A DNA stretch of 64,000 nucleotides. It comes from an uncultured Pseudomonadota bacterium (GTDB lineage: Bacteria; Pseudomonadota; Alphaproteobacteria; Rs-D84). Position numbers and translations under genes: made by a program. The stretch spans positions 11,764 to 75,763 of the forward strand of contig CAMOGA010000003.1 in NCBI GenBank assembly GCA_946613885.1. Reading direction: 5' to 3'. The notes beneath the pieces were generated by a model, which made no database searches, was not told where the DNA came from, and saw nothing but the letters and a program-made list of their open reading frames with translations. Of the stretch, positions 1-64,000 are shown piece after piece (within the stretch, counting starts at the first letter, position 1; every line of letters starts with the position of its first letter).

Positions 1-2
1 AA

Positions 3-236
3 ATTGCCCAATTCAAGGCAAAAGCGGAACGTTGTGCGCCCGGAAAAATTGAGGCGGCAAGACGTGAATTGTATGGAAATTTCGTTACCCAGACATTGGG
101 TAATTTGGGCAGTGGCTCCGGCGCGGCAGGTACAGCATCTGTGCTGGAAGCTGTATCGTCAATGGGTGGTTCTGGCAATATACAATCAATGTTGCCTTCG
201 TTGGGAACAATGGCTACCCAAATGTTGGATAAATAA
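3..236 (+). CDS. C-terminal fragment of a gene that starts upstream of the window; product unknown
   Basis: Frame 3 is open from the window edge to TAA 234-236 and reads ...GNLGSGSGAAGTASVLEAVSSMGGSGNIQSMLPSLGTMATQMLDK*. Track ORF 4..267 (frame 1) looks less protein-like. Confidence 0.3.
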   Translation: MAQFKAKAERCAPGKIEAARRELYGNFVTQTLGNLGSGSGAAGTASVLEAVSSMGGSGNIQSMLPSLGTMATQMLDK

Positions 237-322
237 TTTATACAAAATGTATTTTATGCTTTACTAAATTTTGTAAAATCTGTATAATAACAATATCATA
301 TAAATAAGGAAAGGAATCAAAC

Positions 323-1864
323 ATGAAAAATAGATGTTCTTGGTCGGTGCTGACATTGGTCGCATCTGTCGTTTTGGCTGGGTGCGCGGGAACTGAAAAT
401 ACGGAAGAATACACGGTATATGAAACACCAACCGTTGATTATGTCGCGGGGTTAAATGTAAAAGATGCGCCACACGCAGATTCCTTTTTGAATCAATTGG
501 CAATGAATTATCGTTCGTATGCTGTTTATAATGCGAAAACCAGTGGATATCCTGATATTGCTGAATTATTTGCACAAAAGGCCGTCACTGCGTTTTCTGG
601 TGAAACACCATTTCCTGAAAGTTTAAATTCTTGGCAGATTGCAGACGAAGCAGACAGATTTGAAATTTATACTGCATACAATGATTTAATAAATGAATTA
701 CAAAATGATGCGCAAATTGAACAACCACAATTGGCGGCTGAGGCTCAGGCAAAATTTGATTGTTGGATTTCTGCGGCATCTAGTGGGCAAAATTCCACGG
801 CAAATGAATGTAAAAAACGTTTCAAAACAACATTGGAAACTTTGCAGAATTGTTCAAATGGCAAAGTTGTTGCACCGACATATGTAAAATCTGAAAATGT
901 TGCGCCGGCACAACCCACAGAAGAAAAATATTATCCTGAAACCCGTCGTTTGAATTCAATGTCTGGAACATCCAGAACACGTGACGGTGTTGTTATTGTG
1001 AATAATGTTAATGTTGCACCAACTTTGGTACAACCGGTACCTGTGCCATCAAAACAAAAGGCGCAACCACCGATGGTGTTTAATCAAAATATTTATGGCG
1101 GTGATGAAACTGCAACTGATGGGGATGAAGTGTTCAGTGGGTCTGATAATTTTGATACTTCTGAACATTGGTCTAATACCAGAACAAATTCCACATCTGA
1201 TGCGTTCAATAATTCGAACACGACAACGAATACAGATTCTTTTAATGAAACAATATCCGAACCAGATGGCGACTATGTTTCACGCGATGAATTTATTGAA
1301 TTAATGGTGGCTATGCGCGAAGAATTGGCGGCGATAAATGACCGTTTGGACAATTTGAATAAACCAATGCCGGCACCAAACAATGAAAAAACGGTTATCA
1401 AAGTTCAACAAATTCCATTGGAACCACAACAACGCATAATGGAAGAAATCTTTGAAATTCGTTTTGATTTTGACAAGGCGATAATTAAACCAGAATACGA
1501 AGATGTTATAAGAAAATTGGCCGCCACAACCCAGGCAAATAAAAATGTCAAGGTTTCTGTGGTTGGACATACTGATACGGTTGGTTCCGATTCGTATAAT
1601 TATGCTTTGGGTGGCCGCAGGGCAGAGGCAGTTCAAAAAATGTTAATAGAATACGGAATCCCATCTGCACAAATTGTTGCTGTTTCTGCGGGTAAAGAAG
1701 ATTTAAAGGTTTGGACCCCAGATAACACACCAAATGCAGAAAATCGTCGTGTTCGTGTTGTCAAAGAAACACAATACACAGAACAACCACAACCAACACC
1801 ACTCGTTGTCGAAGAATATAGCGAAACAGACGGGTGTGAAGAATGTGATGGTGAAGAAATTTAA
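323..1864 (+). CDS. OmpA-family peptidoglycan-binding lipoprotein
   Basis: Signal peptide with lipobox LAGC. C-terminal block VVGHTDTVGSDSYNYALGGRRAEAV...NRRVRV is the OmpA/Pal-type PG-binding motif. Long low-complexity linker. Confidence 0.85.
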   Translation: MKNRCSWSVLTLVASVVLAGCAGTENTEEYTVYETPTVDYVAGLNVKDAPHADSFLNQLAMNYRSYAVYNAKTSGYPDIAELFAQKAVTAFSGETPFPESLNSWQIADEADRFEIYTAYNDLINELQNDAQIEQPQLAAEAQAKFDCWISAASSGQNSTANECKKRFKTTLETLQNCSNGKVVAPTYVKSENVAPAQPTEEKYYPETRRLNSMSGTSRTRDGVVIVNNVNVAPTLVQPVPVPSKQKAQPPMVFNQNIYGGDETATDGDEVFSGSDNFDTSEHWSNTRTNSTSDAFNNSNTTTNTDSFNETISEPDGDYVSRDEFIELMVAMREELAAINDRLDNLNKPMPAPNNEKTVIKVQQIPLEPQQRIMEEIFEIRFDFDKAIIKPEYEDVIRKLAATTQANKNVKVSVVGHTDTVGSDSYNYALGGRRAEAVQKMLIEYGIPSAQIVAVSAGKEDLKVWTPDNTPNAENRRVRVVKETQYTEQPQPTPLVVEEYSETDGCEECDGEEI

Positions 1865-1883
1865 AAAAAAATTGACAAAACAC

Positions 1884-1912
1884 TTGACAAAAAACATCTC
1901 TTGATGTATTAT
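1884..1912 (+). promoter_or_regulatory. sigma70-type promoter for the small ORF at 1954
   Basis: TTGACA (1884-1889), 17-nt spacer, TATTAT (1907-1912). Confidence 0.5.
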
Positions 1913-1953
1913 GCAAAAGATTTCAAGAGAGAAAAACATAAAAGGTAACAAAT

Positions 1954-2106
1954 ATGGATAAACGTGAATCTTTTGAAAATGCAATAAAAAATGCTAAATC
2001 TGCTGGGTTCAGGGGTGCAGCACAGAATGTGAAAGCGATAAACCTGGCGGCAGAATTTGCAAAACGTGGTATTAACACGGGAAATTTTGATAATTATAAT
2101 AATTAA
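1954..2106 (+). CDS. small hypothetical protein (50 aa), too short for the supplied track
   Basis: ATG 1954 preceded by AAAAGG, TAA 2104-2106. Reads MDKRESFENAIKNAKSAGFRGAAQNVKAINLAAEFAKRGINTGNFDNYNN. Has its own promoter and terminator. Confidence 0.4.
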   Translation: MDKRESFENAIKNAKSAGFRGAAQNVKAINLAAEFAKRGINTGNFDNYNN

Positions 2107-2137
2107 AAAAAACGATCCGTTTGGGTCGTTTTTTTTA
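2105..2137. terminator. bidirectional rho-independent terminator
   Basis: A-run, stem ACGATCC / loop GTTT / GGGTCGT, T-run, between convergent genes. Confidence 0.7.
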
Positions 2138-2920
2138 TCAGTAAGAAATTCCAAATAAATTTTTTATACAATTCGGACAATTACCGGCACCGTCACCTAT
2201 GGCCGCATGAGTAAGCATCCATGCACAATAACATGCACATTGCTGGTTGCAGTAACCAATGCTTCCTGCACTTGCATAAAGTACCCACGGAACAGGATTA
2301 GATGGCGCATATTTTATATTGGAATTTGTTGGTATATATCCGGTCGCTTTACACCAACAGTATGTCCCAGATGATTGTTCATAATTGTCAACTGTTTTTG
2401 CAGTAGCGTCGCTTGGAGTACATTTTCCCATACCGTATATTGCCCCATAATTAAACATGATTTTCCATTCGAATCTGTTTAACTCTTTGAAATTTTGATT
2501 GTTACAGGTTGTATAATTTATTGTTTCGTCATACTGTCTGCAACTATCGTTTCCATTATAAACACTTTTACAGAATCCCGCATTGCCTGTTATTGTGGCA
2601 TCCAATGTTGAAAAATCGTATTCTGGACGCACATTCCAACCCTTAAACTTATACCCAGGTTTTGTTGGATTGGCTGGTAAATTTATCGATGTATCATAAG
2701 TGCATGTATTTGAATTTGTTGATGTCACATTTAACAATGTATTATTGTTATACCATCTTAAATCTATTGTTTCGGGTTCAAATTCTGCACGCAAATTAAC
2801 GGGACCGATGTCTGTATTCAAAACATCTGTATCACATGTTTCGCCGCCAGAAATATCTGTTGCAAACGACGGCAATGACATAATCGTAATAATAAAAAAC
2901 GCCTGTGTATGTTTTAACAT
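2138..2920 (-). CDS. secreted Cys-rich protein with Listeria/Bacteroides-type repeat (family D)
   Basis: Start at ATG 2920 (MLKHTQAFFIITIMSLPSFA, GGGAGA RBS) gives a signal peptide. PTKPGYKFKGWNV fits the Flg_new-type repeat signature. 14 Cys. N-terminus aligns with ORFs 19146 and 61305; the C-terminus (FNYGAIYGMGKC...YCWCKATGY) aligns with the C-terminus of ORF 23085. Confidence 0.75.
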   Translation of the reverse strand: MLKHTQAFFIITIMSLPSFATDISGGETCDTDVLNTDIGPVNLRAEFEPETIDLRWYNNNTLLNVTSTNSNTCTYDTSINLPANPTKPGYKFKGWNVRPEYDFSTLDATITGNAGFCKSVYNGNDSCRQYDETINYTTCNNQNFKELNRFEWKIMFNYGAIYGMGKCTPSDATAKTVDNYEQSSGTYCWCKATGYIPTNSNIKYAPSNPVPWVLYASAGSIGYCNQQCACYCAWMLTHAAIGDGAGNCPNCIKNLFGISY

Positions 2921-3028
2921 CCCTTGTCTCCCGTGCTTTTTATACACAAAAACCACCAGAATTTAGGTGGTTGGAGGTTAACGACAATTCAAATAGGAAA
3001 TTGTGTGCTTATTCGATATATTCGCACC

Positions 3029-3054
3029 CTCCAACCGTTGGTTGGAGATTTTTT
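3029..3054 (+). terminator. terminator-like hairpin plus T-run upstream of the rho promoter
   Basis: CTCCAACC / GTT / GGTTGGAG followed by ATTTTTT. The 5' arm can alternatively pair with 2969-2977 (see finding). Confidence 0.45.
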
Positions 3055-3174
3055 ACCTGTTTTATTCAAACAGATACCTATTTGTAAAGGGTCGTTAAAC
3101 CCCATCAGAAAACCATCTCTGACGAACATATTTTATCATAAACAATGAACAAAAAGAAAGCGTTTTTTAATATC

Positions 3175-3203
3175 TTGACTTTTTTGCGTTTTTTTACTAT
3201 AAT
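3175..3203 (+). promoter_or_regulatory. sigma70-type promoter of rho
   Basis: TTGACT (3175-3180), 17-nt spacer, TATAAT (3198-3203). About 55-nt leader before ATG 3263. Confidence 0.55.
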
Positions 3204-3262
3204 AATGACATCAAAGCGGCGGAATTCTCCGTCTGCATTCTCCAAAACAGAAAGGTTTTTTT

Positions 3263-4531
3263 ATGCATGTAAATGAATTAAAGACAAAGTCACCTCAACA
3301 ATTGTTGAAGATGGCTGAAGATATGGGAATTGAAAATCCATCCCAATTAAACGTTCAACAATTGCGTTTTGCGGTTATGCGTATGTACGCAGCGGATGAA
3401 TCAATCGTATTGATTGGTGATGGGGTTTTGGAACGTCATCCTGATGGATTCGGATTTTTGCGCGCCCCAGAAAGTAATTATCTGGCGGGGCCGGATGATT
3501 TATACGTATCGCCAAATTTAATCAAAAAATATGGATTAAAAACTGGTGATTATGTCGAAGGTCAAATTCAGGCACCACAAAACGAATCCGAACGTTATTT
3601 TGCATTGGAAACAATTGAACGCGTAAATGGTGATAATCCAGAAAAATTACGCCATCGTGTATCGTTTGATGATATGACACCACTTTATCCAGATGAACGC
3701 TTAAAGATGGAGGTTGAAAATGATACCGACAAAGGACGTAATTTATCTGCACGTGTTATTGATTTAATTTCTCCGACCGGCAAAGGTCAACGTTCTTTGA
3801 TTGTTGCACCACCAAGAACTGGTAAAACGGTCATGTTACAAAATATTGCGCACTCGATTGCGACAAATTACCCAGATGTTAAATTGATTGTATTGTTGAT
3901 TGATGAACGTCCAGAAGAAGTGACTGATATGCAACGCAGTGTTCGGGGCGAGGTTATATCTTCAACATTTGATGAACCAGCCACGCGCCATATACAGGTT
4001 GCAGAAATGGTTATAGAAAAGGCAAAACGTTTGGTCGAAGCAGGCCAAGATGTTGTAATTTTATTGGATTCTATAACACGTTTGGGACGCGCGTATAATA
4101 CCGTTGTTCCATCCAGTGGCAAGGTTTTAACTGGTGGTGTTGACGCATATGCACTGCAACGACCAAAGCGTTTCTTTGGTGCGGCGCGTAATATCGAAGG
4201 TGGTGGTTCTTTGACGATTATTGCCACTGCGTTAATTGATACCGGTTCCAAAATGGATGAAGTTGTTTTTGAAGAATTCAAAGGAACAGGTAACAGTGAA
4301 ATCATACTGGACAGAAAATTATCAGATAAACGTGTATATCCGGCAATTGATATCACTAAATCTGGTACCCGCAAAGAAGATTTATTGGTGTCCAAAGATA
4401 TTTTATCCAAAATGTATGTTTTACGTCGTATAATTAATCCAATGGGAACATTAGAGGCAATGGAATTTTTGTTGGATAAATTACGATTAACAAAAACAAA
4501 CAATGATTTCTTTAATGCAATGAATCAATAA
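3263..4531 (+). CDS. rho: transcription termination factor Rho
   Basis: 422 aa. N-terminal Rho RNA-binding region, Walker A APPRTGKT, and full-length resemblance to bacterial Rho ([21 protein letters not shown]...). Confidence 0.97.
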
Positions 4532-4533
4532 AG

Positions 4534-4562
4534 AAAAATCCGCCATTTGGCGGATTTTTTTT
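4534..4562 (+). terminator. rho-independent terminator after rho
   Basis: AAAAATCCGCC-ATTT-GGCGGATTTTTTTTT. Confidence 0.8.
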
Positions 4563-4574
4563 GGGGGAATTTTT

Positions 4575-4802
4575 ATGAATAAATTTTATATATTAATGGT
4601 ATTTTGCGCACTGATTTTCGGTGCGTTTTTTTATGGCGTAAATATTACAAATGCAAAATGCCGTATGCATACGGCAATTGAACAAAATCAAAACCAAATC
4701 CGCACAATTCAAACCAAAGGAATAATTCATGACATTGTTTATAAAACTTCTGTTGGTGATATTCGTCGCATCTTGTTCGATAAATACACAATCAAAGAAT
4801 AG
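4575..4802 (+). CDS. small hypothetical membrane protein
   Basis: 75 aa with an N-terminal hydrophobic helix. GGGGGA RBS-like run upstream. Overlaps the next ORF by 74 nt, so one of the two may be spurious. Confidence 0.4.
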   Translation: MNKFYILMVFCALIFGAFFYGVNITNAKCRMHTAIEQNQNQIRTIQTKGIIHDIVYKTSVGDIRRILFDKYTIKE

Positions 4803-4914
4803 GGCGTGTAATTGCGATATAATATACGGACATGCATCAGATTGGGAACAAATCAGTGATGATTTAGCGCGTAATATATATGAACATAATTTAAATTGTG
4901 AAAAAAATTTTTAA
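4729..4914 (+). CDS. small putative lipoprotein
   Basis: 61 aa with a lipobox-like LLLVIFVASC. Overlaps ORF 4575..4802. Confidence 0.35.
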   Translation: MTLFIKLLLVIFVASCSINTQSKNRACNCDIIYGHASDWEQISDDLARNIYEHNLNCEKNF

Positions 4915-5864
4915 TGTTTTAACGATTCGATGACACTTTCCGCGGCATCTTGTATTCTTTGTAAACCGTGTTCATATGTTTCACAATCACGGGCAATCTC
5001 TGATTTATATGCATCGCGTAAATTTGTTGACATATACGAACACGCACGCAAATTATTCACGCAATATTCATGACCTGTATTAAATGCATTTTGACCACGG
5101 ATACGACTTTGTGTGTCAGACCAATCAATATTCAATGCGTTTTCAATATTAACCCACGGATTTGTTCCTGTATATGTTCCGATGGTGTTGTCCCAATATT
5201 CCTTGATTTCGTCACTGGTTGCATCAGTATTATATTGCAGACGAATAATTTCTTGGATTAACGAATCGATTTTGTTTTGATATTTAGAATCAATCTGTGC
5301 CAATTTTGCACTGCAATAGCAACGGTTATACGGTGTATCTTCACGTTGGCAATACATTTCCATACATTCTTTGTAATCGGAAAAACAACGTTGTGCAGAA
5401 ACACGTGTTGTCGCCGAACGATTCGTCACATTTGAACGTGCGTTTGTTGTTCGTGTCTGTACGGGTGCCGCAGAACGTGTCACCATATTTGAAGAGCCAC
5501 GACCACCAACACTACGAACCGCAGGTGCGGTTTGTGCCGCGCGGACGGTTGTTGTATTATTCCGTGAAACAACACGTCGTTCAGAATTGTTCACAGGCAT
5601 TGAATTGTTTGTTGCCGCCGCACGCGCACGTGTTGTTCGTTTCGTAACACCGCGTTTTCCAATCGGCGCGACTGAATTTGAATTAATTGTATTTGTAGAT
5701 GTTGTTTTTTTATCAGATTTTATCTGTGCATTATTTAACCGATAAGGATAAACATCATCGTGTGATGTGACGGTATTAAATCGTTGTTTTGGCATAAACC
5801 CTACTGCGCCTGATACGTCAGTAGTAAACACAAACAACAAAGCAAGAAATAATCCTTTCCACAT
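4911..5864 (-). CDS. secreted protein with an R/T/N/S-rich region plus a Cys-rich domain (Cys-rich family 1)
   Basis: Signal peptide, ~130-aa low-complexity basic T/N/S/R region, then CFSDYKECMEMYCQREDTPYNRCYCSAKLAQID. That block aligns with DYSKCKTVYYECMDEFCANKDSNLRRCACSARIHEFD in ORF 42576. Confidence 0.75.
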   Translation of the reverse strand: MWKGLFLALLFVFTTDVSGAVGFMPKQRFNTVTSHDDVYPYRLNNAQIKSDKKTTSTNTINSNSVAPIGKRGVTKRTTRARAAATNNSMPVNNSERRVVSRNNTTTVRAAQTAPAVRSVGGRGSSNMVTRSAAPVQTRTTNARSNVTNRSATTRVSAQRCFSDYKECMEMYCQREDTPYNRCYCSAKLAQIDSKYQNKIDSLIQEIIRLQYNTDATSDEIKEYWDNTIGTYTGTNPWVNIENALNIDWSDTQSRIRGQNAFNTGHEYCVNNLRACSYMSTNLRDAYKSEIARDCETYEHGLQRIQDAAESVIESLKH

Positions 5865-5932
5865 ATTTACATTTTAATTTTTTTTACAAAAATATACAAG
5901 CATATTTTTATTGGCAATAGGGTCTGTATCAT

Positions 5933-7000
5933 TTAGTTTATTTTTCGTTGAATTGGTTGCGGTGGTCTGTGAAGTGGATATGTTGGACAAATATGACAAC
6001 CGTTTTCCCGTTGCAGTTTGATAGAATAAGCATAATTTATTTTTGAACCTTTTTCTGCATACGCTTGTTCGATTTTATGTAAAAAAGGTTCTCTAACTTT
6101 GTCTATCCAATCTTTAGCAATATTACCGTTGTAATTTCTTGCGGCACCAACCATTTCATCGTCTATTTGATAGGCTCTGTTATAGTTTTTTACGTTCAAG
6201 AATTTACGAAACTGATTGTATGCAATACTTGGACCACTGCCCATTGCAGCCAGCAAATAATAACCACTTATAGTATCCGGTAATTTATATATTTTGTATT
6301 TCAGCCAAAAATAATTATAATAATAATCTTCTGCTTGTGCGTATGTTATTTTTGACAAGGCTTCCTTGGTAGGAAATTTATCTTTGTTATAATTCCAAGC
6401 AATACCAAGGCATGTGTATCCGCCAGAATCAGCCTTAATTGTACCACAACCGCCTTCCTTGCGTAATATTGTTATCATGGCTTTTTCAAAAGCTGGTGAT
6501 ATTGTTTCGTATCTGCCAGACGTAAGGATTCTGTTTTCACGTCCTTTGCCAGCATGATTTGGCGGATAACACGCGCCGCCAGTAACTGTAGGACCTGGAA
6601 TCACGGGTTTCCTACCAATCGTCCAATCTGTAATACAATGGTCGGTGTTTGTGTATGAATATTGTGCATTTGTTGTGCTGTTTTGCGGACACCGTTGTTC
6701 ATCATATGGATATTTTTCACAATATTCACCAATGTTCATAGATTTCGCATCCTGTTCTTGTTGTTTTGCTTCGGCTTCTGCCTCCAAAATCATATGATCG
6801 ATAAAAATTTCCTCACCAGGAACAATTTCTAATTCTTGATATGCCTTTTTATCCAATAATGGTTTATACCCATCGTATGCAATTTCCATACGACTTTTAA
6901 AAGACATATCATCAATAGTTCCTGGAAATTTTGCACCAGATAATTCGGCGTATGCCGACATTACAACAAACACACAGAAAAAAACGAAATATTTTTTCAT
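5933..7000 (-). CDS. secreted GH108-like peptidoglycan hydrolase candidate
   Basis: Signal peptide. LRKEGGCGTIKADSGGYTCLGIAWNY resembles the GH108 N-terminal E-G-G...GG.T..GI motif. Assigned from memory of the family, not searched. Confidence 0.55.
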   Translation of the reverse strand: MKKYFVFFCVFVVMSAYAELSGAKFPGTIDDMSFKSRMEIAYDGYKPLLDKKAYQELEIVPGEEIFIDHMILEAEAEAKQQEQDAKSMNIGEYCEKYPYDEQRCPQNSTTNAQYSYTNTDHCITDWTIGRKPVIPGPTVTGGACYPPNHAGKGRENRILTSGRYETISPAFEKAMITILRKEGGCGTIKADSGGYTCLGIAWNYNKDKFPTKEALSKITYAQAEDYYYNYFWLKYKIYKLPDTISGYYLLAAMGSGPSIAYNQFRKFLNVKNYNRAYQIDDEMVGAARNYNGNIAKDWIDKVREPFLHKIEQAYAEKGSKINYAYSIKLQRENGCHICPTYPLHRPPQPIQRKIN

Positions 7001-7118
7001 TGATATTTATTTTATCATACCAAAAGGTTTTTTCATAATATTTTTATGTTATTATATCGTTGACAATTAATTGTTTTTATGTCAGTAATATTACAATAAA
7101 AAACAGGAGAAATCTCTT

Positions 7119-7694
7119 ATGGCATTTAATTTTATCAAAACACAGATAGAAGGTGTTTACATAATTGAACCAAAAATTTTTAAAGATTCACGTGGATATT
7201 TTTTTGAAAGTTATAACGAGGAAGATTTTCATAAAAATGGCATCAAGAATCGGTTTGTCCAAGACAATCAATCCAAATCGTCTTATGGTGTTGTGCGTGG
7301 GTTGCATTGCCAGTTGGGTCAGCACAGCCAGGCAAAATTGGTTCGTGTATTAAGTGGTAAAGTATTGGATGTTGCTGTTGATATTCGTTTTGGTTCACCA
7401 ACATTTGGAAAACATGTTGCTGTGGTATTGTCTGATGAAAATCAACGTCAATTATTTATACCGCGTGATTTTTTGCATGGTTTTTCTGTGTTAAGTGACA
7501 CAGCGATTTTTGCATACAAAGTGGACAATTTATATAACAAAGAATCTGAATTTGGTATCCGTTATGACGATCCAACGATAGGTGTTGATTGGAAAGTGCC
7601 GACGGATAAAATTTTAACTTCTGCAAAAGACAGATTAGCAAATAAACTGCAAGATATTTATTATGGGAACACAAATTATGGGAAAATAAAATGA
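7119..7694 (+). CDS. rfbC: dTDP-4-dehydrorhamnose 3,5-epimerase
   Basis: 191 aa. GVYIIEPKIFKDSRGYFFESYN...VQDNQSKSSYGVVRGLHCQ is typical RmlC cupin sequence. Confidence 0.92.
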   Translation: MAFNFIKTQIEGVYIIEPKIFKDSRGYFFESYNEEDFHKNGIKNRFVQDNQSKSSYGVVRGLHCQLGQHSQAKLVRVLSGKVLDVAVDIRFGSPTFGKHVAVVLSDENQRQLFIPRDFLHGFSVLSDTAIFAYKVDNLYNKESEFGIRYDDPTIGVDWKVPTDKILTSAKDRLANKLQDIYYGNTNYGKIK

Positions 7695-8515
7695 AAAACG
7701 TTTTAATTACTGGGGCAAATGGTCAGTTGGGTCGAGAATTGTCATACATGGTGCCTGGCGCGATTTTAACAGACAAAGATGATATGGATATAACAAATGA
7801 AAATGTTGTTAAATATTGGGTTGACAAGAACCATATAGATACAATTATAAATTGTGCGGCGTATACCGCGGTTGATAAAGCCGAAGAAGATGTAAAATTA
7901 GCCACCAAAATTAATGTTGATGGTCCGCGTAATTTGGCAAAATCCGGTGCAAAAATAATCCATATCTCGACAGATTATGTTTTTGATGGAAATGGTCATA
8001 AACCATATCAGGTACACGATAAAACAAATCCGTTATCTGTTTATGGAAAAACAAAATTAGCCGGCGAAAACGAAGTATTAAAATATGCAGATAACGCGAT
8101 AATTATTCGTACAGCATGGCTTTATTCTCCGTATGGTAATAATTTTGTAAAAACTATGCGCCGTTTGGGAACTGAAAAAACAGTATCTGTTGTTTCTGAT
8201 CAAATCGGAACACCAACATATGCGTATGATTTGGCTGAAGCGATAGTGCAGATTTTGCCACAAATGACTATGCAGAATCGTGGTATTTATCATTTTACAA
8301 ATGAAGGTGTATGTTCTTGGTATGATTTTGCACATGAAATAATGAAAATATCAGGTTTAAAATGCGATGTAATACCAATACCTTCATCTGCATATCCGAC
8401 CAGGGCAAAACGTCCGTATTACAGTGTATTGGATAAAAGCAAAATAAAAGATACATTTGGTATAAAAATAAATCATTGGACAACCGCATTACAAAATTGT
8501 TTACAAAGATTTTGA
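7691..8515 (+). CDS. rfbD: dTDP-4-dehydrorhamnose reductase
   Basis: 274 aa. ILITGANGQLG Rossmann motif, INCAAYTAVDKAE, GTPTYAYDLA. ATGA overlap with rfbC. Confidence 0.9.
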   Translation: MKNVLITGANGQLGRELSYMVPGAILTDKDDMDITNENVVKYWVDKNHIDTIINCAAYTAVDKAEEDVKLATKINVDGPRNLAKSGAKIIHISTDYVFDGNGHKPYQVHDKTNPLSVYGKTKLAGENEVLKYADNAIIIRTAWLYSPYGNNFVKTMRRLGTEKTVSVVSDQIGTPTYAYDLAEAIVQILPQMTMQNRGIYHFTNEGVCSWYDFAHEIMKISGLKCDVIPIPSSAYPTRAKRPYYSVLDKSKIKDTFGIKINHWTTALQNCLQRF

Positions 8516-8520
8516 TAAAA

Positions 8521-8546
8521 AAAGACCGAAATTCGGTCTTTTTTTA
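8521..8546 (+). terminator. rho-independent terminator after rfbD
   Basis: AAAGACCGAAATTCGGTCTTTTTTT. Confidence 0.8.
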
Positions 8547-8653
8547 TAACCTTTATATTAACGTGTTCTTGGCTTTGATGATACCATATTTTGCATAATG
8601 TATCAAATTATTATTTTTTAATTTGTTTTTTTGTGGTATAATTAGAAACGAAT

Positions 8654-9505
8654 ATGAAAAGAATTTTAATAATTTTCATTGCTACATTTTTCACATCGTT
8701 TAATGCGATTGCATCTGATTTAGATATCGCATTGCAACAAACATATATGTCGTGTATGGGAATTGATGACATGTTATCAGATATGAAAAAGATTGCCGGA
8801 ATTAATACGGTTGTGACTGGTGTTGGTACTGTCGCAGGTGGTGGGGCATTGGTTGCAGGTATCAAGAAACATAATCTGTTGGAGAAACATAATCTGTTGG
8901 AAAAATTAAGAGAATTGGAAGAATCCGAAGATTTTAATCCAGAAGATACAGAAATACACATCACGTATAATCCTAATTTTAAACCAACAACACAATCTCA
9001 GGTAAAAAAACTGGGAAATTGGCGAACGGGTTTATTGGCTGTGAACACCGCAACAAATGTGGCAGGTGCGATAATGGCATCTAAAAATGAACATGATGGA
9101 ATATTACAGGAAAAAATACAATCTTGTATCAATACAGTTGATAAATTACATCCGATATTGATGCAGGCAAAAATGAATCAAGAAGATGTGACCGAGGCCG
9201 AATCAATCTATACCACGTGTTCTGGTTATAAATATATTGATTTATCTGTATTATCAAAACGCGCCAAAGGTGCCAAAATAGCATCTGTTGTTGGCGGTGG
9301 AACTGGTGCTGTGGGTGTTATTGTCAGTCAGGTTGCAAATAAGTCCAGTGGTGATAAAGAGAAAAAATTAGATACTGCATCAAACGTATTGGCGGGCGGT
9401 GCAACGGCATTATCTGGAACCGCAACAGTATTTAATGCGTTGCAAATATCGGCAATAAAAAAAATATCTGACGTTGCACAACAATGCGAGAATTTATTGA
9501 AATGA
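8654..9505 (+). CDS. secreted hypothetical protein with glycine-zipper-like hydrophobic segments
   Basis: Signal peptide. Segments VVTGVGTVAGGGALVAG and VVGGGTGAVGVIV. In-frame 18-nt tandem duplication (KHNLLEKHNLLEK). Confidence 0.7.
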   Translation: MKRILIIFIATFFTSFNAIASDLDIALQQTYMSCMGIDDMLSDMKKIAGINTVVTGVGTVAGGGALVAGIKKHNLLEKHNLLEKLRELEESEDFNPEDTEIHITYNPNFKPTTQSQVKKLGNWRTGLLAVNTATNVAGAIMASKNEHDGILQEKIQSCINTVDKLHPILMQAKMNQEDVTEAESIYTTCSGYKYIDLSVLSKRAKGAKIASVVGGGTGAVGVIVSQVANKSSGDKEKKLDTASNVLAGGATALSGTATVFNALQISAIKKISDVAQQCENLLK

Positions 9506-10533
9506 AAAAAATATTTTTGATTTTTTTAACGGTTTGTTTTGCCAATATGCACGCAGGCAAGTGTGAATATTTTTATTCGTCTTCATTAGAAAGGACGATA
9601 ACAAATGAATTTGCAGAAAAAGCGTCTGCTGTTATGGATGCGTATATAACGAATATGGATCCTGATACTGGTGAAATAGATGAAAACGGTTTTTATAATG
9701 TCTGTTATGCCGGTGGTTATGATGTCGCCACAGAAAAAGGTGCAGAACAATGTGCAAATTTTTTGGAAAAATTACAAGATGACAAACCAAAATATTCAGC
9801 CCCAAAATATTCAGCTGCACAATGTCCTAAAAGTGGTGTGCCCGCACTTACCAAGGGTTGTAAATATATATCAACGAATAATCTTAAGGTATATAACAAT
9901 CCTGCAACAGATGCAGAAAAATTACAAAGATGTATTTTAATCAAGACGGTTGATTGGGCAATAGATAATTACGAAGGTGGTTATCAACATACCACTAATG
10001 ACAGGGGCAGCACTATTTGTAAGGGTGGAAAACCTGTATATACGGATGGTACTGTTGGGGATTGGAAAAGTCTGAACCCGAATAAAACAATTGAATTGGG
10101 TGCAACTAAATTTGGAATCACCACATGTTATAATGAATTTAGTATTGATTGTGTCTGTGGAATGGGCAAATTACAGGCAAAACATTATTATTGGGATGTT
10201 GCACGTAATCATGGATATTTTAAATTTCCAATTGAAGTAATAGCACCAATAATTCAATTTTCTATTTCTGGTGTAGGAAGAATAAAAACAGATTTAAATA
10301 AAATATTAGGTACGAAATGTTCTGGCACAGTTATGGGTGATTGTCAATTAAATGCATTTAATAATAAATATTATACCAACGATGGTAAATTAAGGGTGCA
10401 AGATTTTTATAATGATATTTGCAATGCGCATGCACCAAAATCGACAAAAAGTAAAAATTACAGGCGCGCGATGGAAACCAAAGGTTTAATCAGATTTTAT
10501 GATGAATGTAAAAAAGAATTAGGAATCAACTAA
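9502..10533 (+). CDS. secreted GH108-like protein (paralog-like of 5933..7000)
   Basis: Start at MKKIFLIFL (ATGA overlap with the previous stop). NYEGGYQHTTNDRGSTICKGG...GATKFGITT resembles the GH108 motif. 15-nt in-frame duplication (PKYSAPKYSA). Confidence 0.55.
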   Translation: MKKIFLIFLTVCFANMHAGKCEYFYSSSLERTITNEFAEKASAVMDAYITNMDPDTGEIDENGFYNVCYAGGYDVATEKGAEQCANFLEKLQDDKPKYSAPKYSAAQCPKSGVPALTKGCKYISTNNLKVYNNPATDAEKLQRCILIKTVDWAIDNYEGGYQHTTNDRGSTICKGGKPVYTDGTVGDWKSLNPNKTIELGATKFGITTCYNEFSIDCVCGMGKLQAKHYYWDVARNHGYFKFPIEVIAPIIQFSISGVGRIKTDLNKILGTKCSGTVMGDCQLNAFNNKYYTNDGKLRVQDFYNDICNAHAPKSTKSKNYRRAMETKGLIRFYDECKKELGIN

Positions 10534-10749
10534 TAATATTATCCAATCTGTTTTGGGGATGATTCTGACATTGGTACAAAATTAAAACCACCACAAAAGT
10601 GGTGGTTTGAATTTTCTGGTCGTGCTTAATTAGCAATTCTCGAACCGATATTGTTAAGATTGGGCGGGATATTGAAGGTGTAAAACGAATATTAAATGTT
10701 GAAAAATAGGATCTGTTGGAATATAATCATAATGTACAAAAGATATTAA

Positions 10750-11115
10750 ATGAAAAAAATAATTGCTTTATTTACTGTTTTATTATTGGCTTCCTGTGGG
10801 GTTGTTGGTGTTGGAAAAAATCATCAAACTATTATATATAATAATTCCTCTGATACTATAACTGCTTCTGCTACCAGTGGGGTTTATAAAATAAAACCAG
10901 AAACAAGTTTAACAGTATATTCTACGGATGGAATAGATATTAAAAGCAAAAATGCTAAATGCCAAGAACCAAAGATTACTAGTAATCCAAATGGCGCAGC
11001 CATATTTTTAGATATAATCCCTGGTTTTATGTTTGGTATAATCCCAATATTTGTTGATGCTGTGACGAACAATTTATATCACATGCCAGAATCGTATTAT
11101 TACACTTGTGATTAG
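10750..11115 (+). CDS. small lipoprotein, function unknown
   Basis: 121 aa with lipobox LLASCG. Confidence 0.6.
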   Translation: MKKIIALFTVLLLASCGVVGVGKNHQTIIYNNSSDTITASATSGVYKIKPETSLTVYSTDGIDIKSKNAKCQEPKITSNPNGAAIFLDIIPGFMFGIIPIFVDAVTNNLYHMPESYYYTCD

Positions 11116-11166
11116 TTAAATAATACTGAACGGATTCGAACTTTGTGAAGATATTGGAAAACAAAT

Positions 11167-11196
11167 AAAAAACCGTCTGTTCAGACGGTCTTTGTT
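11167..11196. terminator. bidirectional terminator hairpin
   Basis: AAAAAACCGTCTGTTCAGACGGTCTTTGTT between convergent genes. Confidence 0.6.
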
Positions 11197-11202
11197 AAAA
11201 TA

Positions 11203-11574
11203 TTATCGACTATTAACATATTCTGATTGTAATCTTTCCATTGTTATGTTTTTTGATATATTACCTTGATTGTCGATAACAATCGTGTCGCCACGTTCAG
11301 TGAAAAGTGCAACAAGATTATTGTTATCAATATCATATAATTCTTGTGATAAAAAATATTTTTTTCCTTGCTTGTTAACGGTGTGAATAAATTTTGTTTT
11401 ACAGTGTCCATATGAACTAGGCTGGTTGAATACGCCTATAACACGAACGGTGTCATAAACGGTTGTTTTTGGTTTTTGTGGTGCTGTTGGTTTAACTTCT
11501 TCAACAATGGTATTGTCACACGCACTCATAATTACAGCAGAAGACAAAACAAACAACATTTTCTTTGTTTTCAT
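11203..11574 (-). CDS. small lipoprotein, function unknown
   Basis: 123 aa with lipobox VIMSAC. Confidence 0.6.
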   Translation of the reverse strand: MKTKKMLFVLSSAVIMSACDNTIVEEVKPTAPQKPKTTVYDTVRVIGVFNQPSSYGHCKTKFIHTVNKQGKKYFLSQELYDIDNNNLVALFTERGDTIVIDNQGNISKNITMERLQSEYVNSR

Positions 11575-11706
11575 TTTACATCCTTTTGATTATCTGGTAT
11601 TAATATAAGACAAAATATATTATTTGTCAAGCGTTTGTTAAAAAACTTATTTTATGATTTTGTGTGATAAAATCACATCGCTCCGCCCGATTGTACCAAT
11701 CGCGAC

Positions 11707-11807
11707 GGGGCGAAAGGATTGGCTCGGCATAAATGCCTGCGCCGCATTCGTTAGCACTCAAACTTCGCCAGGGCTCGTTTTCGCTTACTCATAGTCGAAC
11801 CTTGACA
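11707..11807 (-). pseudogene. tRNA-Pro 3'-half fragment split by a 75-nt insert
   Basis: GGGGCGAAAGGATT (11707-11720) and CGAACCTTGACA (11796-11807) match the contiguous tRNA-Pro sequence GGGGCGAAAGGATTCGAACCTTCGACA at 12272-12298. They are separated by a 75-nt insert. Confidence 0.5.
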
Positions 11808-11850
11808 TTGTTTCACAATGCGATGTATCAAATCCAAATTTCGCACCAAA

Positions 11851-12266
11851 CACAAAATTAAAACCACCACAAAAAGTGGTGGTTTGAATTTTCTGGTCGG
11901 GGCGATTCCTCCTCGATACGCAATAATAAAAATCTATAAAAACTCGTATTTACAAACTCCGTTTTTATGATTTTTCTAATTGTGTATTCTCGTATTGGCC
12001 ATGCGCTTCGCTCTGGCCGATCCTTTCGTCCCGCCTTAGGCACAAAATTAAAACCACCATAAAGGTGGTTTGAATTTTGTGGTCGGGGCGATTCCTGCCT
12101 CGATACGCAATAATAAAAATCTATAAAAACTCGTATTTACAAACTCCGTTTTTATGATTTTTCTAATTGTGTATTCTCGTATTGGCCATGCGCTTCGCTC
12201 TGGCCGATCCTTTCGTCCCGCCTTAGGCACAAAATTAAAACCACCATAAAGGTGGTTTGAATTTTG
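11851..12266. repeat. tandem direct repeats (about 190 + 187 bp, third unit runs into tRNA-Pro)
   Basis: Units start at 11851, 12041 and 12228 with CACAAAATTAAAACCACC. Each contains the hairpin AAACCACC..GGTGGTTT and the 12-nt tRNA 3' end TGGTCGGGGCGA (11894, 12080, 12267). Confidence 0.9.
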
Positions 12267-12343
12267 TGGTCGGGGCGAAAGGATTCGAACCTTCGACACC
12301 TTGGTCCCAAACCAAGTACTCTACCAGACTGAGCTACGCCCCG
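12267..12343 (-). tRNA. tRNA-Pro (anticodon UGG), CCA encoded
   Basis: Hand-folded cloverleaf: CGGGGCG acceptor, anticodon loop TTTGGGA, T-arm GAAGG-TTCGAAT-CCTTT, ACCA end. Confidence 0.9.
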
Positions 12344-12452
12344 AAGGTGATGTTTATTATAACCATATTTTTACAAAATGCAAATTATATTTTATTTATT
12401 TGTTTTTATTTTTTCGTTTGTTAATATTACCCATCTGTAAAGACGGTTAAAA

Positions 12453-13277
12453 ATGAAATATACACTACATATGCACACAATTGGTTTTGATGGGCGTAAT
12501 TCTGTTGCTGAAATGGTGAATCGGGCGCGCGAATTGGGGTTTGACACAATCGGTATATCCAACCATTTTATTGTTAATCCAGATATTAAAAATACCAAAA
12601 TGTATTCATATTCTGTGCGGGGTGGGTATAGTAATATTTATTCTGAGAATTTTGATGAAGTTCTGATGCGTTTTGTCCCACTTTATTACGAGATTGAACA
12701 TATTGCAGAACAAAATCCAGATATAAAAATTCTGCGCGGGATGGAGGTAGATTTTTTTAATAATACTAAATGGCTGCATGGTTTTGAACGTGTCATGCAA
12801 ATATTGAACCCGGACTATATAATAGGGGCGGCGCATTTGGTTGAATATAACGGCATGCTAACAAATACGCACGATTGGAAAAAAGCGGATAAGCAAACTC
12901 AAGATATTTTTTTAAAAAATTATTGGAACAAAGTAAAAAACGCGGCAGAATCTGGATTGTTTACATTTATGGCGCATCTGGATTTGCCTAAAAAGGTTAA
13001 TTTGGGACGTGATGAAAAATGGATGGATTATGAAAACAGGGCGGTTGAATCTGTGGCACATACGGGTGGTGCAATTGAAATAAATACTTCTTTTTACCGT
13101 TCGTATTTGTATGAACCATATCCGTCAAATCGTATCTTAGAAATGATAAAGAACGCAAATGTTCCGGTTTTAATCAGTGATGATGCTCATGAAGTAAAAA
13201 ATATCGGTCGCCATTTTGATATGGCACATCAATTAATAACGAATTTTCATTTACAAACATTAAATAAAATTAAATAA
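12453..13277 (+). CDS. PHP-family phosphoesterase (HisJ-type histidinol-phosphatase-like)
   Basis: N-terminal HMHT...DG motif and overall PHP-domain pattern (HLD, DDAH near the C-terminus). Confidence 0.7.
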   Translation: MKYTLHMHTIGFDGRNSVAEMVNRARELGFDTIGISNHFIVNPDIKNTKMYSYSVRGGYSNIYSENFDEVLMRFVPLYYEIEHIAEQNPDIKILRGMEVDFFNNTKWLHGFERVMQILNPDYIIGAAHLVEYNGMLTNTHDWKKADKQTQDIFLKNYWNKVKNAAESGLFTFMAHLDLPKKVNLGRDEKWMDYENRAVESVAHTGGAIEINTSFYRSYLYEPYPSNRILEMIKNANVPVLISDDAHEVKNIGRHFDMAHQLITNFHLQTLNKIK

Positions 13278-13332
13278 ATATTTTTAATCGGCATGTTTTT
13301 ATGATATAATATTTCAAAAAGAGGGGGTCTTT

Positions 13333-13698
13333 ATGAAATATTATTCATTTACATTTTTTATGGTGTGTGCCTTGTTTGCAGCTGGTGCGAATGCGGCGAT
13401 TAATGTTGTTAATAACAACAATGCGACAGCCGATTGGCGTAACGATACATCGTATCAAGAGGCGCAAGAGATTGCAATCTTAGAAAACGATATTCGTTTG
13501 TTGGACCAAGAAATTGAAAAATGCAAAAAGAAGAAAAAGGCATGGACGGCGGCGACCATTGTCGGTGGTGTCGGTGTTGTTGGAACTGGTGTTGCTGCGA
13601 TTGTTCAGGCGAACAAGATAAAAGATAAAAAAGCAGATTTGGCGGACAAACAATCAGAATTAAAAAATCTGAAAAGCGAAGAATCGGCATTAAAGTAA
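13333..13698 (+). CDS. secreted coiled-coil / glycine-zipper protein
   Basis: Signal peptide, EKCKKKKKAW, then TIVGGVGVVGTGVAAIV and a K/E-rich tail. Same layout as the N-terminus of the next gene. Confidence 0.65.
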   Translation: MKYYSFTFFMVCALFAAGANAAINVVNNNNATADWRNDTSYQEAQEIAILENDIRLLDQEIEKCKKKKKAWTAATIVGGVGVVGTGVAAIVQANKIKDKKADLADKQSELKNLKSEESALK

Positions 13699-13708
13699 GG
13701 ATTCCCAA

Positions 13709-15268
13709 ATGAAGAAATGCATATTAATTTCATTAATGATGGCAATCATCCCAACATACGTATTTGGGGCCAGTGCGCGTTATAATCAATTGGTTGCGGA
13801 AAAACAACAAAAGATGGCTGAATTGGAAAAATGCAGTGGTAATATAAATGGATGGAAAATTGCTGGTATATCAACATTGGGATTAACTGCGGTCGGTGTT
13901 GCCGGTAATATTGCATTGTCAAACACGCAAAAAGATTATGATAAAAAGATAGAAAAAACAGACAAACAAATATCAGATACCCAAGAAAATATAAAAAAAT
14001 TAGAAGAACAAAAACGTCTGGCTGCGGCGGAACAAATACTACGTGAACAATGTGAACGGGCAGGTGGAACATATAATAATAGCACTTGCACATGTAATGA
14101 AACAGGCAAAGTGTATCAAAATGGGGCGTGTGTTGTAATAACTGTGACGACTGTGACACAACCGCAGCGACCAACGACTGTTCAACCCACAGATACAACA
14201 GATTGCACAGCTGAAGCAAGGGCGAAAGATGAAAAAGTCATCAAGGCGACCAAGAACGGGGACAAATGTGAAGTTGTTGCCTGTGTTGATACGCATATTG
14301 TTAAAGCGGACAAAACAGGATGTGAATTGAAATCAGAAAATACATCAAAAACACCAACTGTTGCCGATGGAACAGATTGCACAGCTGAAATGTTAAAGAA
14401 AGATAAAAATGTAGCCGAAGCAAAAATCAAAAACGGCAAATGTGAAGTTGTTGCCTGTGTTGATACGCATACGGTTAAAGCGGACAAAACAGGGTGTGAA
14501 TTGAAATCAGAAAATATATCAAAAACACCAACTGTTGCCGATGGAACAGATTGCACAGCAGATGCGCAGAAAACGGATAAAAATGTTACCAAAGCGCACA
14601 TGCAAGATGGTAAATGCGTGGTAGTTGCCTGTGTTGATACGCATACGGTTAAAGCGGACAAAACAGGATGTGAATTGAAATCAGAAAATACATCAAAAAC
14701 ACCAACTGTTGCCGATGGAACAGATTGCACAGCTGAAATGTTAAAGAAAGATAAAAATGTAGCCGAAGCAAAAATCAAAAACGGCAAATGTGAAGTAATC
14801 AGTTGTATCAGCACACATGATGTAAACAATGATAAAACTGGATGCGTAAAAAAGACATCAAAAAATACAAAAGTAAACGATACGCAGAAAACTAAAAAAA
14901 CATCTAAAGGGGATTCTGGATACGACTTTTTTACAAAGTGTAGAGAAAACGGGGGAAGCTATTCTCAGGATATAAAGAATATTAATTACGAACCATTTGC
15001 TGGAGAATGGTGTGAGGTTACGGATCCTGCCATTTGTTCTTCTTTAGGCGCAGGTGTTGAGGTAAAAACATATAACGGAAAGCATATGTGTTTTTTACAA
15101 GGAAAAAAATATTGTAAAATATCTCAAGGCAGTGGCAATCGAACACAAAATTATATGCATGGTACAGTTAAAAAAAATCAACCGTGTACTCTCGGCGATT
15201 TTAATGCAACCGGCGACACATGTGACTGTATATGTAATGATGGAAAATGGAATTGTTATACAAAATAA
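13709..15268 (+). CDS. secreted Cys-rich protein with four 60-aa tandem modules
   Basis: Signal peptide, glycine-zipper segment, 4 x (DCTAE..K..NGKCEVVACVDTH.VKADKTGCELKSEN.SK), Cys-rich C-terminus. Confidence 0.85.
   Translation: MKKCILISLMMAIIPTYVFGASARYNQLVAEKQQKMAELEKCSGNINGWKIAGISTLGLTAVGVAGNIALSNTQKDYDKKIEKTDKQISDTQENIKKLEEQKRLAAAEQILREQCERAGGTYNNSTCTCNETGKVYQNGACVVITVTTVTQPQRPTTVQPTDTTDCTAEARAKDEKVIKATKNGDKCEVVACVDTHIVKADKTGCELKSENTSKTPTVADGTDCTAEMLKKDKNVAEAKIKNGKCEVVACVDTHTVKADKTGCELKSENISKTPTVADGTDCTADAQKTDKNVTKAHMQDGKCVVVACVDTHTVKADKTGCELKSENTSKTPTVADGTDCTAEMLKKDKNVAEAKIKNGKCEVISCISTHDVNNDKTGCVKKTSKNTKVNDTQKTKKTSKGDSGYDFFTKCRENGGSYSQDIKNINYEPFAGEWCEVTDPAICSSLGAGVEVKTYNGKHMCFLQGKKYCKISQGSGNRTQNYMHGTVKKNQPCTLGDFNATGDTCDCICNDGKWNCYTK
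14171..14890 (+). repeat. 4 x 180-bp in-frame tandem repeat inside CDS 13709..15268
   Basis: Units 2 and 4 are nearly identical at the nucleotide level (ACACCAACTGTTGCCGATGGAACAGATTGCACAGCTGAAATGTTAAAG...). Confidence 0.9.
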
Positions 15269-15336
15269 ATAACAAACCACAGGCTTGCATGTTGAATGGT
15301 CAAACTTTTGTAATCAGCTGATTGGTGTATATTAAA

Positions 15337-15364
15337 TTTTTACCCCGCCTGTGGCGGGGTAAAA
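15337..15364. terminator. bidirectional terminator
   Basis: TTTTACCCCGCC-TGT-GGCGGGGTAAAA between convergent genes. Confidence 0.75.
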
Positions 15365-15370
15365 TATTAT

Positions 15371-16465
15371 TTACTTATTCGTCAATTGTAATTCGATACG
15401 ACGGTTGCGCTGTAAACTTTTGGCATCGCCACCCAAATCAACCGGTGATAAAGAACCAAATCCAGACGGCACCAGACGGCGTTTTGATACACCATTTTTT
15501 ATCAATTCATGGGCAACCGCTGTCGCGCGCAATAATGACAATTCCATATTGTTTTTATAACCAACTGTTCCTGGACGAACGGCCTTGTTATCTGTATGAC
15601 CATCAACACGAATTATCCAATCAATATCGGTCGGAATCTTGGTTTCAAAATCTTTGATAACACCGGCCAATAATTTTAATTGTTTTTTACCATCTGGTGA
15701 TATTTTATAAGAACCACTGGGGAACAAAATATCAGATGACACAATAAATCTATCCCCATCAGGACGCACAGTTGTTCTGTCGCCCAATGCGATTTTAACC
15801 TGTTTGTAAAATTCTGATTGGTATTGATTTAACGAATTTAATTCTGCCACTTTTTCTGCCAATGCCTTATTCAAACGTTCAGACATTGCAGCATATTCAA
15901 TTTCTTTTTGTTTTGCAGATTCTTCGGCCGCAGATAAAGCGGATTCTAATTCGTTTATACGCGATGTTAATTCATCAATTTCAATGTTCGCCTGATCCAA
16001 AATATCTTGGCGGTCTTCGGCACCTTGTTCAGATATTTCTTGTTTTTCTGCAACAGCCAATTGTAATTGTTCTGTCAATGAAGCAATCTGTTGTGCCAAT
16101 TGTGCCTGTTGAGCAGTTAATTGCGCAATTTGTGTTTCGTACGCATTTGCCAAATTTTCCGTCTGGGTTTGCTGTTTTTCAATTTTATTTTCTTGTTCAA
16201 TTAACGCATCACGTGCGGCAATTAATAATTGTTCAGCCTCTTGCTTATCAGCGGTCATTTGTTCAATTTGTTCGGCCTGTTCCTGGGTCGCCTGAGTCAA
16301 TTCAGCAACCTTTTTTGCCCCAGTATTTTTATTAAACACACTGGTTGTTGTCCACAAAAACACAAACACGATTAACAAGAATATCAATATGATAACCAGG
16401 TTAGAAAATAAATCTACAAATCCTGGCCATGCATTTGTTTTTTCGCGAAAACGTATATTTAACAT
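15371..16465 (-). CDS. MotB/OmpA-like stator B subunit with long coiled coil
   Basis: N-terminal WPGFVDLFSNLVIILIF (MotB-type TM helix with Asp), ~200-aa Q/E/A-rich coiled coil, C-terminal OmpA-like domain (RVDGHTDN...LSLLRATAV...NRRIELQL). Confidence 0.8.
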   Translation of the reverse strand: MLNIRFREKTNAWPGFVDLFSNLVIILIFLLIVFVFLWTTTSVFNKNTGAKKVAELTQATQEQAEQIEQMTADKQEAEQLLIAARDALIEQENKIEKQQTQTENLANAYETQIAQLTAQQAQLAQQIASLTEQLQLAVAEKQEISEQGAEDRQDILDQANIEIDELTSRINELESALSAAEESAKQKEIEYAAMSERLNKALAEKVAELNSLNQYQSEFYKQVKIALGDRTTVRPDGDRFIVSSDILFPSGSYKISPDGKKQLKLLAGVIKDFETKIPTDIDWIIRVDGHTDNKAVRPGTVGYKNNMELSLLRATAVAHELIKNGVSKRRLVPSGFGSLSPVDLGGDAKSLQRNRRIELQLTNK

Positions 16466-16485
16466 TTTTCCCCCCTGTAATTTAT

Positions 16486-17631
16486 TTACTTATTCGTCTT
16501 GAACAGATATTCTGTCGCGGCACTAACATATTCTGTATATGCATTGAAATCTTCAATTTCTACACTATTTGTTGGACGAATATTTTTGTGATTTGTAATG
16601 TATTTTCTTAACTCAGCAATGGAAGAAAATCCGATAATACCATCGCCAGATAAAACTGGATTTTCAGATACAGACATAACACATACATTGATATCTACGC
16701 CCTCCAAAGTGTCGGCAAAGCACAATTCATAACGTTTTAACACATTTTGCAAGATGTCAATATCATTAACCAATGTTGCGACAAATAATTGTTCGCCTGT
16801 CCCAACCGCTACAATCGCAGGATATTTTCCATCGATTCGAATTAAATCAATAATTTCATATCCATTATCAGTGAACACATCATACATATTTGAAATACGG
16901 GTATATGTATCTTCGTTAACAGGTGCACGTTCTGATAATTCAAACGTTTTTTCATTTCCTGGTTTCTGTAATACATATTTTGACATGAAATCGCTTAAAT
17001 CTCCGAACAATGTATTTTGGGCAAACTGTAATTGCAACCCCAAAAATCCGACAGCCAAACTGCCACCCAATCCCAACAGTGAACTGGTAAACGCCGTTGC
17101 CATCCCAGATAACGGACCGGCCAACCCCATCTGCATTTCTTGCAAGACAAATTCGTTGTTAAAATCAATATTCATCAACAATTCTGCAAATCCAGCAACC
17201 GTGACAATTAATCCCCAAAATGTTCCCAACAAACCCAAAAATATCAAAGTATTTGTGATATAACGAACGGAATCGCGATCTTCTTCGATTCGAATTGCCA
17301 CCAATTCCAACAATTCGTTTAAATCGGATGTTTTTATTTGGACGTGTCTATTATGTAAAACCAATGAAACAGGGCGCAACAAACGCGGCGAATATCCATT
17401 TCCAACATGCCCGTCAAAATAAGCATGCATCCATTTATATTCTGGCAATAATTTGAAAATATTTACAAAACACAATCCGATTCCAAAAATTGCAGTGCCA
17501 ATAATAATGCCGTTCAAAAATATATTAGTCACAGCAATATTCAAAAATGTCTTCCAAAAAATTAACACAGCCACCAATAAAATCGCCACAAACAATGACA
17601 TTATGTTAAGATTGCGATGAAATCGTTTCAT
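16486..17631 (-). CDS. MotA/ExbB/TolQ-family proton-channel A subunit with an extra C-terminal soluble domain
   Basis: Start at MKRFHRN (GGAGAAG RBS). Four predicted TM helices. LGLLGTFWGL and AFTSSLLGLGGSL match MotA_ExbB signature helices. About 170 aa of unassigned C-terminal sequence. Confidence 0.75.
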   Translation of the reverse strand: MKRFHRNLNIMSLFVAILLVAVLIFWKTFLNIAVTNIFLNGIIIGTAIFGIGLCFVNIFKLLPEYKWMHAYFDGHVGNGYSPRLLRPVSLVLHNRHVQIKTSDLNELLELVAIRIEEDRDSVRYITNTLIFLGLLGTFWGLIVTVAGFAELLMNIDFNNEFVLQEMQMGLAGPLSGMATAFTSSLLGLGGSLAVGFLGLQLQFAQNTLFGDLSDFMSKYVLQKPGNEKTFELSERAPVNEDTYTRISNMYDVFTDNGYEIIDLIRIDGKYPAIVAVGTGEQLFVATLVNDIDILQNVLKRYELCFADTLEGVDINVCVMSVSENPVLSGDGIIGFSSIAELRKYITNHKNIRPTNSVEIEDFNAYTEYVSAATEYLFKTNK

Positions 17632-17800
17632 ACTTCTTCTCCTGTCCATGAAATCATAGTAAATTTTTTTATTCTGTGTCAACATACTTTTTGCATGGGT
17701 ATAATAAAAACACTTGATTTTTTGTAAAAAATCTTCATAATGTTGGATGTTCCTGCTGACGACATGGGGTTGTCGGCTGATATAAACCAAAGGAAATAAA

Positions 17801-18142
17801 ATGGCTTATTATGAAAGTGTCTTGGTTTTTCGCCAAGATTTGACTGAACCGCAGGTCAAAGAAAAAGCGGACAAATTTACACAAATTATCAAAGAATTGG
17901 GTGGTAATGTAAAATCTACCGAATTTTGGGGTTTGCGCAATTTAGCATACGTAATTCGTAAAAATCGCAAAGCACACTATGTTTTGTTGAACATTGAATT
18001 AGACGGTGCACAAATCGCAGAATTAGAACGTCGTTCACGTATTGACGAAGATGTTATTCGTTTCTTGAACGTTCGTGTGGAAAAATTATCTGAAACACCA
18101 TCCGTAATGATGAAGAAAAATACAGAAGAAGAGGTGGCATAA
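17801..18142 (+). CDS. rpsF: 30S ribosomal protein S6
   Basis: [19 protein letters not shown]... typical S6. Followed by rpsR and rplI. Confidence 0.95.
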
Positions 18143-18369
18143 TGGCAGTCCGTGCAGCAATTTATCGTAAAAAATCTAATCCATTAAAAGATAAAGTGAT
18201 TGATTACAAAGATGTAAAATTGTTATCACATTACATCACTGAACGTGGCAAAATTGTTCCATCACGTATTTCTGGGGTATCACAAAAAGATCAACGTGCA
18301 TTGGCTGTGGCTATTAAACGTGCGCGTCATTTGGGATTAATGCCTTTTGTTAGAAACAATTTGGGTTAA
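18142..18369 (+). CDS. rpsR: 30S ribosomal protein S18
   Basis: [55 protein letters not shown] overlap with rpsF. Confidence 0.95.
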
Positions 18370-18401
18370 TCTCTAACTTTACAAAATAAAGGACAGATAA
18401 A

Positions 18402-19001
18402 ATGAAAGTTATTTTAACAGAAAAAATTACTAAATTAGGCAATATCGGCGATGCAGTCGAAGTGAAAACCGGCTATGCACGTAATTATTTGTTGCCAAAT
18501 AACAAAGCAATGCGTTATACACGTGAAAACGTTGCGTTGTTCGAAGCGAAAAAGGCAGAAATCATCGCACGTCATGAAAATGCTAAGAAAAAAGCAGAAT
18601 CTATGGTTGATGCGGTTAAAAATGCTAAATTACACATGATTCGTCAGGCGGGTGATACAGGTCAATTGTACGGTTCTGTGTCTTCTCGTGATATTGCGCG
18701 TATGTTGAAAGAAATTGCAAATGTATCAATCGAATCGGCTCAGGTATTATTGGGTGCACCAATTAAATCTGTCGGTGCGTTCGATACAAAAATCGCTTTA
18801 CATCCAGATGTTGTTGTTGATGTAAAGGTTTATGTTGCACAATCTCAAGACGAAATTGATGCGTTGGTTGCGGGTAAAACTTTGACTTTTGGAACAAAGA
18901 AAGTTGAAGAAGAACCATCGGAAACATCCGAAGAATCTGCGGAAAAACCGGCAGAAGACAAATCGGAAACAACCGAAGAAAACGCGAAAGACGCTAAATA
19001 A
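18402..19001 (+). CDS. rplI: 50S ribosomal protein L9 with acidic C-terminal extension
   Basis: MKVILTEKITKLGNIGDAVEVKTGYARNYLLPNNKA is typical L9. An extra ~45-aa E/S/K-rich tail follows. Confidence 0.93.
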   Translation: MKVILTEKITKLGNIGDAVEVKTGYARNYLLPNNKAMRYTRENVALFEAKKAEIIARHENAKKKAESMVDAVKNAKLHMIRQAGDTGQLYGSVSSRDIARMLKEIANVSIESAQVLLGAPIKSVGAFDTKIALHPDVVVDVKVYVAQSQDEIDALVAGKTLTFGTKKVEEEPSETSEESAEKPAEDKSETTEENAKDAK

Positions 19002-19145
19002 TTTTTATCTTTCATTTATGTTAATTCGTCCCTGTATAGGGACGAATTTTTTTGTAAAAAAATCTGCATCTGCGATTTGGAGAAGGGGTAAAAGCATGAT
19101 ATAATATACAATGTAGAGAGAGAAATATTGTAGGGGGGCGACCTT

Positions 19146-19505
19146 ATGAAAAAAGTATATATGACTTCTGTGCTGGCATTATGCTTGGTGTGTCCTGCGT
19201 TCGCAACAGATCCAACAGGAATCCCGGCTGATAATAACGGACATGCATATAATGATCCGACAAATAACTGTATCGTAGATGTGTTGGGTGTGGATTCTGG
19301 TTCTGCATCATTACAGGCCGATTGGGATCCCAATGAAATTACAATCACGTGGAACGGTAATAACGGAACCGCGGCCGGTGGGGGGACTTATGCACCCGCG
19401 AATACAACGTGTTCGTATGATGGGGATGTGACATTACCAACGCCACCAACCAGATTAGGGTACACATTTGCTGGATGGGAAGTTGATAATTCAACAAACA
19501 GTTAA
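19146..19505 (+). CDS. short secreted family-D protein (Listeria/Bacteroides-type repeat only)
   Basis: Signal peptide. ITITWNGNNG...CSYDGDVTLPTPPTRLGYTFAGWEV. Ends right after the repeat and lacks the Cys-rich C-terminal parts of paralogs 2138 and 61305. Confidence 0.65.
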   Translation: MKKVYMTSVLALCLVCPAFATDPTGIPADNNGHAYNDPTNNCIVDVLGVDSGSASLQADWDPNEITITWNGNNGTAAGGGTYAPANTTCSYDGDVTLPTPPTRLGYTFAGWEVDNSTNS

Positions 19506-19523
19506 TATATATTTATATAAAAA

Positions 19524-19552
19524 TAAAAAAACCGCAATTTGCGGTTTTTTTT
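19524..19552. terminator. bidirectional terminator
   Basis: AAAAAAACCGCAATTTGCGGTTTTTTTT between ORF 19146 and secG. Confidence 0.8.
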
Positions 19553-19553
19553 G

Positions 19554-19919
19554 TTATTGTTCGCCACCGGTTTTTAATTTTTCCAATTCGGCTGCAACGT
19601 CAATATTTTCAGCCGGTTCATCTTCGATTTCTTCCGGTTGTGGTGCCAATTCATTATGCAATGCCGATTGATGTGTTCCGCCAACATCTGTTTTTGCAAC
19701 AACCAAAGACAATGCGGCACACAACAAAAAGAATATTGTTGCCAATATCGCGGTCAATCTGGTCAAGAAATTTCCCGCGGCTGAACCTGTTAATACGCCA
19801 CCAAACATTGATGCCGCAGACGAGCCAGACATCCCAGACCCCTCAGATTTTTGCAACAAAATCAAACATGTCATTAACACAGCGACAATGATTAATAAAA
19901 CCAATAATATAGAAAACAT
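19554..19919 (-). CDS. secG: preprotein translocase subunit SecG
   Basis: MFSILLVLLIIVAVLMTCLILLQKSEGSG... two-TM SecG pattern with an acidic C-terminal extension. Confidence 0.85.
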   Translation of the reverse strand: MFSILLVLLIIVAVLMTCLILLQKSEGSGMSGSSAASMFGGVLTGSAAGNFLTRLTAILATIFFLLCAALSLVVAKTDVGGTHQSALHNELAPQPEEIEDEPAENIDVAAELEKLKTGGEQ

Positions 19920-19960
19920 TTTTTTATCCCTTAATTTTTAGTATTATGATTGTAGTGAAT

Positions 19961-20596
19961 TTAACCCTGGATTGCAAGGATTTTTAATAAATTTTCTGCT
20001 GCTGTTAAACTGGCTGCCTTTTTAGACGATCCGACACCGGTTGCAGATTTTCCCAATGCAGACACAACAACCGTAAATTCTGGGTTATGAGATGCCCCAG
20101 TTGGTTCCATATATTCATACACAGGTAATGCACCATTGCCATCTTTTTGAACAAATTCTTGTAATGCTGTTTTTGCGTCTTTGGGTGCAACGATTTCAGA
20201 TTTTGCCATTGGTGTCCATAAATCATAAATAATCGCACGTGCGCTATCAAATCCAGAATCCAGGAAGATTGCGCCTAATATAGCCTCCATCCCATTGGCT
20301 AATACATGATTTATTTTGCCACCTGTCATATGACCATGTCTTAAATCATGTTCCAAATCTAAATCTTTGGCAACGTGCGCTAATGTTTCAGTGGATACCA
20401 AAAATGCATGACGACGTGCCAGATTTCCTTCTGCATCATCAGGATACATTTCATACAACAATTCCGCCACAGATAACCCCAACACACGGTCGCCAATAAA
20501 TTCTAACCTTTCATTATTATGTTTGGCATCAATACCACTTTGTGTTAATGCCAGATTCAATAATTCACGATTTTTAAATTTATATTGTAATTTCAT
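19961..20596 (-). CDS. rnc: ribonuclease III
   Basis: Start at MKLQYKFKN (TAATG overlap with lepB). ERLEFIGDRVLG signature. C-terminal dsRBD. Confidence 0.93.
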   Translation of the reverse strand: MKLQYKFKNRELLNLALTQSGIDAKHNNERLEFIGDRVLGLSVAELLYEMYPDDAEGNLARRHAFLVSTETLAHVAKDLDLEHDLRHGHMTGGKINHVLANGMEAILGAIFLDSGFDSARAIIYDLWTPMAKSEIVAPKDAKTALQEFVQKDGNGALPVYEYMEPTGASHNPEFTVVVSALGKSATGVGSSKKAASLTAAENLLKILAIQG

Positions 20597-21480
20597 TATT
20601 GTTTTTTCCCCATTCCAAATCTGTCCCAACGCATTTTTTTATTCCAATTCCATATTGCCCACATAGGTGCGTAATAATTATGAGAATACCAGATAAACCA
20701 AACGCGTCCCAACACATTATCGCGATTTACATAAGATACCATATCGGTACGGCTGTCTGCACTGTTATCGCGATTGTCGCCCATGAAAAAGAAATGATTT
20801 TCCGGCACAGTGAACAATTCTGTATTATCCAAAGGTGCATTATCAGCCATTTCTATAATATTGTGTTCAACACCATTTGGCAAAATTTCTGTATATTCTG
20901 TTGCGTTAAACACACCGCATTCATATGGAGACATTTTGCATTGGGCATCTGGTTTATATTCGATTGTATAATTAAATGGTGCAGGTTTTCCATCGACCAA
21001 AATCTTGTTTCCGCGAATTGACATATTTTCATGATAATATCCGACCGAGCGTGCAGATTTAGGCAAATTTGCAACAATATATGGACGCGCATCGCGGCGT
21101 TCGACCATTTTACCATTGATATATAAACGGCCAGATTTCATCTGAATTGTATCACCAGGTTGACCGATTAAACGTTTGACATATTCAACCATCCCGCCAG
21201 GTTTGCGAAACACGATTATATCACCAACCTGGGGTTCGTGTGCCGCAAAAAATCGACCGTTCCACAAATTCCATGAACCAAACGGAAAAGAAAAACGGGA
21301 ATAACCGTATGTCCATTTTTGGATAAATATATGATCGCCAACCTGCAACGAAGGTATCATTGAACCAGATGGAATATTATAAGGTTCCATTAACAAACTG
21401 CGAAAAATGATTGCGATTAAGCCACCATAGAATATCGTATCAAACCATTCACGTGCAACACTGCGTTTTTTATCTGGCAT
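20596..21480 (-). CDS. lepB: signal peptidase I
   Basis: SGSMIPSL Ser box, GDNRDNSADSR box. lepB-rnc order. Confidence 0.93.
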   Translation of the reverse strand: MPDKKRSVAREWFDTIFYGGLIAIIFRSLLMEPYNIPSGSMIPSLQVGDHIFIQKWTYGYSRFSFPFGSWNLWNGRFFAAHEPQVGDIIVFRKPGGMVEYVKRLIGQPGDTIQMKSGRLYINGKMVERRDARPYIVANLPKSARSVGYYHENMSIRGNKILVDGKPAPFNYTIEYKPDAQCKMSPYECGVFNATEYTEILPNGVEHNIIEMADNAPLDNTELFTVPENHFFFMGDNRDNSADSRTDMVSYVNRDNVLGRVWFIWYSHNYYAPMWAIWNWNKKMRWDRFGMGKKQ

Positions 21481-21551
21481 AAATAATTCCTTTTGTTACG
21501 AGAAACATTTTATACCTTGAAAAGATTTCTTGCAAGTTTTAATATGTTAAT

Positions 21552-23075
21552 ATGATAAATTTGAATTCGATTATTTTTAATGGGATGGACATTACAAAGA
21601 TTGATGTCCAGGTGCAATTGTCTGCGGGATTTGCAAAGCCAGAATTTAATATCATTGGTTTGGCAGACAGGGCGGTCAAAGAATCTGCAGAACGTATTCG
21701 TAATGCATTATCGGCATTGAATTTATCTTTGCCGTCAAAGAAATTGACTGTTAATTTATCGCCGGCAGATATTGAAAAGACAGGTTCGCATTTTGATTTG
21801 CCAATTTTGTGCGGGATATTATGCGCGATGGAAATTTTACCTGCGGATGAATTATCAAAGTATATAATTGTTGGTGAAATTGGTTTGGATGGCGCGATTG
21901 TAAATACTGGTGGTGTCTTACCAGCCAGTGTTTGGGCGAATAAAAATGGTTTTGGTATAATTTGTCCTGGGGTTCAGGGGGCTGAGGCACGATGGGCTGG
22001 TCACACAAATATTTTGGCACCAAACCATGTATTGGAATTGATAAATCATTTTCGTGGAACCCAGATTTTACCATTACCACAAATGGCACAGATTACAGAA
22101 CAACATGAAAAAATTGGTGATTTAGCCGAAGTTCATGGTCAGGCTGCTGCAAAACGTGCATTGGAAATTGCGGCGGCGGGTGGACATGCAATGTTAATGG
22201 TTGGACCGCCAGGGGCTGGTAAAACTATGTTGGCATCACGTTTACCAACGATTATGCCAGAAATGACACCGAACGAAATTCTGGAAACATCGATAATTTA
22301 TTCAATTGCCGGAAAGTTAGGTGACAAATCTTTGATTTCAAATCGTCCGTTTCGTGCGATTCATCATACAGCCAGCGCGGTATCACTGGCTGGGGGTGGG
22401 GCGGATGCACGTCCTGGGGAAATATCATTGGCACACAATGGGGTTTTATTTTTGGATGAATTACCAGAATTTAATCGTGCGACATTGGAAATATTAAGAC
22501 AGCCGATGGAATCTGGCAAAATTATCATATCGCGCGCAAAGAGAAATGCGACATATCCGGCACATTTTCAGTTAATTGCTGCGATGAATCCGTGTCCATG
22601 TGGTCATTTAGGAAACGCGGCATTATCTTGTTCGCGCGCACCACGTTGTGCCGAAGCGTATCAGAATAAAATATCTGGTCCTTTGTTGGACAGAATAGAT
22701 TTGCATGTGGATGTAGATGCGGTAAATCCATGGGATATGAATAAAAAATCAGATACCCCAACGGAAACCAGTGCGCAAATTCGTGAACGCGTAATTCTTG
22801 CGCGTGAACGTCAAATATCGCGTCAGGGCTACGTTAACGCATTATTAGACGGTGGCGATTTGGATAAATATGTTGTGTTAAATGATGAATTAACAAATTT
22901 TTTGAATACTGCGGCACAAAATATGGGATTATCTGCGCGTGGATATAATCGTATTAAACGCATTGCACGCACAATTGCGGATTTGGCAAACAGGGATGAA
23001 ATCATAATGTCTGATTTGGCAGAGGCACTATCATACCGCCCAATTAATCGGGGCAAATATGGCGTGAGGGGATAA
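21552..23075 (+). CDS. comM: YifB/ComM-family Mg-chelatase-like AAA+ ATPase
   Basis: 507 aa. GPPGAGKTMLA Walker A, LFLDELPEF Walker B, C-terminal ChlI-like region. Confidence 0.9.
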   Translation: MINLNSIIFNGMDITKIDVQVQLSAGFAKPEFNIIGLADRAVKESAERIRNALSALNLSLPSKKLTVNLSPADIEKTGSHFDLPILCGILCAMEILPADELSKYIIVGEIGLDGAIVNTGGVLPASVWANKNGFGIICPGVQGAEARWAGHTNILAPNHVLELINHFRGTQILPLPQMAQITEQHEKIGDLAEVHGQAAAKRALEIAAAGGHAMLMVGPPGAGKTMLASRLPTIMPEMTPNEILETSIIYSIAGKLGDKSLISNRPFRAIHHTASAVSLAGGGADARPGEISLAHNGVLFLDELPEFNRATLEILRQPMESGKIIISRAKRNATYPAHFQLIAAMNPCPCGHLGNAALSCSRAPRCAEAYQNKISGPLLDRIDLHVDVDAVNPWDMNKKSDTPTETSAQIRERVILARERQISRQGYVNALLDGGDLDKYVVLNDELTNFLNTAAQNMGLSARGYNRIKRIARTIADLANRDEIIMSDLAEALSYRPINRGKYGVRG

Positions 23076-23084
23076 TAACAACTA

Positions 23085-25673
23085 TTATTCAGTCATAATA
23101 TCATGGAATACTTTTTTTCTAAATTCCCCATCCGTTCCCATTTTTATCGCACAATCTTGTGCACACACATCTTCACAATTGGCTATTGTCATATCGTCCA
23201 AAAGATTCTGGGAGACACCGTTGCGGGACTGATACAATTCTGAACCACGGCTGTTTTGGAATGCTGTTGCTGTGCAATAACATTTTTTGTCATGACATTG
23301 TGCCAGCCCATATACATAACCATAGTCAAATATTAATGAATATTCATTTTTGTTCAGTTTTACTCCAAATATAGAACACGATTGATAGCGTTTACTTTTT
23401 ACGTTTATGCAACGTGTATCTTCTGGTTTTGATCCATCTATGGGTCTGTATGCCACAGCATAAGAATAATTTTGTGATGTATCAATATCTTTCGGATTGC
23501 TGACATCACCATTTTCATTATCTTTGTTGGTATTTGTCTTTTTTTCTGGTTCTTTTTTAGTAGTATTCGTATTTGTGTTTTCGTTATAATTTGCGTTAAT
23601 TATGTCCGTTTGTGCACAGAAACTACGTCCAGTGTTATCTGTAGATATTTTACGTTCACTGGATGGTGTGCATGATGTATGCGTTGCGATAAAACTATTG
23701 ATTCTATCTAAAAATTCGCATGCATCTTGTTCGTATTCCTGAATGCCATCGCTTAAATTGTGTATATGTCCGTTTTCTTTGCAGGTGTCATAATATCCAC
23801 CCCAGGTATCGCCTGCATCAATATCATTTAATTCTGCATCATCCAACACGTAATAAAAACCACTTGTTTTAACAGCAACCAAACAATCATTAAATAGGCG
23901 GTTGGTATTTTTATCAATGACGATGATTTTCTCTTGTATACCGCTAATGCATTGTTTAATTTTATCGAATTGTTCTTCGTTTTGTGTACCTGTTGCCTCT
24001 GATGGTGCGGGTTGCTCATTACCAGACGATGCAGCGTTATTGGAATCACCATCTTTGGCGGTGGATGCAGAATTTGCACCAGAACCCGATTCACTATCTT
24101 CTTCCGCTTCGGACCCTTCAGGTATATCGGCACGTATTTGTAAACATTTTGTTTTATCGGCACTAGACGTGTATCCATCGATGCAACTAATAATTTCACA
24201 TTTTCCGTTTGAAAAAACAGCTTTTTTAATCAGATTTGCATGTTCGTCTTCGGTTGTATTTTTTGCGTCCTCTGTACAATCGTCACCATCCTTGTAGGAT
24301 TCCTCAGAACTATCCTTGTCCACGCATTTACCATCTTTCAATTCTTTACCTTCTGCGCATTTTTGTTGATTTTTTGATTCCTTGTCTTCTTTTTCTTTTT
24401 TATTCGCATCGGTGTCATTACTGCATTTGCCATCTGTCCATGTGCCACCGTTCTTTTCACAATCTTGCTTTTTCTCTTCTTCTTTTAATGCCTTTTTCGC
24501 CTTTTGTGTTTCCAACGCACGTCCCATTGCACCAGATGCCACCAAACCAACAGCCGTTCCAACCCCAGAACCCAACATTGCCGAAGATGCCGCCGTTTGT
24601 GCACGTGTTTCACGATATGCATTTTCTTTATATGTTGTTGCGTTGATACCAAACCATTCCTGCATACAAACAAAAGTATCACCGGCATAACGTTTACGTG
24701 ATGCGGTCGGTGTTGTTTGATTTTCGCCCGCATAAAAATTCACAGTATAAACACAATCAAATGTGCGTTCATCAAACATCGCCCCCATGGATGTGCATGC
24801 CTTGGCCATCAAATCACGCAATTCATATAAACGTTGTTCATCTTTTTTGATGTCTATTTCGGCACTTTCGCGTAATTTACCAATCACGTTTCCAAAACGT
24901 GATGCCAATCCAGAATCTGATTGTGTGCATTCGCGTGCAATCACAGAACATTTTTGAATTGCCGCGTTTTCTGCCGCACGTCCCAAACATTTTGAATAAG
25001 TTATCCCACATTCGTTAACAATACATGCATTATATTGATTCCCACAATTTATCACATCATTATATGATGCCAATTTTACGTTCATATCACGATCGGCCTT
25101 GATTTCTGTGGTTAATAAACGAAATTCTTCGCCACTGCATTCTGTATCACGACGGCATTTGTTTAATTTATCGCCAAACACAGTATCACCATCCAATGCA
25201 CATTTTGTAAAATCATTACCGCACGTTTTCATCATACATTGGCGCAACATCGCATCACATGAATTTTTTCCAGATTTTAATGAATTTCGTGTGTTCATAG
25301 ATGCCTCAGACGCTTCTAGTGCAGCACGTTGTTTACGTATCATTTCTGCAAAAGAATTATCTGATGTCGCATTTTCCATAACAGATGAAACAACATCGTC
25401 AAACTGACTGGATTTATTTTCAATAATCAATTCTGGTTCGTCTGTTATCTCTGGTTCATTATCAACCACAGTTTCTGTGTTTTGTTGAGAATTTGTCTGT
25501 GTCGTATTTGTGGTTGTATTGGTTGACTGGGTCGTTGTAGATTTGCGTGATGCCGGTGCAGAACGAACCGCCGCACGTGGTGCAGCATCCACATAATCAC
25601 AAATTAAAAACAAAGAACACACCGCCATAATTATAGGCATCGCGATTATAAAAAATTTGTTCTGTTTTTTCAT
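23085..25673 (-). CDS. large secreted mosaic Cys-rich protein
   Basis: Signal peptide, T/N/Q-rich region, Cys-rich coiled-coil region, glycine-zipper segment, one DCT..NGKCEIISCIDGY..ADKTKC module (as in ORF 13709), and C-terminal FDYGYVYGLAQC..KCYCTATAF module (as in ORF 2138). Confidence 0.85.
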   Translation of the reverse strand: MKKQNKFFIIAMPIIMAVCSLFLICDYVDAAPRAAVRSAPASRKSTTTQSTNTTTNTTQTNSQQNTETVVDNEPEITDEPELIIENKSSQFDDVVSSVMENATSDNSFAEMIRKQRAALEASEASMNTRNSLKSGKNSCDAMLRQCMMKTCGNDFTKCALDGDTVFGDKLNKCRRDTECSGEEFRLLTTEIKADRDMNVKLASYNDVINCGNQYNACIVNECGITYSKCLGRAAENAAIQKCSVIARECTQSDSGLASRFGNVIGKLRESAEIDIKKDEQRLYELRDLMAKACTSMGAMFDERTFDCVYTVNFYAGENQTTPTASRKRYAGDTFVCMQEWFGINATTYKENAYRETRAQTAASSAMLGSGVGTAVGLVASGAMGRALETQKAKKALKEEEKKQDCEKNGGTWTDGKCSNDTDANKKEKEDKESKNQQKCAEGKELKDGKCVDKDSSEESYKDGDDCTEDAKNTTEDEHANLIKKAVFSNGKCEIISCIDGYTSSADKTKCLQIRADIPEGSEAEEDSESGSGANSASTAKDGDSNNAASSGNEQPAPSEATGTQNEEQFDKIKQCISGIQEKIIVIDKNTNRLFNDCLVAVKTSGFYYVLDDAELNDIDAGDTWGGYYDTCKENGHIHNLSDGIQEYEQDACEFLDRINSFIATHTSCTPSSERKISTDNTGRSFCAQTDIINANYNENTNTNTTKKEPEKKTNTNKDNENGDVSNPKDIDTSQNYSYAVAYRPIDGSKPEDTRCINVKSKRYQSCSIFGVKLNKNEYSLIFDYGYVYGLAQCHDKKCYCTATAFQNSRGSELYQSRNGVSQNLLDDMTIANCEDVCAQDCAIKMGTDGEFRKKVFHDIMTE

Positions 25674-25688
25674 TTGCTTTCTTGTCCG

Positions 25689-26552
25689 TTATTTTAATCG
25701 TGCGCATGCGGTATCATAAAATAAACACAAATTTTCCGCCATAGATTTTTCAACTTCATGACCCGATGCACATTTATTTTTCATATTATTTGCACATACA
25801 CGTTTTACACAATCATTTTTCGCAGCATTATTTTTACAAGAATTTTGTGCCGCAGCCAATTTTTGTTCACGTGCCTTTTGATATGCCGCAACAATTGATT
25901 GTAATAATTTATTTGCATTGGCAAACATTGAATCACGCGTTGATATTAATGATTTACGAATATCTGATAAAAAAGTTTCACACCCCTGAGATTCAATAGA
26001 GCACTGTGAAAAATATTTATCGAAATCAGAATCCGATTCGCATTTTTTATAATCACTGTTGCAATGTTTGTCATTAACAATACATGCGTTTATTTCTTCG
26101 GAACAAGAACTTTGTGATTTTGTTTTTGTTAACTTTTTCGACAAATTAGCAAACTCAGCAGAAATTCCAGCCGCCTTGCATGATTGTTCAATTAACGAAT
26201 CGTAATTATCTGTGACATCATCTGTTGTACAATCTTTTAATTTTTCCAAACATAATCTGGTTGCCCAAACGTATCTTTCGCCAGGATCTTTTGGGGCCTT
26301 TTTTAATTCCTTGTCTGAAATGTTATATTTCGCAGACGCACCCGCCGATACAGATTTCATTGCCGTCGATTTTGCCGGTTCACCCGCAGACGATGAACCA
26401 CAATATTGACAACGTGCCGCCGGATTTGAACCAATATTTATCGCACACGCAGAATCCAAACAACGTGTTAAATTTTGCTTTGAACACGCACCATACACAA
26501 ATGTTGGCGCAAATAACATAAACACGGAAAAAATCAATATATGATGTTTCAT
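25689..26552 (-). CDS. secreted Cys-rich protein (related to the N-terminal Cys-rich region of 23085)
   Basis: Signal peptide. About 30 Cys in CxxxC/CxxxxxC spacing with coiled-coil stretches. Confidence 0.8.
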   Translation of the reverse strand: MKHHILIFSVFMLFAPTFVYGACSKQNLTRCLDSACAINIGSNPAARCQYCGSSSAGEPAKSTAMKSVSAGASAKYNISDKELKKAPKDPGERYVWATRLCLEKLKDCTTDDVTDNYDSLIEQSCKAAGISAEFANLSKKLTKTKSQSSCSEEINACIVNDKHCNSDYKKCESDSDFDKYFSQCSIESQGCETFLSDIRKSLISTRDSMFANANKLLQSIVAAYQKAREQKLAAAQNSCKNNAAKNDCVKRVCANNMKNKCASGHEVEKSMAENLCLFYDTACARLK

Positions 26553-26687
26553 TTCCCTCTTGCGAAAAATATTATATCAAAAATAGTATATTAAATCAAA
26601 GAAAAAAATACCTAGAACAATATAGTAAAAATTCTGGACATGGTATCTTTTTTTGTGTTAAACTTTAATCACAGAGAGAATATTCTA

Positions 26688-29600
26688 ATGAAATTTATAC
26701 GGATTTTTGGTGTGTTGATGCTTATGATGCCATGCGTGTCATGGGCGGCGGGTACGTCTGAATTTCAAAATGCATCACAATTATTAACTGCGGCACGTCG
26801 TGGCGATATTCAAACTGTTCAGGTTTTAATTAATAATGGTACAGATGTTAATTATGTGGATTCTACCGGTTTATCAGTGGTATGTACGGCGGTTATGAAT
26901 AATGACAAGCGCGCAATTCAGATTTTACAAATGTATGGCGCAGACGCATCAAATTGTGATCGTCAAATAAAACAATATAAACAAAAAACACGTGTCGCGG
27001 CACGTGGGGAAGAGGGCGGATTTTTCAGTGGCCTGTCTTCTACACATGTGTTGGCGTTATCTGCGGTTGGTGCGGCGGCGGTAATTGGTGGTGTCGCATT
27101 GTTAACCAATGTTTTGGATGATAATGATGGTGGTGGGGCCAGTGGTGGTTCAAATGGCGACCGACCAAATAATAATAATTCAGATTCATCTACATCGACA
27201 ACAACAACACAATTGTTTGCGCAAAATTTGCCTTATGGTCCGGGATGTACAGGTGATGATTGTTCCGAAGATTATGCGATATGGGAACAGAAAACCCCAA
27301 AAGATTTTGATTTTATGTCCACTGGGAATAATTTCAATTATTTAATGGTGGCGCATGCATACGATGCGTTTGTTCGTGGGTATTTGGGGATGACAACGGT
27401 TAGAAATGATTCAACACGTGAAATATTTAATTTATCGGATCCAAAATATCCTTTTGACCAAACATTGGGCGGGGGTAAACCAATTAATGTAGCAACTATT
27501 ACTGCGTCTGGCGTTAACGCAACGGGCAGTGCAGTTGATGGTTTGATTTATTGGTTTGATGCAAATAAAAGAAACAGTTTGGTTTCGTTGTGTACGAATT
27601 CTGATGGGACATTTTCACAGGCATGTATAGATGCTGTAAATTCATCGGTAAAGATGTCACATAAATATTTTAATTTAACTGGTGCCACGGTTGATAACGC
27701 AACAGAAACAACATCTTTTGATTTGTCTGGTTCGGGCAGTGTTTTTGGTATGGCAACAGATTCTGATACAAAATTGGCGAAAATAATTGCAGGATGGGAA
27801 GGTGATGAACGTGCCAATCCGGATTTTTATGGTTTTATTCCAAATGGACAATTAACTGTGTATAAGACAGGCGGTGGAAATATGTGGGTTGACACAACAT
27901 CGTCATCTGTGACAGCTGCGTATTTAATTGCTGGTGATGAATTGGCGGTGAACGATAAATTTACACTGTCAGATAATACGGTGTTGACTGTGACAAGTGT
28001 TTCGGAAAATTCTTTTCATGCAACAGATTCATCTGATAATGAATACAGCGGATATTTAATTGGCAATAATTTATTTATCGATTCAAATGCAGATGGAAAT
28101 ATTAATCAAATGTATGTATTAGGGGATGAAAATGCTCTGACTTTGACCAAAGAATTAGTCGTGGCAGATTACAAAAATTATTCTGCGATTTATAGGGCAT
28201 TATCATTAAAAGATTCTGGTAAATACGTTGCAAATGTTGTGGCGAATTTATCGCAACCAGCGGGGGCATCTGAATTAGGATATGCAGATGTTAGTGATGC
28301 GTTGGTTTTATATAATAATTCAACAACAGATGCCTTGAAAAACAGTACATTTTTAGGATTAATTGATAATTACTATAATTTGAATACGACCGATGATTCA
28401 ACTGTAAATAAACCATCAATTGATGCAGATAATGCATTTACATATTTAAAAAATAACCAGGAACAAATTTTGGTAAATCCTGCAGGGCACAGTTTATTTG
28501 GATTGGGAACGGGTCAATCTTTAAGTCCACAATTGGCGACATTTGAAAATTTTGCACCGGTTATATATCCTGGTTTGCAAAATCTGTTTATGACGGTTGT
28601 TGCGGTTAAACCGGCAGACGGAACGGATGGCGATACGATTACAGGATATACTGCATCTGGTGCGGGTACACTGGAATTATCTGAATGGAAAGATGCTGAT
28701 AATAATAATAATATATCGCGCATGTGCGGATTAAGCGGAACAGGTAATGGAGGTGCATTAAACCCGTGGTGTTTTGCAGCACCTGGTAATACAGATTTAG
28801 AAGCAACAGCGGCGATGGCTGGGGCAATTGCATTGGTTAACAGTGCATTTGATTACATGAAACCACAAGAGATATTCTTGTTATTGGCTTTGACTGCCGA
28901 TGGACCTTATTTGGGAAAATATGCATGGTCTGAAACTCATGATTCTTTGTTGGAATATTTGCAAGATATGTACACTTTACCGGGCAGTATTAATACATCT
29001 GATGCACAATACATGGATGATTTTAAAAAAGTATTCGGATATGGTATGATAAATCTGGAACGTGCGACACGTCCAGGAACAAATGTTTATTTTTATGATT
29101 CTGATACAAACAGTATCGTTTCCAGTTCTGGTAAAGATGCGTTTTGGGGCAAGGTTTCATCCACAACAAATTCATCGCGTGCATCAACAGTGTTGTCTTT
29201 GTCAGGGCGGGGTGCGATAACAACATCTTTCTATGATGTTATACAAAGTGCGGACGGAACAATTTCTTTGCCACGTGTATGGAACGCAACATTGAACACA
29301 GATAATTATTCTAGACATGCTTTGTACATGGGGGATGTGTTGGGTGAATTTAATGTTGATTCGACAAACAGGCAATCTAATCAAATTGGTGATTTTACTT
29401 TCAATATGTCAACCAGTCAACGTGCATATAATGATAATATGAACGGACTGGATAATCTAAGCGTTTCATTTAAAAATGAAAAATATGATATTGATGCAAA
29501 TTATCAGCGTTTCTTGACCGATGGTTTGTCACGATTTGATGGGCGTGCAAATGGTGTATTGTCGTTGGTTTCAAATTCTGTTGGTGGGGGTGCAAAATAT

Positions 29601-30323
29601 AAATACGGTAATTTTGCATTTGGAACACGTGCATTTTCAGGAATAATATCTGATGAAAATTTATTACAAAATGACCCTGTCGTTTCGTCCCAATTTGAAC
29701 CGGCACGTTTAGGGCTTGCAAATGGCATATCTGTTGATGGTGAATACAAAAATGACAGTTTTGCGTTTAATGTTGCAATTGGTAATTTACACGAAAATAA
29801 TACGGTTTTGGGTGCGTATAGTGATGGTTTGTTAACAATGCGTGGTGGTGATACAAAATATATTGATGCGGTTATGACTTATAATCCAATTGAAAAATTA
29901 AAATTATTTGCGCGCGCAACATTTGCTGATACAGACGTTAATACAACAGGTGGCATAATCAGTAATATTTCCAACATTAAATCAAATGCGTTTGCGCTGG
30001 GGACAAATATTGGTGGTTTTGAATTTACTGTGGCAATGCCGTTGGCGGTGGTGGATGGTAAATTAGGTTATGATTATGCAGATTTTGATGTTGTTGAAAA
30101 CGGTGGAAAATACGAAATTGCGATGAATAATCCACATATTGAATATGTTGATTTATCCGCGCAAAAACGTGAAATGCGTTTTTCAACATCATATAAAAAA
30201 TCAGTTGGTAAATTTACCGATGCAGGTATTGGTTTGATATATCGTATTAATCCAAATCACTCAGACACGTTTGGTAATGAATCAATGCTGATGTTTAAGA
30301 TTCATCATCGTTTGGGAATATAA
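26688..30323 (+). CDS. ankyrin-repeat / subtilase-like (apparently inactive) autotransporter
   Basis: Start at MKFIRIFGVL (signal peptide). ANK-like repeats (AARRGDIQTVQVLINNGTDVNYVD...). The passenger aligns with ORF 48590 around CFAAPGNTD--LEATAAMAGAIALV but lacks the GTS catalytic-Ser motif. C-terminal beta-barrel-like region. Confidence 0.75.
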   Translation: MKFIRIFGVLMLMMPCVSWAAGTSEFQNASQLLTAARRGDIQTVQVLINNGTDVNYVDSTGLSVVCTAVMNNDKRAIQILQMYGADASNCDRQIKQYKQKTRVAARGEEGGFFSGLSSTHVLALSAVGAAAVIGGVALLTNVLDDNDGGGASGGSNGDRPNNNNSDSSTSTTTTQLFAQNLPYGPGCTGDDCSEDYAIWEQKTPKDFDFMSTGNNFNYLMVAHAYDAFVRGYLGMTTVRNDSTREIFNLSDPKYPFDQTLGGGKPINVATITASGVNATGSAVDGLIYWFDANKRNSLVSLCTNSDGTFSQACIDAVNSSVKMSHKYFNLTGATVDNATETTSFDLSGSGSVFGMATDSDTKLAKIIAGWEGDERANPDFYGFIPNGQLTVYKTGGGNMWVDTTSSSVTAAYLIAGDELAVNDKFTLSDNTVLTVTSVSENSFHATDSSDNEYSGYLIGNNLFIDSNADGNINQMYVLGDENALTLTKELVVADYKNYSAIYRALSLKDSGKYVANVVANLSQPAGASELGYADVSDALVLYNNSTTDALKNSTFLGLIDNYYNLNTTDDSTVNKPSIDADNAFTYLKNNQEQILVNPAGHSLFGLGTGQSLSPQLATFENFAPVIYPGLQNLFMTVVAVKPADGTDGDTITGYTASGAGTLELSEWKDADNNNNISRMCGLSGTGNGGALNPWCFAAPGNTDLEATAAMAGAIALVNSAFDYMKPQEIFLLLALTADGPYLGKYAWSETHDSLLEYLQDMYTLPGSINTSDAQYMDDFKKVFGYGMINLERATRPGTNVYFYDSDTNSIVSSSGKDAFWGKVSSTTNSSRASTVLSLSGRGAITTSFYDVIQSADGTISLPRVWNATLNTDNYSRHALYMGDVLGEFNVDSTNRQSNQIGDFTFNMSTSQRAYNDNMNGLDNLSVSFKNEKYDIDANYQRFLTDGLSRFDGRANGVLSLVSNSVGGGAKYKYGNFAFGTRAFSGIISDENLLQNDPVVSSQFEPARLGLANGISVDGEYKNDSFAFNVAIGNLHENNTVLGAYSDGLLTMRGGDTKYIDAVMTYNPIEKLKLFARATFADTDVNTTGGIISNISNIKSNAFALGTNIGGFEFTVAMPLAVVDGKLGYDYADFDVVENGGKYEIAMNNPHIEYVDLSAQKREMRFSTSYKKSVGKFTDAGIGLIYRINPNHSDTFGNESMLMFKIHHRLGI

Positions 30324-30392
30324 AATTATTATTATCTGATTTTTGAATACGTTCCTGTTGTTTTAGCGTGTTGTTCATGTTAAAATAATGGC

Positions 30393-31469
30393 ATGAAAAA
30401 GTTAAATTTTATTTTATTAGGTATAATCGCGATTGTTGGGATTCGTTTTGATGCGATTGCGTGCACTGGGATAACATTAAAATCCCAAGATGGCACAAAC
30501 GTTGTTGCACGAACTGTGGAATGGGCGGCTGGTGAATCGCCCAGCGATTATTTAATCGTTCCGCAGGGTTTTGAACAACAATCTATGTTGCCAGATGGTA
30601 CACGTTCAGGTATAAAATATATCACATTTTATGGATATGTTGGATTGGCATCCGAAGATTATGTTATCGAAGGATTAAACGAAGCAGGATTATCGGCCGG
30701 ATTATTTTATTTCCCAAAATATGGTTCATATCCAAAATATGACCCATCACAAAAAGATATTACAATTTCAGATACTGAATTTGTCGCGTGGATTTTAGGA
30801 AATTTTGAAACAGTTGATGATGTGATTGCTGCATTAAGTAATATTCGCGTTGTTGCCACAGATGCGCGCGCAGAAAATCTGCATTGGCGCGTGGCAGATA
30901 AATACGGTCGTCAAATTGTAATTGAATATATTGACGGCATCGCCACAGTAAATGAAAATAAATTAGGTGTATTAACAAATGCACCAGAATACACGTGGCA
31001 TATGAACAATTTGAATAATTATATAAATTTGAAACCAGGCGCAACAGAACCCCATAAATTTGGTAGTATAACATTAAAATCTTTGGGACATGGTTCAAAC
31101 ATGTTGGGATTACCAGGCGATACAACTTCGCCATCACGGTTTGTACGTGCTGCATTTTATCAAACGTCTGCGCCCATCTTAGAAACCGCAGAACAAACCG
31201 TTAACCAGGCATTTGTTATTTTAAACGCCATGACAATCCCAATCGGAATACAATATTCTGACAAAACAAAAATCCCGAATATTCCGACTGCGACACAATG
31301 GACATCAGTCACAGATATGACAAACAATCGTATTTATTATACGACCATGTATAATCCAATAATTCGTAAATTTGATTTAAACGAAATAGATTTTTCAACC
31401 GTCAAATATCAACAACATCCATTGGATTTAATCAAATCTCGCCCAATGCTGGATGCGGCGATAGATTGA
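30393..31469 (+). CDS. choloylglycine hydrolase family (Ntn linear-amide C-N hydrolase)
   Basis: Signal peptide ending AIA followed by Cys (CTGITLKSQDG), the N-terminal nucleophile arrangement of this family. Length 358 aa. Confidence 0.75.
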   Translation: MKKLNFILLGIIAIVGIRFDAIACTGITLKSQDGTNVVARTVEWAAGESPSDYLIVPQGFEQQSMLPDGTRSGIKYITFYGYVGLASEDYVIEGLNEAGLSAGLFYFPKYGSYPKYDPSQKDITISDTEFVAWILGNFETVDDVIAALSNIRVVATDARAENLHWRVADKYGRQIVIEYIDGIATVNENKLGVLTNAPEYTWHMNNLNNYINLKPGATEPHKFGSITLKSLGHGSNMLGLPGDTTSPSRFVRAAFYQTSAPILETAEQTVNQAFVILNAMTIPIGIQYSDKTKIPNIPTATQWTSVTDMTNNRIYYTTMYNPIIRKFDLNEIDFSTVKYQQHPLDLIKSRPMLDAAID

Positions 31470-31541
31470 TTTTTTTGAAAAAATATTTGAATTTTTTTGC
31501 AAAACAATATATAAATATTCCGCAAAACAAAAGGAATATAT

Positions 31542-32117
31542 ATGAAAAAATTAGTATTAATGGCCGGCGGTCAGGGGTCAGGCAAAGGAACAATGGCTCA
31601 AAAAATATTGAAAGATAACCCAAATTTTAAATATGTTGAAACAGGTGCGATGTTGCGTGCATTGCCTGACAATTCACCATTAAAACAAATTATGGCACGT
31701 GGCGAATTTGTGCCAGATGCAGATTTATGCAATTTATTAACGGAAAAAATTGTTCCGCAACATGATACGATTTTAGACGGTTTTCCACGTCAATTGTCCC
31801 AGGCACAATGGTTATTAATGAAATTTGCAAATCGTTTTGATATGGTTGCGGTATATTTGAATATTTCACGTGAATTAATGGAAAAGCGCATTAAACAACG
31901 TATCAGTGAAGGTGTTGGTCGTGCCGATGATGCGGATAAAACAGTGGTACAACGCCGCCTGGACAGTTTTTTCAACAAAACAGTTCCTGCATTAGATTGG
32001 ATGAAAAATTCAAAACAAATTAAATTTCTAGATATTCCAATTCGTGATGTATCTATTGATGAAAACTATGCGACATTGACACAAATTTTGTGCAAAAATA
32101 ATGTGATAACACGCTAG
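31542..32117 (+). CDS. adk: adenylate kinase-like nucleoside monophosphate kinase
   Basis: P-loop GGQGSGKGT, ...ETGAMLRA..., DGFPR motif. Short (lid-less) form. Confidence 0.7.
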   Translation: MKKLVLMAGGQGSGKGTMAQKILKDNPNFKYVETGAMLRALPDNSPLKQIMARGEFVPDADLCNLLTEKIVPQHDTILDGFPRQLSQAQWLLMKFANRFDMVAVYLNISRELMEKRIKQRISEGVGRADDADKTVVQRRLDSFFNKTVPALDWMKNSKQIKFLDIPIRDVSIDENYATLTQILCKNNVITR

Positions 32118-32251
32118 GATATTTTTGTCTTGATTTATTATGCATAATTCCACGTGAAATAATGTCACGTGGTTTTTTGTAAAAAACATTTGTTTTACAA
32201 TGTAAAATATGGTAAAATACACTGTGAAATAAAAAATCTAAAGGAGAAAAT

Positions 32252-33553
32252 ATGCCAAACGATGCAACAAAACAAGATATAATTGATGTCATAGATTTTA
32301 GCAAAACTTCGCTTGCGAAACCTGAATATCTGAGAGATATAATCAAAAATTTTTCGACCAGACATCCGTATGGTGACTTTTTCAATATCGCTAACCATTT
32401 GATATTGACATATTTTTGCAAACATCACATTAAAACACCAGCTGATATTGGAATATTAGTGGTGCCTTTATTGGAAAGACGCGATGGTGGTTTTGAGCCT
32501 TTTCAGAATTATATGTCAGACGATGAAAAACGAATTGTGTTCAAATCATTCAATGTTAACAATTTGGTTGATATGATGAATATGATTGAAACAAATCCAG
32601 ATGTTTTGAATGCTGTTGTAGGTGATAGAAGAGCAGCAGAAAGATTCCAAAGAGTATTCGAACGTTTTTCTCAACATGATTTGGATTTGTTTTTATCAGA
32701 AACCGGTGCAGATAAATTTGTTAATTTTATAAAAATACGACAGGCCAAAAGGCGTGAAGAATTAGAAAAGGAAAAAAAGGAAGAGGCTGAAAGGGAAAAA
32801 CGTCAAAGAGAAATAGAGGCCGAAAGGGAAAAACGTCAAAGAGAAAAAGAAGAACAAGAAGCAGAACGTGAAAAAAAATTCAATGCAGTGGTCAGTAAAA
32901 GATTACAGAAATTGGCTGCCAATCTTGACAAGGGAGTTTTTAAATATACAATGCGTACGCCGTTTAATGGGGAAATAACCAGTGCGCATATATCACGTTT
33001 GCCGCATGATGACCCAGGGGTACTTGCAATGTTTAATGCGTTGGTGAAAGCGCAAACAAAAATCACCACACCGGAAGAATTAAAAGGATTTAATGATTTG
33101 TTGCAGTATATGTCTGGACAATTTAAACCAAAAACATGTTTATATCATACATCTGTGGTGGATATGATGGCTGCTGCTGGGGTTAAAAATTTTAACGACA
33201 AAGATAAAAAACCATTCAAGACACAAGAAGCCATCGCTCGTTACAGACATATTTTGTGGGTTTTACGTCGTTATCCAACAGTTTTTGGTGTTGATGGATT
33301 TGATGTAGCGAAAGATTTTACTGACAATCCGCATAGTAAATCTGTTAATATATTTGACTATGATAACGATAAAGAATTACAAAAGTTAGAAGCCAAGGCA
33401 CAGTTTGACAAAGAAAAAGGCTATATTATGTACGAATCGGACCACACCAAAAAAAGAGAGATATTTAAACGTGTTGGCTTGGCTATCAGGACCGTTAAAA
33501 ACAAAAAAAATTACAAAAATACATTAAAAGAAATAAACGACAGAAGTAAATAA
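32252..33553 (+). CDS. hypothetical soluble protein with central K/E/R-rich repeat
   Basis: 433 aa, no signal peptide. 33-nt tandem duplication EAEREKRQREI/EAEREKRQREK. No domain recognised. Confidence 0.7.
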   Translation: MPNDATKQDIIDVIDFSKTSLAKPEYLRDIIKNFSTRHPYGDFFNIANHLILTYFCKHHIKTPADIGILVVPLLERRDGGFEPFQNYMSDDEKRIVFKSFNVNNLVDMMNMIETNPDVLNAVVGDRRAAERFQRVFERFSQHDLDLFLSETGADKFVNFIKIRQAKRREELEKEKKEEAEREKRQREIEAEREKRQREKEEQEAEREKKFNAVVSKRLQKLAANLDKGVFKYTMRTPFNGEITSAHISRLPHDDPGVLAMFNALVKAQTKITTPEELKGFNDLLQYMSGQFKPKTCLYHTSVVDMMAAAGVKNFNDKDKKPFKTQEAIARYRHILWVLRRYPTVFGVDGFDVAKDFTDNPHSKSVNIFDYDNDKELQKLEAKAQFDKEKGYIMYESDHTKKREIFKRVGLAIRTVKNKKNYKNTLKEINDRSK

Positions 33554-33570
33554 TAATTATAATATATAAA

Positions 33571-33603
33571 CACCGCTGATTTATTTTCAGCGGTGCTTTT
33601 TTT
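33571..33603. terminator. terminator hairpin between convergent genes
   Basis: CACCGCTGA-TTTATTTT-CAGCGGTG followed by CTTTTTTT. Confidence 0.7.
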
Positions 33604-33616
33604 AATATTAAATTTT

Positions 33617-34147
33617 TTATTTTGACACAACAACCATTGCAGTTCGCAGAACCGTATCACCAAACAAATATCCAGTTTGTAATTCATCAACAATAGTGTT
33701 TGTTGCGGTTTTTTCATCTGGTTTATCAATCATTTGAATTGCATTATGAAATTTTGGGTTTAATGGTTGACCAATTGATTCAATTTTTACAATCCCAATT
33801 TGTGAAAACGCGTTTTGTAATGCACGTTCCATGGATTGTATGCCTGCATCATCAGGATTGTGTTTCAACGCGGATTGTACTGCATCCATCACTGGCAATA
33901 TTTTTTCTGCAACACTCATCGCACGGTTGCGTGATACAGATTCCACATCCAGTGCAGAACGACGACGTGTGTTTTCTAATTCTGCCGCGATACGCAAATA
34001 TTTATCGTTCAATTCAGCAATTTTGTTATTTAATTTTTCAATTATTTCGGTTTGCTTATCTGATTCAATTGATGAATTTTCATTTATTGATACAGATTCT
34101 ACTTTTACTTCTTTCTGATTTTCCGAATTTTCAGTTTGTTCGTTCAT
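33617..34147 (-). CDS. grpE: nucleotide exchange factor GrpE
   Basis: ELNDKYLRIAAELENTRRR and the C-terminal GrpE beta-domain pattern. Confidence 0.92.
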   Translation of the reverse strand: MNEQTENSENQKEVKVESVSINENSSIESDKQTEIIEKLNNKIAELNDKYLRIAAELENTRRRSALDVESVSRNRAMSVAEKILPVMDAVQSALKHNPDDAGIQSMERALQNAFSQIGIVKIESIGQPLNPKFHNAIQMIDKPDEKTATNTIVDELQTGYLFGDTVLRTAMVVVSK

Positions 34148-34176
34148 GATATACCTGCCTGATTTTTATTATAAGA

Positions 34177-34863
34177 TTAATCAACTGAGTTTATTATAGG
34201 TATAAATGTTTCGCTTTTCAAGGATGCACCACCAATTAATAAACCGTCAATATATGGTATTGATGCAATATCATGTGCGTTTGATTGATTGATGCTGCCA
34301 CCATATAATATGGGCATCGGTTGGGGCAGGGTATCAAATATCGTTTTCACAGCCGTCACAATTTCATTATTTGTTGGTGTTAATCCAGAACCGATGGCCC
34401 AACGTGGCTCGTATGCAATTATGTATTCACCATTATCAGGAATACTTTCCATCAGCATTTGTTTGATAACAGATATTGTATGACCTGCGTTTTTTTCTTC
34501 CATTGTTTCGCCGATACAGATAATTGGTGTAATACCATGTTTGATGGCGATAGTTGCTTTTTCACGAACAATTTCATTTGTTTCATTATGATACAGGCGG
34601 CGTTCGCTGTGCCCAACAATAACATATTTAACACCTGCATCAACCAACATTTGTGCGGATACATCCCCAGTAAATGCACCATTTTCATGATTGCTGACAT
34701 CTTGTGCGCCGATATTGGTTCCAAATCCATCGCCATAAATTAGTGGAAAAGGCACGCATAATATAACCTTGTGATTTGTTTTTATTGATTGCAGGGCACT
34801 TAACATAGATTCTTTTTCGCCCAAATTTCCGTTCATTTTCCAGTTTCCAACAATAATTTTCAT
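34177..34863 (-). CDS. tpiA: triosephosphate isomerase
   Basis: IVGNWKMNG, VIVGHSERR, YEPRWAIGSG motifs. Confidence 0.95.
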   Translation of the reverse strand: MKIIVGNWKMNGNLGEKESMLSALQSIKTNHKVILCVPFPLIYGDGFGTNIGAQDVSNHENGAFTGDVSAQMLVDAGVKYVIVGHSERRLYHNETNEIVREKATIAIKHGITPIICIGETMEEKNAGHTISVIKQMLMESIPDNGEYIIAYEPRWAIGSGLTPTNNEIVTAVKTIFDTLPQPMPILYGGSINQSNAHDIASIPYIDGLLIGGASLKSETFIPIINSVD

Positions 34864-34927
34864 TTTTATTCCTTTTTGGTTGATTTTTTATAATCTTTTC
34901 TGCTATGTTATCGCAAAAGGTGAAAAA

Positions 34928-36340
34928 ATGCTAGAATATTTACGTAATGCTGCTGACAAACCGTTGGCAAAGGTTTTAATGTTTATTTTGATTTTCAGTT
35001 TTGTTGGTTGGGGTGCCGCTGAATGGATATTTGGTGGTGCAACACGTGACACAACACTTATCAATGTGGGGGATGCAGATATTTCTGTACAACAGTTTAA
35101 CAATGAACGTTCAAATCAATTGTCCGCAATGACCAAAGAAGAACAACGTGCGGCATATACCGATCCTGCCAAGGCCAAGGCATTAACTGATTCTGTAATG
35201 GGCAAGATAACTGTTAATCAATTGGAATTGAATCGTGTCAAAGATTTGGGGTTGGTTGTTTCTGAAAAACGAATCGTTGATGAAATTAAATCAGATAAAC
35301 AGTTCCAATTAAACGGTGATTTTTCACCATGGTTATTCCAAATGTTTGTTGAAGGTTCTGGTGCCAGTGAACAAGATATTGCAAACGCTATACGTATAGA
35401 TTTGTCACGTAAAATGATTGTGAATATAACAGATACACAACTGTCAGTGCCACAATTTGCAATTGATGCGGCATACAATGCACGTTATGCCAAACGTGGT
35501 GTTAATTATGCAACTGTTAAATTTGCTGATTACAAGATTGCCGAACCAAATGATGAACAATTGCGTGCATATTATGAACAAAATCCACACATTGTTCCTG
35601 AAACTCGTTCTGTGTCGTATGTCTTTGTTGCGGCAGATATGAATAAACCGGATGTTTACGATGAAAAATTCAAAACTGCACAACAAATCGAAGATATGAT
35701 AATATCTGGTGATTCAATGAAAAGTGCAGCGGATAAATACAATGCAAAATATGTGACAATCAAAGATATAGAACGTGGTGACAAATTGTCTGACAAAATT
35801 TTATCAGATGATTTGGTTGCGAAATTGTTTTCTATGGAATCTGGTACGGAAAGTGAATTGTTGGAATTGCGCGATGGTTTTGTAATTTTACGTGTTGATG
35901 ACGTTGTTGCGCAACACAACGCAGAATTTGATGATGTTAAAAAATCTTTGGTTGCTGGTTGGAAAAAATCTGAACAGCGCAAACAGGCGTACATAGATGC
36001 AAATGAACAGTTAATTGCTGTTAAACGTGGTGAACAGATTAAAAATTCAAAATCTGTCGAAATCACCAGAACAGAGGGCGCACCATTATCTGTGTTAACT
36101 GCGGCATTCGCAGGACACGATGGTGATAATGTTTTAACCGAAGACAGTGATGCTTTTTACATTGTCAGTATCGGTAAAAACACAATGCCAGCGGCAGACA
36201 AAAACAAAAAAGAATCTTTGCGTAAAGAATTGGAAACATTATCTAAACGTTTTGTGGTGGATGATTATACACAGTTTTTAAAACGTGAATATCCAGTACG
36301 TGTTAATCAAAAAACATTTGACAGGTTTATTGCTAAATAA
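34928..36340 (+). CDS. ppiD: PpiD-like periplasmic chaperone (SurA N-terminal domain family)
   Basis: Start at MLEYLRNAADKPLAKVLMFILIFSFVGWG (N-terminal anchor typical of PpiD). Divergent from tpiA, as in many alphaproteobacteria. Confidence 0.75.
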   Translation: MLEYLRNAADKPLAKVLMFILIFSFVGWGAAEWIFGGATRDTTLINVGDADISVQQFNNERSNQLSAMTKEEQRAAYTDPAKAKALTDSVMGKITVNQLELNRVKDLGLVVSEKRIVDEIKSDKQFQLNGDFSPWLFQMFVEGSGASEQDIANAIRIDLSRKMIVNITDTQLSVPQFAIDAAYNARYAKRGVNYATVKFADYKIAEPNDEQLRAYYEQNPHIVPETRSVSYVFVAADMNKPDVYDEKFKTAQQIEDMIISGDSMKSAADKYNAKYVTIKDIERGDKLSDKILSDDLVAKLFSMESGTESELLELRDGFVILRVDDVVAQHNAEFDDVKKSLVAGWKKSEQRKQAYIDANEQLIAVKRGEQIKNSKSVEITRTEGAPLSVLTAAFAGHDGDNVLTEDSDAFYIVSIGKNTMPAADKNKKESLRKELETLSKRFVVDDYTQFLKREYPVRVNQKTFDRFIAK

Positions 36341-36350
36341 GGGGTGTAAG

Positions 36351-36536
36351 ATGGCTTTTCCAAAACATACAAAACCGATGTTTATTCCACATGGTGGCCC
36401 AGATAAAGATGGTGCATGGACAATCGTTTTTTTGATGGAAAATAATGGAAAAAAATATTATCAAAGAATATGGTCTGAAACAAAAAATTCTTTGCAGCGT
36501 GTGTTGTCCGAAATGCAAAGATGTTATACAGATTAA
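36351..36536 (+). CDS. small hypothetical protein (61 aa)
   Basis: ATG 36351 preceded by AAGGGG. Followed directly by a terminator. Confidence 0.45.
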   Translation: MAFPKHTKPMFIPHGGPDKDGAWTIVFLMENNGKKYYQRIWSETKNSLQRVLSEMQRCYTD

Positions 36537-36540
36537 ATGT

Positions 36541-36567
36541 AAAAATCGCCATAACTGGCGATTTTTG
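36541..36567 (+). terminator. rho-independent terminator
   Basis: AAAAATCGCC-ATAACT-GGCGATTTTTG. Confidence 0.75.
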
Positions 36568-36602
36568 TTTTATAAATATTTTTCATAAGATATAATAAGA
36601 TT

Positions 36603-37250
36603 ATGCAGATTGAAAGCAATGGTATTTTGATAAACATAAAACCGTTTTCTGAACGTGATGCGATTGCGCACATATTTACTAAAAATAGCGGTGTGTTGAC
36701 TGGAATGTTGCGCGGTGCGGTTGTTGCACGCAAAAATAAACCACTAATCGGTCAGATTGGACATGTTATATGGAATGCACGTTTGGATTCTCAGTTGGGC
36801 GTATTTCATTTTGAAAATGAAAAAAATTTATCTGCACCATTAATATTAAATAATGATTTGTTGAAAATTATGAACGCAACATTTTCATTGATTTATGCAT
36901 TAATTCCAGAACGCGAATCATACGAACAATTATATCTACGAACGATTGATTTGTTATCAAATTTACCGGACACAAATAATCCATATGATTTATATTTACA
37001 ATGGGAAATTGACTTGTTAAAAGATTTGGGATATGCGCTGGATTTAACAAAATGTTCTGGATGTGGGCGAACCGATAATTTGTGTTATTTATCACCCAAG
37101 ACAGGTCGGGCTGTGTGTGAAAATTGTGGTGTGCCATATGTTGATAAATTATATAAATTGCCAATAAATTTAAATGTGACAAAGCGTTTTATTAACAACA
37201 TTTGCGCCATCCAGGGAATTGACGTTCCATCCGCCAGAAAAATGTTTTAA
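36603..37250 (+). CDS. recO: DNA repair protein RecO
   Basis: N-terminal OB-fold pattern (GILINIKPFSERDAIAHIFTKNSG) and Zn motif CSGCG...CENCG. Confidence 0.88.
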   Translation: MQIESNGILINIKPFSERDAIAHIFTKNSGVLTGMLRGAVVARKNKPLIGQIGHVIWNARLDSQLGVFHFENEKNLSAPLILNNDLLKIMNATFSLIYALIPERESYEQLYLRTIDLLSNLPDTNNPYDLYLQWEIDLLKDLGYALDLTKCSGCGRTDNLCYLSPKTGRAVCENCGVPYVDKLYKLPINLNVTKRFINNICAIQGIDVPSARKMF

Positions 37251-37325
37251 ATTTTTGTTTTTTTACTTGCAAGTGTTGGTTTTTTTTTCTAACATCCAAT
37301 TGTTCAAAAACAAAAGGAGAAAACT

Positions 37326-38147
37326 ATGATTTGGACAATCTTAATCCTGTTGATTGCAATCGCGTTATATGTGTTTGGCGGCATGCTGTTCAGACAAGAT
37401 AACAAGAAACCATCAATATTAGATATTGTATTGCACAAATGCGTATCTGTAATCGCAATTATGTTGATTGCTGGTTGTGTATGCCGTTTGTGGACACCAA
37501 TGTATTTGGTAAATACAAATCCTGCAATTTTGCAAGAAATGGTTCAAAATATGCAGGCACAACAAGAAGCCAACAAGAATAAAATCGTTCGTCAATATGT
37601 TGCAAAACATGCAGATGAAATGATTGGTCATGCACCAATTGCTGGTAATGTAGATGCCAAGAACACAATCTTCTTATGGTCTGATTATTCTTGCCCATAT
37701 TGCCGTCGTGTTCATGGTGAATTATCACGTGTTTTGTCAGAACGTGATGACGTTCGTATCGTGTTGAAGAACTTTTCTATCCATGGGGCTTTGTCTGATG
37801 CACCAGCCAAGGCAGTTATTGCTGCAAAAATCCAAGACAATGCAAAGGCAGCAGCGTTGGATAAATTGTTGATGGATCGTGAATATTACACCCAGGATGA
37901 TTTGAAAGATCAAGAAAAATTGCCTGCAAAAATCCAAGCAAACGTCATGAAATTGGCGCAAGAAGTTGGTTTGGATACAAAGCAATTGGAAACAGATATG
38001 GAAGGCGACACAGTCAAAGCCGAATTGCAAAATGTTCGTGAATTGGCACAACGTTTTGAAATCAGCGGAACACCTTATTTGATTATCAATGATAAAGCGT
38101 TCCCAGGTGCGATTCCATATGCTCAAATTGTTGATGCATTGAAATAA
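37326..38147 (+). CDS. membrane-anchored DsbA-family thiol:disulfide oxidoreductase
   Basis: N-terminal TM helices. Thioredoxin-fold active site SCPYCRR. Confidence 0.85.
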   Translation: MIWTILILLIAIALYVFGGMLFRQDNKKPSILDIVLHKCVSVIAIMLIAGCVCRLWTPMYLVNTNPAILQEMVQNMQAQQEANKNKIVRQYVAKHADEMIGHAPIAGNVDAKNTIFLWSDYSCPYCRRVHGELSRVLSERDDVRIVLKNFSIHGALSDAPAKAVIAAKIQDNAKAAALDKLLMDREYYTQDDLKDQEKLPAKIQANVMKLAQEVGLDTKQLETDMEGDTVKAELQNVRELAQRFEISGTPYLIINDKAFPGAIPYAQIVDALK

Positions 38148-38164
38148 TCAAATCAATATAAAAA

Positions 38165-38190
38165 ACACCCGCAATTGCGGGTGTTTTTTG
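38165..38190 (+). terminator. rho-independent terminator
   Basis: ACACCCGCAATTGCGGGTGTTTTTTG. Confidence 0.8.
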
Positions 38191-38210
38191 TTTTTAATGA
38201 TGATATATTC

Positions 38211-38238
38211 TTTACTTTCATGAAAAATCGGTTATAAT
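38211..38238 (+). promoter_or_regulatory. candidate promoter of the structured RNA
   Basis: TTTACT (38211-38216), 16-nt spacer, TATAAT (38233-38238). Confidence 0.45.
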
Positions 38239-38245
38239 CACGATA

Positions 38246-38445
38246 GAATCCAAAGAATTGGGTTCGGGGTTGTAGAAAGCCCAGCAAAGTCGGTGCGAAG
38301 GCATCGTTAAAAAATGTTTCGGTGTTTTTGCACCGTAATTACCCCTGACATATGGTTGGGGAGCCGTTCACCGTAAGGCACGGAATCACACTTTGCTGAT
38401 TTTCTAACTCCCCGACCGCTAATTTTTAGCGGTTAATTTTTATTT
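38246..38445 (+). ncRNA. structured small RNA, 6S RNA-like rod (candidate ssrS)
   Basis: The 5' segment GGTTCGGGGTTGTAGAAAGCCCAGCAAAGT pairs with the 3' segment ACACTTTGCTGATTTTCTAACTCCCCGACC as a long interrupted closing helix. Internal hairpins (CGGTGC...GCACCG, CCCC...GGGG). Own terminator CCGCTAATTTTTAGCGG plus T-run. No ORF. Confidence 0.45.
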
Positions 38446-38461
38446 ACTACAGGGACCGAAC

Positions 38462-38656
38462 ATGTCACAACGCACAGTATCAGCAGATAATCAAATTACA
38501 CAATTAACTGAGGCAATCGACAAATTGTCTTTCATAATCGAAAACGCCCAAAAACACATAGATTACACGGAAATTCTTATTAGTATTTTAATGGTATTAC
38601 ATGAAATAAGGAATAAATTACCAGAAAAATCATCAAATAACAGAATAGTATTTTGA
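38462..38656 (+). CDS. small hypothetical protein (64 aa)
   Basis: ORF with a GGGA-containing RBS-like sequence upstream. No homology recognised. Confidence 0.4.
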   Translation: MSQRTVSADNQITQLTEAIDKLSFIIENAQKHIDYTEILISILMVLHEIRNKLPEKSSNNRIVF

Positions 38657-38667
38657 TTAATGGTTTT

Positions 38668-41436
38668 TTATTTATCCCAAATTGGGGAAATTATGGATTC
38701 TGCGATTAATGGGATGGATAATTTTGTGACATTTTCCATTTCGAATTTTATACGGTCTGAAAAATCGTTTGCGACATTTTCATCACATTCAAAAATGATT
38801 TCATCATGAACCTGTAAAATCATTTTTATTTTATCTGAATTTGGTACGACAATTTTATTATAAATGTTTACCATGGCACGACGGACTATATCTGCCTCAA
38901 ATCCCTGAATAGGCGCATTTATTGCCGCACGAATTGCATATCCACGCATACGCGAATTTGTTGATTCTGGGATTTCAATACGCCGACCCCATGGGGTATA
39001 AACACAATGATTGTCCAAAACAAATTGTGTTATATAATCGATATAATTTTTGATTTCAGGCAACCCAGCCATATAAGAATCAATAATTTGTTTTGCGTGT
39101 TCACGCGAAACGTTTAATTGGTTCGCCAATCCAAATGCAGATATACCATATATTATTGAAAAGTTAATAGTTTTTGCCGCACGACGCAAATCTTTGGGAA
39201 CAATGGTATTATCAGGAATATTAAATACATGGCGTGCAGTTTGTTCATGAATATCTAAACCTGCATTAAATGTGTCTTTAAACATTTGAACATTGGCAAT
39301 ATCTGCTAATAATCTTAATTGAACCTGGGAATAATCAACAGCAATCAGTGTTTTTCCGGGTTCAGCAACAAAACATTTCCGAATTTCTTCACCCAGTTCG
39401 GTTTTGATAGGAATATTTTGCAGATTTGGATTGCGGCTGGACAGGCGACCAGTGTTCGTACTGGTCTGTAAAAACGTTGTGTGTATGCGTCCATCGTTCG
39501 CAATTTGATGGGGCAGGGCATCTGCATACGTTCCCGCCAATTTCGCCACAGAACGCCAACTTAATATCTTTTCAACAATCGGATGATTATCAACCAAATC
39601 GTTCAGTATATTCGCATCTGTAGAACCACGTTTGCGGTTTGGCAATTGTAATTCATCGTATAAAACAACAGATAATTGTTTTGGGCTGGCAACGTTAAAT
39701 TCATGTCCCGCCAAATCATAAATTTCAGATTCTAAATTTTCCAATTGTTTATGGAATACCCCAGACAACTGATTTAAACGTTCGCGATTAACGCAAACAC
39801 CATATTTTTCCATCAGACACAAAACCAGACACAAAGGCAAATCGCACGTTTCGTATAATTCACGTAATTTTTGGTTTGCATCCAATTGTGGGCGCATTAA
39901 ATTATATAACGCCATTGTGACAACAGAATCTTCGCCCGAATATTTTGACGCAATTTCAAACGACAATGTTTCAAAATGTCTATCGGAATCTTTGGTTTTA
40001 GCATCAAATAAATCAGAAAATTTTATGTTTTGGTGGTTTAAATATTTTTCAGCCAATTCATCCAATCCATGTCCATGCAACGTACCATGCAACGCATAAG
40101 ACAGCAACATAGTATCATCAACAGGTGTTATTTTTGTTATATCCCAACCCATGTTATCTAAGATATGTAAATCATACTTTAAATTATGGGCAATTTTTAC
40201 TATGTCAGGATTTGTAAATATTGGCCACAGTTTTTTATACACTGTATCAATTGATAATTGATTTTCCGCCACAGAATCAACACCAAATAAATCTGAGGAT
40301 TTGGTAATGTGTCGAATTGGAATATACGCACCATGAACATCGTCATACGCCAACGATAAACCAACGATTTTATCAGTGATTTGATTTAGTCCGGTTGTTT
40401 CGGTATCAAAAGCAATCTTGTCTTTCACGTGCGATAAAAAATCATCCAATTGCTGTTCAGTGGTTATCGTTTGAATATCCATTTCGCCCAGCGATGATGT
40501 TTGTTTGTTTGTTTCGGGAATATCAACCACTGGACATACAGATTGTGCATATTCTGCAATTTGCACAGTGCAATTTTGTGTGCCTGGAAATAATTTTTCA
40601 ATCTTTGCAACTAATGTTTTGCTTTCTACTTTGTCACGAATAAATCTTAATGCTGCTTCTTTATTAAAACAAAATGGGGTTATTTGCAATCCGTCCAGAT
40701 TAACATCACGTTTTAACGTGACCAATTGACGGGAAATATAAGCACTGTCACGATATTCAATTAATAAATTACGAATCCGTTCATTTTTAACCAGATTGAC
40801 ATTTGCATACAAATTATCCAAAGAATTAAATTCATTGATTAATTCCGCCGCCCGCTTTGGACCAATGCCAGGAACACCCGGAACATTATCGGTAGAATCA
40901 CCCATTAATGATTGAACATCAATGACCTGAGATGGTTTTACATTAAATTTTTCCAGAACCTGGGGTTCGCGTATTTCGCGTTCCTTCATGCCGTCATACA
41001 AAAACACGCAATCAGACACCAATTGCATTAAATCTTTATCGCTGGTAATGATGCGAGTGCTGTCCATATTTGTACAAAATTGGGTTGCCAGTGTTGCAAT
41101 TACATCATCTGCCTCAACCCCCTTGATACATAACATAGGCACACCCATTTCATGCATGCCGATACGGATTAATTCACTTTGTGTTATTAAATCGGCCGGT
41201 GTTTCAGAACGATTTGCCTTGTATTGTGGATAAATATCCTGACGAAAACTGATACGTGACGCATCAAATACACAAATAAACGAATCGTTTGGTTTTGTAT
41301 TTGCCAATAACGGCAATACCATATTAAAAAAACCATACACTGCACCAACGGGCATACCGTCAGAACGTGTTAAATTACTGTGCACGCCATAGTATGCCCG
41401 AAAAACCAAAGAATTTCCGTCAATTAAAGTTAACAT
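38668..41436 (-). CDS. polA: DNA polymerase I
   Basis: 922 aa. 5'-3' exonuclease N-terminus, 3'-5' exo region, polymerase motifs DYSQVQLRLLA and QVHDEIIFE. Confidence 0.97.
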   Translation of the reverse strand: MLTLIDGNSLVFRAYYGVHSNLTRSDGMPVGAVYGFFNMVLPLLANTKPNDSFICVFDASRISFRQDIYPQYKANRSETPADLITQSELIRIGMHEMGVPMLCIKGVEADDVIATLATQFCTNMDSTRIITSDKDLMQLVSDCVFLYDGMKEREIREPQVLEKFNVKPSQVIDVQSLMGDSTDNVPGVPGIGPKRAAELINEFNSLDNLYANVNLVKNERIRNLLIEYRDSAYISRQLVTLKRDVNLDGLQITPFCFNKEAALRFIRDKVESKTLVAKIEKLFPGTQNCTVQIAEYAQSVCPVVDIPETNKQTSSLGEMDIQTITTEQQLDDFLSHVKDKIAFDTETTGLNQITDKIVGLSLAYDDVHGAYIPIRHITKSSDLFGVDSVAENQLSIDTVYKKLWPIFTNPDIVKIAHNLKYDLHILDNMGWDITKITPVDDTMLLSYALHGTLHGHGLDELAEKYLNHQNIKFSDLFDAKTKDSDRHFETLSFEIASKYSGEDSVVTMALYNLMRPQLDANQKLRELYETCDLPLCLVLCLMEKYGVCVNRERLNQLSGVFHKQLENLESEIYDLAGHEFNVASPKQLSVVLYDELQLPNRKRGSTDANILNDLVDNHPIVEKILSWRSVAKLAGTYADALPHQIANDGRIHTTFLQTSTNTGRLSSRNPNLQNIPIKTELGEEIRKCFVAEPGKTLIAVDYSQVQLRLLADIANVQMFKDTFNAGLDIHEQTARHVFNIPDNTIVPKDLRRAAKTINFSIIYGISAFGLANQLNVSREHAKQIIDSYMAGLPEIKNYIDYITQFVLDNHCVYTPWGRRIEIPESTNSRMRGYAIRAAINAPIQGFEADIVRRAMVNIYNKIVVPNSDKIKMILQVHDEIIFECDENVANDFSDRIKFEMENVTKLSIPLIAESIISPIWDK

Positions 41437-41444
41437 TTATATCC

Positions 41445-42005
41445 TTAGAACATAAAACGCGCCTTAACACGTACCTGATATTGCAACATATCTGGTGTGG
41501 TATCTGCGACCTTGTAAACATCAGGTGCATATAATGCGCGACCTTCGATATCAAATTTCAAAGGAACCGCCAAAATTGCCAATGTCGCACCCAACATTGC
41601 CTGATACGCGGCATTTGTTTTTACATGATATTCTGTTTCAACGCCTGCGTTTTCAACCGTATAATCGCCACCAAACACGACACCCATACCGGCACCAATA
41701 TATGGCATAATAATTGTTGAAGGCATTTTTGCATAAACGTTTAACATACCTGCATTAGTATTCAAATTTGTGGATGTGAAATAATCATATTCACCTTCGA
41801 TTCTAAAAAATGGGATATCCATACCGGCAATTGCACCAAAGACAGCCGATGAATCAGTAGTATTTTTGTGGTCTGCAAACATCGTTTGTCCGCCAGCCCC
41901 AGCCATACCACCAACATAAAAATCAGCAATCACACCAGCGTTTGCAGATGATACACATGCGATGGTTGATAAAACAGAAATGATAGATATTGAATTTATT
42001 TTCAT
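41445..42005 (-). CDS. small outer-membrane beta-barrel protein (Omp25/OmpW-like size class)
   Basis: Start at MKINSISIISVLSTIACVSSANA (AAGGAGA RBS). Alternating beta-strand pattern. C-terminal ...RFMF. Confidence 0.75.
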   Translation of the reverse strand: MKINSISIISVLSTIACVSSANAGVIADFYVGGMAGAGGQTMFADHKNTTDSSAVFGAIAGMDIPFFRIEGEYDYFTSTNLNTNAGMLNVYAKMPSTIIMPYIGAGMGVVFGGDYTVENAGVETEYHVKTNAAYQAMLGATLAILAVPLKFDIEGRALYAPDVYKVADTTPDMLQYQVRVKARFMF

Positions 42006-42051
42006 TTTTTTCTCCTTGTATGATATTATAGTATAAACAAAAGGTGACAAC

Positions 42052-42570
42052 ATGCAAGAAAATAAACCAATTTTAATTATCGGTTTGGGTAATCCTGGAA
42101 ACGAATACGCGAAAACACGTCATAATGTCGGTTTTATGGCGATAGATTTTTTTGCACCAAATGATGCAACATGGAAAAAAGAAAAAAATGCATTAACAAC
42201 TCGCGTTGAAATTGATGGAAAAAATATCATATTGGTAAAACCCCAAACGTATATGAATAACAGTGGCGATGCAGTGGGGCCTTTGATGGCGTTCTATAAA
42301 ATCCCATTAGAAAATATTATTGTAATTCATGATGATATGGATTTGAAATTGGGAACCATGCGTGAAAAGGTTGGTGGTTCCAGCGCAGGTCACAACGGCA
42401 TAAAATCCATAGATAATGCAATTGGTAATGAATATAAACGTATCAGAATCGGTATCGGTCATCCTAAGGATTTTGACAGCCCATTAAATCCAGTCGATTG
42501 GGTGTTGGGTAAATTCAACGATGAACAGTTAAAACAAATTGAATCAGTTATTGAATCAATAAAGTTTTAA
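42052..42570 (+). CDS. pth: peptidyl-tRNA hydrolase
   Basis: LIIGLGNPGNEYAKTRHNVGF and HNGIKSI motifs. Confidence 0.95.
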   Translation: MQENKPILIIGLGNPGNEYAKTRHNVGFMAIDFFAPNDATWKKEKNALTTRVEIDGKNIILVKPQTYMNNSGDAVGPLMAFYKIPLENIIVIHDDMDLKLGTMREKVGGSSAGHNGIKSIDNAIGNEYKRIRIGIGHPKDFDSPLNPVDWVLGKFNDEQLKQIESVIESIKF

Positions 42571-42575
42571 TTATA

Positions 42576-45353
42576 TTACCATTTAATCATAAATTCATTA
42601 TCTGTCGGGACAGGGGTCGATATATCATTGCACGAACCAAATGCCCAGCCATTATTGTATCCATATTTACACGACAAATTATTTGCATCTGGTTGTGTTG
42701 CACATGTACCATTTTTACGATATCCCATTTCTGGCGCACCAGATTGACCCTGAAAATCGAAATAATTACCATACTGATCAATTAATATCCAATACCCATC
42801 TGTACATTCGTATTGAGATGTATTCACATTGAATGATATCGAATCGTTTGTTGTTATACAATATACATATATTTGACGGTTTGAGTTCTGGGGACAATAA
42901 TAATAACCACTATCATTACTATTACACGTTGTTGTCACCAAACGCCACGCATGATAATTGTTATCTGGAACGCAAATACCATTGTGCTTATAACCATTGG
43001 TGCAACAATTATTATACACATCACGCACACCACTGGCACAGTAATTGGTCAAAGAATTCAAAATAACATTTAATATTTCTTGTTTGGTTTCTGCATTTCC
43101 ACAATCATCTGTTTGTGTTTGTGAATACAATTGACACATACCATTTATCATTTTATATCCCACAGGGCAACCATATGTGCTGCAACTGGTATTATTTGTA
43201 TTTGTTGCGAACCATGATAACAATGTTGAATCAGTGCTAGGAATCAAAACATTTGGTTGTGTTTCTGTGGTTAATGCCACGTTTGTGGCGGTTTCTTTAT
43301 CACAATTACCCCAAATTTGTTCGGTAATCAAACATGCTATATCATTACCAGAACAAAAAGACGGGACATCGGAATATGTTATTCCAGGATACAGAGAATT
43401 ATAATAATTTTGCCTGTTTGTCACAATTGGCAAATTAGACATGTTGTTTAAATTATCTGCGCCGGCAACGCAATTTTTAACCTCGTTCCAGCATGCATCG
43501 CGTTTCAAGACAGCCATACGATTATCAGATGTTATATTTGCACACAACGCAAAATTACCAGATGTTCCATTACATTTTTGAATTATACAATCACGACCAA
43601 CCTGGCTGCATGTATCAAATATTGCATCATACGTCACATTTGTGGCAATACCTGTTATACCAATTCCCCAATTATTGTTTGCATCCGATGCCTGCATCAA
43701 AGCAACGCAAGAATTTTCAACATCGCGACACATTTCGTTTGCAGTTTTATCTGCAACCAGATTAAATACAGATAACGCGCGTGTATCAAACCCAGATAAA
43801 TCATCCAGTGAGCTGGTTTTGCATTCTGCAACCAATGTTGTACAACTGCGTTTGATTTCTTCCAGTTTTGCATTTTGTGCCAATTTTATCTGTGCCAACG
43901 CATCATCCAGAAATTCAGTCCAAATTGTATCTGCGATATCCCGACATTGTTCTATGGCAGGTTCTAAAAATTTTCGTTTAGATTTAAGAAAATTAACAAA
44001 TGGTTCGTTTTGGGTTATCTTTGACCACTTTTCATCGCCAGTTGGCTCTGTAATCAAATTTGATAAATTATATAAATTTTCAGATAAAAATGCCGAACCA
44101 TTTGATGGGTCGATATATTCACCGGTCGTATCCAGACATTTATATAAATTTGCCCCACACACAGAAGTATCAGACAATTGTTCTAATATTTTCTTTTTGC
44201 AAGTTAATGTATCATCGGAATTTCTTTGTTGATGTATATTTAATCGTGACATATCCAATAACGCACCACTTTCATGGATTTTGTTCATTGCATTGTTATA
44301 TTGTGTGTCATAAGATTTTGCGACAGTATTACAATCTTGCTGTATTGTTAATTTATAACCATCCTGGACAATAACAAATTCTTCATCAGAACAAACCTCG
44401 CGTGCCATTTCCAGACATACTGGATTTGCGGCATTATATAAATCTAGACCGCTTTTAGAAGTCGTCGACACCCCAGACAAAGAATCAATATTGTCCCATG
44501 CAGAATCCACATCCAAAGACAACGATATTGCAGACAAATCATTATTTATCTTTGAATCCCCAGAATTATTTAATGTTTTGGTGATTTTCTGTAATAACTT
44601 TTCAGATTCAGAAGTATCTTTCTTATCAAACGCCAATTCACCGGCCGTTGCAACATTGACTGCTGCTGCGGCATCTTTATCCAAACCAACCAACAATAAA
44701 CGTTGATTAAAATCTAACATTTTGTCTTCTGCCGCGCTTAATTGTTTTTTGATATTATCAAATTCATGAATCCGTGCAGAACATGCGCATCGCCGTAAAT
44801 TAGAATCTTTGTTTGCACAAAATTCATCCATACATTCATAATACACTGTCTTGCATTTTGAATAATCTGCAGATTTTATTGATTCTATTTTTTCTGTGTT
44901 TAATTGTGTGGCACGGGATTTATTCTTGCGAATTTGATTTGTTGCAGAACGTGTCGCAGACGGCGTATTTGCCTTACGCGAATTAACAACACGATTTGTC
45001 ACCGGTGTTCGGGATAACGAAGCATTATTTCGCATCACCACATTTTTTATTGTTGGCGACAGCGTTGTCGTTGTTGTTCGTGATTTAACATTTTGATTTG
45101 TTTGTGTTCGATTAACGACCCGTTGTTGTTTAGGCGCAACCGCAGTGCGTGAATTTTTCGTCTGGGTATTTTCACCACGTTTTACATCAGATGCCACAGA
45201 ACGTACGTTTGCAGAATTTGAATTTGTTGAAATCGTTGTCGCGGATGTTTGACGTTTATTTGCCGCACGTGCCGTTTCTGCATTATCAGCAAATGTCGTC
45301 TGCGATACAGACAAACCAAGGCATACAGTCAAAAACAGTATTATCCTTTTCAT
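42576..45353 (-). CDS. large secreted protein with an R/T/N/S-rich region plus an extensive Cys-rich domain (Cys-rich family 1)
   Basis: Signal peptide, ~150-aa basic T/N/S/R low-complexity region, conserved DYSKCKTVYYECMDEFCANKDSNLRRCACSARI block shared with ORF 4911, then ~700 aa with many Cys. Confidence 0.85.
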   Translation of the reverse strand: MKRIILFLTVCLGLSVSQTTFADNAETARAANKRQTSATTISTNSNSANVRSVASDVKRGENTQTKNSRTAVAPKQQRVVNRTQTNQNVKSRTTTTTLSPTIKNVVMRNNASLSRTPVTNRVVNSRKANTPSATRSATNQIRKNKSRATQLNTEKIESIKSADYSKCKTVYYECMDEFCANKDSNLRRCACSARIHEFDNIKKQLSAAEDKMLDFNQRLLLVGLDKDAAAAVNVATAGELAFDKKDTSESEKLLQKITKTLNNSGDSKINNDLSAISLSLDVDSAWDNIDSLSGVSTTSKSGLDLYNAANPVCLEMAREVCSDEEFVIVQDGYKLTIQQDCNTVAKSYDTQYNNAMNKIHESGALLDMSRLNIHQQRNSDDTLTCKKKILEQLSDTSVCGANLYKCLDTTGEYIDPSNGSAFLSENLYNLSNLITEPTGDEKWSKITQNEPFVNFLKSKRKFLEPAIEQCRDIADTIWTEFLDDALAQIKLAQNAKLEEIKRSCTTLVAECKTSSLDDLSGFDTRALSVFNLVADKTANEMCRDVENSCVALMQASDANNNWGIGITGIATNVTYDAIFDTCSQVGRDCIIQKCNGTSGNFALCANITSDNRMAVLKRDACWNEVKNCVAGADNLNNMSNLPIVTNRQNYYNSLYPGITYSDVPSFCSGNDIACLITEQIWGNCDKETATNVALTTETQPNVLIPSTDSTLLSWFATNTNNTSCSTYGCPVGYKMINGMCQLYSQTQTDDCGNAETKQEILNVILNSLTNYCASGVRDVYNNCCTNGYKHNGICVPDNNYHAWRLVTTTCNSNDSGYYYCPQNSNRQIYVYCITTNDSISFNVNTSQYECTDGYWILIDQYGNYFDFQGQSGAPEMGYRKNGTCATQPDANNLSCKYGYNNGWAFGSCNDISTPVPTDNEFMIKW

Positions 45354-45441
45354 TCCTTAATCCAATGTTAGCAAATTTATATTTTTTTGGGCAAGTGGAA
45401 AATAAAGTTTTGTTTATAAACAAGATATTTATGTATTTTTT

Positions 45442-45526
45442 TGGTGCGGCCGGGGGGAATCGAACCCCCAAGGTTTTATCCACAGCATCCTTAGTGCTGC
45501 GCGTCTACCAATTTCGCCACGGCCGC
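45442..45526 (-). tRNA. tRNA-Leu with anticodon AAG (class II, long variable arm), CCA encoded
   Basis: Hand fold aligned to the E. coli tRNA-Leu layout: GCGGCCG acceptor, anticodon stem CAGCA/TGCTG, loop CTAAGGA (A34 A35 G36), T-arm GGGGG-TTCGATT-CCCCC. Confidence 0.85.
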
Positions 45527-45610
45527 GTTCAGACCAAAAACATATTATAAAACAGTTTTTTTTTCAACAAATTTATGTTATAATAACTCAGATTAAGGAA
45601 AGGATAAATC

Positions 45611-47083
45611 ATGAAAAATTTTAGTCGTATTCTGTCGTGTGTCAGTGTTTTCGCCATGATTCCGGTGTTTGCTAATGCTGCGGGAACTTATTATAATGGC
45701 AATATGTATCAAAATCCGCAGATGCGTTATGGTGCAAATGGTGGCGGTTTTTACAACAGTTACGGCGCAAATAATTATAATGCGAATCGTGGATATGCCC
45801 AGAGTATGCAAACAATGGGTATTCGTAAAAATACGACAACAATAACTAAAAAGAAAACACAAAAAACACAAACAAATGCCACAAAACAGGGATTTGCTTT
45901 GGATGTTGGTGTGTCACACGAATTTGCCAATTGGGACGTTGAAATGAAAAATGCAGGTTCCAGATTGAAATATGACGGTCTGCGTTGGAATACGGTTGAT
46001 GGTCATGCGGCATATTATTTTGGTGGCTCAACACCGATGCAGGTTGTTGTTGGTGCAAAATATGGTGTGCAATTTGATGAAATTTCCATGGTTGATGACG
46101 ATATAACAACCGAAAAAATGTGGGAAACATTAACGTTAAGTGTTGATGGAAATACAGAATATGCCATCACAGGCAGCCCGGCATTGTCGGTTGGAACAGG
46201 CAGTGGTGGAACACAGTTTGGTTTTAATGCTGCATTTGGTTTAACTGATTTGTTCAAAATTGGTAATATGAAAATAACACCATCAATTGGGTATCGTTAT
46301 CTTAAATATGAATTAGAAACGAAAAATAACTATGGTTTGGTTGTTGATGTATTAAATTCTGATTCTTTTGTTAATTGTATAGAGGTTTCAGGTGGCGAAA
46401 TTCAATGCAGTCCGTATGTCGGATTTGTCGACAATACTGGTAAAGTATTCAGTTATGCCGGCATCACATCTGTGACGGATGCAGATGGTAATGTAAAAAA
46501 CGTTATTTTGAATAACACCTCTGCATCACAATTGGATTTGGGAAATACGTATTATTATGAACAAGATGGTGTATCGCACAGTTATGAAACAACCTGGGCG
46601 GGTCCATATATCGCATTGGATATGGTATACGATATTAATGAAACAAATCTGGTAAATATGGGTGTTGAATTTGGTTTGCCAATGTATGATTCTAAGGGCG
46701 ATCAACCATATCGTATTGATTGGGCGCATCCAACCAGTGTTGAAGACAAGGGTGATTTTGGTGATGCGTATCACATTGGTTTAAATGGTAATTGGTTAAC
46801 ACGTGTTTCTGATAATATGTCTTTGTCGTTTGGGTTTACGTATGATTATTATCATGTCAGCGGTGCAACGGCAAATACGTATTTGAATACTGCATATTAC
46901 CAAGATTTATTGGATCAATATTTGGCATATTATGACCAAGACAGATTGACCGAGGCTGGTTTGGCATATCTGGAAGAATTGCAGGATTTAAAATCTGATG
47001 GTTGGAAAATGGAATCAAAAAGCGAGATTGAATCCATTTATAAATCATTGGGAATTCGTGTCGGGTTAAATATTAAATTCTAA
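45611..47083 (+). CDS. outer-membrane beta-barrel protein (porin-like), family unknown
   Basis: Signal peptide ...VFANA, G/N/Y-rich N-terminus, alternating strands, C-terminal ...GLNIKF. Confidence 0.75.
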   Translation: MKNFSRILSCVSVFAMIPVFANAAGTYYNGNMYQNPQMRYGANGGGFYNSYGANNYNANRGYAQSMQTMGIRKNTTTITKKKTQKTQTNATKQGFALDVGVSHEFANWDVEMKNAGSRLKYDGLRWNTVDGHAAYYFGGSTPMQVVVGAKYGVQFDEISMVDDDITTEKMWETLTLSVDGNTEYAITGSPALSVGTGSGGTQFGFNAAFGLTDLFKIGNMKITPSIGYRYLKYELETKNNYGLVVDVLNSDSFVNCIEVSGGEIQCSPYVGFVDNTGKVFSYAGITSVTDADGNVKNVILNNTSASQLDLGNTYYYEQDGVSHSYETTWAGPYIALDMVYDINETNLVNMGVEFGLPMYDSKGDQPYRIDWAHPTSVEDKGDFGDAYHIGLNGNWLTRVSDNMSLSFGFTYDYYHVSGATANTYLNTAYYQDLLDQYLAYYDQDRLTEAGLAYLEELQDLKSDGWKMESKSEIESIYKSLGIRVGLNIKF

Positions 47084-47094
47084 GGATTTTTGTC

Positions 47095-47715
47095 GTGAAA
47101 ACATTTCAAAAAAATTTAGGTGTATTATTAGTATCTTTTTTATGTATGATGCCGTCTGCGTTTGGGGTTGATTTATCTGGAACGGTATCGGTAAACCAGG
47201 TCAGTAATACCGCCACAGATGCAAAAACAAACGCGATGAATCGTGCGCGCCGTCAGATTTTGTATGATGTTTTATCGCAATATTCCCAACGCGAATATTT
47301 GAACGATGTTCTGCAAAAATCATCCAACGATGAATTAATGGATTTGATTATATCGACCAGTGTTTCAAATGAACAAATTTCGTCAAATGCATATTCTGCA
47401 AACGTGACAATGAATCTGGATAACGAGGCGGTTAAAAAATGGTTAAATAACCATGGTGTACAAAATTGGGTTCCATCTGCATATTCTGACGAAAAGTTTT
47501 CTGTATTCGTTGTTGTTCAAAACGGTATTGCAGATTGGTCAGAATTAAAACGTATTGCACGTAATGATAATATTGAAATAGAAACTCAACATATTGCGGG
47601 CAATCAAATATTGGCAAAAATGCCATTAAATTACAGATCTAAATTTACTGCAAATATTCGTGGGGCAGGGTGGAAATACACTGACAACAACGGAATATTA
47701 CAAATTTGGAAATAA
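47095..47715 (+). CDS. secreted hypothetical protein
   Basis: GTG start, signal peptide ...PSAFG, 206 aa. Confidence 0.6.
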   Translation: MKTFQKNLGVLLVSFLCMMPSAFGVDLSGTVSVNQVSNTATDAKTNAMNRARRQILYDVLSQYSQREYLNDVLQKSSNDELMDLIISTSVSNEQISSNAYSANVTMNLDNEAVKKWLNNHGVQNWVPSAYSDEKFSVFVVVQNGIADWSELKRIARNDNIEIETQHIAGNQILAKMPLNYRSKFTANIRGAGWKYTDNNGILQIWK

Positions 47716-47740
47716 AAAAACAAAGCGAAAAGGAAACAAA

Positions 47741-48589
47741 ATGAAAAAATCATTAATAGCATTGGCGTTAATCGCGCCATTGGTTGCGGTGGCTGACGAA
47801 GCGCCAAAGGAAGACAAATTCAATTTAAATGTTCGTCGTATCGGTTTAGATTGGATGAAAACAGATATAAAAAATCCACACGAATATCAAAATTCAACAG
47901 TATCAGCATTAACTGCATCAGATCAAGAAAGTATCAAAGGTGTTTTTGATGTCGCACTAGAATACGGTTTCAATCGTTTTAAATGGGATAATTCGTTGTT
48001 TATGGAATATGGTAAACAATCAATTCAACCATACGGTGATGTAAAAACAACAGATGAAAGTGCTGATAAAATTTTATTGTCTTCGGATTTGGCATATGCA
48101 ATATGGGATTTTGATTCTTTTAAATTGGGACCAATTGCACGTATGCAATATGATACAGAATTTAAAGGCAATCCGCGCAGAAATATAATTCGTCCAAATG
48201 CAGGTTTTGCATTATTTGATCACGATATTTTCAAAAGTTTATATGTTGTGGGTGTATACGAATATGATTTTACGTATTCTGATGAAAAAGTCAGCAAATC
48301 TGCGGTTGAAGCCGGTTGGCGTTTGGAATATCAAATTCGCGAAGGCGTAAAATTCTCGTCTGATGGATATTACAGAAAATATTTGTCTTATTCCCAGTAT
48401 GTTGGCGAAGATTTAAAAGACGATTTTTCCGCGGTTGCACGTCTGGATACAAATGTTTGGGGTGATTTGACAATGGGACCTTATATTAAATATCGTCGTG
48501 CACATTCACGTCAGGCCGAACATTATGGCGCAAACACATCTGTTGGTGTGTCGTTCAGTTATATCCATAATTTCGATTTAAGGAAATAA
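47741..48589 (+). CDS. secreted protein, probable outer-membrane beta-barrel
   Basis: Start at MKKSLIALALIAPLVAVADEA (AAAGGAAA RBS). Alternating hydrophobic pattern throughout. Confidence 0.65.
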   Translation: MKKSLIALALIAPLVAVADEAPKEDKFNLNVRRIGLDWMKTDIKNPHEYQNSTVSALTASDQESIKGVFDVALEYGFNRFKWDNSLFMEYGKQSIQPYGDVKTTDESADKILLSSDLAYAIWDFDSFKLGPIARMQYDTEFKGNPRRNIIRPNAGFALFDHDIFKSLYVVGVYEYDFTYSDEKVSKSAVEAGWRLEYQIREGVKFSSDGYYRKYLSYSQYVGEDLKDDFSAVARLDTNVWGDLTMGPYIKYRRAHSRQAEHYGANTSVGVSFSYIHNFDLRK

Positions 48590-50557
48590 TTAAAAAGCCA
48601 ATGTTGTTTTTGCCATAATGAAAAATTCATTTTCATACGATGGATTAACAACATAGGTTGCAGATAAATGTTTATATTTCATGGTGTATTCAACAGACGG
48701 GCGGGTTGATAAATCCAAACCGATATTTGAATACACCATTTGTCCATTATTTGCACGCGCAACCGGAATGTTCATATACATATCGCCGGAAATAATTACA
48801 TCTGGGATTGCGATTTCCAGTGTCCAATCATTATATTGTGTCCCGATTTTTGCAGATGCAGTATAGATGTTTGAAAACCCAGATATAATTGAATTATCTG
48901 TATCTGCGGATGGATTTGTGATACCAAATCGCGCATTTTGATAAAAACGAACATTATCAATATTAAATTCATTTTTATATCCGATAAAATTGGTTAATTT
49001 GTTTGATTTACTGGACATCAATCCGTATGATTCTAATAAATTATTTCCATGAAATCCGAATTCAAACGTATCGAATAAAACCACGGAATCATTATCGTTT
49101 TCACGCAGTTTATCAAAACCACGCCCACGTGGAATAACATTTATGTTGTCTGATAAATTTGTTTTGAACGCGCGTCCGAAATCATCAACAAAGGCAATTT
49201 TGACATTTGAATTTTTGATTGCACCGGCAATCGGACCTGAAACATTAATATTATTCAATGGGACAATATTATCATTTGATAAAACAATACGTGGATTTCC
49301 AACTGGCTGGGTTGCGCGATCCATATTTAATAATCCCCATCCATATACAGAATCAACACCACTTTCGCCCAAATCTGTGGCAGTTGTAAACAATAATTGT
49401 GTAATTTCATTTGCAGACATATACGGAAACGCTTCACGAATTATTGCGATTGCCCCAGAAACCACAGGCGCAGCAAAACTGGTACCAGATGCAAAATCTT
49501 TGACATCTGTGTTCCACCCAGAACCTGGTGCCGCAATACAATAATTTTGTGTGACACCGCATTGGTTGCTGAACCACGCGATTTGACCATAGTTATCAAT
49601 TGCAACCACATTTACAAAATGTCCATTTAATTCTGGAAATGCTAATGGCATCGCAGATAATGCACCGCTTTCGTTTTGGCTGTCGTTGCCGGCTGCCCAA
49701 ACAAATATCGCATCATTATCAATGGCACTGTTGCGAATTTGATTAACAAAATTTTCACTGGTTAAATTATACATATAAGATTGGGCATCAGCATATGTTT
49801 TCGCAGAATTTCCATTATATATCGCGGTTGCCGCATTGTTGTCCGGTGTTGATACCATTTGCCAACTGGCATTATAAACGTTTGCAGATGTGTTTGTCGC
49901 AACAACGTTTGCGATATAATCAAATGAAGCAAATTTATTTTCAGACGTTGTTAACCCCGTATCTGTTATATTTGCACCATTGGCGATATTTTGTGCAATT
50001 TCATGTACTGTGTCGCCATGATTTGCGTGAAAATCATCTAAGATTACAATATTTGTGTTTTTGCCGGAAAAACCACGTGCGTTCGCATATGCAAAATTGA
50101 TAGCATCATATTGCTTATGATTTCTGTTATATTCGGCAGTATTTTTTATCGCATTTATGGTTGAATCTGCAATGTCAGAACCGTTTGTTGTTTGGCTTTG
50201 ATAAGATACTGTGGCGATTCTGCGGTTGTTCACAATATCTGATTGGGCATAGTTCGCGTCTATGTTTGATGACAAAGCAATTCGTTGAAATGAATTTTGA
50301 TTTGTGATTGCACTGGACGAGCCATGATCCCCAGATGTTTGTGATGCTAGTGCAACCCCAACGCCAACCAATGCCGCGCCACCAGCCAATGTTAACAGGG
50401 TGCGATTACCAATCGTTGATTGCGAATTGCATTTTGTCGGGTGTGTATAACGATATTCAATATTATCGCAATTATATCCTGCAAACGCGCCAGTTGTTGC
50501 GAACGCAACCGTTAAAAATACAGAAAAGATGCTTTTTGTTAAATTCATCCCCATCAC
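48590..50557 (-). CDS. S8 subtilisin-family serine protease autotransporter
   Basis: Signal peptide. Asp (IVILDDF), His (HGDTVH), Asn (AAGND) and Ser (SGTSFAAPVVSGAIA) motifs. C-terminal beta-barrel ending ...TTLAF. Confidence 0.85.
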   Translation of the reverse strand: MMGMNLTKSIFSVFLTVAFATTGAFAGYNCDNIEYRYTHPTKCNSQSTIGNRTLLTLAGGAALVGVGVALASQTSGDHGSSSAITNQNSFQRIALSSNIDANYAQSDIVNNRRIATVSYQSQTTNGSDIADSTINAIKNTAEYNRNHKQYDAINFAYANARGFSGKNTNIVILDDFHANHGDTVHEIAQNIANGANITDTGLTTSENKFASFDYIANVVATNTSANVYNASWQMVSTPDNNAATAIYNGNSAKTYADAQSYMYNLTSENFVNQIRNSAIDNDAIFVWAAGNDSQNESGALSAMPLAFPELNGHFVNVVAIDNYGQIAWFSNQCGVTQNYCIAAPGSGWNTDVKDFASGTSFAAPVVSGAIAIIREAFPYMSANEITQLLFTTATDLGESGVDSVYGWGLLNMDRATQPVGNPRIVLSNDNIVPLNNINVSGPIAGAIKNSNVKIAFVDDFGRAFKTNLSDNINVIPRGRGFDKLRENDNDSVVLFDTFEFGFHGNNLLESYGLMSSKSNKLTNFIGYKNEFNIDNVRFYQNARFGITNPSADTDNSIISGFSNIYTASAKIGTQYNDWTLEIAIPDVIISGDMYMNIPVARANNGQMVYSNIGLDLSTRPSVEYTMKYKHLSATYVVNPSYENEFFIMAKTTLAF

Positions 50558-50718
50558 CTATATAAAATATAGTATAAATATTATTTTTGTCAATATATTT
50601 TGTCAATTTTGTATTTTTTTTGTCAAAAATGACTTGACGTTGTTCTATATTGTGGTAGTTTGTGCGTATCGCGGAGCAGAGAGTGTCTATGGGTAATATA
50701 CATGTTAAGGACATTGAA

Positions 50719-51234
50719 ATGACATATATAAGAAACACAAAATACATAACAATTAATAAAGACGGTGTTTTTGTTGGTGGAAAACCTGCAACACATTATC
50801 GCGGGGTAAAAATAGCGTCTGATTCTTGGGAGCATGAAAGCTTTTGTGCTATTCAGGCACGTTATCCGAAAGTTATGGAAATACATGTGTTATCATCTAA
50901 AACCTGTGGTGTGTATGCAAAGGCAGGAAATCCGTCTGCGGAAACTGGGCCAAATGTATGGTGTCGTGTAAAATTTACCAATGGACATATTGGTTCGTGG
51001 GTGCTTCGTAATAAATTTGAATCAGGTAAAGACTTTTGTGCGGAAAACTGTCTTTATGTTTGCATGGCAGAGCTTTGCTTAGAGGAAGATTTTCGCAATG
51101 CAGTATTTGGTGCCAAATTGTTTGATGCTTTAAAAACCTCAGATTTATCTGTTTTTGTTAATAATCCTTTACAAATAAACGGATATGAAATCGTTGTAAA
51201 GAAAATTGCTGAAACACACCAAAACAAAAGATAA
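50719..51234 (+). CDS. array cassette A1 (family A, AT-rich type)
   Basis: Start at MTYIRNTKYITINKDGVFVGGKPATHYRG (AAGGA RBS). Family blocks GNPS..GPNVWCRVKF, CAENC. Tail LQINGYEIVVKKIAETHQNKR*. Confidence 0.8.
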   Translation: MTYIRNTKYITINKDGVFVGGKPATHYRGVKIASDSWEHESFCAIQARYPKVMEIHVLSSKTCGVYAKAGNPSAETGPNVWCRVKFTNGHIGSWVLRNKFESGKDFCAENCLYVCMAELCLEEDFRNAVFGAKLFDALKTSDLSVFVNNPLQINGYEIVVKKIAETHQNKR

Positions 51235-51246
51235 AAGGAAAATAAG

Positions 51247-51687
51247 ATGTCAGAAAAAAACGAAAATCAAACAAACAAAAAAACCAAAGATTTGTCATCA
51301 TCTTTTCCGCTTTACATGATGTGTGTTCTGGTCGCGGGAATGATTGCTGCCGAGATATATCTGACGTTTTGTGGAAAATCAGAATACAAAAATGTCGTTG
51401 TTAAAAACAACAAAGATAAAATATTAGTTCGTGATATTTGTACCGACAAACAAGAAAGAATTTTAACTGGTATTGGTATGCATGATGCTGGTAGCGACTA
51501 TAAATATTTGGTTCCTGGGGATACAATCATCGTCAAAGCAGACAAGGGTGTTTATAAAAACAATAAAGTGCTTTATTATCCAACCATACAATACAATCGT
51601 GATATCACTTTGGCCAGACAGCAACGCGCTAAATTTAATCAAATCAAAGATTCAGTGTTTGCCGAAACACAACAAATCAAAAGATAA
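51247..51687 (+). CDS. array cassette B1 (family B, N-terminal TM anchor)
   Basis: 146 aa. TM helix FPLYMMCVLVAGMIAAEIYLTF. About 90 percent identical to ORF 57502. Tail SVFAETQQIKR*. Confidence 0.85.
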   Translation: MSEKNENQTNKKTKDLSSSFPLYMMCVLVAGMIAAEIYLTFCGKSEYKNVVVKNNKDKILVRDICTDKQERILTGIGMHDAGSDYKYLVPGDTIIVKADKGVYKNNKVLYYPTIQYNRDITLARQQRAKFNQIKDSVFAETQQIKR

Positions 51688-51700
51688 AAGGTTCGTAATC

Positions 51701-52015
51701 ATGGCAAAATCATTGTATGTAAAGGATATTGTAAGTGCACCATATATATGTACTGTGCCGAGCGGCGGTGTAAATGCGATTAAATGTTATCCAGATGCAA
51801 AAACATACCATATTGGTGGTGTAAAGATAGGTTATTCTGCAAAAGAACAAACATTGATTGTTTTATTGCGTTATTCAAGAGAACAAAATGACAAAGCCAT
51901 AAGAACGTTTAAAGAACTGTTTTGTCCTGGACAGGTTGCTTGGGAAAAACAGAAGGGTACTGAAACAATTTTGGAAGAACATTTACGAGAAAGAACACAA
52001 CAAATCAAAAGATAA
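51701..52015 (+). CDS. array cassette C1 (family C)
   Basis: Start MAKSLYVKDIVSAPYICTVPSGGVNAIKCYPDA at ATG 51701 behind the conserved junction. The track ORF 51473 is an upstream extension through the junction. Tail ERTQQIKR*. Confidence 0.75.
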   Translation: MAKSLYVKDIVSAPYICTVPSGGVNAIKCYPDAKTYHIGGVKIGYSAKEQTLIVLLRYSREQNDKAIRTFKELFCPGQVAWEKQKGTETILEEHLRERTQQIKR

Positions 52016-52028
52016 AAGGTTCGTAACC

Positions 52029-52571
52029 ATGGCAAAATCTGATAAACGGGATTTTTATATTGATTTGGCAACGAATACTGTTGAAAGTTTTCGGGATTCT
52101 GCCGATGCCAATTATACGATGACATATAATTTTGGTGATTGGCAGGTGTCCATCAGTTTTTATCGGAATAATATCAAAGGCGGGGCGATATATAAACGCG
52201 ACAATCTGTGTGAGCCGGTTGCCAAATGGTCGCGTTATATGGAAAGCGATAAATCTGTGTTTGATATGTTAATTGCGGTGCAAAGCAAAAGTTTAGGTCG
52301 TCCATATGTAAACCCGTTTGACAAAAAAGCAAATGTGATAGAACGTGTTGTCGGGGCACCTTATATATGCACTATACCCGCTGGTGGTTTGCGTGCGATT
52401 AAATGTTATCCTGATGCCATAACTTGTTTTATTCGCGGTATAAAAATAGGATATTCTGAGCGCGAAAAAACTATGATTGTCCCACTAAAGACGCCTGTGT
52501 CTGAAATAGAAAAGTGTAAAACAATTTTGGAAGAACATTTACAAGAACGAACACAACAAATCAAAAGATAA
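52029..52571 (+). CDS. array cassette C2 (family C with ~100-aa N-terminal extension)
   Basis: Start MAKSDKRDFY at ATG 52029 behind the junction. C-terminal half GAPYICTIPAGGLRAIKCYPDA...TILEEHLQERTQQIKR* aligns with C1. Confidence 0.75.
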   Translation: MAKSDKRDFYIDLATNTVESFRDSADANYTMTYNFGDWQVSISFYRNNIKGGAIYKRDNLCEPVAKWSRYMESDKSVFDMLIAVQSKSLGRPYVNPFDKKANVIERVVGAPYICTIPAGGLRAIKCYPDAITCFIRGIKIGYSEREKTMIVPLKTPVSEIEKCKTILEEHLQERTQQIKR

Positions 52572-52584
52572 AAAGGTAAATAAA

Positions 52585-53070
52585 ATGACAGATATACCAA
52601 ATACAGAATATATTACGGTTAATAAAGATGGGTGTTTTGTTGGGGGAAAACCTGCGACAACATATCGAGGTGAGGAAATATATGGTATAGATTATGTAAA
52701 AAAAGCATTTGAATTGACGCAGAGACAAAATCCAGATGTGGAAGAATTTCATGTCGGTGCGTTTAAAACACCTGGTAAATATGCCAAGGCTGGCAATCCA
52801 TCCGGTGAATGTGGCCCGAACGCATGGTGTCGTATAAAGTTGCGTGGCATGGATGTACCCTCGGCTTTGTGGGTCTTTGACTGTTCATACCCTTCGGTGA
52901 CCGATTGTGCGTATTTCTGTGCGAACTATTGCATGTCCTTTGTTCGCGCCCGCGTGGGTTTCCGCACCGCAGTTTTGGAAGCGGCAGAATCGCAGGTGCG
53001 TCCACGAATAACACCAAATCAAATTATGATTGAAAAAATCCAACAAGATACAAAAGTAAAAGGTATATAA
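52585..53070 (+). CDS. array cassette A2 (family A, GC-rich patch, truncated tail)
   Basis: MTDIPNTEYITVNKDGCFVGGKPATTYRG..., NAWCRIKL, GC-rich segment 52838-53005, tail ...IMIEKIQQDTKVKGI*. Confidence 0.85.
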   Translation: MTDIPNTEYITVNKDGCFVGGKPATTYRGEEIYGIDYVKKAFELTQRQNPDVEEFHVGAFKTPGKYAKAGNPSGECGPNAWCRIKLRGMDVPSALWVFDCSYPSVTDCAYFCANYCMSFVRARVGFRTAVLEAAESQVRPRITPNQIMIEKIQQDTKVKGI

Positions 53071-53071
53071 A

Positions 53072-53764
53072 ATGACAGAATTGGAAAATGTAAGACAGGT
53101 GACTCGGGACCTAAATGAATGGTTAGGCGAAATGCCTTATTTTCCGAACACAGAATATATCACTGTAAATGCGGACGAAATTTTCGTTGGTGGAAAACCT
53201 GCAACGCATTATCTGGGATACGAAATAATTTCACCAGAGTATATTAAAAAGACTTTTAAAGAAATACAAAATAAATTTTCAAATCTGCAAGAAATCCATA
53301 TATTATCATCGTCAACCGATGGTTATGTGGCACCAATACGAAAAGAACGTATAGCGACTGGAGGGTATGCAGCCAGTGAATTACGGCCAAGCCTGCAACA
53401 CGGCAACGCGGCATGGTGTCGTATAAAATTAAATGATGGAACAGAGGGAATTTGGACGTATGAATGCTACTATGGTACTTTTTCAGATTGTGCTGAAAGA
53501 TGTGCACAGGATACTATGAGGGATTTGACTAATGAAAAGATTCCTGCTACTCGATTTATTTTAGCAATTGCAACGAAATCCAAAACGAAATGCACAGCAG
53601 CAAAAAAACAAAATACAAAACCAGTACCACAGCCGGAAACAGAACTTAAACAAACATTAAGAAATACAGATTTATCCAAACTTGCTGGGAAAACTGTTGA
53701 ATTAAATGGATACAAAATCATGATTGAAAAAACCAAACAAGATATAATAACCAAAGGAAAATAA
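53072..53764 (+). CDS. array cassette A3 (family A with N-terminal extension, AT-rich type)
   Basis: ..PNTEYITVNADEIFVGGKPATHY.., AAWCRIKL, DCAERCAQD, tail LNGYKIMIEKTKQDIITKGK*. 1-nt spacer from A2. Confidence 0.85.
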   Translation: MTELENVRQVTRDLNEWLGEMPYFPNTEYITVNADEIFVGGKPATHYLGYEIISPEYIKKTFKEIQNKFSNLQEIHILSSSTDGYVAPIRKERIATGGYAASELRPSLQHGNAAWCRIKLNDGTEGIWTYECYYGTFSDCAERCAQDTMRDLTNEKIPATRFILAIATKSKTKCTAAKKQNTKPVPQPETELKQTLRNTDLSKLAGKTVELNGYKIMIEKTKQDIITKGK

Positions 53765-53765
53765 C

Positions 53766-54053
53766 ATGGCAGAAAAAGCGGAATCAATAATTTTATCAAC
53801 CGGCAAAGATGAAGACGGTGTTTTTGTACGGGCATATAATACGCATTGGAATACGTTCATTGTAAGTCAAAAGAATTATTATGCTAATTATTATCCTGAG
53901 CGCAGTAGAAATATAGATTTATCAGAATTACAACGTGGTGACCGGGTAATATTTGTTCGTCTTCAGTATAAATATTTTATTGAAAATCATTTAACAATGG
54001 AACAAATAAGAAATTCCTTTATCCAAGAGCGAACAAAACAAGACGGCAGATAA
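53766..54053 (+). CDS. array cassette S1 (singleton, 95 aa)
   Basis: 1-nt spacer from A3. Tail ..FIQERTKQDGR* resembles the common tail. Confidence 0.65.
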   Translation: MAEKAESIILSTGKDEDGVFVRAYNTHWNTFIVSQKNYYANYYPERSRNIDLSELQRGDRVIFVRLQYKYFIENHLTMEQIRNSFIQERTKQDGR

Positions 54054-54139
54054 AAATGCTTGCCCTGTAATTTTTTTGACTTAATACGCATGGCGCTATA
54101 TTTATGCGTAAATATAATGGATTTTTTTTAATAAAATAC

Positions 54140-54168
54140 TTGATTTTTTTATAATATTTGGCTATTAT
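54140..54168 (+). promoter_or_regulatory. candidate rpsB promoter
   Basis: TTGATT (54140-54145), 17-nt spacer, TATTAT (54163-54168). A ~115-nt structured leader lies before ATG 54284. Confidence 0.4.
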
Positions 54169-54283
54169 GGTGGCACGCATTTAATGCGAATAACACAGGC
54201 AACAGACATAATTTCTGTCCAAACACGTTTGGTTTTTTACGTCTGCTGACCGAGGATAACAACAGAAAACAAAGGATTTAGAT

Positions 54284-55138
54284 ATGGCATTGCCAACTTT
54301 TACAATGAAACAATTAATGGAAGCGGGCGTTCATTTTGGACATCATACACGTCGTTGGAACCCGTTAATGACACCTTATGTTTATGGGGTCAAAGATAAA
54401 ATTCATATTATCAATTTGAACAAAACTGCACCGTTGTTGCACCGTTCTTTGGTTGCTTTGGAAGCAATCGCAGCGGCTGGTGGAAAAATCTTGTTTGTTG
54501 CAACAAAACATCAGGCAAAAGATATTGTCAAAGATGCGGCAGAACGTTGTGGTCAATATTATGTAAATAACCGTTGGTTGGGTGGTATGTTGACTAACTG
54601 GACAACTGTTTCACAAAGTATTCGTCGTTTGAAAAAAATGGAAAACGATATTGCTAATGCAGACAAATTGGGATTAACCAAAAAAGAAGTCGGTGTTATG
54701 ACCAAAGAAGTTGCTAAATTGCGTGATATTTTCGGTGGTATTTTGGAAATGCACGGTATTCCTCAGGCGATGATTGTTATTGATGTGCCACGTGAAATGA
54801 ACGCTGTTCATGAAGCAAAAGTTTTGGACATTCCAACAATTGCTATCTGTGATACTAATGCAAACCCAGAATTGGTTGATTACCCAGTTCCAGGTAACGA
54901 TGATGCATCACGTGCAACACAATTGTATTGCGATTTATTCGTAGATGCAATTTTGTCTGGTATTGAAAAAAGATTGGGCGGCGCAGCTGGCAAAAAGGCA
55001 GACGTTGATAACGCAGAGGCCGCTGCAGAAGAATACGAACATGATTTAAAGGTCAAAGAAGCAAAACAAAAATCAAAAACTTCCGAAGCCCGCGAAGTTC
55101 GTCGCAGCAAATTGGCAGACAAAGCCGACAAACAATAA
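54284..55138 (+). CDS. rpsB: 30S ribosomal protein S2
   Basis: MKQLMEAGVHFGHHTRRWNP... typical S2. K/E/A-rich C-terminal extension. Confidence 0.97.
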   Translation: MALPTFTMKQLMEAGVHFGHHTRRWNPLMTPYVYGVKDKIHIINLNKTAPLLHRSLVALEAIAAAGGKILFVATKHQAKDIVKDAAERCGQYYVNNRWLGGMLTNWTTVSQSIRRLKKMENDIANADKLGLTKKEVGVMTKEVAKLRDIFGGILEMHGIPQAMIVIDVPREMNAVHEAKVLDIPTIAICDTNANPELVDYPVPGNDDASRATQLYCDLFVDAILSGIEKRLGGAAGKKADVDNAEAAAEEYEHDLKVKEAKQKSKTSEAREVRRSKLADKADKQ

Positions 55139-55160
55139 CTTATAAAGAAAGGAAATAAAA

Positions 55161-56030
55161 ATGGCAGAAGTGACAGCTAAACTGGTTCAAGAATTGCGTG
55201 AAAAAACATCCGCAGGTATGATGGATTGTAAAAAAGCATTGGTTGAAAACAATGGCGATATCGAGGCCGCTGCTGATTGGTTGCGCCAAAAAGGTATCGT
55301 AAAGGCTGCATCTAAGGCGGGCCGTGTTGCGGCATCTGGTTTGGTGACGGTTGTTAAATGCGATAATATGGGTTGTGTTGTTGAATTAAACGCAGAAACA
55401 GATTTCGTTGCTAAAAATGATAAATTCCAATCTTTGGTTGCAAACGTTGCAAACAAAGCACTGGAATTGTCTGGTGATTTCGATGCAACATTAAAGGCAG
55501 TCCAAGATGATATCGCTGCAACAATTTCCACAATTGGTGAAAATATGTCTTTGCGCCGTATTGCCAAGGTTAATGGTGACCATATTTATTCTTATGTTCA
55601 CAATGCTTTGGTTCCAGGTATGGGACAAATTGGTGTTGTTGTTGCAATCAATGGCGATGATGCACGTATTGACGAAATTGGTGGCAAAATCGCAATGCAT
55701 ATTGCTGCGAACAAACCTGAATTTATGACTATTGCTGACGTTGATCCAAAGGCGGTTGAACGCGAAAAGAAAGTATTCATTGAATCTGGGGCAACAGCGG
55801 GTAAACCTGAAAACATTGTTGAAAAAATGGTCGAAGGTCGTATCCAAAAATGGTATGCGGAATCAGTATTAGAAGAACAACCATTTGTTATGGACCCTTC
55901 TAAGAAAGTTAAAGATGTTGTCGCAGAACACGGCGGTAAATTGGCCGGGTTCGCATACTATGTCTTGGGCGAAGGTATCCAAAAACGCGAAGACAATTTG
56001 GCTGATGAAGTTGCAAAAATGTTGAAATAA
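55161..56030 (+). CDS. tsf: elongation factor Ts
   Basis: VTAKLVQELREKTSAGMMDCKKALVENNGDIEAAADWLRQKG... typical EF-Ts. Confidence 0.97.
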   Translation: MAEVTAKLVQELREKTSAGMMDCKKALVENNGDIEAAADWLRQKGIVKAASKAGRVAASGLVTVVKCDNMGCVVELNAETDFVAKNDKFQSLVANVANKALELSGDFDATLKAVQDDIAATISTIGENMSLRRIAKVNGDHIYSYVHNALVPGMGQIGVVVAINGDDARIDEIGGKIAMHIAANKPEFMTIADVDPKAVEREKKVFIESGATAGKPENIVEKMVEGRIQKWYAESVLEEQPFVMDPSKKVKDVVAEHGGKLAGFAYYVLGEGIQKREDNLADEVAKMLK

Positions 56031-56059
56031 TTTCGCATAAATCAAAAAAAACGGAGAGA

Positions 56060-56089
56060 GTCGCACAGGTTTTATTTGTGCGACTTTTT
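56060..56089 (+). terminator. rho-independent terminator after tsf
   Basis: GTCGCACA-GGTTTTATT-TGTGCGAC followed by TTTTT. Confidence 0.75.
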
Positions 56090-56109
56090 CAGCAAAAAAG
56101 GGATGAAAT

Positions 56110-56628
56110 ATGGCGAACATTCCAAATACAGAATATATCACAATTAATAAAGATGATGTTTTTGTTGGTGGAAAACCGGCGATAAAATATCGTGGGGTAG
56201 AAATAGCGTGGATTGAATATTTATGGGAACATTTTGAAGCGATACAAAAAATACATCCAGATATTATGGAAATGCACGCCCTGTCATCAGAAACACGTGG
56301 TGAATATGGCGTGATTGGTAACCCATCGGCAAAACACGGTTACAACGCATGGTGTCGTGCAAAATTTAATAATGGACGTGTTTTCCCATGGGTGTTTGTT
56401 AGAGAGTATGATTTTATGGATGAATGCGCAAGTCGTTGTGCATATCAAACTCTGGATGACTTTCGTCTTTCTGCACAAATGCGTTCTGCCGCTTTGGGGA
56501 CACCAGATCATTTGATAAAGGCATTAAAAGACGTGGATTTATCTAACTGTGTTGGCAAACCTGTGCAATTAAACGGATATGAAATCGTTGTAAGAAAACT
56601 TGCTGAAACTAAACAAAATAAAAGATAA
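56110..56628 (+). CDS. array cassette A4 (family A, AT-rich type)
   Basis: MANIPNTEYITINKDDVFVGGKPAIKYRG.., NAWCRAKF, ECASRCAYQ, tail VQLNGYEIVVRKLAETKQNKR*. Confidence 0.85.
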   Translation: MANIPNTEYITINKDDVFVGGKPAIKYRGVEIAWIEYLWEHFEAIQKIHPDIMEMHALSSETRGEYGVIGNPSAKHGYNAWCRAKFNNGRVFPWVFVREYDFMDECASRCAYQTLDDFRLSAQMRSAALGTPDHLIKALKDVDLSNCVGKPVQLNGYEIVVRKLAETKQNKR

Positions 56629-56640
56629 AAGGAGTAAATA
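56572..56640 (+). repeat. 69-nt direct repeat, copy 1 (3' tail of A4 plus junction); copy 2 at 56988-57056
   Basis: AACGGATATGAAAT[C/T]GTTGTAAGAAAACTTGCTGAAAC[T/C]AAACAAA[A/T][T/C]AAAAGATAAAA... is repeated on both sides of cassette 56641..56979. Confidence 0.85.
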
Positions 56641-56979
56641 ATGTCTAAAATTTTAAAAGAAAAATGGAAAAATGTTCGTGCTGCAAAAAAAGCAAAAAAG
56701 ATCGCAGAATCTGAAATAGTCGAAACAAGCACTGAAAGGCCAGATAATGTTTGCATATTTAATGAGATTCAACGGATTCCAGATAGGTTGAAAGATAAAG
56801 AATTTCCTGCACCAATGATAATTGTTCGTCATTGTGAACATTTTTCAGAAGGTCAAATCTGTGATAACGCAGATTGTCCTATGCATGATAAAAATGTGCA
56901 ATATATATCTGCATTAAAAAAACACAAACAAGAACGTCGTGAATTTTTCCACATGTTATTTCATGGTCGTAAAAGATAA
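56641..56979 (+). CDS. array cassette S2 (singleton, basic N-terminus, Cys/His cluster)
   Basis: 112 aa. HCEHFSEGQICDNADCPMHD looks like a small metal-binding motif. Tail ..HGRKR*. Bracketed by the 69-nt direct repeats. Confidence 0.65.
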   Translation: MSKILKEKWKNVRAAKKAKKIAESEIVETSTERPDNVCIFNEIQRIPDRLKDKEFPAPMIIVRHCEHFSEGQICDNADCPMHDKNVQYISALKKHKQERREFFHMLFHGRKR

Positions 56980-56987
56980 AATAAAAA

Positions 56988-57043
56988 ACGGATATGAAAT
57001 TGTTGTAAGAAAACTTGCTGAAACCAAACAAATCAAAAGATAA
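56988..57043 (+). pseudogene. orphan 3' tail fragment of a family-A cassette
   Basis: Encodes only NGYEIVVRKLAETKQIKR* with no upstream body. Near-identical to the end of A4. Confidence 0.8.
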
Positions 57044-57056
57044 AAAGGTAAATAAA

Positions 57057-57488
57057 ATGGCGAATCCATACAGTGTGTTTGACGAAAATGGACACTATAA
57101 ACCCGGAACATATAATAACGGGTATGGTTCCAAAACAGGAATGCCGATTAAAAAAAATCCAGAATGGCATGAAAGTGATTTTCATGGCACGTCCGCTGTT
57201 TATCCAACGTATGTTTATAATGTGTATCCTTATCGTACAATGGGTGGTTTATTTGGTAGTAAACCTGTCACATACTATAATGTTCGTGTGCGGTTTAATT
57301 CTGAATCCAAAGGTATGGAGCCACCACGCGCATTGGATTGTGCAGAAATTTATGTGGATAACAGCCCTTATCAATCATATTGGGAAGCGGTATATGAATT
57401 TCATGATGGTTTGTTTAAATCTGCACAACAAAAGGCAAATGATTTTTATAGCGAAATTGTAAATCAAATACGTTCGAATAAAAGATAA
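57057..57488 (+). CDS. array cassette S3 (singleton, 143 aa)
   Basis: Start MANPYSVFDENGHYKPG at ATG 57057 behind the junction. The track ORF 57015 is an upstream extension. Tail ..IVNQIRSNKR*. Confidence 0.7.
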   Translation: MANPYSVFDENGHYKPGTYNNGYGSKTGMPIKKNPEWHESDFHGTSAVYPTYVYNVYPYRTMGGLFGSKPVTYYNVRVRFNSESKGMEPPRALDCAEIYVDNSPYQSYWEAVYEFHDGLFKSAQQKANDFYSEIVNQIRSNKR

Positions 57489-57501
57489 AAGGTTCGCAAT
57501 C

Positions 57502-57942
57502 ATGACAGAAAAAAACGAAAATCAAACAAATAAAAAAACCAAAGATGTATCTTCATCTTTTCCACTTTATATGATGTGTGTTCTGGTCGCGGGAATGATT
57601 GGTGCCGAGATATATCTGACATTTGGTAGAAAATCAGAATACAAAAATGTCGTTGTTAAAAACAACAAAGATAAAATATTAGTTCGTGATATTTGTACCG
57701 ACAAACAAGAAAGAATTTTAACTGGTATTGGTATGCATGATGCTAGCAGCGACTATAAATATTTGGTTCCTGGGGATACAATCATCGTCAAATTCGACAA
57801 AGATGAGTATAAAAGCAATAAAGTGCTTTATTATCCATTTATACAATACAATCGTGACAGTACCTGGGCCAGACAGCAACGCGCTAAATTTAACCAAATC
57901 AAAGATTCTGTGTTTGCCGAAACGCAACAAAATAAAAGATAA
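57502..57942 (+). CDS. array cassette B2 (family B, N-terminal TM anchor)
   Basis: 146 aa. 14 differences from B1 by hand alignment. Tail SVFAETQQNKR*. Confidence 0.85.
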   Translation: MTEKNENQTNKKTKDVSSSFPLYMMCVLVAGMIGAEIYLTFGRKSEYKNVVVKNNKDKILVRDICTDKQERILTGIGMHDASSDYKYLVPGDTIIVKFDKDEYKSNKVLYYPFIQYNRDSTWARQQRAKFNQIKDSVFAETQQNKR

Positions 57943-57956
57943 AAAGGTTCGCAATC

Positions 57957-58514
57957 ATGACAGATACTAAAAATACAGAATATATCACTGTAAATGCCAA
58001 TGGGATTTTTGTTGGGGGAAAAACCACAACAACATATCGTGGTGAAGATATATGCGGTATGCAAGATGTCAAAAATATGTTTGCATGGATGCAGGAACAA
58101 AATCCAGAAATAGAGGAATTTCATATTGGTGCATTTGAAACGCGTGGCGAACATGCAAAACCGGGCAATCCGAATGGTGTGTTTGGTCCAAATGCATGGT
58201 GTCGTGTGAAATATAAAAATGGTAACTTGGGTGCTTGGGTCTTCAACTACACGAGCAATTCGGCCGCCGGTTGTGCGAACTACTGTGCGGGCAACTGCGC
58301 GTACTACGTCCGCGGCGACTCCGCCTTTCGCGCGGCGGTGTTTGGTGCGACAATTAAAAAACAAAATGTCAAACCTGTGACACAGCCAGAAGCAGAACTT
58401 AAACGAAAATTACAAGGAACAGATTTATCAAAATTGGTTGGCAAACCTGTGCAATTAAACGGTTATAAAATCATTGTTGAAAAAATTGCCGAAACGCAAC
58501 AAAATAAAAGATAA
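57957..58514 (+). CDS. array cassette A5 (family A, GC-rich patch)
   Basis: MTDTKNTEYITVNANGIFVGGKTTTTYRG.., NAWCRVKY, GC-rich patch 58236-58349, tail VQLNGYKIIVEKIAETQQNKR*. Confidence 0.88.
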   Translation: MTDTKNTEYITVNANGIFVGGKTTTTYRGEDICGMQDVKNMFAWMQEQNPEIEEFHIGAFETRGEHAKPGNPNGVFGPNAWCRVKYKNGNLGAWVFNYTSNSAAGCANYCAGNCAYYVRGDSAFRAAVFGATIKKQNVKPVTQPEAELKRKLQGTDLSKLVGKPVQLNGYKIIVEKIAETQQNKR

Positions 58515-58527
58515 AAGGTTCGCAATC

Positions 58528-59088
58528 ATGACAGATATACCAAATACAGAATATATTACAGTTAACAAAGACGGAATTTTTGTTGGGGGAAAACCTGCGA
58601 CAACATATCGTGGTGAAGAAATACGTTATTCAAACGTTGTGCGGAAATCTTTTGCCGACATCCAAAGATTAAATAAAAATGTTGCGGAATTGCATGTGTC
58701 GTCATCGGAAACATTTGGCGAATATGCAGAACCGGGTAATCCATCAGGAATCCATGGTCGAAACGCATGGTGTCGGGTGAAATTTAATGATGGATATGTT
58801 GCATCGTGGGTCTTCCGCTACACGTACAGTTCGGTCGCCCGTTGTGCGCTCAACTGTGCGTACGACTGCGCGCACGACATCCGTGAGCTCGCGCCGTTTC
58901 GTTTGGCGGTGTTGAGTGCGAATGATAAACAAAATTCACAGCCAAAACAAATTCAAAATCCAATCGTGTTATGTGATAAAAATGGAATTTATCATGTCAA
59001 AATTGGACATGAAGAATTTTCCGGCACACGCACAGAGGTTTTGAAACAAATGACATTGCGTATAAAAAGTTTTTTAAAGGTTCGGTAA
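58528..59088 (+). CDS. array cassette A6 (family A, GC-rich patch, divergent C-terminus)
   Basis: Start MTDIPNTEYITVNKDGIFVGGKPATTYRG at ATG 58528 behind the junction. GC-rich patch 58807-58920. Unrelated tail ..RIKSFLKVR*. Confidence 0.88.
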   Translation: MTDIPNTEYITVNKDGIFVGGKPATTYRGEEIRYSNVVRKSFADIQRLNKNVAELHVSSSETFGEYAEPGNPSGIHGRNAWCRVKFNDGYVASWVFRYTYSSVARCALNCAYDCAHDIRELAPFRLAVLSANDKQNSQPKQIQNPIVLCDKNGIYHVKIGHEEFSGTRTEVLKQMTLRIKSFLKVR

Positions 59089-59093
59089 AATCT

Positions 59094-59120
59094 AAAACCG
59101 TCCGGATGGGCGGTTTTTTG
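59094..59120 (+). terminator. rho-independent terminator closing the array
   Basis: AAAACCGTCCGGATGGGCGGTTTTTTG. Confidence 0.8.
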
Positions 59121-59187
59121 TTGATATCATTTGTTGCAAAGCAAGATTTTTCATGCTATTATTTCTCGTGATACAGAAAAAGGTTTT

Positions 59188-60405
59188 ATGATGAAAAATA
59201 CTCTGATGTTTGAATTAGAACAACGCGGATTTATTAATCAATGTTCAAATATTAATGCCGTTGCAGATTTATTGGATAACGGGCAAATCGCGGTTTATCT
59301 GGGTTCTGATCCAACTGCGGATTCTTTGCATGTGGGACATTTGGTGCCAATTATGATGATGCGTTGGTTGCAAAAATATGGTCATAAACCAATTATGTTG
59401 GTTGGTGGTGCAACCGGTCGAATTGGTGACCCGTCTGGCCGTGATACAGGTCGCCCAATGATGACTGAGGAAGTTTTACAAAAAAATGTTGCCGGGTTGA
59501 AAAAATCTTATTCTAAGTTTTTGAATTTTGGCGATGGGGAATCTGATGCGATTATCGTTGATAATTATGATTGGATGAAAAAATATTCGCATTTGGATTT
59601 TTTGGCGCAATATGGTTTGGATTTTACAATTCCACGTATGTTATCAATGGAAAGTGTAAAGAAACGTCTGGAAAACGGTATGACGTTTTTGGAATTTAAT
59701 TATATGACTTTTCAGGCGGTTGATTTCTTGACTCTTTATAAAGAACACAATTGTGTAATGCAACTGTGCGGTGCAGACCAATGGGGTAATGCAATTATGG
59801 GGGTGGAATTAATTCGCAAAAAAATGGGTAAAGAAGCATTTGTTTTGTCAACTGCACTGATTACAGATTCAAATGGAAACAAAATCGGAAAATCTGCCGG
59901 AAACGCAGTATGGGTTAATGAAGATAAAACAACCCCATATGAATATTATCAATATTTCCGCAATACACCGGACGAATTGGTTGAAAAGTTTTTAAAGATA
60001 TTCACAGAAATTCCATTGGAAGAAATTGCTGAATTGTCTAAAAAACAGGGCGCAGAATTAAATGATGTAAAAAAACGTCTGGCATTCGCAGCAACCGAAA
60101 TTGCGCATGGAACAGACGCGGCAAAATCCGCAGAAGATGCAGCAGCGGCATTATTCGGCGGTGGTGCAAACAATGCAAATGTGCCGTCAATTGATATTGA
60201 CATGCCAGAATCAATGGGGATAGTTGATTTCTTGGTTGCGGTAAAATTATTTGATTCTAAATCAGAAGCCCGCAGAACCATAGAACAGGGTGGTATCCAG
60301 ATTGATGGTGAAAAAATTACCGATAAAAATTACGTTGTTGAACCGCGCGAATCCATAATGGTCCAGCGTGGCAAGAAAGTATTTTTGCGTGTTAATGTAA
60401 AATAA
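59188..60405 (+). CDS. tyrS: tyrosine--tRNA ligase
   Basis: Start at MMKNTLMFELEQRGF (AAAAGG RBS). HVGH (HIGH) and KIGKS (KMSKS) motifs. C-terminal S4-like domain. Confidence 0.95.
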   Translation: MMKNTLMFELEQRGFINQCSNINAVADLLDNGQIAVYLGSDPTADSLHVGHLVPIMMMRWLQKYGHKPIMLVGGATGRIGDPSGRDTGRPMMTEEVLQKNVAGLKKSYSKFLNFGDGESDAIIVDNYDWMKKYSHLDFLAQYGLDFTIPRMLSMESVKKRLENGMTFLEFNYMTFQAVDFLTLYKEHNCVMQLCGADQWGNAIMGVELIRKKMGKEAFVLSTALITDSNGNKIGKSAGNAVWVNEDKTTPYEYYQYFRNTPDELVEKFLKIFTEIPLEEIAELSKKQGAELNDVKKRLAFAATEIAHGTDAAKSAEDAAAALFGGGANNANVPSIDIDMPESMGIVDFLVAVKLFDSKSEARRTIEQGGIQIDGEKITDKNYVVEPRESIMVQRGKKVFLRVNVK

Positions 60406-60449
60406 AAATTTGCAATTGGTGTATTTTTAATATAAAATTCACCACATAT

Positions 60450-60526
60450 GCGCCCATGGCTCAATTGGATAGAGCAACAGATTTCTAATCTGTGGGTTGC
60501 AGGTTCGAGTCCTGCTGGGCGCGCCA
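60450..60526 (+). tRNA. tRNA-Arg (anticodon UCU), CCA encoded
   Basis: Hand fold: GCGCCCA acceptor, anticodon stem ACAGA/TCTGT, loop TTTCTAA, T-arm GCAGG-TTCGAGT-CCTGC. Confidence 0.9.
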
Positions 60527-60964
60527 AAAATTAAATCGGGCAATGTCCCGATTTTATTTTGTCCCAGCAGGACGAGAACCTGGTTCGACAAGCAGTAGAT
60601 TTGGTAAGTGAAACGCGACCAAATCGTCACGATTGCCGCGCAGGCATTTATGCCGAGCGAGTACGCAGATAAACAATTAAGAAAATTTTAAAAAATCGCA
60701 GTTAACAAGATTTTTTTAATTTTATTTTATGTTTATCAAGGAAAACTGCTGGGCGCGCCAAAAATTAAATCGGGCAATGTCCCGATTTTATTTTTGTCCC
60801 AGCGGGACGAGAACCTGGTTCGACAAGCAGTAGATTTGGTAAGTGAAACGCGACCAAATCGTCACGATTGCCGCGCAGGCATTTATGCCGAGCGAGTACG
60901 CAGATAAACAATTAAGAAAATTTTAAAAAATCGCAGTTAACAAGATTTTTTTAATTTTATTTTA
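60512..60964 (+). repeat. tandem direct repeat (2 x ~220-234 bp) starting with the last 15 nt of tRNA-Arg
   Basis: CTGCTGGGCGCGCCAAAAATTAAATCGGGCAATGTCCCGATTTTATTTT... occurs at 60512 and again at 60746. Homology runs to about 60964. Confidence 0.9.
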
Positions 60965-61304
60965 CCGTTGTATAAAAAAAGATGTTTTTATTCCTTTTTT
61001 TAGGAATTTTTTGCGTTGTATATACACAAAGTATAGACATAAAAATACTTGATTAGTATTTATTTTTTTATATTGATAATATTCATTTTGTTCGGTTTTT
61101 TAGGGGGTATAGCAAAATAGTAAACCCTTTTGTTTATTGATATTTTTTTTGCCTTGTATAGACACAAAACGGCTTGACCCTGTTAAGCAATTTTTTCTAA
61201 TATAAACGTGTACAAAAAGGTATTTTTTCTGGTTGTCGGTTTGAAAGGAGGGCAGAAATCAAAAAATATCCGGTTGTACAAGAAAGGAAAGAGGAATAAC
61301 CTGC

Positions 61305-62510
61305 ATGTTTAAACGCATGATTTTTGGCGGATTGTTTACAGCAATGCTCGTATTGCCTGCTTTCTCTTTACCCCCATATTCTTTAGATCCTGAACTAGGA
61401 ACAGGTTTTAATTCTGATGCAAATGGCGAAATTTCTGGGGCCTGTGTTGTTGATTATTTGGGCGTGACCAGTGGCAACACAACATTAGAGGCAATTTGGG
61501 TTCCACGTATTTCTGGTGCAATAACATTAGATAGCAAGATATATACCAGTGAATCTGATACAACTGGTATTGTGCCAAATTCTGGTGCAACACCGACACC
61601 TGTATACAGTGAATATGGTACAGGTATTTATTCCGATTCGGCTGCACAAAATCCAGTGACACAATTGGCAACCGTACCGGCAAATGCGGGATATGAATTT
61701 TTAGGATTTTATACAGAAAAGTTTTCTGGGGGAAAACAGGTCATAGATGCCGGTGGTAATATTATCACAGATGCGGCATCTACGTTTGTTTCGGAAAGGG
61801 GACAACCTGCAACGTTCTATGCCAGATGGAAGGCAACAAAACATATGTGCCCAGACGGTTATATGGGCGAAGACACCGAATCGGATGCAGATTGTTATAA
61901 AGAAGTATCTGTTGCGTGTTCAACCATCAATCCATACGAACACGGTACTGCTACATACAGAAACACATCAGCGACATGCAGACAATATTATGGAAACGAA
62001 TCGGTTAATAATTGCGAATCGGTTCCAGACAGTACATGTGCTGTGACTGGTTTGACATGTAATGATGGTTATACATTGATATCTGAAAATGGCAGATTGA
62101 GTTGTACACAGGCGTTTGTTGAATGCGAAGCCGGAACATATTTGCCTGCAAATGCTAACGAATGCGTGGTTTGCACAGAAGATAATTACTGTCTGGGCGG
62201 TTTGTATACACCATATCAATCAAATGCTCAGGGTATTACACCATGCGAATCTGGTCTGAAATCACCAGCAGGTTCACAAAAGGCGGCAGATTGTGGTTAT
62301 ATCTTGCATGTCGGTGATGATAAGTTGTACCTGCACGCCGACAAGAATACCAGCCCGTCATTGGTGGTCGAAGTGGATGGTCAAAAATGGTACGGAGATG
62401 CAACACCTGTTGCAAATGGCAAGAAGACGATATCTGATGACACTAACAAGACGATGCACATGGAATACAAGGGTACAGAATACACAGTGCACGGCAGGTA
62501 TGTCGAATAG
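61305..62510 (+). CDS. secreted family-D protein with Listeria/Bacteroides-type repeat and furin/ephrin-receptor-like Cys repeats
   Basis: Signal peptide. ANAGYEFLGFYTE repeat signature. C-terminal CEAGTYLPANANECVVCTEDNYCLGG pattern. Confidence 0.8.
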   Translation: MFKRMIFGGLFTAMLVLPAFSLPPYSLDPELGTGFNSDANGEISGACVVDYLGVTSGNTTLEAIWVPRISGAITLDSKIYTSESDTTGIVPNSGATPTPVYSEYGTGIYSDSAAQNPVTQLATVPANAGYEFLGFYTEKFSGGKQVIDAGGNIITDAASTFVSERGQPATFYARWKATKHMCPDGYMGEDTESDADCYKEVSVACSTINPYEHGTATYRNTSATCRQYYGNESVNNCESVPDSTCAVTGLTCNDGYTLISENGRLSCTQAFVECEAGTYLPANANECVVCTEDNYCLGGLYTPYQSNAQGITPCESGLKSPAGSQKAADCGYILHVGDDKLYLHADKNTSPSLVVEVDGQKWYGDATPVANGKKTISDDTNKTMHMEYKGTEYTVHGRYVE

Positions 62511-62546
62511 TTAAGTGCAATATGCACAAAAAGTTTCCGCCCGGGA

Positions 62547-62565
62547 AAGGAAGGAAGGAAGGAAG
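62547..62565 (+). repeat. (AAGG/GGAA)n microsatellite
   Basis: AAGGAAGGAAGGAAGGAAG, with a second shorter run at 62580-62592. Confidence 0.85.
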
Positions 62566-62593
62566 CCAGAGTTTCCCGCAAGGAAGGAAGGGA

Positions 62594-62625
62594 GCCCCCG
62601 CCAAGAAATTGGCGGGAGTTTTTTT
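62594..62625 (+). terminator. rho-independent terminator
   Basis: CCCCCGCC-AAGAAATT-GGCGGGAG followed by TTTTTTT. Confidence 0.8.
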
Positions 62626-62702
62626 GTCAAAAAACGTTTGACAAATTATAATAATTGTCTATAATATCGACAAGGTTTTATAAATAACAAAAGGATTTTG
62701 AT

Positions 62703-63428
62703 ATGAATAAATCACAAAAAATAAGAAATGCGACTCGTAGAACTAGCAATACTAATATCAAAAAACGAATCGTTAAAATTATCACTTGGCCATGGCGTGC
62801 GTGTTGTGCAGTATGGAATTGGTTAAAATCTATCGATGTTGTTGGTATGATAAATTTAACATTGTTAGTTGTGATAATTGTTTTGTTTTCTGCGCTAATT
62901 ATGAATTTTGTATCGCGCAATAATTGCAAAATTGTAAAAAATACGAATCGATTGAATAATACTGAAATGGTTGCCCGTAAACAATCTGGGGCATCTGGTA
63001 ATGATACAATGCGCGTTGGTAAGCGTGTGTTTAAAACTACTTTGCCGATTCGTGCAGACAAACAAACAAATATAAAACCAAAAATCAAAACTGTTGGTGT
63101 TGCAAAGCCACAAATCATAGCCGAAGCATCTTTGCCAGCCAACGAATTGCCACAGCAGGTTATGTCTGGGGATGTCATTGTTGATAATAACCCATCCAGT
63201 CCAATTTTGTCCAACGGTGTAAAGATAAACGGTAATTTAATTATTCAAAATATGCGCAAATATACTATACCGTGTGATGCCAAAATAAACGGACATTTGT
63301 TTGTTCGTAATGCGCGTATAAACTTTTGTGGAAAATTTACAGTTAATGGGAATATTTATGTAAATCGTGGCTCTGCCTTTGGTTCTTTGCCATCAGATGC
63401 CAAAATAAATGGTCAAATTGTTCTGTAA
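62703..63428 (+). CDS. membrane-anchored protein with C-terminal beta-helix-like repeats
   Basis: Basic N-terminus, TM helix MINLTLLVVIIVLFSALIMNFV, repeated (A)KINGxLxVxN-type segments near the C-terminus. Confidence 0.65.
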   Translation: MNKSQKIRNATRRTSNTNIKKRIVKIITWPWRACCAVWNWLKSIDVVGMINLTLLVVIIVLFSALIMNFVSRNNCKIVKNTNRLNNTEMVARKQSGASGNDTMRVGKRVFKTTLPIRADKQTNIKPKIKTVGVAKPQIIAEASLPANELPQQVMSGDVIVDNNPSSPILSNGVKINGNLIIQNMRKYTIPCDAKINGHLFVRNARINFCGKFTVNGNIYVNRGSAFGSLPSDAKINGQIVL

Positions 63429-63456
63429 ATCAGCATGTTTTTTTGATTATTTAATA

Positions 63457-63486
63457 AAAAGTGTCTTTTTTTGACACTTTTTATTT
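63457..63486 (+). terminator. rho-independent terminator
   Basis: AAAAGTGTC-TTTTTTT-GACACTTTT followed by a T-rich run. Confidence 0.7.
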
Positions 63487-63504
63487 GGTTTTATGTTTTT
63501 TTTG

Positions 63505-63513
63505 TGATATAAT
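63505..63513 (+). promoter_or_regulatory. extended -10 element (TGnTATAAT)
   Basis: TGATATAAT at 63505-63513. This places the real start of the next gene at ATG 63544 rather than 63514. Confidence 0.45.
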
Positions 63514-63543
63514 ATGTTCGAAACAAATCAGGAGATACAAGAA

Positions 63544-63771
63544 ATGACATTTTTTGAAAAGTTGGGTAAGGTATTAAGTGCGAACATTGCGTATACTGTG
63601 ATATTAGTTTTTGGATTGATTTTATTTTTATATTTCGCCGATGGCGATTTTATTGCTGGTATATTTACTGCGATATCTGCGTTGGTCATATATGTATGCA
63701 TCACGTTGTTGTATCAAGAATATAAAAAAATGCCTGAAAAGACATCTGGCAAGAAAGTTAAAAAACGTTAA
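63544..63771 (+). CDS. small two-TM membrane protein
   Basis: AGGAG RBS 8 nt upstream of ATG 63544. Two hydrophobic helices, basic tail. Confidence 0.6.
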   Translation: MTFFEKLGKVLSANIAYTVILVFGLILFLYFADGDFIAGIFTAISALVIYVCITLLYQEYKKMPEKTSGKKVKKR

Positions 63772-63800
63772 AATCGTTGTTTACAGAGATTTGGTCAGTT

Positions 63801-63816
63801 TTCCTTCCTTCCTTCC
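63801..63816 (+). repeat. (TTCC)4 microsatellite, inverted relative to 62547-62565
   Basis: TTCCTTCCTTCCTTCC inside a GGTC...GACC hairpin. Confidence 0.85.
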
Positions 63817-63825
63817 GACCAAAAT

Positions 63826-63852
63826 AAAATGTCCCCGTTTGGGGACATTTTT
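63826..63852. terminator. bidirectional terminator
   Basis: AAAATGTCCCC-GTTT-GGGGACATTTTTTTT. Confidence 0.8.
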
Positions 63853-63857
63853 TTTAT

Positions 63858-64000
63858 TTATTTTTTTGTATGCGTTGCGCATATGAAAATAATTGCGCCA
63901 GTGATAAACATTATTCCAGACAATGTTTGTCCCAATGTTAATCCCCACGATGTTAAAAAGCCTATTTGTGCATCGGGTTGACGGAATTGCTCGCAAAATA
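63858..64000 (-). CDS. 3' end of a minus-strand gene extending beyond the window (membrane-protein-like tail)
   Basis: The minus-strand frame reads ...FRQPDAQIGFLTSWGLTLGQTLSGIMFITGAIIFICATHTKK* with its stop at 63860-63858. Track ORF 63781..63996 is in a different, less protein-like frame. Confidence 0.35.
   Translation of the reverse strand, partial: FCEQFRQPDAQIGFLTSWGLTLGQTLSGIMFITGAIIFICATHTKK

Follow-up and report, generated by a model that had tools for sequence, protein, structure and literature searches.

Why should the essential rpsB-tsf operon be flanked by strain-variable single-gene cassettes that match no known family, with no recombinase gene nearby? We examined this locus within a 64,000-nt stretch (the window) and in related genomes. 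The host is a Candidatus Enterousia-like gut alphaproteobacterium of order Rs-D84, and the related loci are from uncultured Alphaproteobacteria or Candidatus Enterousia metagenome-assembled genomes (29/29). Candidatus Enterousia-like bacteria have genomes below 1 Mb, and a symbiont or parasite lifestyle has been proposed for them (PMC12306168). The answer that we hold to have somewhat better than an even chance is a flexible cassette islet flanking rpsB-tsf on both sides, driven by recombination and lacking an integrase, with products that would be intracellular and probably conflict-related binding proteins.

Organization and gene content of the array

Thirteen small plus-strand genes surround rpsB-tsf, comprising six copies of family A, two of family B, two of family C and three singletons; all of these open reading frames, first listed in an earlier note on this DNA, were confirmed at their coordinates. 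The upstream sub-array consists of A1 (50719-51234, 171 aa; family A HMM E = 1.5e-68), B1 (51247-51687, 146 aa), C1 (51701-52015, 104 aa), C2 (52029-52571, 180 aa), A2 (52585-53070, 161 aa), A3 (53072-53764, 230 aa, extended at its N terminus and carrying an internal insert) and the singleton S1 (53766-54053, 95 aa). Two ATGs, at 50689 and 50719, are candidate starts for A1, and homology favours the latter. The downstream sub-array consists of A4 (56110-56628, 172 aa), the mobile ORFan cassette S2 (56641-56979, 112 aa, basic and Cys/His-rich), S3 (57057-57488, 143 aa), B2 (57502-57942, 146 aa), A5 (57957-58514, 185 aa) and A6 (58528-59088). A6 joins a family A core to a fused C-terminal module of about 50 aa, which occurs in other species as a free-standing 58-aa gene 3′ of tsf (L002, 14959-15135; L003, 4460-4636; L007, 11119-11295; L009, 13348-13524).

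Between the two sub-arrays lie rpsB (54284-55138) and tsf (55161-56030), plus-strand genes identified by Pfam Ribosomal_S2 and EF_TS matches, respectively, to proteins of identical sequence. The earlier description of an array interrupted only by this operon holds for its position; because rpsB-tsf is self-contained, with its own conserved promoter and leader block (54119-54283, +) and a conserved terminator-like hairpin and U tract 3′ of tsf (56054-56090, +), the arrays flank the operon rather than being interrupted by it. Likewise, the reported 1-14-nt spacers describe the packing correctly except between S2 and S3, where the spacer is 77 nt and contains a 60-nt family A 3′-end remnant (56986-57045).

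The family assignments made earlier were borne out. Family A copies are 38-52% identical to A1 (36-52% across all within-genome pairs), and the sequence blocks named before are among the 31 invariant columns of the six-copy alignment. Between B1 and B2, identity is 90% at the protein level and 94% in DNA over 300 nt, and each protein has one N-terminal transmembrane helix, as noted before. The APYICT...CYPDA block recurs in C1 and C2, which also have a 55-nt tail in common (96% identity). Every cassette copy is a full-length open reading frame that carries its own start codon and Shine-Dalgarno sequence. The products are mostly mildly basic, and N-terminal signal peptides are lacking throughout, as stated previously (family B has its single transmembrane helix instead).

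Searches of Pfam, PHROGs, PADLOC, NCBIfam and PDB sequences with ten members, which also covered the families of A4, B2 and A5, returned no match, in line with the earlier failure to recognise a domain; profile hits to housekeeping or phage structural proteins, which would have spoken against the earlier reading of a polymorphic cassette locus, did not appear. Family A was not found in the phage, plasmid and viral collections searched, and a GTDB scan confined it to one lineage. Among 5.8 billion proteins, family B forms only 19 clusters and S2 only 2.

An array-specific junction joins the cassettes

The cassette unit is one small gene whose 3′ end carries CAAAAYAAAAGA-TAA-AAGG, followed by an 8-9-nt spacer and ATG. 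This array-specific junction, CAAAAYAAAAGA-TAA-AAGG-N8-9-ATG, is common to several species and places the stop codon within the Shine-Dalgarno region of the gene that follows. At the boundary of A5 and A6 (58503-58535, +) it reads ..AAAAGA-TAA-AAGG-TTCGCAATC-ATG. Further exact copies of its 13-nt core, AAAAGATAAAAGG, occur at 51226, 51679, 52007, 56620 and 57480, and one-mismatch copies at 52563, 57035 and 57934. The motif has nine occurrences in the array and one in the rest of the 64 kb, versus 0.25 expected, a recurrence far beyond chance that substantiates the conserved junctions of the earlier note.

Junction DNA survives being read in another frame, exactly in L001 (9709-9999) and L010 (2986-3633) and with a 1-nt deletion in A2 of the window, where the open reading frame reads through to end in ..KVKGI. 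No hairpins were found at the junctions, and attC sites are absent from the array, the 1-14-nt spacers being too short to hold them. Junction conservation could simply reflect common descent of cassette 3′ ends, the motif being neither a recombination nor a coupling element; the out-of-frame cases would then be recent frameshifts.

Cassettes vary between strains and are exchanged between species

The comparison genomes are metagenome assemblies throughout, in which repeats can produce misjoins, and key configurations recur in independent samples. Family A adjoins rpsB-tsf in all 13 loci examined; these hold 79 array open reading frames in about 20 families, with every non-A family present in six loci or fewer. 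Cassette number, order and content differ from one related genome to another and also among strains of one species, which upholds the earlier reading of a multi-copy cassette locus; static arrays, identical in all relatives, had been named as evidence against it and were not seen.

Strain L115 illustrates this variation: its flanks are 97-98.7% identical to the window and backbone dS is 0.045-0.073, yet it carries another cassette set in another order. S1 is 100% identical in L115, and three further samples of the species have an unrelated 85-aa gene in its slot. A third same-species allele (A1, the 85-aa gene, then rpsB) was recovered from three independent samples; in these short-allele contigs (L031, L116, L120) homology to the window resumes exactly at 54119, the left edge of the invariant core unit, and the short same-species contigs end at 56099. 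The L115 version of C1 encodes 286 aa, and colinearity with the window ends at 51965, the start of the 55-nt C-tail repeat; C1 of the window is recombinant, its last ~50 nt being a C2-type tail. Another breakpoint, 58022, lies within the conserved 5′ module of A5. All six breakpoints (51253, 51965, 53753, 56646, 56986 and 58022) fall on a junction or on a shared module, namely the conserved 5′ and 3′ ends of family A or the C tail.

S2 occupies three different positions in the window, L115 and L030, and L115 carries an empty site where the window has S2. The non-coding remnant that travels with S2 (56986-57047, +), consisting of a family A 3′ end and junction, is a direct repeat of 56571-56632; 56986-57045 is 93% identical to 56571-56630, and the remnant follows S2 in L030 as well. 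The cassette flanked by direct repeats that had been noted is thus real, and sits in another slot in another strain. S3 lies upstream of rpsB in L007.

Several cassettes show synonymous divergence 4-30 times below that of flanking rpsB, tsf and tyrS, which shows that they were exchanged between species. A1 DNA is 96-97% identical to that of L030 and L031, with L030 rpsB just 80% identical. Against L030, dS is 0.068 for A1 and 0.033 for S2 versus 0.97 for rpsB and 0.73 for tsf; against L007, 0.17 for S3 versus 1.30 and 0.84; and against L002, 0.17 for A4 versus 0.75-1.19 for rpsB, tsf and tyrS. Across comparisons, S2 dS is 0.00-0.03. These comparisons show gain, loss and movement of cassettes as well as their exchange between species, the breakpoints lying at the junction or other shared modules.

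Cassette dN/dS is mostly 0.13-0.74 versus 0.00-0.10 for core genes (0.04-0.10 for rpsB and tsf); the sole exception, S2 against L030 (1.38), involves very few substitutions. By this measure, the cassettes are real genes under purifying selection. Family A paralogs of the window are 62-95% identical to proteins of other genomes versus 36-52% to one another, indicating paralog lineages that are old, common to several species and not homogenised.

Neither Pfam searches of the flanking genes nor reading by eye of the first 110 residues of 28 other large open reading frames detected a recombinase, and no invertase, reverse transcriptase or integrase was seen in this survey of the 64-kb window. A recombinase gene could lie outside these 64 kb. 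The junction and the highly conserved flanking core genes would themselves supply homology for RecA-type recombination without a dedicated recombinase, including cassette excision and Campbell-type reinsertion.

Family A resembles a repeat of secreted surface proteins

The AlphaFold2 model of A4 was well defined (pLDDT 90.3, pTM 0.74) and had no fold match in PDB or BFVD; that of B1 was unusable (pLDDT 41.6). Homologues of the family A core occur as a six-cysteine repeat in giant, secreted surface proteins with signal peptides, one of which has 4750 aa, Flg_new repeats and an Endonuclease_1 domain. A relative in the same genome (2138-2956, minus strand) has a signal peptide, a six-Cys domain homologous to the A core (E = 1.3e-3) and a Listeria-Bacteroides (Flg_new) repeat (1.1e-8). 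Among 295 aligned domains, secreted-type domains have all six cysteines. A-type domains uniformly lack C59 and C80, and in the great majority H56 is present together with C82, C106, C110 and C114. Family A differs from the secreted repeat in lacking a signal peptide and two cysteines and in gaining an invariant histidine. Fusion of some family A proteins to ACP-like (PP-binding) domains argues for a cytoplasmic location. The best reading of these features is that family A derives from a disulfide-stapled surface-protein repeat and has become intracellular, possibly with stabilisation by a metal to judge from conservation patterns, and that the array products are small intracellular proteins.

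Export is the alternative that survives best, although we judge it unlikely: the products would be leaderless effectors of an obligate symbiont or parasite, exported through a shared C-terminal signal (..AETQQNKR) to act on a host or partner. The reduced genome and proposed partner-dependent lifestyle, a 1227-aa ankyrin-repeat protein encoded within the window and the extracellular homologues of the A core are compatible with it, as are the basic C-terminal tail common to the unrelated families A, B, C and S3 and the synonymous variation of the tail's Thr and Ala codons. However, the tail DNA motif is kept in other frames that yield different C-termini (..KVKGI, ..EQKIKGS, ..NQKIKSK), so the tail peptide itself is not required. 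The altered cysteine and histidine pattern and the ACP-like fusions also point inward, and the 64-kb window showed no recognisable part of a type I, III, IV or VI secretion system.

A probable role in conflict and its alternatives

For the favoured islet of intracellular proteins, we take the repertoire of paralog lineages, old and divergent as they are, to suggest strain-specific roles in binding or neutralisation during conflict with competitors, phage or a partner cell; this is the weakest step of our reading. The array has no adjacent toxin gene, and neither PADLOC nor Pfam, immunity-protein families included, returned a match. The effector or immunity function suggested earlier thus stays unproven, the window containing neither a toxin gene nor a secretion system.

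A more specific version, which we consider quite unlikely, is an island of orphan immunity genes stockpiling antidotes against competitor toxins in the gut, like the Bacteroidales AID/rAID-1 clusters (rAID-1: bioRxiv 10.1101/471110). Both are built of small genes in one orientation with a repeated junction sequence, and both show horizontal exchange, variation among strains, a dense gut habitat and a lack of signal peptides; old, divergent paralogs would suit a repertoire of specificities. In contrast to those clusters, the array has no XerD-like recombinase at its 5′ end; moreover, no cognate toxin gene was found, no member matched a family in Pfam, immunity families included, or a defence family in PADLOC, and the GTDB scan placed family A in one lineage rather than beside toxins in other taxa. 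Membership in AID/rAID was rejected; the antidote idea as such overlaps with the function guessed for the islet.

The position beside rpsB-tsf raises another, improbable, explanation, namely accessory proteins that bind the ribosome or an elongation factor and are placed there for co-regulation. The linkage recurs in 13 loci, and by-eye naming of neighbours puts family A also after rpsF-rpsR-rplI (L017), before rpsD (L005) and near frr (L008, L013). The mildly basic character of most products would also fit, and the modelled beta-alpha-beta-beta-beta-alpha topology weakly resembles ribosome-bound YfiA, although this Foldseek match (rank 35, E = 1.3, TM 0.32/0.48) is not significant. A copy number from 1 to more than 6 with strain-dependent content is unlike a core translation factor, as are horizontal exchange and dN/dS mostly several-fold above rpsB and tsf. 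A genome below 1 Mb also offers many translation-gene neighbours by chance, and core genes, being conserved, are good recombination anchors.

Programmed antigenic or phase variation is very improbable, and so is an artefact of assembling a repeat-rich region: family A is more variable in its middle than at its conserved ends and metagenome assemblies often break at array edges, but all copies are full length with their own Shine-Dalgarno and ATG, lack signal peptides, are under purifying selection and are too divergent (36-52%) to be undergoing homogenisation, and these arrangements reappear unchanged in independent samples and in contigs as long as 89-94 kb. Unlike Anaplasma msp2 and Borrelia vls, in which silent cassettes are copied into an expression site, the array has no such site, and no invertase, reverse transcriptase or integrase was seen among the frames examined, so the programmed variation proposed earlier was not sustained.

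Transcription and translation signals

Among the tightly packed cassettes of the proposed islet there are no internal terminators. The upstream sub-array would probably be transcribed from a promoter lying between the S8 autotransporter gene and A1. A gap of 20 nt separates the tsf hairpin from the start of the downstream sub-array, whose end is marked by a strong intrinsic terminator ahead of tyrS (59094-59117, +; a 10-bp stem then a T run, -14.8 kcal/mol, z = -3.4). This sub-array may be transcribed by read-through past the tsf terminator from the strong rpsB promoter; a promoter-like site lies at 54128-54155 in the rpsB leader. Within each sub-array, termination-reinitiation coupling at the junction would translate successive genes. 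The tsf hairpin itself is stable (-23.5 kcal/mol, z = -5.3), with 12 pairs predicted over 10 species and compensatory changes in 4 of the 12.

Architecture and expression signals of the cassette array

ORF listing and translation confirmed the earlier note's picture of 13 small plus-strand genes arranged around rpsB (54284-55138) and tsf (55161-56030), falling into three families (A, B and C) and three singletons (S). The upstream sub-array, 5′ of rpsB, comprises A1 (50719-51234), B1 (51247-51687), C1 (51701-52015), C2 (52029-52571), A2 (52585-53070), A3 (53072-53764) and S1 (53766-54053). The downstream sub-array, between tsf and tyrS, comprises A4 (56110-56628), S2 (56641-56979), S3 (57057-57488), B2 (57502-57942), A5 (57957-58514) and A6 (58528-59088). 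The family assignments were reproduced: the six family A proteins share 38-52% identity with A1 and 36-52% over all within-genome pairs, with 31 invariant columns; B1 and B2 show 90% protein identity and 94% DNA identity over 300 nt; and C1 and C2 have in common an APYICT..CYPDA block and, at 96% identity, a 55-nt tail. All 13 cassettes are complete ORFs, each with a Shine-Dalgarno sequence and an ATG. The reported spacing of 1-14 nt holds throughout with the sole exception of S2-S3, where a 77-nt spacer carries a 60-nt copy of the A4 3′ end (93% identical).

Pfam, PHROGs, PADLOC and NCBIfam searches of ten array proteins all remained at noise level, in line with the first impression that no known domain is present, and a PDB sequence search returned zero matches for the family A profile, B1, C2, S1, S2 and S3. 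The AlphaFold2 model of family B (20 homologues) was unusable, with a pLDDT of 41.6. A mechanical ORF list overextends four cassettes upstream across the junction via TTG or GTG codons (51473-52015, 51936-52571, 57015-57488 and 58474-59088; e.g., ..NKSKDKRFVIMAKS). These extensions are artefacts arising because the A-rich junction is open in more than one frame, a property that also explains the naturally fused double-A proteins (300-370 aa) of other genomes.

For the upstream sub-array, the only promoter candidate is a weak promoter-like site at 50714-50743 (9/12 matches) in the intergenic region between the S8 protease gene and A1. rpsB has its own conserved leader from 54119, with a promoter-like site at 54128-54155. 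A hairpin with a U tract lies 3′ of tsf (56054-56090, plus strand; -23.5 kcal/mol, z = -5.3); overlooked by the terminator scan, it is kept in 10 species with four compensatory pairs. The Shine-Dalgarno sequence and ATG of A4 follow just 20 nt past this hairpin, with no promoter-like site in between. Neither sub-array contains a convincing internal terminator, and a clean terminator at 59094-59117 forms the end of the array. Expression of the downstream sub-array would depend on transcripts that read through the tsf terminator, with coupled translation of its genes.

A junction element conserved as nucleic acid

The canonical junction between cassettes is ..GAA-ACN-CAA-CAA-AAY-AAA-AGA-TAA-AAGG-(8-9 nt)-ATG, which encodes a shared peptide tail, ..ETQQNKR. 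With at most one mismatch allowed, its 13-nt core, AAAAGATAAAAGG, has nine matches within the array and a single one in the rest of the 64 kb, against ~0.25 expected by chance. The motif is present at array junctions of many species and absent at non-array junctions of the same loci. It also occurs out of frame in two related loci of other genomes (L001 9709-9999, read ..EQKIKGS before the stop; L010 2986-3633, read ..NQKIKSK before the stop) and with a 1-nt deletion in A2 of the window (read ..KVKGI before the stop). Since the motif stays intact in other reading frames, it is the nucleic acid that is conserved and not a C-terminal peptide signal; a secretion or degradation tag in the ..QNKR tail was downgraded on these grounds.

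The spacer 3′ of AAGG moves with the downstream gene, as AGTAAATA precedes S2 both in the window and in the same-species strain L115, and the cassette boundary therefore lies within the junction motif. An inverted-repeat scan found no attC-like hairpin recurring at junctions. Neither the flanking genes nor, by eye, the first 110 residues of 28 other large ORFs in the 64-kb window revealed an integrase or recombinase.

Cassette variation among strains of the species

Same-species contigs were found by exact-protein look-ups with the window rpsB and tsf; an EF-Ts metagenome scan meant for extra strains gave almost only distant EF-Ts genes. L115, an 89,953-bp contig from a separate sample, has flanks 97-98.7% identical to the window and a backbone dS of 0.045-0.073. 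The comparison that the earlier note had proposed, of cassette number and order in close relatives, revealed differences in both content and order. Upstream of rpsB-tsf, L115 carries A1, B, a long C1 (286 aa), an A of 188 aa, DUF3419 and S1, against A1, B1, C1, C2, A2, A3 and S1 in the window; downstream, it carries A4, S3, B2, a double-A gene (345 aa), S2 and a truncated A, against A4, S2, the tail remnant, S3, B2, A5 and A6. A third allele, present in three independent samples, consists of A1, an unrelated 85-aa gene and rpsB, and several short same-species contigs stop at the edge of the array, at 53753 or 56099.

Every homology breakpoint coincides with a junction or a shared module. Three fall at the A1/B1 (51253), A3/S1 (53753) and A4/S2 (56646) junctions, two others mark where the C-tail repeat (51965) and the A-tail remnant (56986) begin, and the last lies within the conserved 5′ module of A (58022). 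Because breakpoints also lie in coding-sequence modules, homologous rather than site-specific recombination is indicated.

The S2 cassette encodes a basic ORFan protein of 112 aa, rich in Cys and His, whose family comprises just two clusters among 5.8 billion proteins. Together with an A4-type tail remnant it forms one unit found at three different locations. In the window this unit follows A4, and in L030, a locus of another genome, it stands 5′ of rpsB behind an A1-type gene. In L115 it comes after the double-A gene, with no more than the first ~30 nt of the remnant still recognisable, and the site used in the window is empty. The only other member of the family, P0259 (68% identical; L121 5770-7087), has a truncated copy of the ftsJ/rlmE 5′ end on one side and intact ftsJ on the other, with direct repeats of 36 and 119 nt (89-96% identical). 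Taken together, these contexts present an ORFan with duplicated target sequence around it at two unrelated locations, a pattern consistent with excision and Campbell-type reinsertion via short homology. A homing-endonuclease-like nature of S2 was rejected, given the absence of a domain match and the restriction of the family to two clusters.

Exchange between species and selection on the cassettes

Nei-Gojobori estimates of dS and dN/dS revealed that the synonymous divergence of these cassettes is far below that of their conserved neighbours. Between the window and L030, dS is 0.068 for A1 and 0.033 for S2, compared with 0.97 for rpsB and 0.73 for tsf; against L007 it is 0.17 for S3, with 1.30 for rpsB and 0.84 for tsf; and against L002 it is 0.17 for A4, with 0.75 for rpsB, 0.81 for tsf and 1.19 for tyrS. 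The high-identity segment of A1 extends from 2-12 nt 5′ of the ATG to 8-19 nt 3′ of the stop codon, limits which indicate that the unit exchanged is a single-gene cassette. Window paralogs are 62-95% identical to proteins of other genomes but only 36-52% identical to their own paralogs, and the array is thus a repertoire of old lineages rather than a set of recent duplicates.

dN/dS values lie mostly between 0.13 and 0.74 for cassettes and between 0.00 and 0.10 for core genes, and the sole value above 1 (S2 versus L030, 1.38) derives from very few substitutions. The cassettes are real coding genes under selection that is relaxed or partly diversifying.

Family A and its secreted relatives

AlphaFold2 modelled family A (113 homologues) with a pLDDT of 90.3 and a pTM of 0.74, and predicted an N-terminal beta-hairpin, an alpha-beta-beta-beta-alpha arrangement, two short helices and a C-terminal hairpin. 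The proposed Foldseek check against PDB and BFVD yielded nothing significant (best E 0.06, TM <0.33 in both), so that family A stands as a confidently modelled fold with no structural relative in the PDB or the viral set. Foldseek matches to YfiA and dsRBD were too weak to count. By eye, the core and tail of family A and the 58-aa module had hinted at a HicA/HicB or AbrB-like nature, a reading rejected because neither profile nor fold matched.

Some large proteins contain two to five copies of the family A core (profile positions ~59-136), and clear signal peptides occur in at least two of them; one core-bearing protein of 4750 aa combines six Listeria-Bacteroides repeats with a C-terminal Endonuclease_1 domain. 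The window itself encodes a 272-aa secreted relative (2138-2956, minus strand), which carries both a signal peptide and a Listeria-Bacteroides (Flg_new) repeat; its six-Cys domain (..CWC..CxxxCxxxC) shares homology with the core of family A. In giant surface proteins from metagenomes this six-Cys domain is repeated two to five times, and it has no match in Pfam or NCBIfam.

An alignment of 295 domains separated two types. The secreted type has six cysteines (C59, C80, C82 and CxxxCxxxC at 106, 110 and 114) and lacks the N-terminal module, whereas the great majority of A-type domains possess the N-terminal module, H56, C82, C106, C110 and C114, and none contains C59 or C80. Family A proteins lack a signal peptide, and ACP-like domains are fused to some of their relatives. 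Taken together, these features suggest that family A is an intracellular derivative of the secreted domain, whose remaining cysteines and histidine may bind metal. The secreted six-Cys form and the probably intracellular four-Cys-plus-His form provide a natural pair with which to study the adaptation of a disulfide-stapled domain to the cytoplasm. In the secreted relatives, CxC (CWC, in a beta-strand) and CxxxC(xxxC) (in a helix) resemble in spacing the cysteine-stabilised alpha/beta (CS-alpha-beta) staple of defensins and scorpion toxins. The likeness is one of pattern only: at ~75 residues the present domain exceeds defensin size, no defensin was matched by sequence or Foldseek, and family A lacks the first Cys of CxC.

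As the earlier note had stated, signal peptides are absent from families A and C and from S1-S3. The favoured interpretation is that the array products are strain-specific intracellular binding or neutralising proteins; that they are instead secreted effectors is the most likely of three rival explanations.

Distribution and genomic neighbourhood

The family A profile retrieved 292 clusters at 90% identity, all unnamed, and an exhaustive HMM search retrieved 683 representatives at 50% identity. As to which taxa carry family A, a scan of GTDB species genomes recovered 29 loci, all from uncultured Alphaproteobacteria, 'proteobacterium RUG' or Candidatus Enterousia MAGs of rumen and gut origin. 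Rs-D84/Enterousia bacteria are widespread in the guts of animals and humans and probably depend on other cells. The titles and abstracts of the papers retrieved on Enterousia and Rs-D84 contain no account of the array or of family A. The lineage of order Rs-D84 has genomes of <1 Mb and has been proposed to be an obligate symbiont or parasite (PMC12306168). tblastn found family A in none of 50,697 phage or 72,556 plasmid records and none was found in IMG/VR, searches that speak against a phage or plasmid origin of the family; PHROGs likewise gave no significant match to indicate a phage or plasmid accessory module.

The backbone of the locus is kept across species: a Pom-like outer-membrane protein, a 206-aa protein, a DUF3078 outer-membrane protein, sometimes an S8 protease, array, rpsB-tsf, array, and tyrS. 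In the window the flanks comprise the Pom-like and DUF3078 outer-membrane proteins, the S8 protease, tyrS and tRNA-Arg. The 13 rpsB-tsf-linked loci together hold 79 array ORFs of ~20 families. Family A occurs in all 13 (33 copies), with one to more than six copies beside rpsB-tsf, and every other family in six loci at most. These other families include ACP-like (PP-binding) domains joined to B-like or A-tail modules, a DUF3419 methyltransferase-like protein and an 86-aa Cys-rich protein. Family A also adjoins other translation genes, being located after rpsF-rpsR-rplI, before rpsD and near frr (neighbours identified by eye). The second rival explanation, that the array encodes translation-associated factors, is less likely than secreted effectors and more likely than programmed variation.

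A trio recurs just 5′ of rpsB in L002 (11323-12918), L003 (245-1863) and L006 (9079-10766), consisting of the DUF3419 methyltransferase-like protein (264-297 aa), the 86-aa Cys-rich protein and a 133-aa family A protein; L030 (1968-3049) contains only the first two. The trio may represent a functional module. ACP-like domains that keep the DSL motif are joined to family A, a B-like domain or the A-tail in L002 (8964-9623), L007 (4070-4507), L018 (7313-7789) and the proteins P0143 and P0158, indicating that domain shuffling goes along with cassette shuffling.

Comparison with known systems

The evidence is best accounted for by a flexible cassette islet that lacks an integrase and has highly conserved core genes as anchors. 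Its organisation is closest to integron arrays and Bacteroidales rAID-1 clusters, and its genomic logic to SAR11 HVR2.

The array shares with integrons its co-oriented, mostly promoterless single-gene cassettes, conserved junctions and probable expression from an upstream promoter, together with strain variability and horizontal exchange. However, neither intI (sought in the window flanks and the 28 large ORFs) nor attI was found. In place of an attC per cassette, a hairpin of 57-141 nt formed by imperfect inverted repeats, there is a ~20-35-nt A-rich stop/Shine-Dalgarno element in a 1-14-nt spacer, and no hairpin was found to recur at the junctions.

rAID-1 clusters of gut Bacteroidales resemble the array in their gut hosts, long co-directional small-gene arrays, repetitive intergenic sequence, traces of active gene acquisition and strain variability; the signature of at least two co-directional genes with repetitive intergenic sequences is present here. 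Their defining features are a XerD-like recombinase at the 5′ end and cluster genes related by homology to immunity genes of type VI secretion (bioRxiv 10.1101/471110). Where a XerD-like tyrosine recombinase with >44% identity to BF9343_RS08045 would be expected, the 5′ gene is an S8 protease on the opposite strand, and no recombinase was seen among the large ORFs of the window read by eye. For immunity homology, Pfam and PADLOC were searched and yielded no match. The two systems also differ in phylum, protein families and chromosomal site.

SAR11 HVR2 is a conserved-position hypervariable region of a streamlined alphaproteobacterium, rich in paralogs and strain-variable (PMC3448164). It is bounded by highly conserved rRNA, and the present array by rpsB-tsf and tyrS, both translation-apparatus genes. 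HVR2, however, comprises ~50 genes that encode mainly independently regulated cell-envelope enzymes; the present array is a 6.5-kb series of ORFan mini-genes, tightly coupled and joined by a defined junction element. The hallmarks of a flexible genomic island, namely a conserved position between core genes, strain-specific content and horizontal exchange, are all present.

The earlier note had compared the array to polymorphic effector/immunity-type and programmed-variation loci; the array lacks the defining features of polymorphic toxin loci and of antigenic-variation systems. Polymorphic toxin/immunity loci (CDI, Rhs, MafB) likewise comprise tandem small divergent paralogs without signal peptides that vary among strains. 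Yet a toxin domain was found in none of the ten array proteins scanned or the flanking genes, and no toxin C-terminal or toxin-tip remnants lie between genes, the sole non-coding remnant being a family A 3′ end. Such loci also have an upstream multidomain toxin gene with a trafficking domain, after which come cognate and orphan toxin-tip/immunity pairs; here an S8 protease occupies the upstream place on the opposite strand, and no immunity family in Pfam is matched. Programmed variation (msp2/p44, vls or pilS type) is the least likely of the three rivals, as antigenic-variation systems use one expression site, truncated start-less donors and a surface product, whereas here there are no truncated silent copies, the ORFs are complete, paralogs are just 36-52% identical, and A, C and S1-S3 lack signal peptides.

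Returning to the cassette islet, we offer a speculative synthesis that we consider unlikely to hold as a whole. The CAAAAYAAAAGA-TAA-AAGG junction would constitute an undescribed integrase-free cassette platform, coupling translation and serving as the crossover for excision, reinsertion and inter-species exchange, with rpsB-tsf and tyrS as anchors and transcription source. Family A would be a new fold that passed from an extracellular disulfide-stapled repeat to an intracellular metal-stabilised specificity module, and the S2-type ORFan a minimal mobile gene.

If the junction works as proposed, integron-like cassette dynamics would be possible without an integrase, and the junction motif combined with family A could serve as a marker for such arrays in metagenomes. 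The concentration at one conserved site of 6.5 kb of ORFans that are rapidly shuffled and exchanged between species (~0.7% of a genome of <1 Mb) likely marks genes central to strain-level ecology.

Other features of the region

Just past the array, the gap between tyrS and tRNA-Arg forms a second indel hot spot. L115 contains an extra 1.2 kb there (16671-17891, versus window 60423-60448), missing from the window and encoding a 283-aa minus-strand gene product with weak zf-dskA_traR matches.

Ankyrin-repeat proteins of symbionts are often host-interaction factors, and the window encodes a 1227-aa protein (26640-30323, plus strand) in which N-terminal ankyrin repeats are all that was recognised. 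Four large secreted proteins are rich in Ser, Thr, Asn or Cys (42576-45353, 23085-25673 and 25689-26552, minus strand; 61305-62510, plus strand); two of them, 42576-45353 and 61305-62510, were scanned against Pfam without a match. A relative of the 25689-26552 protein adjoins a family A gene in L004, a related locus of another genome.

Follow-up and report, generated by a model that had tools for sequence, protein, structure and literature searches.

In integrons, the integrase IntI drives recombination of attC sites with attI or with other attC sites, attC being made of imperfect inverted repeats which, as single-stranded DNA, fold into a hairpin. In T4-type phages, experiments have shown ORFans flanked by PeSL repeats in one phage and a single PeSL in their place in its sister phage, with mini-circles that could be detected (Arbiol et al. 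2010, PMC2839356). The route proposed for these phages is excision of the ORFan as a circle with one chimeric repeat, followed by re-insertion at another repeat (PMC2839356). Rhs/CDI and T6SS effector-immunity loci contain orphan 3' modules (Kirchberger et al. 2017, PMC5361080), which are displaced when homologous recombination at a conserved anchor is combined with a non-homologous or short-homology join (PMC5361080). The closest analogue of the locus described here is the PeSL-mediated shuffling of ORFans: an ORFan lies between two short repeats in the window (the whole 64-kb stretch of DNA that we analysed), a close relative (locus L045) has a single copy and no ORFan at this place, and small ORFans form hyperplastic arrays. 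The two systems differ in their setting, since PeSLs are found in phage whereas the present locus belongs to a bacterial chromosome and is known from footprints, and also in the repeat itself, which is a sigma-70 promoter with a terminator stem-loop in the PeSL but a coding 3' tail with a ribosome-binding junction, and no hairpin, here.

The host is a Candidatus Enterousia-like alphaproteobacterium of the order Rs-D84 with a genome of less than 1 Mb. Two arrays of small genes flank rpsB-tsf and tyrS and belong to a bacterial chromosome, not to a phage genome; a subtilase, a DUF3078 protein and a Pom-like outer-membrane protein are also among their neighbours. Array 1 (50719-54053, + strand), upstream of rpsB, contains seven tightly packed, co-oriented ORFan cassettes (A1, B1, C1, C2, A2, A3 and D), while array 2 (56110-59088, + strand), between tsf and tyrS, is composed of A4, E, an orphan tail, F, B2, A5 and A6. 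According to the list of open reading frames, the cassettes of both arrays are all on the + strand with spacers of 1-20 nt. Promoter-like matches showed no excess over shuffled sequences (44 vs 39.3 ± 7.1), and the cassettes apparently lack promoters of their own. All array cassettes are ORFans, with products of 95-230 aa; ten of them were scanned in the window and gave no significant match in Pfam, PHROGs, PADLOC or NCBIfam. The Rfam scan of the arrays returned tRNA-Arg only, and neither family A nor E was found in viral contigs, GenBank phages or PLSDB plasmids.

Cassette E (56641-56979, + strand) is enclosed by a genuine direct repeat, as the original prediction had proposed: 56571-56630 and 56986-57045 are identical at 56 of 60 positions (93%), with none expected by chance, and start 415 nt apart. 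The left copy (56571-56640, + strand) comprises the last 18 codons of A4 (NGYEIVVRKLAETKQNKR*), the junction and the ribosome-binding site of E. A4 itself (56110-56628, + strand) is a family-A gene of 172 aa whose body and tail are both intact in the family alignment. The right copy (56986-57056, + strand) comprises a family-A tail without a body and a junction that is the ribosome-binding site of F. With one 1-nt indel, the copies remain similar across the ribosome-binding region and up to the ATG that follows (56640 and 57056). The second copy had been placed at 56988 and described as almost unchanged; the repeat is there, but its in-register codon AAC lies at 56987, one nucleotide earlier, and over the final ~10 nt, at the junction, the two copies resemble each other less than this description suggests (GGAGTAAATA vs AGGTAAATAAA). 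A 39-nt core of the repeat occurs three times in the window with at most 3 mismatches, in the tails of A1 and A4 and in the orphan, against 0.00 expected from 100 shuffles. No promoter or terminator match was found within 56571-56640 or 56986-57056.

The orphan tail (NGYEIVVRKLAETKQIKR*) is encoded by 56987-57043 and begins 6 nt past the stop of E. Upstream of it only 23 in-frame codons are open and they contain no family-A body, in agreement with the earlier view of the second copy as a bodiless tail. An orphan 3' gene fragment in an array invites comparison with the Rhs/CDI and T6SS loci. The orphan here, however, is 18 codons long, follows the inserted gene and repeats the tail of A4, which has itself stayed intact, so that it does not represent a displaced old C-terminus. 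Such loci are marked by toxin and immunity domains and by a large conserved N-terminal delivery region, and no toxin or immunity families were detected in the ten cassettes scanned.

E encodes a 112-aa ORFan of a family with four invariant cysteines (C38, C65, C74 and C79). A word-indexed search gave a single homologue cluster and a profile search 22 distant relatives of ~100 aa; loci carrying E were reached through the cluster members, as exact look-up of the E protein of the window gave no contig. AlphaFold models of E had a pLDDT of 63 with 6 sequences and of 91 with 24 sequences. The latter model had no fold match in the PDB with Foldseek, and the sequence had no match in Pfam, NCBIfam or the PDB. 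Where E meets the orphan tail (56977-57003, + strand), the E stop codon is followed by AATAAA and then by the start of the tail, and this patch resembles the native 3' flank of E. The pattern ATAAAAA-(N)GG-(N)AT is also present 3' of E in L045, L049 and L001, and the flank of E in L045, AAAAAAGGGGCATGAAATGTCGAAAGAAAAC, resembles the tail start AAAAAACGGATATGAAATTGTTGTAAGAAAAC.

Two kinds of allele anticipated by the original prediction, one lacking the cassette and one carrying it elsewhere in an array, were both recovered. In L045, whose rpsB, tsf and tyrS are 99.1%, 98.6% and 98.4% identical to those of the window, the A4 orthologue (98.3% nucleotide identity) is followed by one tail and then directly by F (95.4% identical to the F of the window, a 143-aa cassette at 57057-57488, + strand). 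Window positions 53753-56646 align with L045 3163-6056 at 98.65% identity and positions 56986-58022 with L045 5981-7016 at 94.7%, so that both alignments overlap on the one L045 tail (5981-6056). The more distant L010 likewise has an A4 orthologue with its tail and then, directly, an F-like gene whose first 33 aa are 76% identical to F. The 3' end of the orphan tail matches the A4/F junction of these two empty-site alleles, and F, or an F-like gene, which directly follows A4 in both, is taken as the ancestral right-hand neighbour of A4. Parsimony over three genomes suggests that A4-F is the ancestral order and that E arrived, because L045 and L010 are both A4-F and because distant E homologues retain a flank similar to the sequence 3' of E in L045.

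E was found at other positions in three settings. L045 carries it in the same array, 99.4% identical and 2 kb further downstream (the order being A4, F, B2, a 345-aa family-A gene, E, a mini-ORF and a frameshifted A6); as in L046, the 345-aa family-A gene precedes it and the A6 orthologue comes after it. The L045 copy of E is accompanied by a tail on the left but by none on the right, hence E can sit in an array unbracketed. E with the orphan tail is present in L047 and L048, from a second species, in the array upstream of rpsB and behind an A1 orthologue, and in L057 behind an A6/A4 hybrid gene. The E/tail join is identical in the window, in L047/L048 and in L057. When other duplicated gene fragments and orphan tails were sought in all fetched loci, bodiless NGY tails were found only after E (57 related loci, with L031, which has 57 in-frame upstream codons, as the one borderline case). 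The empty allele and the occurrence of E elsewhere, together with the failure to find a deletion series, support the reading of the repeat as the trace of insertion or excision.

Taken as a whole, the compared sequences indicate that cassettes in these arrays move by recombination at a repeat of 60-70 bases. That the junction units serve as exchange points was right as regards recombination at the repeat, but the exchange sequence is the 54-nt coding tail of family A together with the junction, and not the generic junction core alone. The junction core of E (56970-56981, + strand; TAAAAGATAAAA, that is ..RKR* and an A-run) has an identical 12-mer at 56619-56630, and it was not the crossover point. 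The tails are 77-96% identical between family-A paralogues whose bodies are 50-62% identical. In the window, the 5' part of the left tail matches the A4 tail of L045, and its last ~30 nt (CAAAATAAAAGATAAAAGGAGTAAATA) are the sequence found upstream of E in L045; in L047, the left tail has an A1-type 5' part (VVKK) and an A4/E-type 3' part (LAETKQNKR). The left tails therefore look chimeric. When the arrays of the window and of L045 were compared, most internal homology breakpoints fell in tails, in junctions or in the conserved family-A head. Hybrid and fused family-A genes are present in the arrays and show that recombination between paralogues is ongoing.

We consider it likely that E is a passenger cassette which general recombination, without a dedicated recombinase, has brought in between A4 and F or can remove from this site. 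Its movement is most likely due to homologous recombination of the general kind, or to short-homology recombination, acting on the 3' tails of family A and on the junctions, via a mini-circle or by unequal exchange. The substrate would be the conserved 3' end of family A, i.e. 54 coding nt for NGY(E/K)I(V/I)V.K(I/L)AE..Q.KR*, with the ~15-nt junction and ribosome-binding site, which would provide 60-70 nt of near-identity between otherwise diverged genes. It counts against this view that a stretch of 57-70 nt at 93% identity is hardly longer than the minimum that RecA-dependent exchange needs to be efficient. E and one tail could integrate at a tail as a small circle (Campbell-type), or copies of the array could undergo unequal exchange; either route would yield tail-E-tail, and recombination between the flanking tails would remove E and leave one tail. 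A circle joining by a single exchange through short homology is the Campbell-type way to a repeat-insert-repeat structure, and homology-facilitated illegitimate recombination, which pairs an anchor of homology at one end with microhomology at the opposite end, matches the blurred E/tail join. Both processes were shown in model organisms, whereas here they are read from footprints. The first E/tail join was probably a short-homology crossover between the native 3' flank of E (AAAAA.GG.(C/T)AT) and the tail start (AAACGGATAT). The right-hand tail travels with E and therefore need not have been made afresh at this site. The orphan tail is probably kept at least partly for its 3' end, which carries the native translation-initiation region of F.

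A simple Campbell model with one crossover was tried on L047 and accounts for its left tail but not for its right one, which is wholly of the A4/E type and not a reciprocal chimera; for some moves at least, a second exchange or another donor must therefore be invoked. We infer that the exchange depends on RecA-type homologous recombination, and it may pass through a circular intermediate. recO is present in the window, and no recA was seen in its 64 kb.

Among the other explanations, the one that fares best, although we think it rather unlikely, is replicative template switching (copy-choice or microhomology-mediated break-induced replication), by which the tail would be duplicated in one step. 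A nascent strand would copy A4 and its tail, switch to a donor tail-E segment and then, at the short similarity AAA.GG.TAT, return to where the A4 tail begins. This would explain why the right tail of the window is wholly of the A4 type, and it agrees with the position of the E/tail join in a patch of short similarity between the native 3' flank of E and the tail start. A block with E-family cassettes in L001/L049, bracketed by a duplicated 5' end of rlmE, also has the geometry that such switching gives. However, the same E/tail join recurs in three contexts, so the join was inherited and moved as a unit and was not remade each time, and exchange within the tails gives a better account of the later moves.

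General recombination between tails also accounts better for the data than decay of a neighbouring gene, a reading to which we give little credence. The orphan tail would in that case be the last remnant of a full family-A gene between E and F whose body was deleted. Family-A genes do decay, as seen from a frameshifted copy in L024 and from the frameshifted A6 orthologue in L045, and deletions between array repeats clearly occur. Yet the 6 nt between the E stop and the tail contain no family-A sequence, exactly the same join is shared by four assemblies, which cover two species, and no intermediate form was found, and L045 and L010 have nothing between the A4 tail and F, the 3' junction of the orphan being that of the empty alleles. 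Two independent precise deletions and a transfer would be required. The progressive decay of a family-A gene behind E, which had been named beforehand as the contrary pattern, was not found among the related loci.

About equally improbable is the idea that E is a selfish mobile gene, its own product or that of a partner promoting insertion with long target duplications. E is the sole cassette found with an orphan tail and occupies four different positions in close relatives; its identity between species is also 95.9%, against 82-86% for their core genes. On the other hand, A1 and a 264-aa gene are as over-conserved between species as E, and neither the sequence of E (Pfam, NCBIfam and PDB) nor its predicted fold (fold search) resembles a nuclease, a recombinase or a transposase. 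As with an insertion sequence or transposon, a direct duplication of the target flanks the inserted segment. E differs from these elements in the length of the duplication (60-70 nt, not 2-15 nt), in having neither terminal inverted repeats nor inverted repeats at its bounds, in the absence of a transposase here, and in a right repeat that moves with the cassette. Distant homologues of E in L001/L049 adjoin the duplicated rlmE 5' end, but the structure of this rlmE locus is old and ambiguous. Two readings of that locus were rejected: the short ORF after E' in L001 (MAKLAQSENTEYSR*), considered as a family-A head, is according to the L049 alignment the start of a different 79-aa gene, and the rlmE duplication does not belong to a larger tandem duplication of the upstream gene, the g210 and 136-aa genes being only 26% identical (E = 0.004).

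A dedicated site-specific system, integron-like or other, acting on the junction units has a still smaller chance of being correct. The cassettes are co-oriented, tightly packed, strain-variable and position-changing, with a conserved element at each boundary, as in integrons, and in unrelated cassettes the junction and the final codons vary together according to lineage (..QQIKR* vs ..KTK*). One distant member of the E family, in L051, adjoins the start of a P4-like integrase. Nevertheless, this integrase fragment has no homologue in the window or in the other loci, and neither the neighbours of the two arrays nor the 36 large ORFs scanned elsewhere in the window include an integrase, a tyrosine recombinase of the IntI kind, another recombinase or a transposase. 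Eight junction/tail segments folded as DNA on both strands had minimum free energies of -1 to -4.7 kcal/mol and z-scores of +0.7 to -1.3, with no hairpin or attC-like folded inverted repeat, and Rfam gave no match in junctions or tails. The duplicated unit is ordinary coding sequence (54 nt) and not a fixed core, and no fixed cut site or crossover point was found at the repeat. A repeat-cassette-repeat geometry should accordingly not be called an integron or a transposon before the defining features of these elements have been tested. Misassembly of this metagenome-assembled genome can practically be dismissed: the organism is uncultured and repeats can mislead assemblers, but this repeat of 60-70 nt is shorter than the reads and than the k-mer of several contigs (k=141), which makes the error unlikely, and independent assemblies of different samples, made with different assemblers, likewise contain E with its orphan tail (L047, L048 and L057).

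The footprints in these natural genomes thus speak for a gene that moves through an array on ~60 nt of coding homology with no dedicated recombinase, and cassette movement of this kind occurs in bacteria whose genomes are otherwise shrinking. A broader proposal, which we regard as speculative and rather more likely wrong than right by a wide measure, is that the rpsB-tsf arrays form an integrase-free cassette-exchange system in which the 3' coding tail and the junction act as a portable recombination address, E being especially mobile and inserting with long target duplications. If this were true, small genes could move about within one array, from array to array and from one species to another, and the target duplications of E would be the family-A tail here and possibly the rlmE 5' end in L001/L049. 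The families of the arrays being all ORFans, the region offers a defined place where functions in the interaction with host or phage could be sought in this uncultured lineage of the gut.

The rpsB-tsf-tyrS region of Enterousia is a hypervariable cassette locus, apparently common to several species. A cassette pool common to these species is suggested by sequence identity, because cassettes show 92-97% identity between species, compared with 80-88% for the core genes. The content of array 1 varies from strain to strain when loci are compared, and cassette content differs between the window and L045, L047, L006 and L052.

We found the 112-aa cassette E (56641-56979), one of the small co-oriented ORFan genes of the window, between two copies of a direct repeat. 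The first copy is the 3' end of A4 (56110-56628, 172 aa), a member of family A (genes A1 to A6, each with a body and a conserved coding 3' tail). The copies at 56571-56630 and 56986-57045 are identical at 56 of 60 positions, in the same orientation and 415 nt apart, and, allowing one single-base indel, they remain similar up to the next start codons (56641 and 57057), the ribosome-binding region included. The original prediction had located this repeat correctly but misplaced the start of the second copy by one base; its description of the copies as almost unchanged understates the divergence of their last ~10 nt. The second copy begins 6 nt past the stop codon of E and is indeed without a gene body: its coding content is limited to NGYEIVVRKLAETKQIKR*, the frame stays open for 23 codons further upstream, and no family-A body is present. 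A 39-nt core of the repeat (≤3 mismatches) occurred three times in the window (A1 tail, A4 tail and orphan tail) versus 0 times in 100 shuffles.

The window is a segment of bacterial chromosome of ~37% G+C in which two arrays of tightly packed, co-oriented small genes lie around rpsB-tsf. Array 1 (50719-54053) is upstream of rpsB (54284-55138) and array 2 (56110-59088) is between tsf (55161-56030) and tyrS (59131-60405). Most cassettes share the ending ..QQ(I/N)KR*, after which come AAAAGG, a spacer of a few bases and ATG. Scans of Pfam, PHROGs, PADLOC and NCBIfam gave a match for 0 of the 10 cassettes tested. Family A forms just 39 clusters in 5.8 billion proteins and all its genomic matches are from uncultured gut or rumen Alphaproteobacteria, several labelled Candidatus Enterousia; this lineage belongs to the order Rs-D84 and its genomes are smaller than 1 Mb (PMC12306168). 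Searches of viral, phage and plasmid collections turned up no family-A gene and no E. Cassette B (146 aa, with a predicted membrane segment) occurs in both arrays (51247-51687 and 57502-57942), its copies being 94-95% identical across the first 235-300 nt. Among the 57 related loci fetched for comparison (L001 to L057), the L005 array contains a ~200-nt intergenic repeat between cassettes (908-1111 and 1601-1803, 92-93% identical), unlike the 12-20-nt junctions of other arrays. Cassettes also decay in place, as at about 1900-2509 of L024, where a frameshift-disrupted family-A gene lies directly 5' of an intact one.

Beyond its own cluster, which contains four close variants, E has one further 90%-identity cluster; their contigs supplied the decisive comparison. 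L045 and the window belong to one species (rpsB 99.1%, tsf 98.6%, tyrS 98.4% identity). Between tsf and tyrS, the L045 array carries A4, F and B2, then a fused family-A gene of 345 aa, E, a short stretch and an A6 with a frameshift. A single tail follows A4, and F (a 143-aa cassette, 57057-57488 in the window) comes at once: window 53753-56646 matches L045 3163-6056 at 98.65%, window 56986-58022 matches L045 5981-7016 at 94.7%, and both alignments overlap on the one L045 tail. This clean empty site, A4-single tail-F, is a minus-cassette allele of the kind that the original prediction had proposed to look for. In a more distant genome (L010), an F-like gene directly follows the A4 orthologue. 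The other check that it proposed, for E at different array positions, was also positive. The L045 copy, 99.4% identical to that of the window, is placed 2 kb further down the array. In L047 and L048, from another species (rpsB 82%, tsf 86%, tyrS 84% identical to the window), E is 95.9% identical and occupies the array 5' of rpsB instead, behind an A1 orthologue; it is followed by the same AATAAA linker, the orphan tail and a 304-aa family-A gene. L057 has the tail-E-tail-F block of the window after a hybrid family-A gene, with a body that shares 91% identity with the A6 orthologue of L045 and an A4-like stretch of ~110 nt at its 3' end. When all 57 loci were scanned, bodiless tails of this type (NGY) were found only after E, a borderline L031 tail with just 57 in-frame codons upstream being left aside. 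The right-hand repeat of E thus moves together with E, and in every case a family-A tail immediately precedes E. In L045, a ~110-nt segment (8340-8455) takes the place of an orphan tail 3' of E. It has coding capacity for a 28-aa peptide, MKCRKKTVHWYKKMKKQVDAYNAQQKTR*, and over its first ~30 nt it is similar to the beginning of a family-A tail; the next gene is the frameshifted A6 orthologue.

Sequence sharing extends beyond E. A1, E, a 264-aa DUF3419-like gene and an 87-aa gene are 92-97% identical in nucleotides between the window arrays and L047, L045, L009 and L015, compared with just 80-88% for rpsB, tsf and tyrS at the flanks. The jump in identity coincides with the array boundary in several independent assemblies, and a cassette pool common to several species is suggested.

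The simplest account of these arrangements is that family-A tails recombine by general recombination. Tails of the paralogues are 77-96% identical versus 50-62% for their bodies, and form islands of near-identity (57 nt plus junction) dispersed over both arrays. Where homology between the window and L045 breaks off inside the arrays, it mostly does so in a tail, in a junction or in the conserved head of family A. Fused double-body genes (L006 6530-7408, 292 aa; L045 6951-7988, 345 aa; L047 1040-1954, 304 aa) and the L057 hybrid (1-320, A6-like body and A4-like 3' end) are products of recombination and show frequent exchange among paralogues. Terminal codons and junction vary together from lineage to lineage in unrelated cassettes (..QQ(I/N)KR* for nearly all in window-like genomes versus ..KTK* in L006/L007), a pattern consistent with concerted evolution by gene conversion. 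Exchange between the two E-flanking tails would delete E and leave one tail, which is the L045 state at A4/F, while insertion could occur by the reverse reaction or by unequal exchange between array copies. We infer that such exchange depends on recA; recO, which bears on homologous recombination, is present at 36603-37250, so the RecFOR pathway is retained at least in part.

Since E carries an upstream junction of its own, AAAATAAAAG(ATAAAAG)GAGTAAATA, still recognisable 5' of a distant homologue in L049, the left-hand tail of the window looks chimeric, A4-type to about nt 40 and then E-associated. The L047 left tail likewise looks chimeric, with A1-type VVKK followed by A4/E-type LAETKQNKR. 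Its right tail is wholly A4/E-type and not the chimera expected from a single reciprocal crossover; one such crossover would thus be insufficient to explain all the tails, and two exchanges, another donor or template switching have to be considered. The first E/tail join probably arose where short stretches were alike: past the E stop, L045, L049 and L001 read ATAAAAA.GG.(C/T)AT, which resembles the tail start AAACGGATAT. This similarity points to the tail-less context of E in L045 as the older one. The orphan tail could plausibly persist because its 3' end is the native ribosome-binding region of F.

An activity encoded by E could conceivably drive its insertion. E is the sole cassette with an orphan tail, and its distant homologues (68% and 51% aa identity; L001 9770-10434 and L049 3879-4975), located between a 210-217-aa ORFan and rlmE, adjoin a decaying upstream duplicate of the rlmE 5' end (nt 1-36 and 113-231 kept in L001, nt ~32-93 in L049). 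However, other cassettes are equally conserved across species and the rlmE structure is old and ambiguous. The E family consists of ~100-aa proteins with four invariant cysteines, and E shows no sign of nuclease or recombinase function, as its confident model (pLDDT 91) had no fold match in the PDB. The rlmE locus is a further case of repeat-insert-repeat geometry, with an unrelated target. The window also has a gene with a DsbA-like thioredoxin fold (37326-38147), which may bear on the cysteine-rich cassette proteins. In L051 (397-1563), a distant E-family member (101 aa) follows lepA and precedes a 128-aa cysteine-rich ORF and the apparent N-terminus of a P4-like integrase, identified by eye, with no homologue in the window or other loci.

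A site-specific recombination system is disfavoured. Integron tests failed: tails and junctions folded into no structure, and no inverted repeats were found around E. An Rfam scan of the arrays matched no family apart from tRNA-Arg. The junction core of E itself (56970-56981) was not the crossover point, so a fixed site is absent. No gene for an integrase, recombinase or transposase was detected among the array neighbours (a subtilase, a DUF3078 protein, a Pom-like outer-membrane protein and housekeeping genes) or among the 36 large ORFs scanned in the window outside the arrays. Decay of a full family-A gene into the orphan tail is disfavoured by the identical E/tail join in two species, the gap of just 6 nt between E and the tail, and the A4-F adjacency in L045 and L010. 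Misassembly is unlikely, given that E with its orphan tail is found in four independent assemblies.

The predicted insertion or excision of E through its flanking repeats is supported, with general recombination between tails as the preferred route. The closest described system is the shuffling mediated by PeSLs, promoter/terminator repeat cassettes, in T4-type phages: phi1 has one repeat where RB49 has an ORFan between two, and mini-circles have been detected (PMC2839356). Unlike this phage system, the E unit is chromosomal, its repeat is a coding tail with a ribosome-binding site instead of a promoter-terminator cassette, and its array cassettes are apparently common to several species (given their identity relative to core genes). 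The E unit also resembles homology-anchored insertions in T6SS and Rhs arrays, which leave orphan 3' fragments (PMC5361080), but its orphan duplicates the tail of an intact upstream gene, and toxin/immunity domains are undetectable here.

Other repeats were noted in the window. Downstream of tyrS, beyond tRNA-Arg(tct) (60450-60526), lie two direct repeats of 178 nt (60552-60729 and 60787-60964, 98% identical), both with a terminator-like hairpin; in L045 the interval from tyrS to this tRNA is ~1.2 kb longer and contains a 283-aa gene on the minus strand. A ~48-nt repeat is present in four copies (10573-10622, 11852-11899, 12039-12085 and 12226-12272), the last overlapping tRNA-Pro (12267-12343, minus strand), and these may be att-like remnants of integrated elements.

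Follow-up and report, generated by a model that had tools for sequence, protein, structure and literature searches.

In integrons, as in the gene arrays described here, promoterless and unrelated open reading frames (ORFs) stand in a single orientation, their content varies between close strains and is common to species, and each unit has a boundary element of its own at the 3' end. However, IntI adjoins the integron, whereas no intI gene was found in the window (the whole 64-kb stretch of DNA that was analyzed) or within ~10 kb around the arrays of L060, L061, L063, and L074. The integron attC is an imperfect palindrome of 57–141 bp, whereas the array boundary comprises ~13 nt in addition to a coding tail, overlapping with both the stop codon and the ribosome-binding site (RBS), with 1–14 intergenic nucleotides. 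In addition, and unlike in integrons, exchange among the arrays looks homologous, and the arrays flank rpsB-tsf in a genome of less than 1 Mb.

Families that undergo segmental gene conversion and have conserved termini include Helicobacter bab/hop, Neisseria pilE/pilS, and Anaplasma msp2. They share with the arrays conserved ends around variable middles, mosaic ends, and a copy number and order that vary between strains, but the array junction is common to unrelated families, the array genes are complete ORFs with their own starts, and they lack an evident single expression site. Orphan toxin/immunity arrays comprise the CDI and Rhs orphans as well as the recombinase-associated AID arrays of Bacteroidales with their repeated intergenic sequence. 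These are likewise strain-variable rows of small ORFans with repeated boundaries and horizontal exchange, although the boundary in our arrays lies in the coding tail and the RBS and not in a separate intergenic repeat.

The arrays also resemble translationally coupled genes, since the stop codon precedes the next ATG by 1–14 nt, the RBS lies at or inside the end of the upstream ORF, and internal terminators are absent. A viral analogue is the calicivirus TURBS, which lies in the 3' end of the upstream ORF; in the arrays, the 3' coding ends lie in the initiation region and are unstructured and A-rich. Other coupled pairs in the window (e.g., 13698/13709 and 47083/47095) use TAA-GGA and not AGA-TAA-AAGG. 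In contrast to usual coupled junctions, the array junction is a copied module and not the outcome of convergent design alone, the coupling itself being predicted.

The window belongs to a reduced-genome gut alphaproteobacterium of the uncultured order Rs-D84, a relative of Candidatus Enterousia, whose genome is smaller than 1 Mb (roughly 0.9 Mb). Dependence on a partner cell has been proposed for this lineage, and secretion systems go unmentioned in the published lineage survey (PMC12306168). The genes rpsB-tsf are flanked on both sides by arrays of small ORFans, both on the + strand and both delimited from ORFs and their translations. Array 1 (50689..54053), which has a divergent S8 peptidase gene on one side and rpsB on the other, packs seven ORFan cassettes in the order A1, B1, C1, C2, A2, A3, and S7, with successive stop-to-ATG gaps of 12, 13, 13, 13, 1, and 1 nt. 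Array 2 (56110..59088), between tsf and tyrS, consists of the six cassettes A4, S9, S10, B2, A5, and A6 plus one orphan remnant. The bodies of families A, B, and C and of S9 and S10 are mutually unrelated and have the junction unit in common, and paralogues within the arrays comprise B1/B2, C1/C2, and six copies of A. No array protein had a significant match in Pfam, PHROGs, or PADLOC, and they showed no signature of a toxin, an immunity protein, or a recombinase (Pfam and PADLOC were empty). The sole strong terminator of array 2 is an intrinsic one 3' of the last gene (59094..59117, + strand; a 10-bp stem followed by a T run), and there are no internal terminators. The sequence also contains a hairpin with a T run after tsf (56060..56089, + strand), 20 nt 5' of A4. 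Since no promoter-like site was found between this hairpin and array 2, where the promoter scan did not exceed shuffles, array 2 is probably transcribed by read-through from rpsB-tsf.

A unit with the consensus ...CAA-AAY/ATC-AAA-AGA TAA AAGG, 8–9 nt, and ATG was found at 9–11 boundaries in both arrays, where chance would give about 0.02 matches. The tail motif GAAACNCAACAAAWYAAAAGATAA (≤3 mismatches) gave 8 matches, every one at the end of an array gene, compared with 0.02 expected, and AAAAGATAAAAGGTTCGCAATCATG gave 4 compared with 0 expected. The unit was present at all nine coordinates listed in a preliminary description of this DNA, and the translations confirmed the tails AETQQ(N/I)KR, ERTQQIKR, RSNKR, and GRKR on unrelated bodies. 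Three junctions had been described as almost identical, which applies to 57918-57959 and 58489-58530, as these differ only by 1 nt in the length of an A run, whereas 57465-57504 shares only the 3' 28 nt with them (AATAAAAGATAAAAGGTTCGCAATCATG). The distance from the stop to the next ATG, previously put at 13–14 nt, measured 12–14 nt. Over the arrays as a whole the gaps are 1–14 nt, and AAGG stands 8–10 nt 5' of each ATG.

All junctions lie on the + strand. That between A1 and B1 (51211..51249) encodes the tail AETHQNKR, followed by TAA, AAGG, the spacer AAAATAAG, and ATG, and the same spacer is located 5' of B1 in the sister strain L063. The tail variant ACA..ATC is found in array 1 at the junctions from B1 to C1 (51661..51703), from C1 to C2 (51989..52031; identified by translations, motif matches, and a repeat search), and from C2 to A2 (52545..52587; spacer TAAATAAA). 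B2 and A5 have the array 2 variant ACG..AAT, at the junctions from B2 to A5 (57918..57959) and from A5 to A6 (58489..58530; identified by translations, motif matches, and gap measurement), so that the variants track the array and not the gene family. The module is split: the tail, the stop codon, and AAGG travel with the upstream gene, while the spacer and the ATG stay with the downstream gene across the genomes compared. The junction from S10 to B2 (57465..57504) is identical in the metagenome contig L033, where it precedes a family A gene.

Two junctions are frame-shifted, with the RBS inside the upstream ORF and the tails ..KVKGI and ..ITKGK. Between A2 and A3 (53047..53074), K-V-K-G is encoded by AAAAG-TAAAAGGT, with a single nucleotide between the stop and the ATG, a design that also occurs in L010 (REQKIKGS*) and P0136; between A3 and S7 (53741..53768), the RBS is AAAGGA. 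The junction DNA motif is read in an alternative frame in several cassettes. Cassette S9 lies between imperfect direct repeats of about 60–65 nt. The left 60-nt copy (56571..56630, + strand) is the 3' end of A4 and has 93% identity to the right copy; it runs into the junction from A4 to S9 (56605..56643), whose spacer AGTAAATA is also found 5' of S9 in the sister strain. The right copy (56986..57045, + strand) is an orphan family A 3' end (..NGYEIVVRKLAETKQIKR*) that lacks a gene body, and the junction to S10 comes after it (to 57059). The unit at 57020-57059 had been mistaken for the end of a live gene and is instead the end of an orphan 19-codon family A 3' remnant (56980-57043), which comes after the gene at 56641-56979. 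In the sister strain, A4 genuinely ends in the sequence of the right repeat, and S10 follows it directly.

To characterize the junction at the RNA level, eight junctions with their flanks (86–91 nt) were folded, which gave minimum free energies of -2.4 to -11.8 kcal/mol and z-scores of -1.9 to +0.9 relative to shuffles; Rfam returned nothing relevant over 50400-59300. On these grounds an attC-like hairpin, a riboswitch, and a processing structure were rejected. Synonymous-site conservation, suggested earlier as a sign of a DNA- or RNA-level function, showed no excess in the tail between species: the identity of the last 10 codons of orthologues compared with the body was 0.89 versus 0.92 at codon positions 1–2 and 0.82 versus 0.85 at position 3, and the junction is not unusually conserved. 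A metagenome scan with AAAGATAAAAGGTTCGYAA yielded 19 loci, among which only four (L033, L040, L045, and L047) were true relatives and the others chance matches. The everyday role of the junction would be to stop and re-start translation, that is, translational coupling within an unstructured, A-rich stretch. It resembles an ordinary translational-coupling junction that, by being repeated, supplies homology passively, and not a dedicated recombination site.

The arrays were compared with those of a sister strain (L060/L063), which is 98.3–99.4% identical to the window in rpsB, tsf, A4, S7, and the flanks. Array 2 of the sister strain has the order A4-S10-B2-(A7/A8)-S9-A6', versus A4-S9-remnant-S10-B2-A5-A6 in the window, and array 1 has the order A1-B1-C1::X-A-methyltransferase-like-S7 versus A1-B1-C1-C2-A2-A3-S7. 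The blocks collinear with the sister strain stop at window positions 56646, 56986, 58492-58497, and 53753, all of them junction modules; the breakpoint at 53753 lies in the junction from A3 to S7, and the one mapped to 56628-56646 in that from A4 to S9. A further block edge at 56567, where the relocated S9 block begins, falls in an A gene 3' end adjoining the junction, and one at 51965 is located within the gene body of C1. Five of the six mapped breakpoints are in junction modules. The array of L064, a third variant whose RpsB protein is identical, contains only A1 and an 85-aa gene. The search for rearrangements with junction breakpoints in relatives, proposed in the preliminary description, thus revealed insertions, deletions, and relocations of whole cassettes. 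Recombination is deduced here from the comparison of assemblies, and metagenome assemblies can mis-join repeats, yet there is agreement among three long contigs that are independent and a number of short ones.

Similar results were obtained between species. The DNA of L074 is 81.6% identical to the window in rpsB, 83.2% in tsf, and 81.8% in tyrS, whereas the shared cassettes are 93.2% (S10), 94.8% (B), and 93.4% (3' half of C2) identical. These cassettes have a different order and lie in a different array, and the shared blocks stop at most 10 nt from the stop codons of the junctions. In L009, S10 is 93.8% identical compared with 83% for rpsB and tsf, and in L011, A4 is 91.5% identical compared with 85.5% for rpsB. 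Cassettes far more alike than the flanking housekeeping genes support the view that cassettes may be exchanged between species as whole units.

It could be argued that the repeat is a mere relic of recent tandem duplication, without any consequence for recombination. The paralogue pairs B1/B2 and C1/C2 and the six A copies would fit such an origin, as would the junctions of B1 and B2, which have diverged about as much as the gene bodies. However, the unit is carried by the unrelated bodies of A, B, C, S9, and S10, it links different partners in different genomes, and both the rearrangements and the interspecies transfer map to it. The strain and species comparisons already contradict this explanation, and we find it scarcely credible.

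A site-specific mechanism was also considered, in which the AGA-TAA-AAGG core would be the crossover site of an integron-like platform, with its recombinase encoded elsewhere and cutting at AGATAAAAGG. The promoterless, unrelated cassettes in the same orientation and the interspecies blocks with edges within 10 nt of the core are consistent with it, and so is the association of the tail with the upstream unit and of the spacer with the downstream one, reminiscent of the attC that an integron cassette carries. Nevertheless, no integrase or transposase was seen when the translations of the 64-kb window were read by eye, none was among the recorded Pfam matches within ~10 kb around the arrays of L060, L061, L063, and L074, a palindrome or attC-like hairpin is absent with folding at the level of shuffles, and one breakpoint lies within a gene body. 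Homologous exchange typically leaves traces of the kind seen here, namely the imperfect 60-nt repeats around S9 and gene ends that form mosaics across tens of codons. We therefore regard a site-specific mechanism as highly improbable.

The mosaic ends were analyzed in clusters of family A proteins with at least 90% identity. Variable columns amounted to 85/584 in the first 20% plus the last 10% of the proteins, compared with 61/1368 in the middle (p = 1.6e-13), and by this measure the ends of family A genes are mosaic. As a separate observation, paralogous A genes are 80–90% identical in the 5' 60–120 nt and 40–70% in the interior, a difference that is inseparable from strong selection on the N-terminus at the protein level.

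The proposal that the junction serves as a recombination substrate is supported by the rearrangements between strains and species, the excess similarity of the cassettes, and the array-specific tails, but the unusual conservation of the junction that would go with it was not found. We consider it rather probable that the repeat is a boundary module of promoterless ORFan cassettes and that its repetition provides the homology for cassette shuffling and exchange. At its end, each cassette carries a short polar tail (..Q-N/I-K-R), then TAA and AAGG as the Shine-Dalgarno core, and the next 8–9 nt with the ATG belong to the downstream cassette. With the module present a dozen times, and in family A extended by 60–100 nt of conserved gene ends, this repeated homology would allow unequal crossing-over, gene conversion, and the uptake of foreign cassettes, presumably by RecA-type homologous recombination. 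Cassettes would thereby be gained, lost, moved between arrays, and swapped between species, cut at the junction. Unrelated proteins may have come to share the tail when their ORFs ran into or fused to a resident junction, typically a family A 3' end, and the orphan remnant at 56980-57043 would be an example of an intermediate in such tail capture. Against this explanation speak the short homology at the bare junction (25–45 nt), the one mapped breakpoint of six that falls within a gene body, and the persistence of AGA-TAA-AAGG before a terminator where an array ends (S10 of L009, B of L023).

A strong, clade-wide, and array-specific preference for C-terminal arginine is left unexplained by coupling and recombination. 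Arg was the last residue of 60 of 84 distinct array tails from 17 loci (71%), compared with 16 of 179 background genes (9%; Fisher p = 7e-25), and it was encoded by AGA (40), CGA (10), CGG (5), CGT (4), or AGG (1). Among the last genes of a block, which have nothing downstream to couple to, 14 of 23 end in Arg. A preference for AGA as a DNA-level element was dropped, as 11 of the 16 Arg-ended background genes likewise have AGA.

These data raise the alternative that the tail is a functional C-terminal signal ending in Lys/Gln/Gly-Arg, involved in export, sorting, or partner-directed recognition, and that the DNA repeat is a by-product of selection on the peptide. The retention of Arg across synonymous codons and in the last genes of arrays would be in line with this, and family B ends in R in 17 of 20 cases (the window copy plus 19 homologues). 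The AlphaFold2 model shows a disordered tail, with a pLDDT of about 50 in the last block, and large signal-peptide proteins have a terminal domain homologous to the C-terminal half of family A; the array copies of family A have no signal peptide. Moreover, a partner-cell dependence has been proposed for the lineage (PMC12306168). On the other hand, conservation of the last 10 codons does not exceed that of the body between orthologues, N/I and Q/K/H are swapped within the tail, and positions -3 and -5 change non-conservatively. In genes that are otherwise intact, frame shifts of 1 nt produce KVKGI, ITKGK, KIKGS, and NKIKGK, family A has six or more unrelated tail types in other genomes, and family B also has an N-terminal membrane helix. 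The terminal Arg codons end in a purine in 56 of 60 cases and are mostly rare, which points to the level of translation and not to that of the peptide.

Type IV secretion system (T4SS) C-terminal signals are, like the tails, short, hydrophilic, unstructured, and basic-ended, and are found on unrelated alphaproteobacterial proteins. Transfer by a T4SS, which includes a coupling protein, requires a positively charged, Arg-rich stretch in the 20–30 residues at the C-terminus. The tails differ in that they can be replaced by a frame shift and, although the terminal K-R is present, have a net charge of only about +1 to +2 (e.g., GYKIIVEKIAETQQNKR). Neither T4SS nor T1SS genes were recognized in the annotated flanks or in the translations of the 64-kb window, which covers less than 10% of the roughly 0.9-Mb genome. 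The earlier suggestion of a sorting or secretion tag hence gained no direct support, given a conservation equal to that of the body, peptides swapped by frame shifts, and tails that differ between genomes, and we judge a peptide signal as the origin of the repeat to be unlikely.

Family A further contains a G+C-rich, adenine-poor variable region of the type found in diversity-generating retroelements (DGRs), located on the + strand at 58236..58350 in A5, 52870-52986 in A2, and 58807-58921 in A6; no fourth copy was found in the window. An alignment of 18 homologous segments over 105 columns showed 47 conserved columns, of which 18 are G, 15 C, 14 T, and none A. The variable codons are NNC/NNT, and 24 of the 30 variable columns are at codon positions 1–2. 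Judged from this alignment, the variability of family A appears confined to template adenines, as is the rule for DGRs, and AAC-rich template-like copies were found elsewhere, only on the unrelated 993-bp contig L073. Unlike in DGR proteins, however, neither a reverse transcriptase nor a template repeat was found with family A. When the variable regions were searched by BLAST in the window and loci L001-L047, family A genes only were returned and no template repeat; a matching template would be expected to be AAC-rich, of the form TGGGTCTTC(AAC)n..GCGGTG. No reverse-transcriptase motif was present in the same sequences, and the proteins tested in Pfam had no such match. Three scans of viral contigs for DGR parts gave nothing or unrelated repeats, and the 139-aa and 302-aa genes beside array 2 of L009, considered as Avd and reverse transcriptase, were rejected by Pfam. 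Ongoing hypermutation was also rejected: within the 90% clusters, close relatives have a stable variable region, and current DGR activity was not seen. Foldseek found no PDB fold match, and no C-type lectin fold, for the AlphaFold2 model of A5 (pLDDT 87; best E-value 0.19), and the family A profile matched no PDB sequence. According to the model, the family A scaffold would be neither a C-type lectin nor an Ig-like fold.

A broader scenario would be an integrase-free cassette platform in an obligately partner-dependent host, in which the ~13-nt core is a universal splice point and the Arg tail an export or recognition tag for partner-directed effectors, some of them diversified by a DGR. We regard this combination as decidedly doubtful. 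As predicted from the structural model, a DGR-type variable region would in this clade sit in a scaffold other than the C-type lectin fold.

Taken together, our results suggest that a partner-dependent bacterium with a genome of less than 1 Mb gives over two loci beside essential ribosomal genes to ORFans with fast turnover. If the boundary module acts as proposed, a stop/RBS junction would double as the homology that keeps a gene pool exchangeable across strains and species, without integrase or attC. Captured ORFs would then come with a working stop and start, which may represent a simple route for accessory-gene flux in reduced genomes, and the interaction genes of this clade could be found by their AGA-TAA-AAGG junctions and small Arg-terminal proteins.

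The arrays lie on the plus strand on either side of rpsB (54284-55138) and the adjacent tsf (55161-56030): array 1 (50689-54053) holds seven small genes, and array 2 (56110-59088) six small genes and one remnant; a strong terminator (59094-59117) separates array 2 from tyrS. By sequence, the array genes sort into four groups: family A, six copies in the window that start with M(T/A)DIPNTEYITVNKDGIFVGGKPAT; family B, a pair whose members each carry a single N-terminal membrane helix; family C, two copies; and the singletons S7, S9 and S10. None of the window array proteins matched Pfam, PHROGs or PADLOC. Internal terminators were not found within the arrays, and promoter-like matches were no commoner there than in shuffled sequence. 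The tsf hairpin (56060-56089) ends 20 nt before array 2, which is therefore probably transcribed by read-through from rpsB-tsf. The divergent promoter region that separates array 1 from an S8 peptidase gene contains a possible operator, TTTTGTCAA in three direct copies (50585-50630), and also several minus-strand matches to TTGACA/TATATT.

The junction unit, which encodes a common C-terminal tail and the ribosome-binding site of the next gene, was present at every coordinate named in the preliminary description. Its tail motif occurs eight times in the window (0.02 expected by chance) and its ribosome-binding half four times (0 expected). The distance from stop to ATG, given as 13-14 nt, was measured as 12-14 nt, with two junctions at 1 nt. 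Three details had to be amended. Among three junctions called almost identical, that at 57465-57504 has only its last 28 nt in common with the other two; 57020-57059, taken for a gene end, instead terminates an orphan 19-codon family-A 3' remnant (56980-57043); and the A2-to-A3 and A3-to-S7 junctions use the same DNA design in another frame, with AAAGG within the upstream ORF and the tails KVKGI and ITKGK, respectively. AAGG is located 8-10 nt ahead of every array start. Junction RNA showed no structure on folding and matched no Rfam family. Other tightly linked gene pairs in the window have a TAA-GGA design, unlike the array junction, which is therefore a copied module and not the general solution of this genome. 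The spacer 3' of AAGG stays with the downstream gene and the tail with the upstream gene: AGTAAATA precedes S9 in both the window and a sister strain despite a different upstream neighbour, AAAATAAG precedes B1 in the same two strains, and, in three genomes, TTCGCAATC stands ahead of B2 and family C. Tail variants track location and not family, with ACA..ATC in the adjoining genes B1, C1 and C2, and ACG..AAT in the adjoining B2 (the B1 paralogue) and A5.

To assess conservation of the junction, orthologous cassettes were compared in six between-species pairs, in which two short metagenome contigs of unassigned host species also served. Identity at codon position 3 and positions 1-2 was 0.85 and 0.92 in the gene body (-150 to -31 from the stop) and 0.82 and 0.89 in the last ten codons. 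Only the 13 nt AAA-AGA-TAA-AAGG stood out, slightly, with 74/78 positions identical. That the last ten codons are no more conserved than the body argues, at the level of sequence, that the same junction on unrelated genes reflects identity by copying and not exceptional constraint; the junction best fits an ordinary coupling signal that, being repeated, provides homology. The preliminary description tied rejection of the recombination idea to two conditions together, a junction no more conserved than neighbouring coding sequence and a lack of rearrangements there; the idea survives, because rearrangements do map to the junction.

The sister-strain contig (L060/L063, 89,953 bp) matches the window at 98.3-99.4% identity across rpsB, tsf, A4, S7 and the flanks. 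Its array 1 reads A1-B1-C1::X-A-methyltransferase-like-S7 and its array 2 A4-S10-B2-(A7/A8, one 345-aa ORF)-S9-A6', compared with A1-B1-C1-C2-A2-A3-S7 and A4-S9-remnant-S10-B2-A5-A6 in the window. Collinear blocks end at window positions 56646, 56986, 58492-58497 and 53753, all within junction modules; position 56567, where the relocated S9 block begins, falls in the A-gene 3' end adjoining the A4-to-S9 junction, and one further block ends inside the C1 gene body (51965). A pair of 60-nt direct repeats with 93% identity (56571-56630 and 56986-57045) brackets S9 in the window. The right-hand copy is the orphan A remnant, which in the sister strain is the A4 3' end, joined straight to S10. Locus L064 encodes an RpsB protein identical to that of the window, yet only A1 and an 85-aa gene lie upstream of rpsB. 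Block ends, S9 repeats and the L064 arrangement bear out the proposal that recombination maps to the junctions. In ten clusters of family-A proteins at least 90% identical, 85/584 columns were variable in the first 20% and last 10% versus 61/1368 elsewhere (p = 1.6e-13), and these end differences are alternative blocks that recur in other clusters. The repeated junction unit and the conserved family-A gene ends would thus provide a place for cassette exchange.

Many metagenome contigs that carry this rpsB (L064-L072, 1.5-4.4 kb, identical RpsB) end inside arrays or at an array edge, consistent with assembly breaks induced by repeats or polymorphism. Two-domain ORFs of ~300-370 aa that join neighbouring family-A cassettes occur repeatedly (L060 3113-4150, L009 10001-11116 and L013 10855-11772; proteins P0002, P0003, P0017 and P0035) and could be genuine fusions or homopolymer errors of assembly; in the L060 fusion the junction is translated in another frame (..KTKDKRFVIMTDIP..). 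A 267-aa SAM-dependent methyltransferase-like cassette also recurs (L063 8656-9459, L011 11323-12126, L007 245-1075). It matches Pfam DUF3419 (E = 3e-10), and the protein ends in ..LY, with stop TAG and without an Arg tail. Apart from this cassette, the only array-associated gene that matched Pfam significantly encodes a DUF7192 protein (upstream of A1 in L064, E = 2e-36).

Between species, cassettes and their surroundings differ in DNA identity to the window. In the related locus L074, rpsB, tsf and tyrS are 81.6%, 83.2% and 81.8% identical, while S10, B and the 3' half of C2 reach 93.2%, 94.8% and 93.4%. The corresponding values are 83% for rpsB and tsf and 93.8% for S10 in L009, and 85.5% for rpsB and 91.5% for A4 in L011. 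The opposite pattern was observed inside the species, where S10 of the sister strain (L063, 95.4%) is less similar than the flanks are (rpsB 99.1%, tsf 98.6%). L074 carries S10-C-B together upstream of rpsB, in an array and order that differ from the window. Its S10, C and B cassettes (5281-6447, versus window 57041-57948 and 52348-52573) have 92-95% DNA identity, and the high-identity blocks terminate within 10 nt of junction stop codons. Selection cannot make orphan cassettes more similar in DNA than rpsB (ribosomal protein S2) and tsf (EF-Ts). As far as sequence comparison tells, the pattern of identities means that the cassettes were recently transferred and replaced, horizontally between species.

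Three family-A copies contain an adenine-poor, G+C-rich segment of ~110 nt (A2 52870-52986, A5 58236-58350, A6 58807-58921) in otherwise A+T-rich genes; A1, A3 and A4 are without it. An alignment of 18 homologous segments (105 columns) gave 47 conserved columns with 18 G, 15 C, 14 T and no adenine. Codon positions 1-2 hold 24 of the 30 variable columns, and the variable codons, NNC or NNT, lie between invariant TGT-GCG, TGC-GCG, GTC-CGC and TTT-CGT. Such a pattern is characteristic of adenine-directed mutagenesis by a diversity-generating retroelement (DGR). The variable region is unchanging among close relatives, and the sequences within reach yielded neither a cognate template repeat nor a reverse transcriptase. 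On L073, a 993-bp metagenome contig where no reverse transcriptase was found, two tandem AAC-rich module copies (370-480 and 601-720, ..WVFNNSNTSAGNCANNCANNCGNNVNN..FRAAV) look like DGR template repeats for this variable-region class. A family-A profile search returned 673 representative proteins, among them large Cys-rich signal-peptide proteins with a C-terminal CWC(K/R)..WVF..FRAAVFG module (P0281, P0315, P0304). The C-terminal half of family A (CWC[KR]..WVF..C..C..C..FR.AVF) thus recurs as the C-terminal domain of such large proteins, two of which, ending in a related domain, are encoded on the minus strand of the window (2138-2956 and 23085-25673); the small array copies stand alone and lack a signal peptide. 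A family-A structure model (pLDDT 87) had no PDB neighbour. All family A homologues came from metagenome-assembled genomes of rumen and faeces, which carry the label uncultured (alpha)proteobacterium or, where the homologue is more distant, Candidatus Enterousia, a member of the uncultured order Rs-D84 with genomes of <1 Mb that miss most biosynthesis and cells thought to be obligately partner-dependent (PMC12306168).

The shared tail had also been proposed to act as a peptide tag, and a real C-terminal signal is possible. Between orthologues, however, the tail shows no special conservation relative to the gene body; non-conservative changes occur at positions -3 (N or I) and -5 (Q, K or H), and frame shifts swap the peptide for KVKGI, ITKGK, KIKGS or NKIKGK in otherwise intact genes. 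Elsewhere family A has other tails (SGQNTRG, ISTRTK, NNAQNKR, IEKRKRTM, RVKRILHVR), the T-R-G of the first being merely the ribosome-binding site ACAAGGGGG translated. In family B the tail coexists with a membrane helix, and no secretion system was seen in the window or annotated flanks. In favour of the tag idea is a clade-wide excess of Arg ends: 60/84 distinct array tails (71%, 17 loci; e.g., L017 5316-11150, L020 7873-13245, L011 8478-12918) end in Arg versus 16/179 background genes (9%, p = 7e-25), and a further 10/84 end in Lys. Arg also ends 14/23 last genes of blocks, with nothing downstream to couple to, and more distant Enterousia-type arrays encode it by CGA, CGG or CGT in place of AGA. 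The terminal codons are rare and purine-ending (mostly AGA, CGA, CGG) in 56/60 cases, whereas 67-80% of the Arg codons in these genomes are CGT or CGC. C-terminal context effects are established, and the excess could arise from a termination or pausing effect, from C-terminal protection against tail-specific proteolysis, or from a real peptide signal. AGA is the last codon in ten of the thirteen window array genes. Its decoder, tRNA-Arg(TCT), is found ~1.4 kb downstream of array 2, ahead of a 235-bp tandem duplication (60512-60729 and 60746-60964; tRNA and duplication together span 60450-60964). Both copies open with the final 15 nt of the tRNA, resembling an att-type scar.

The observation of a shared junction thus stands. 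In the best-supported reading, promoterless cassettes meet at this stop/ribosome-binding boundary, which is also where they are exchanged, both inside a genome and from one genome to another; the common tail mainly hitch-hikes on this module, with a peptide function of the Arg terminus possible. The arrays belong with known cassette and gene-conversion systems, as a variant and not as a separate kind of system.
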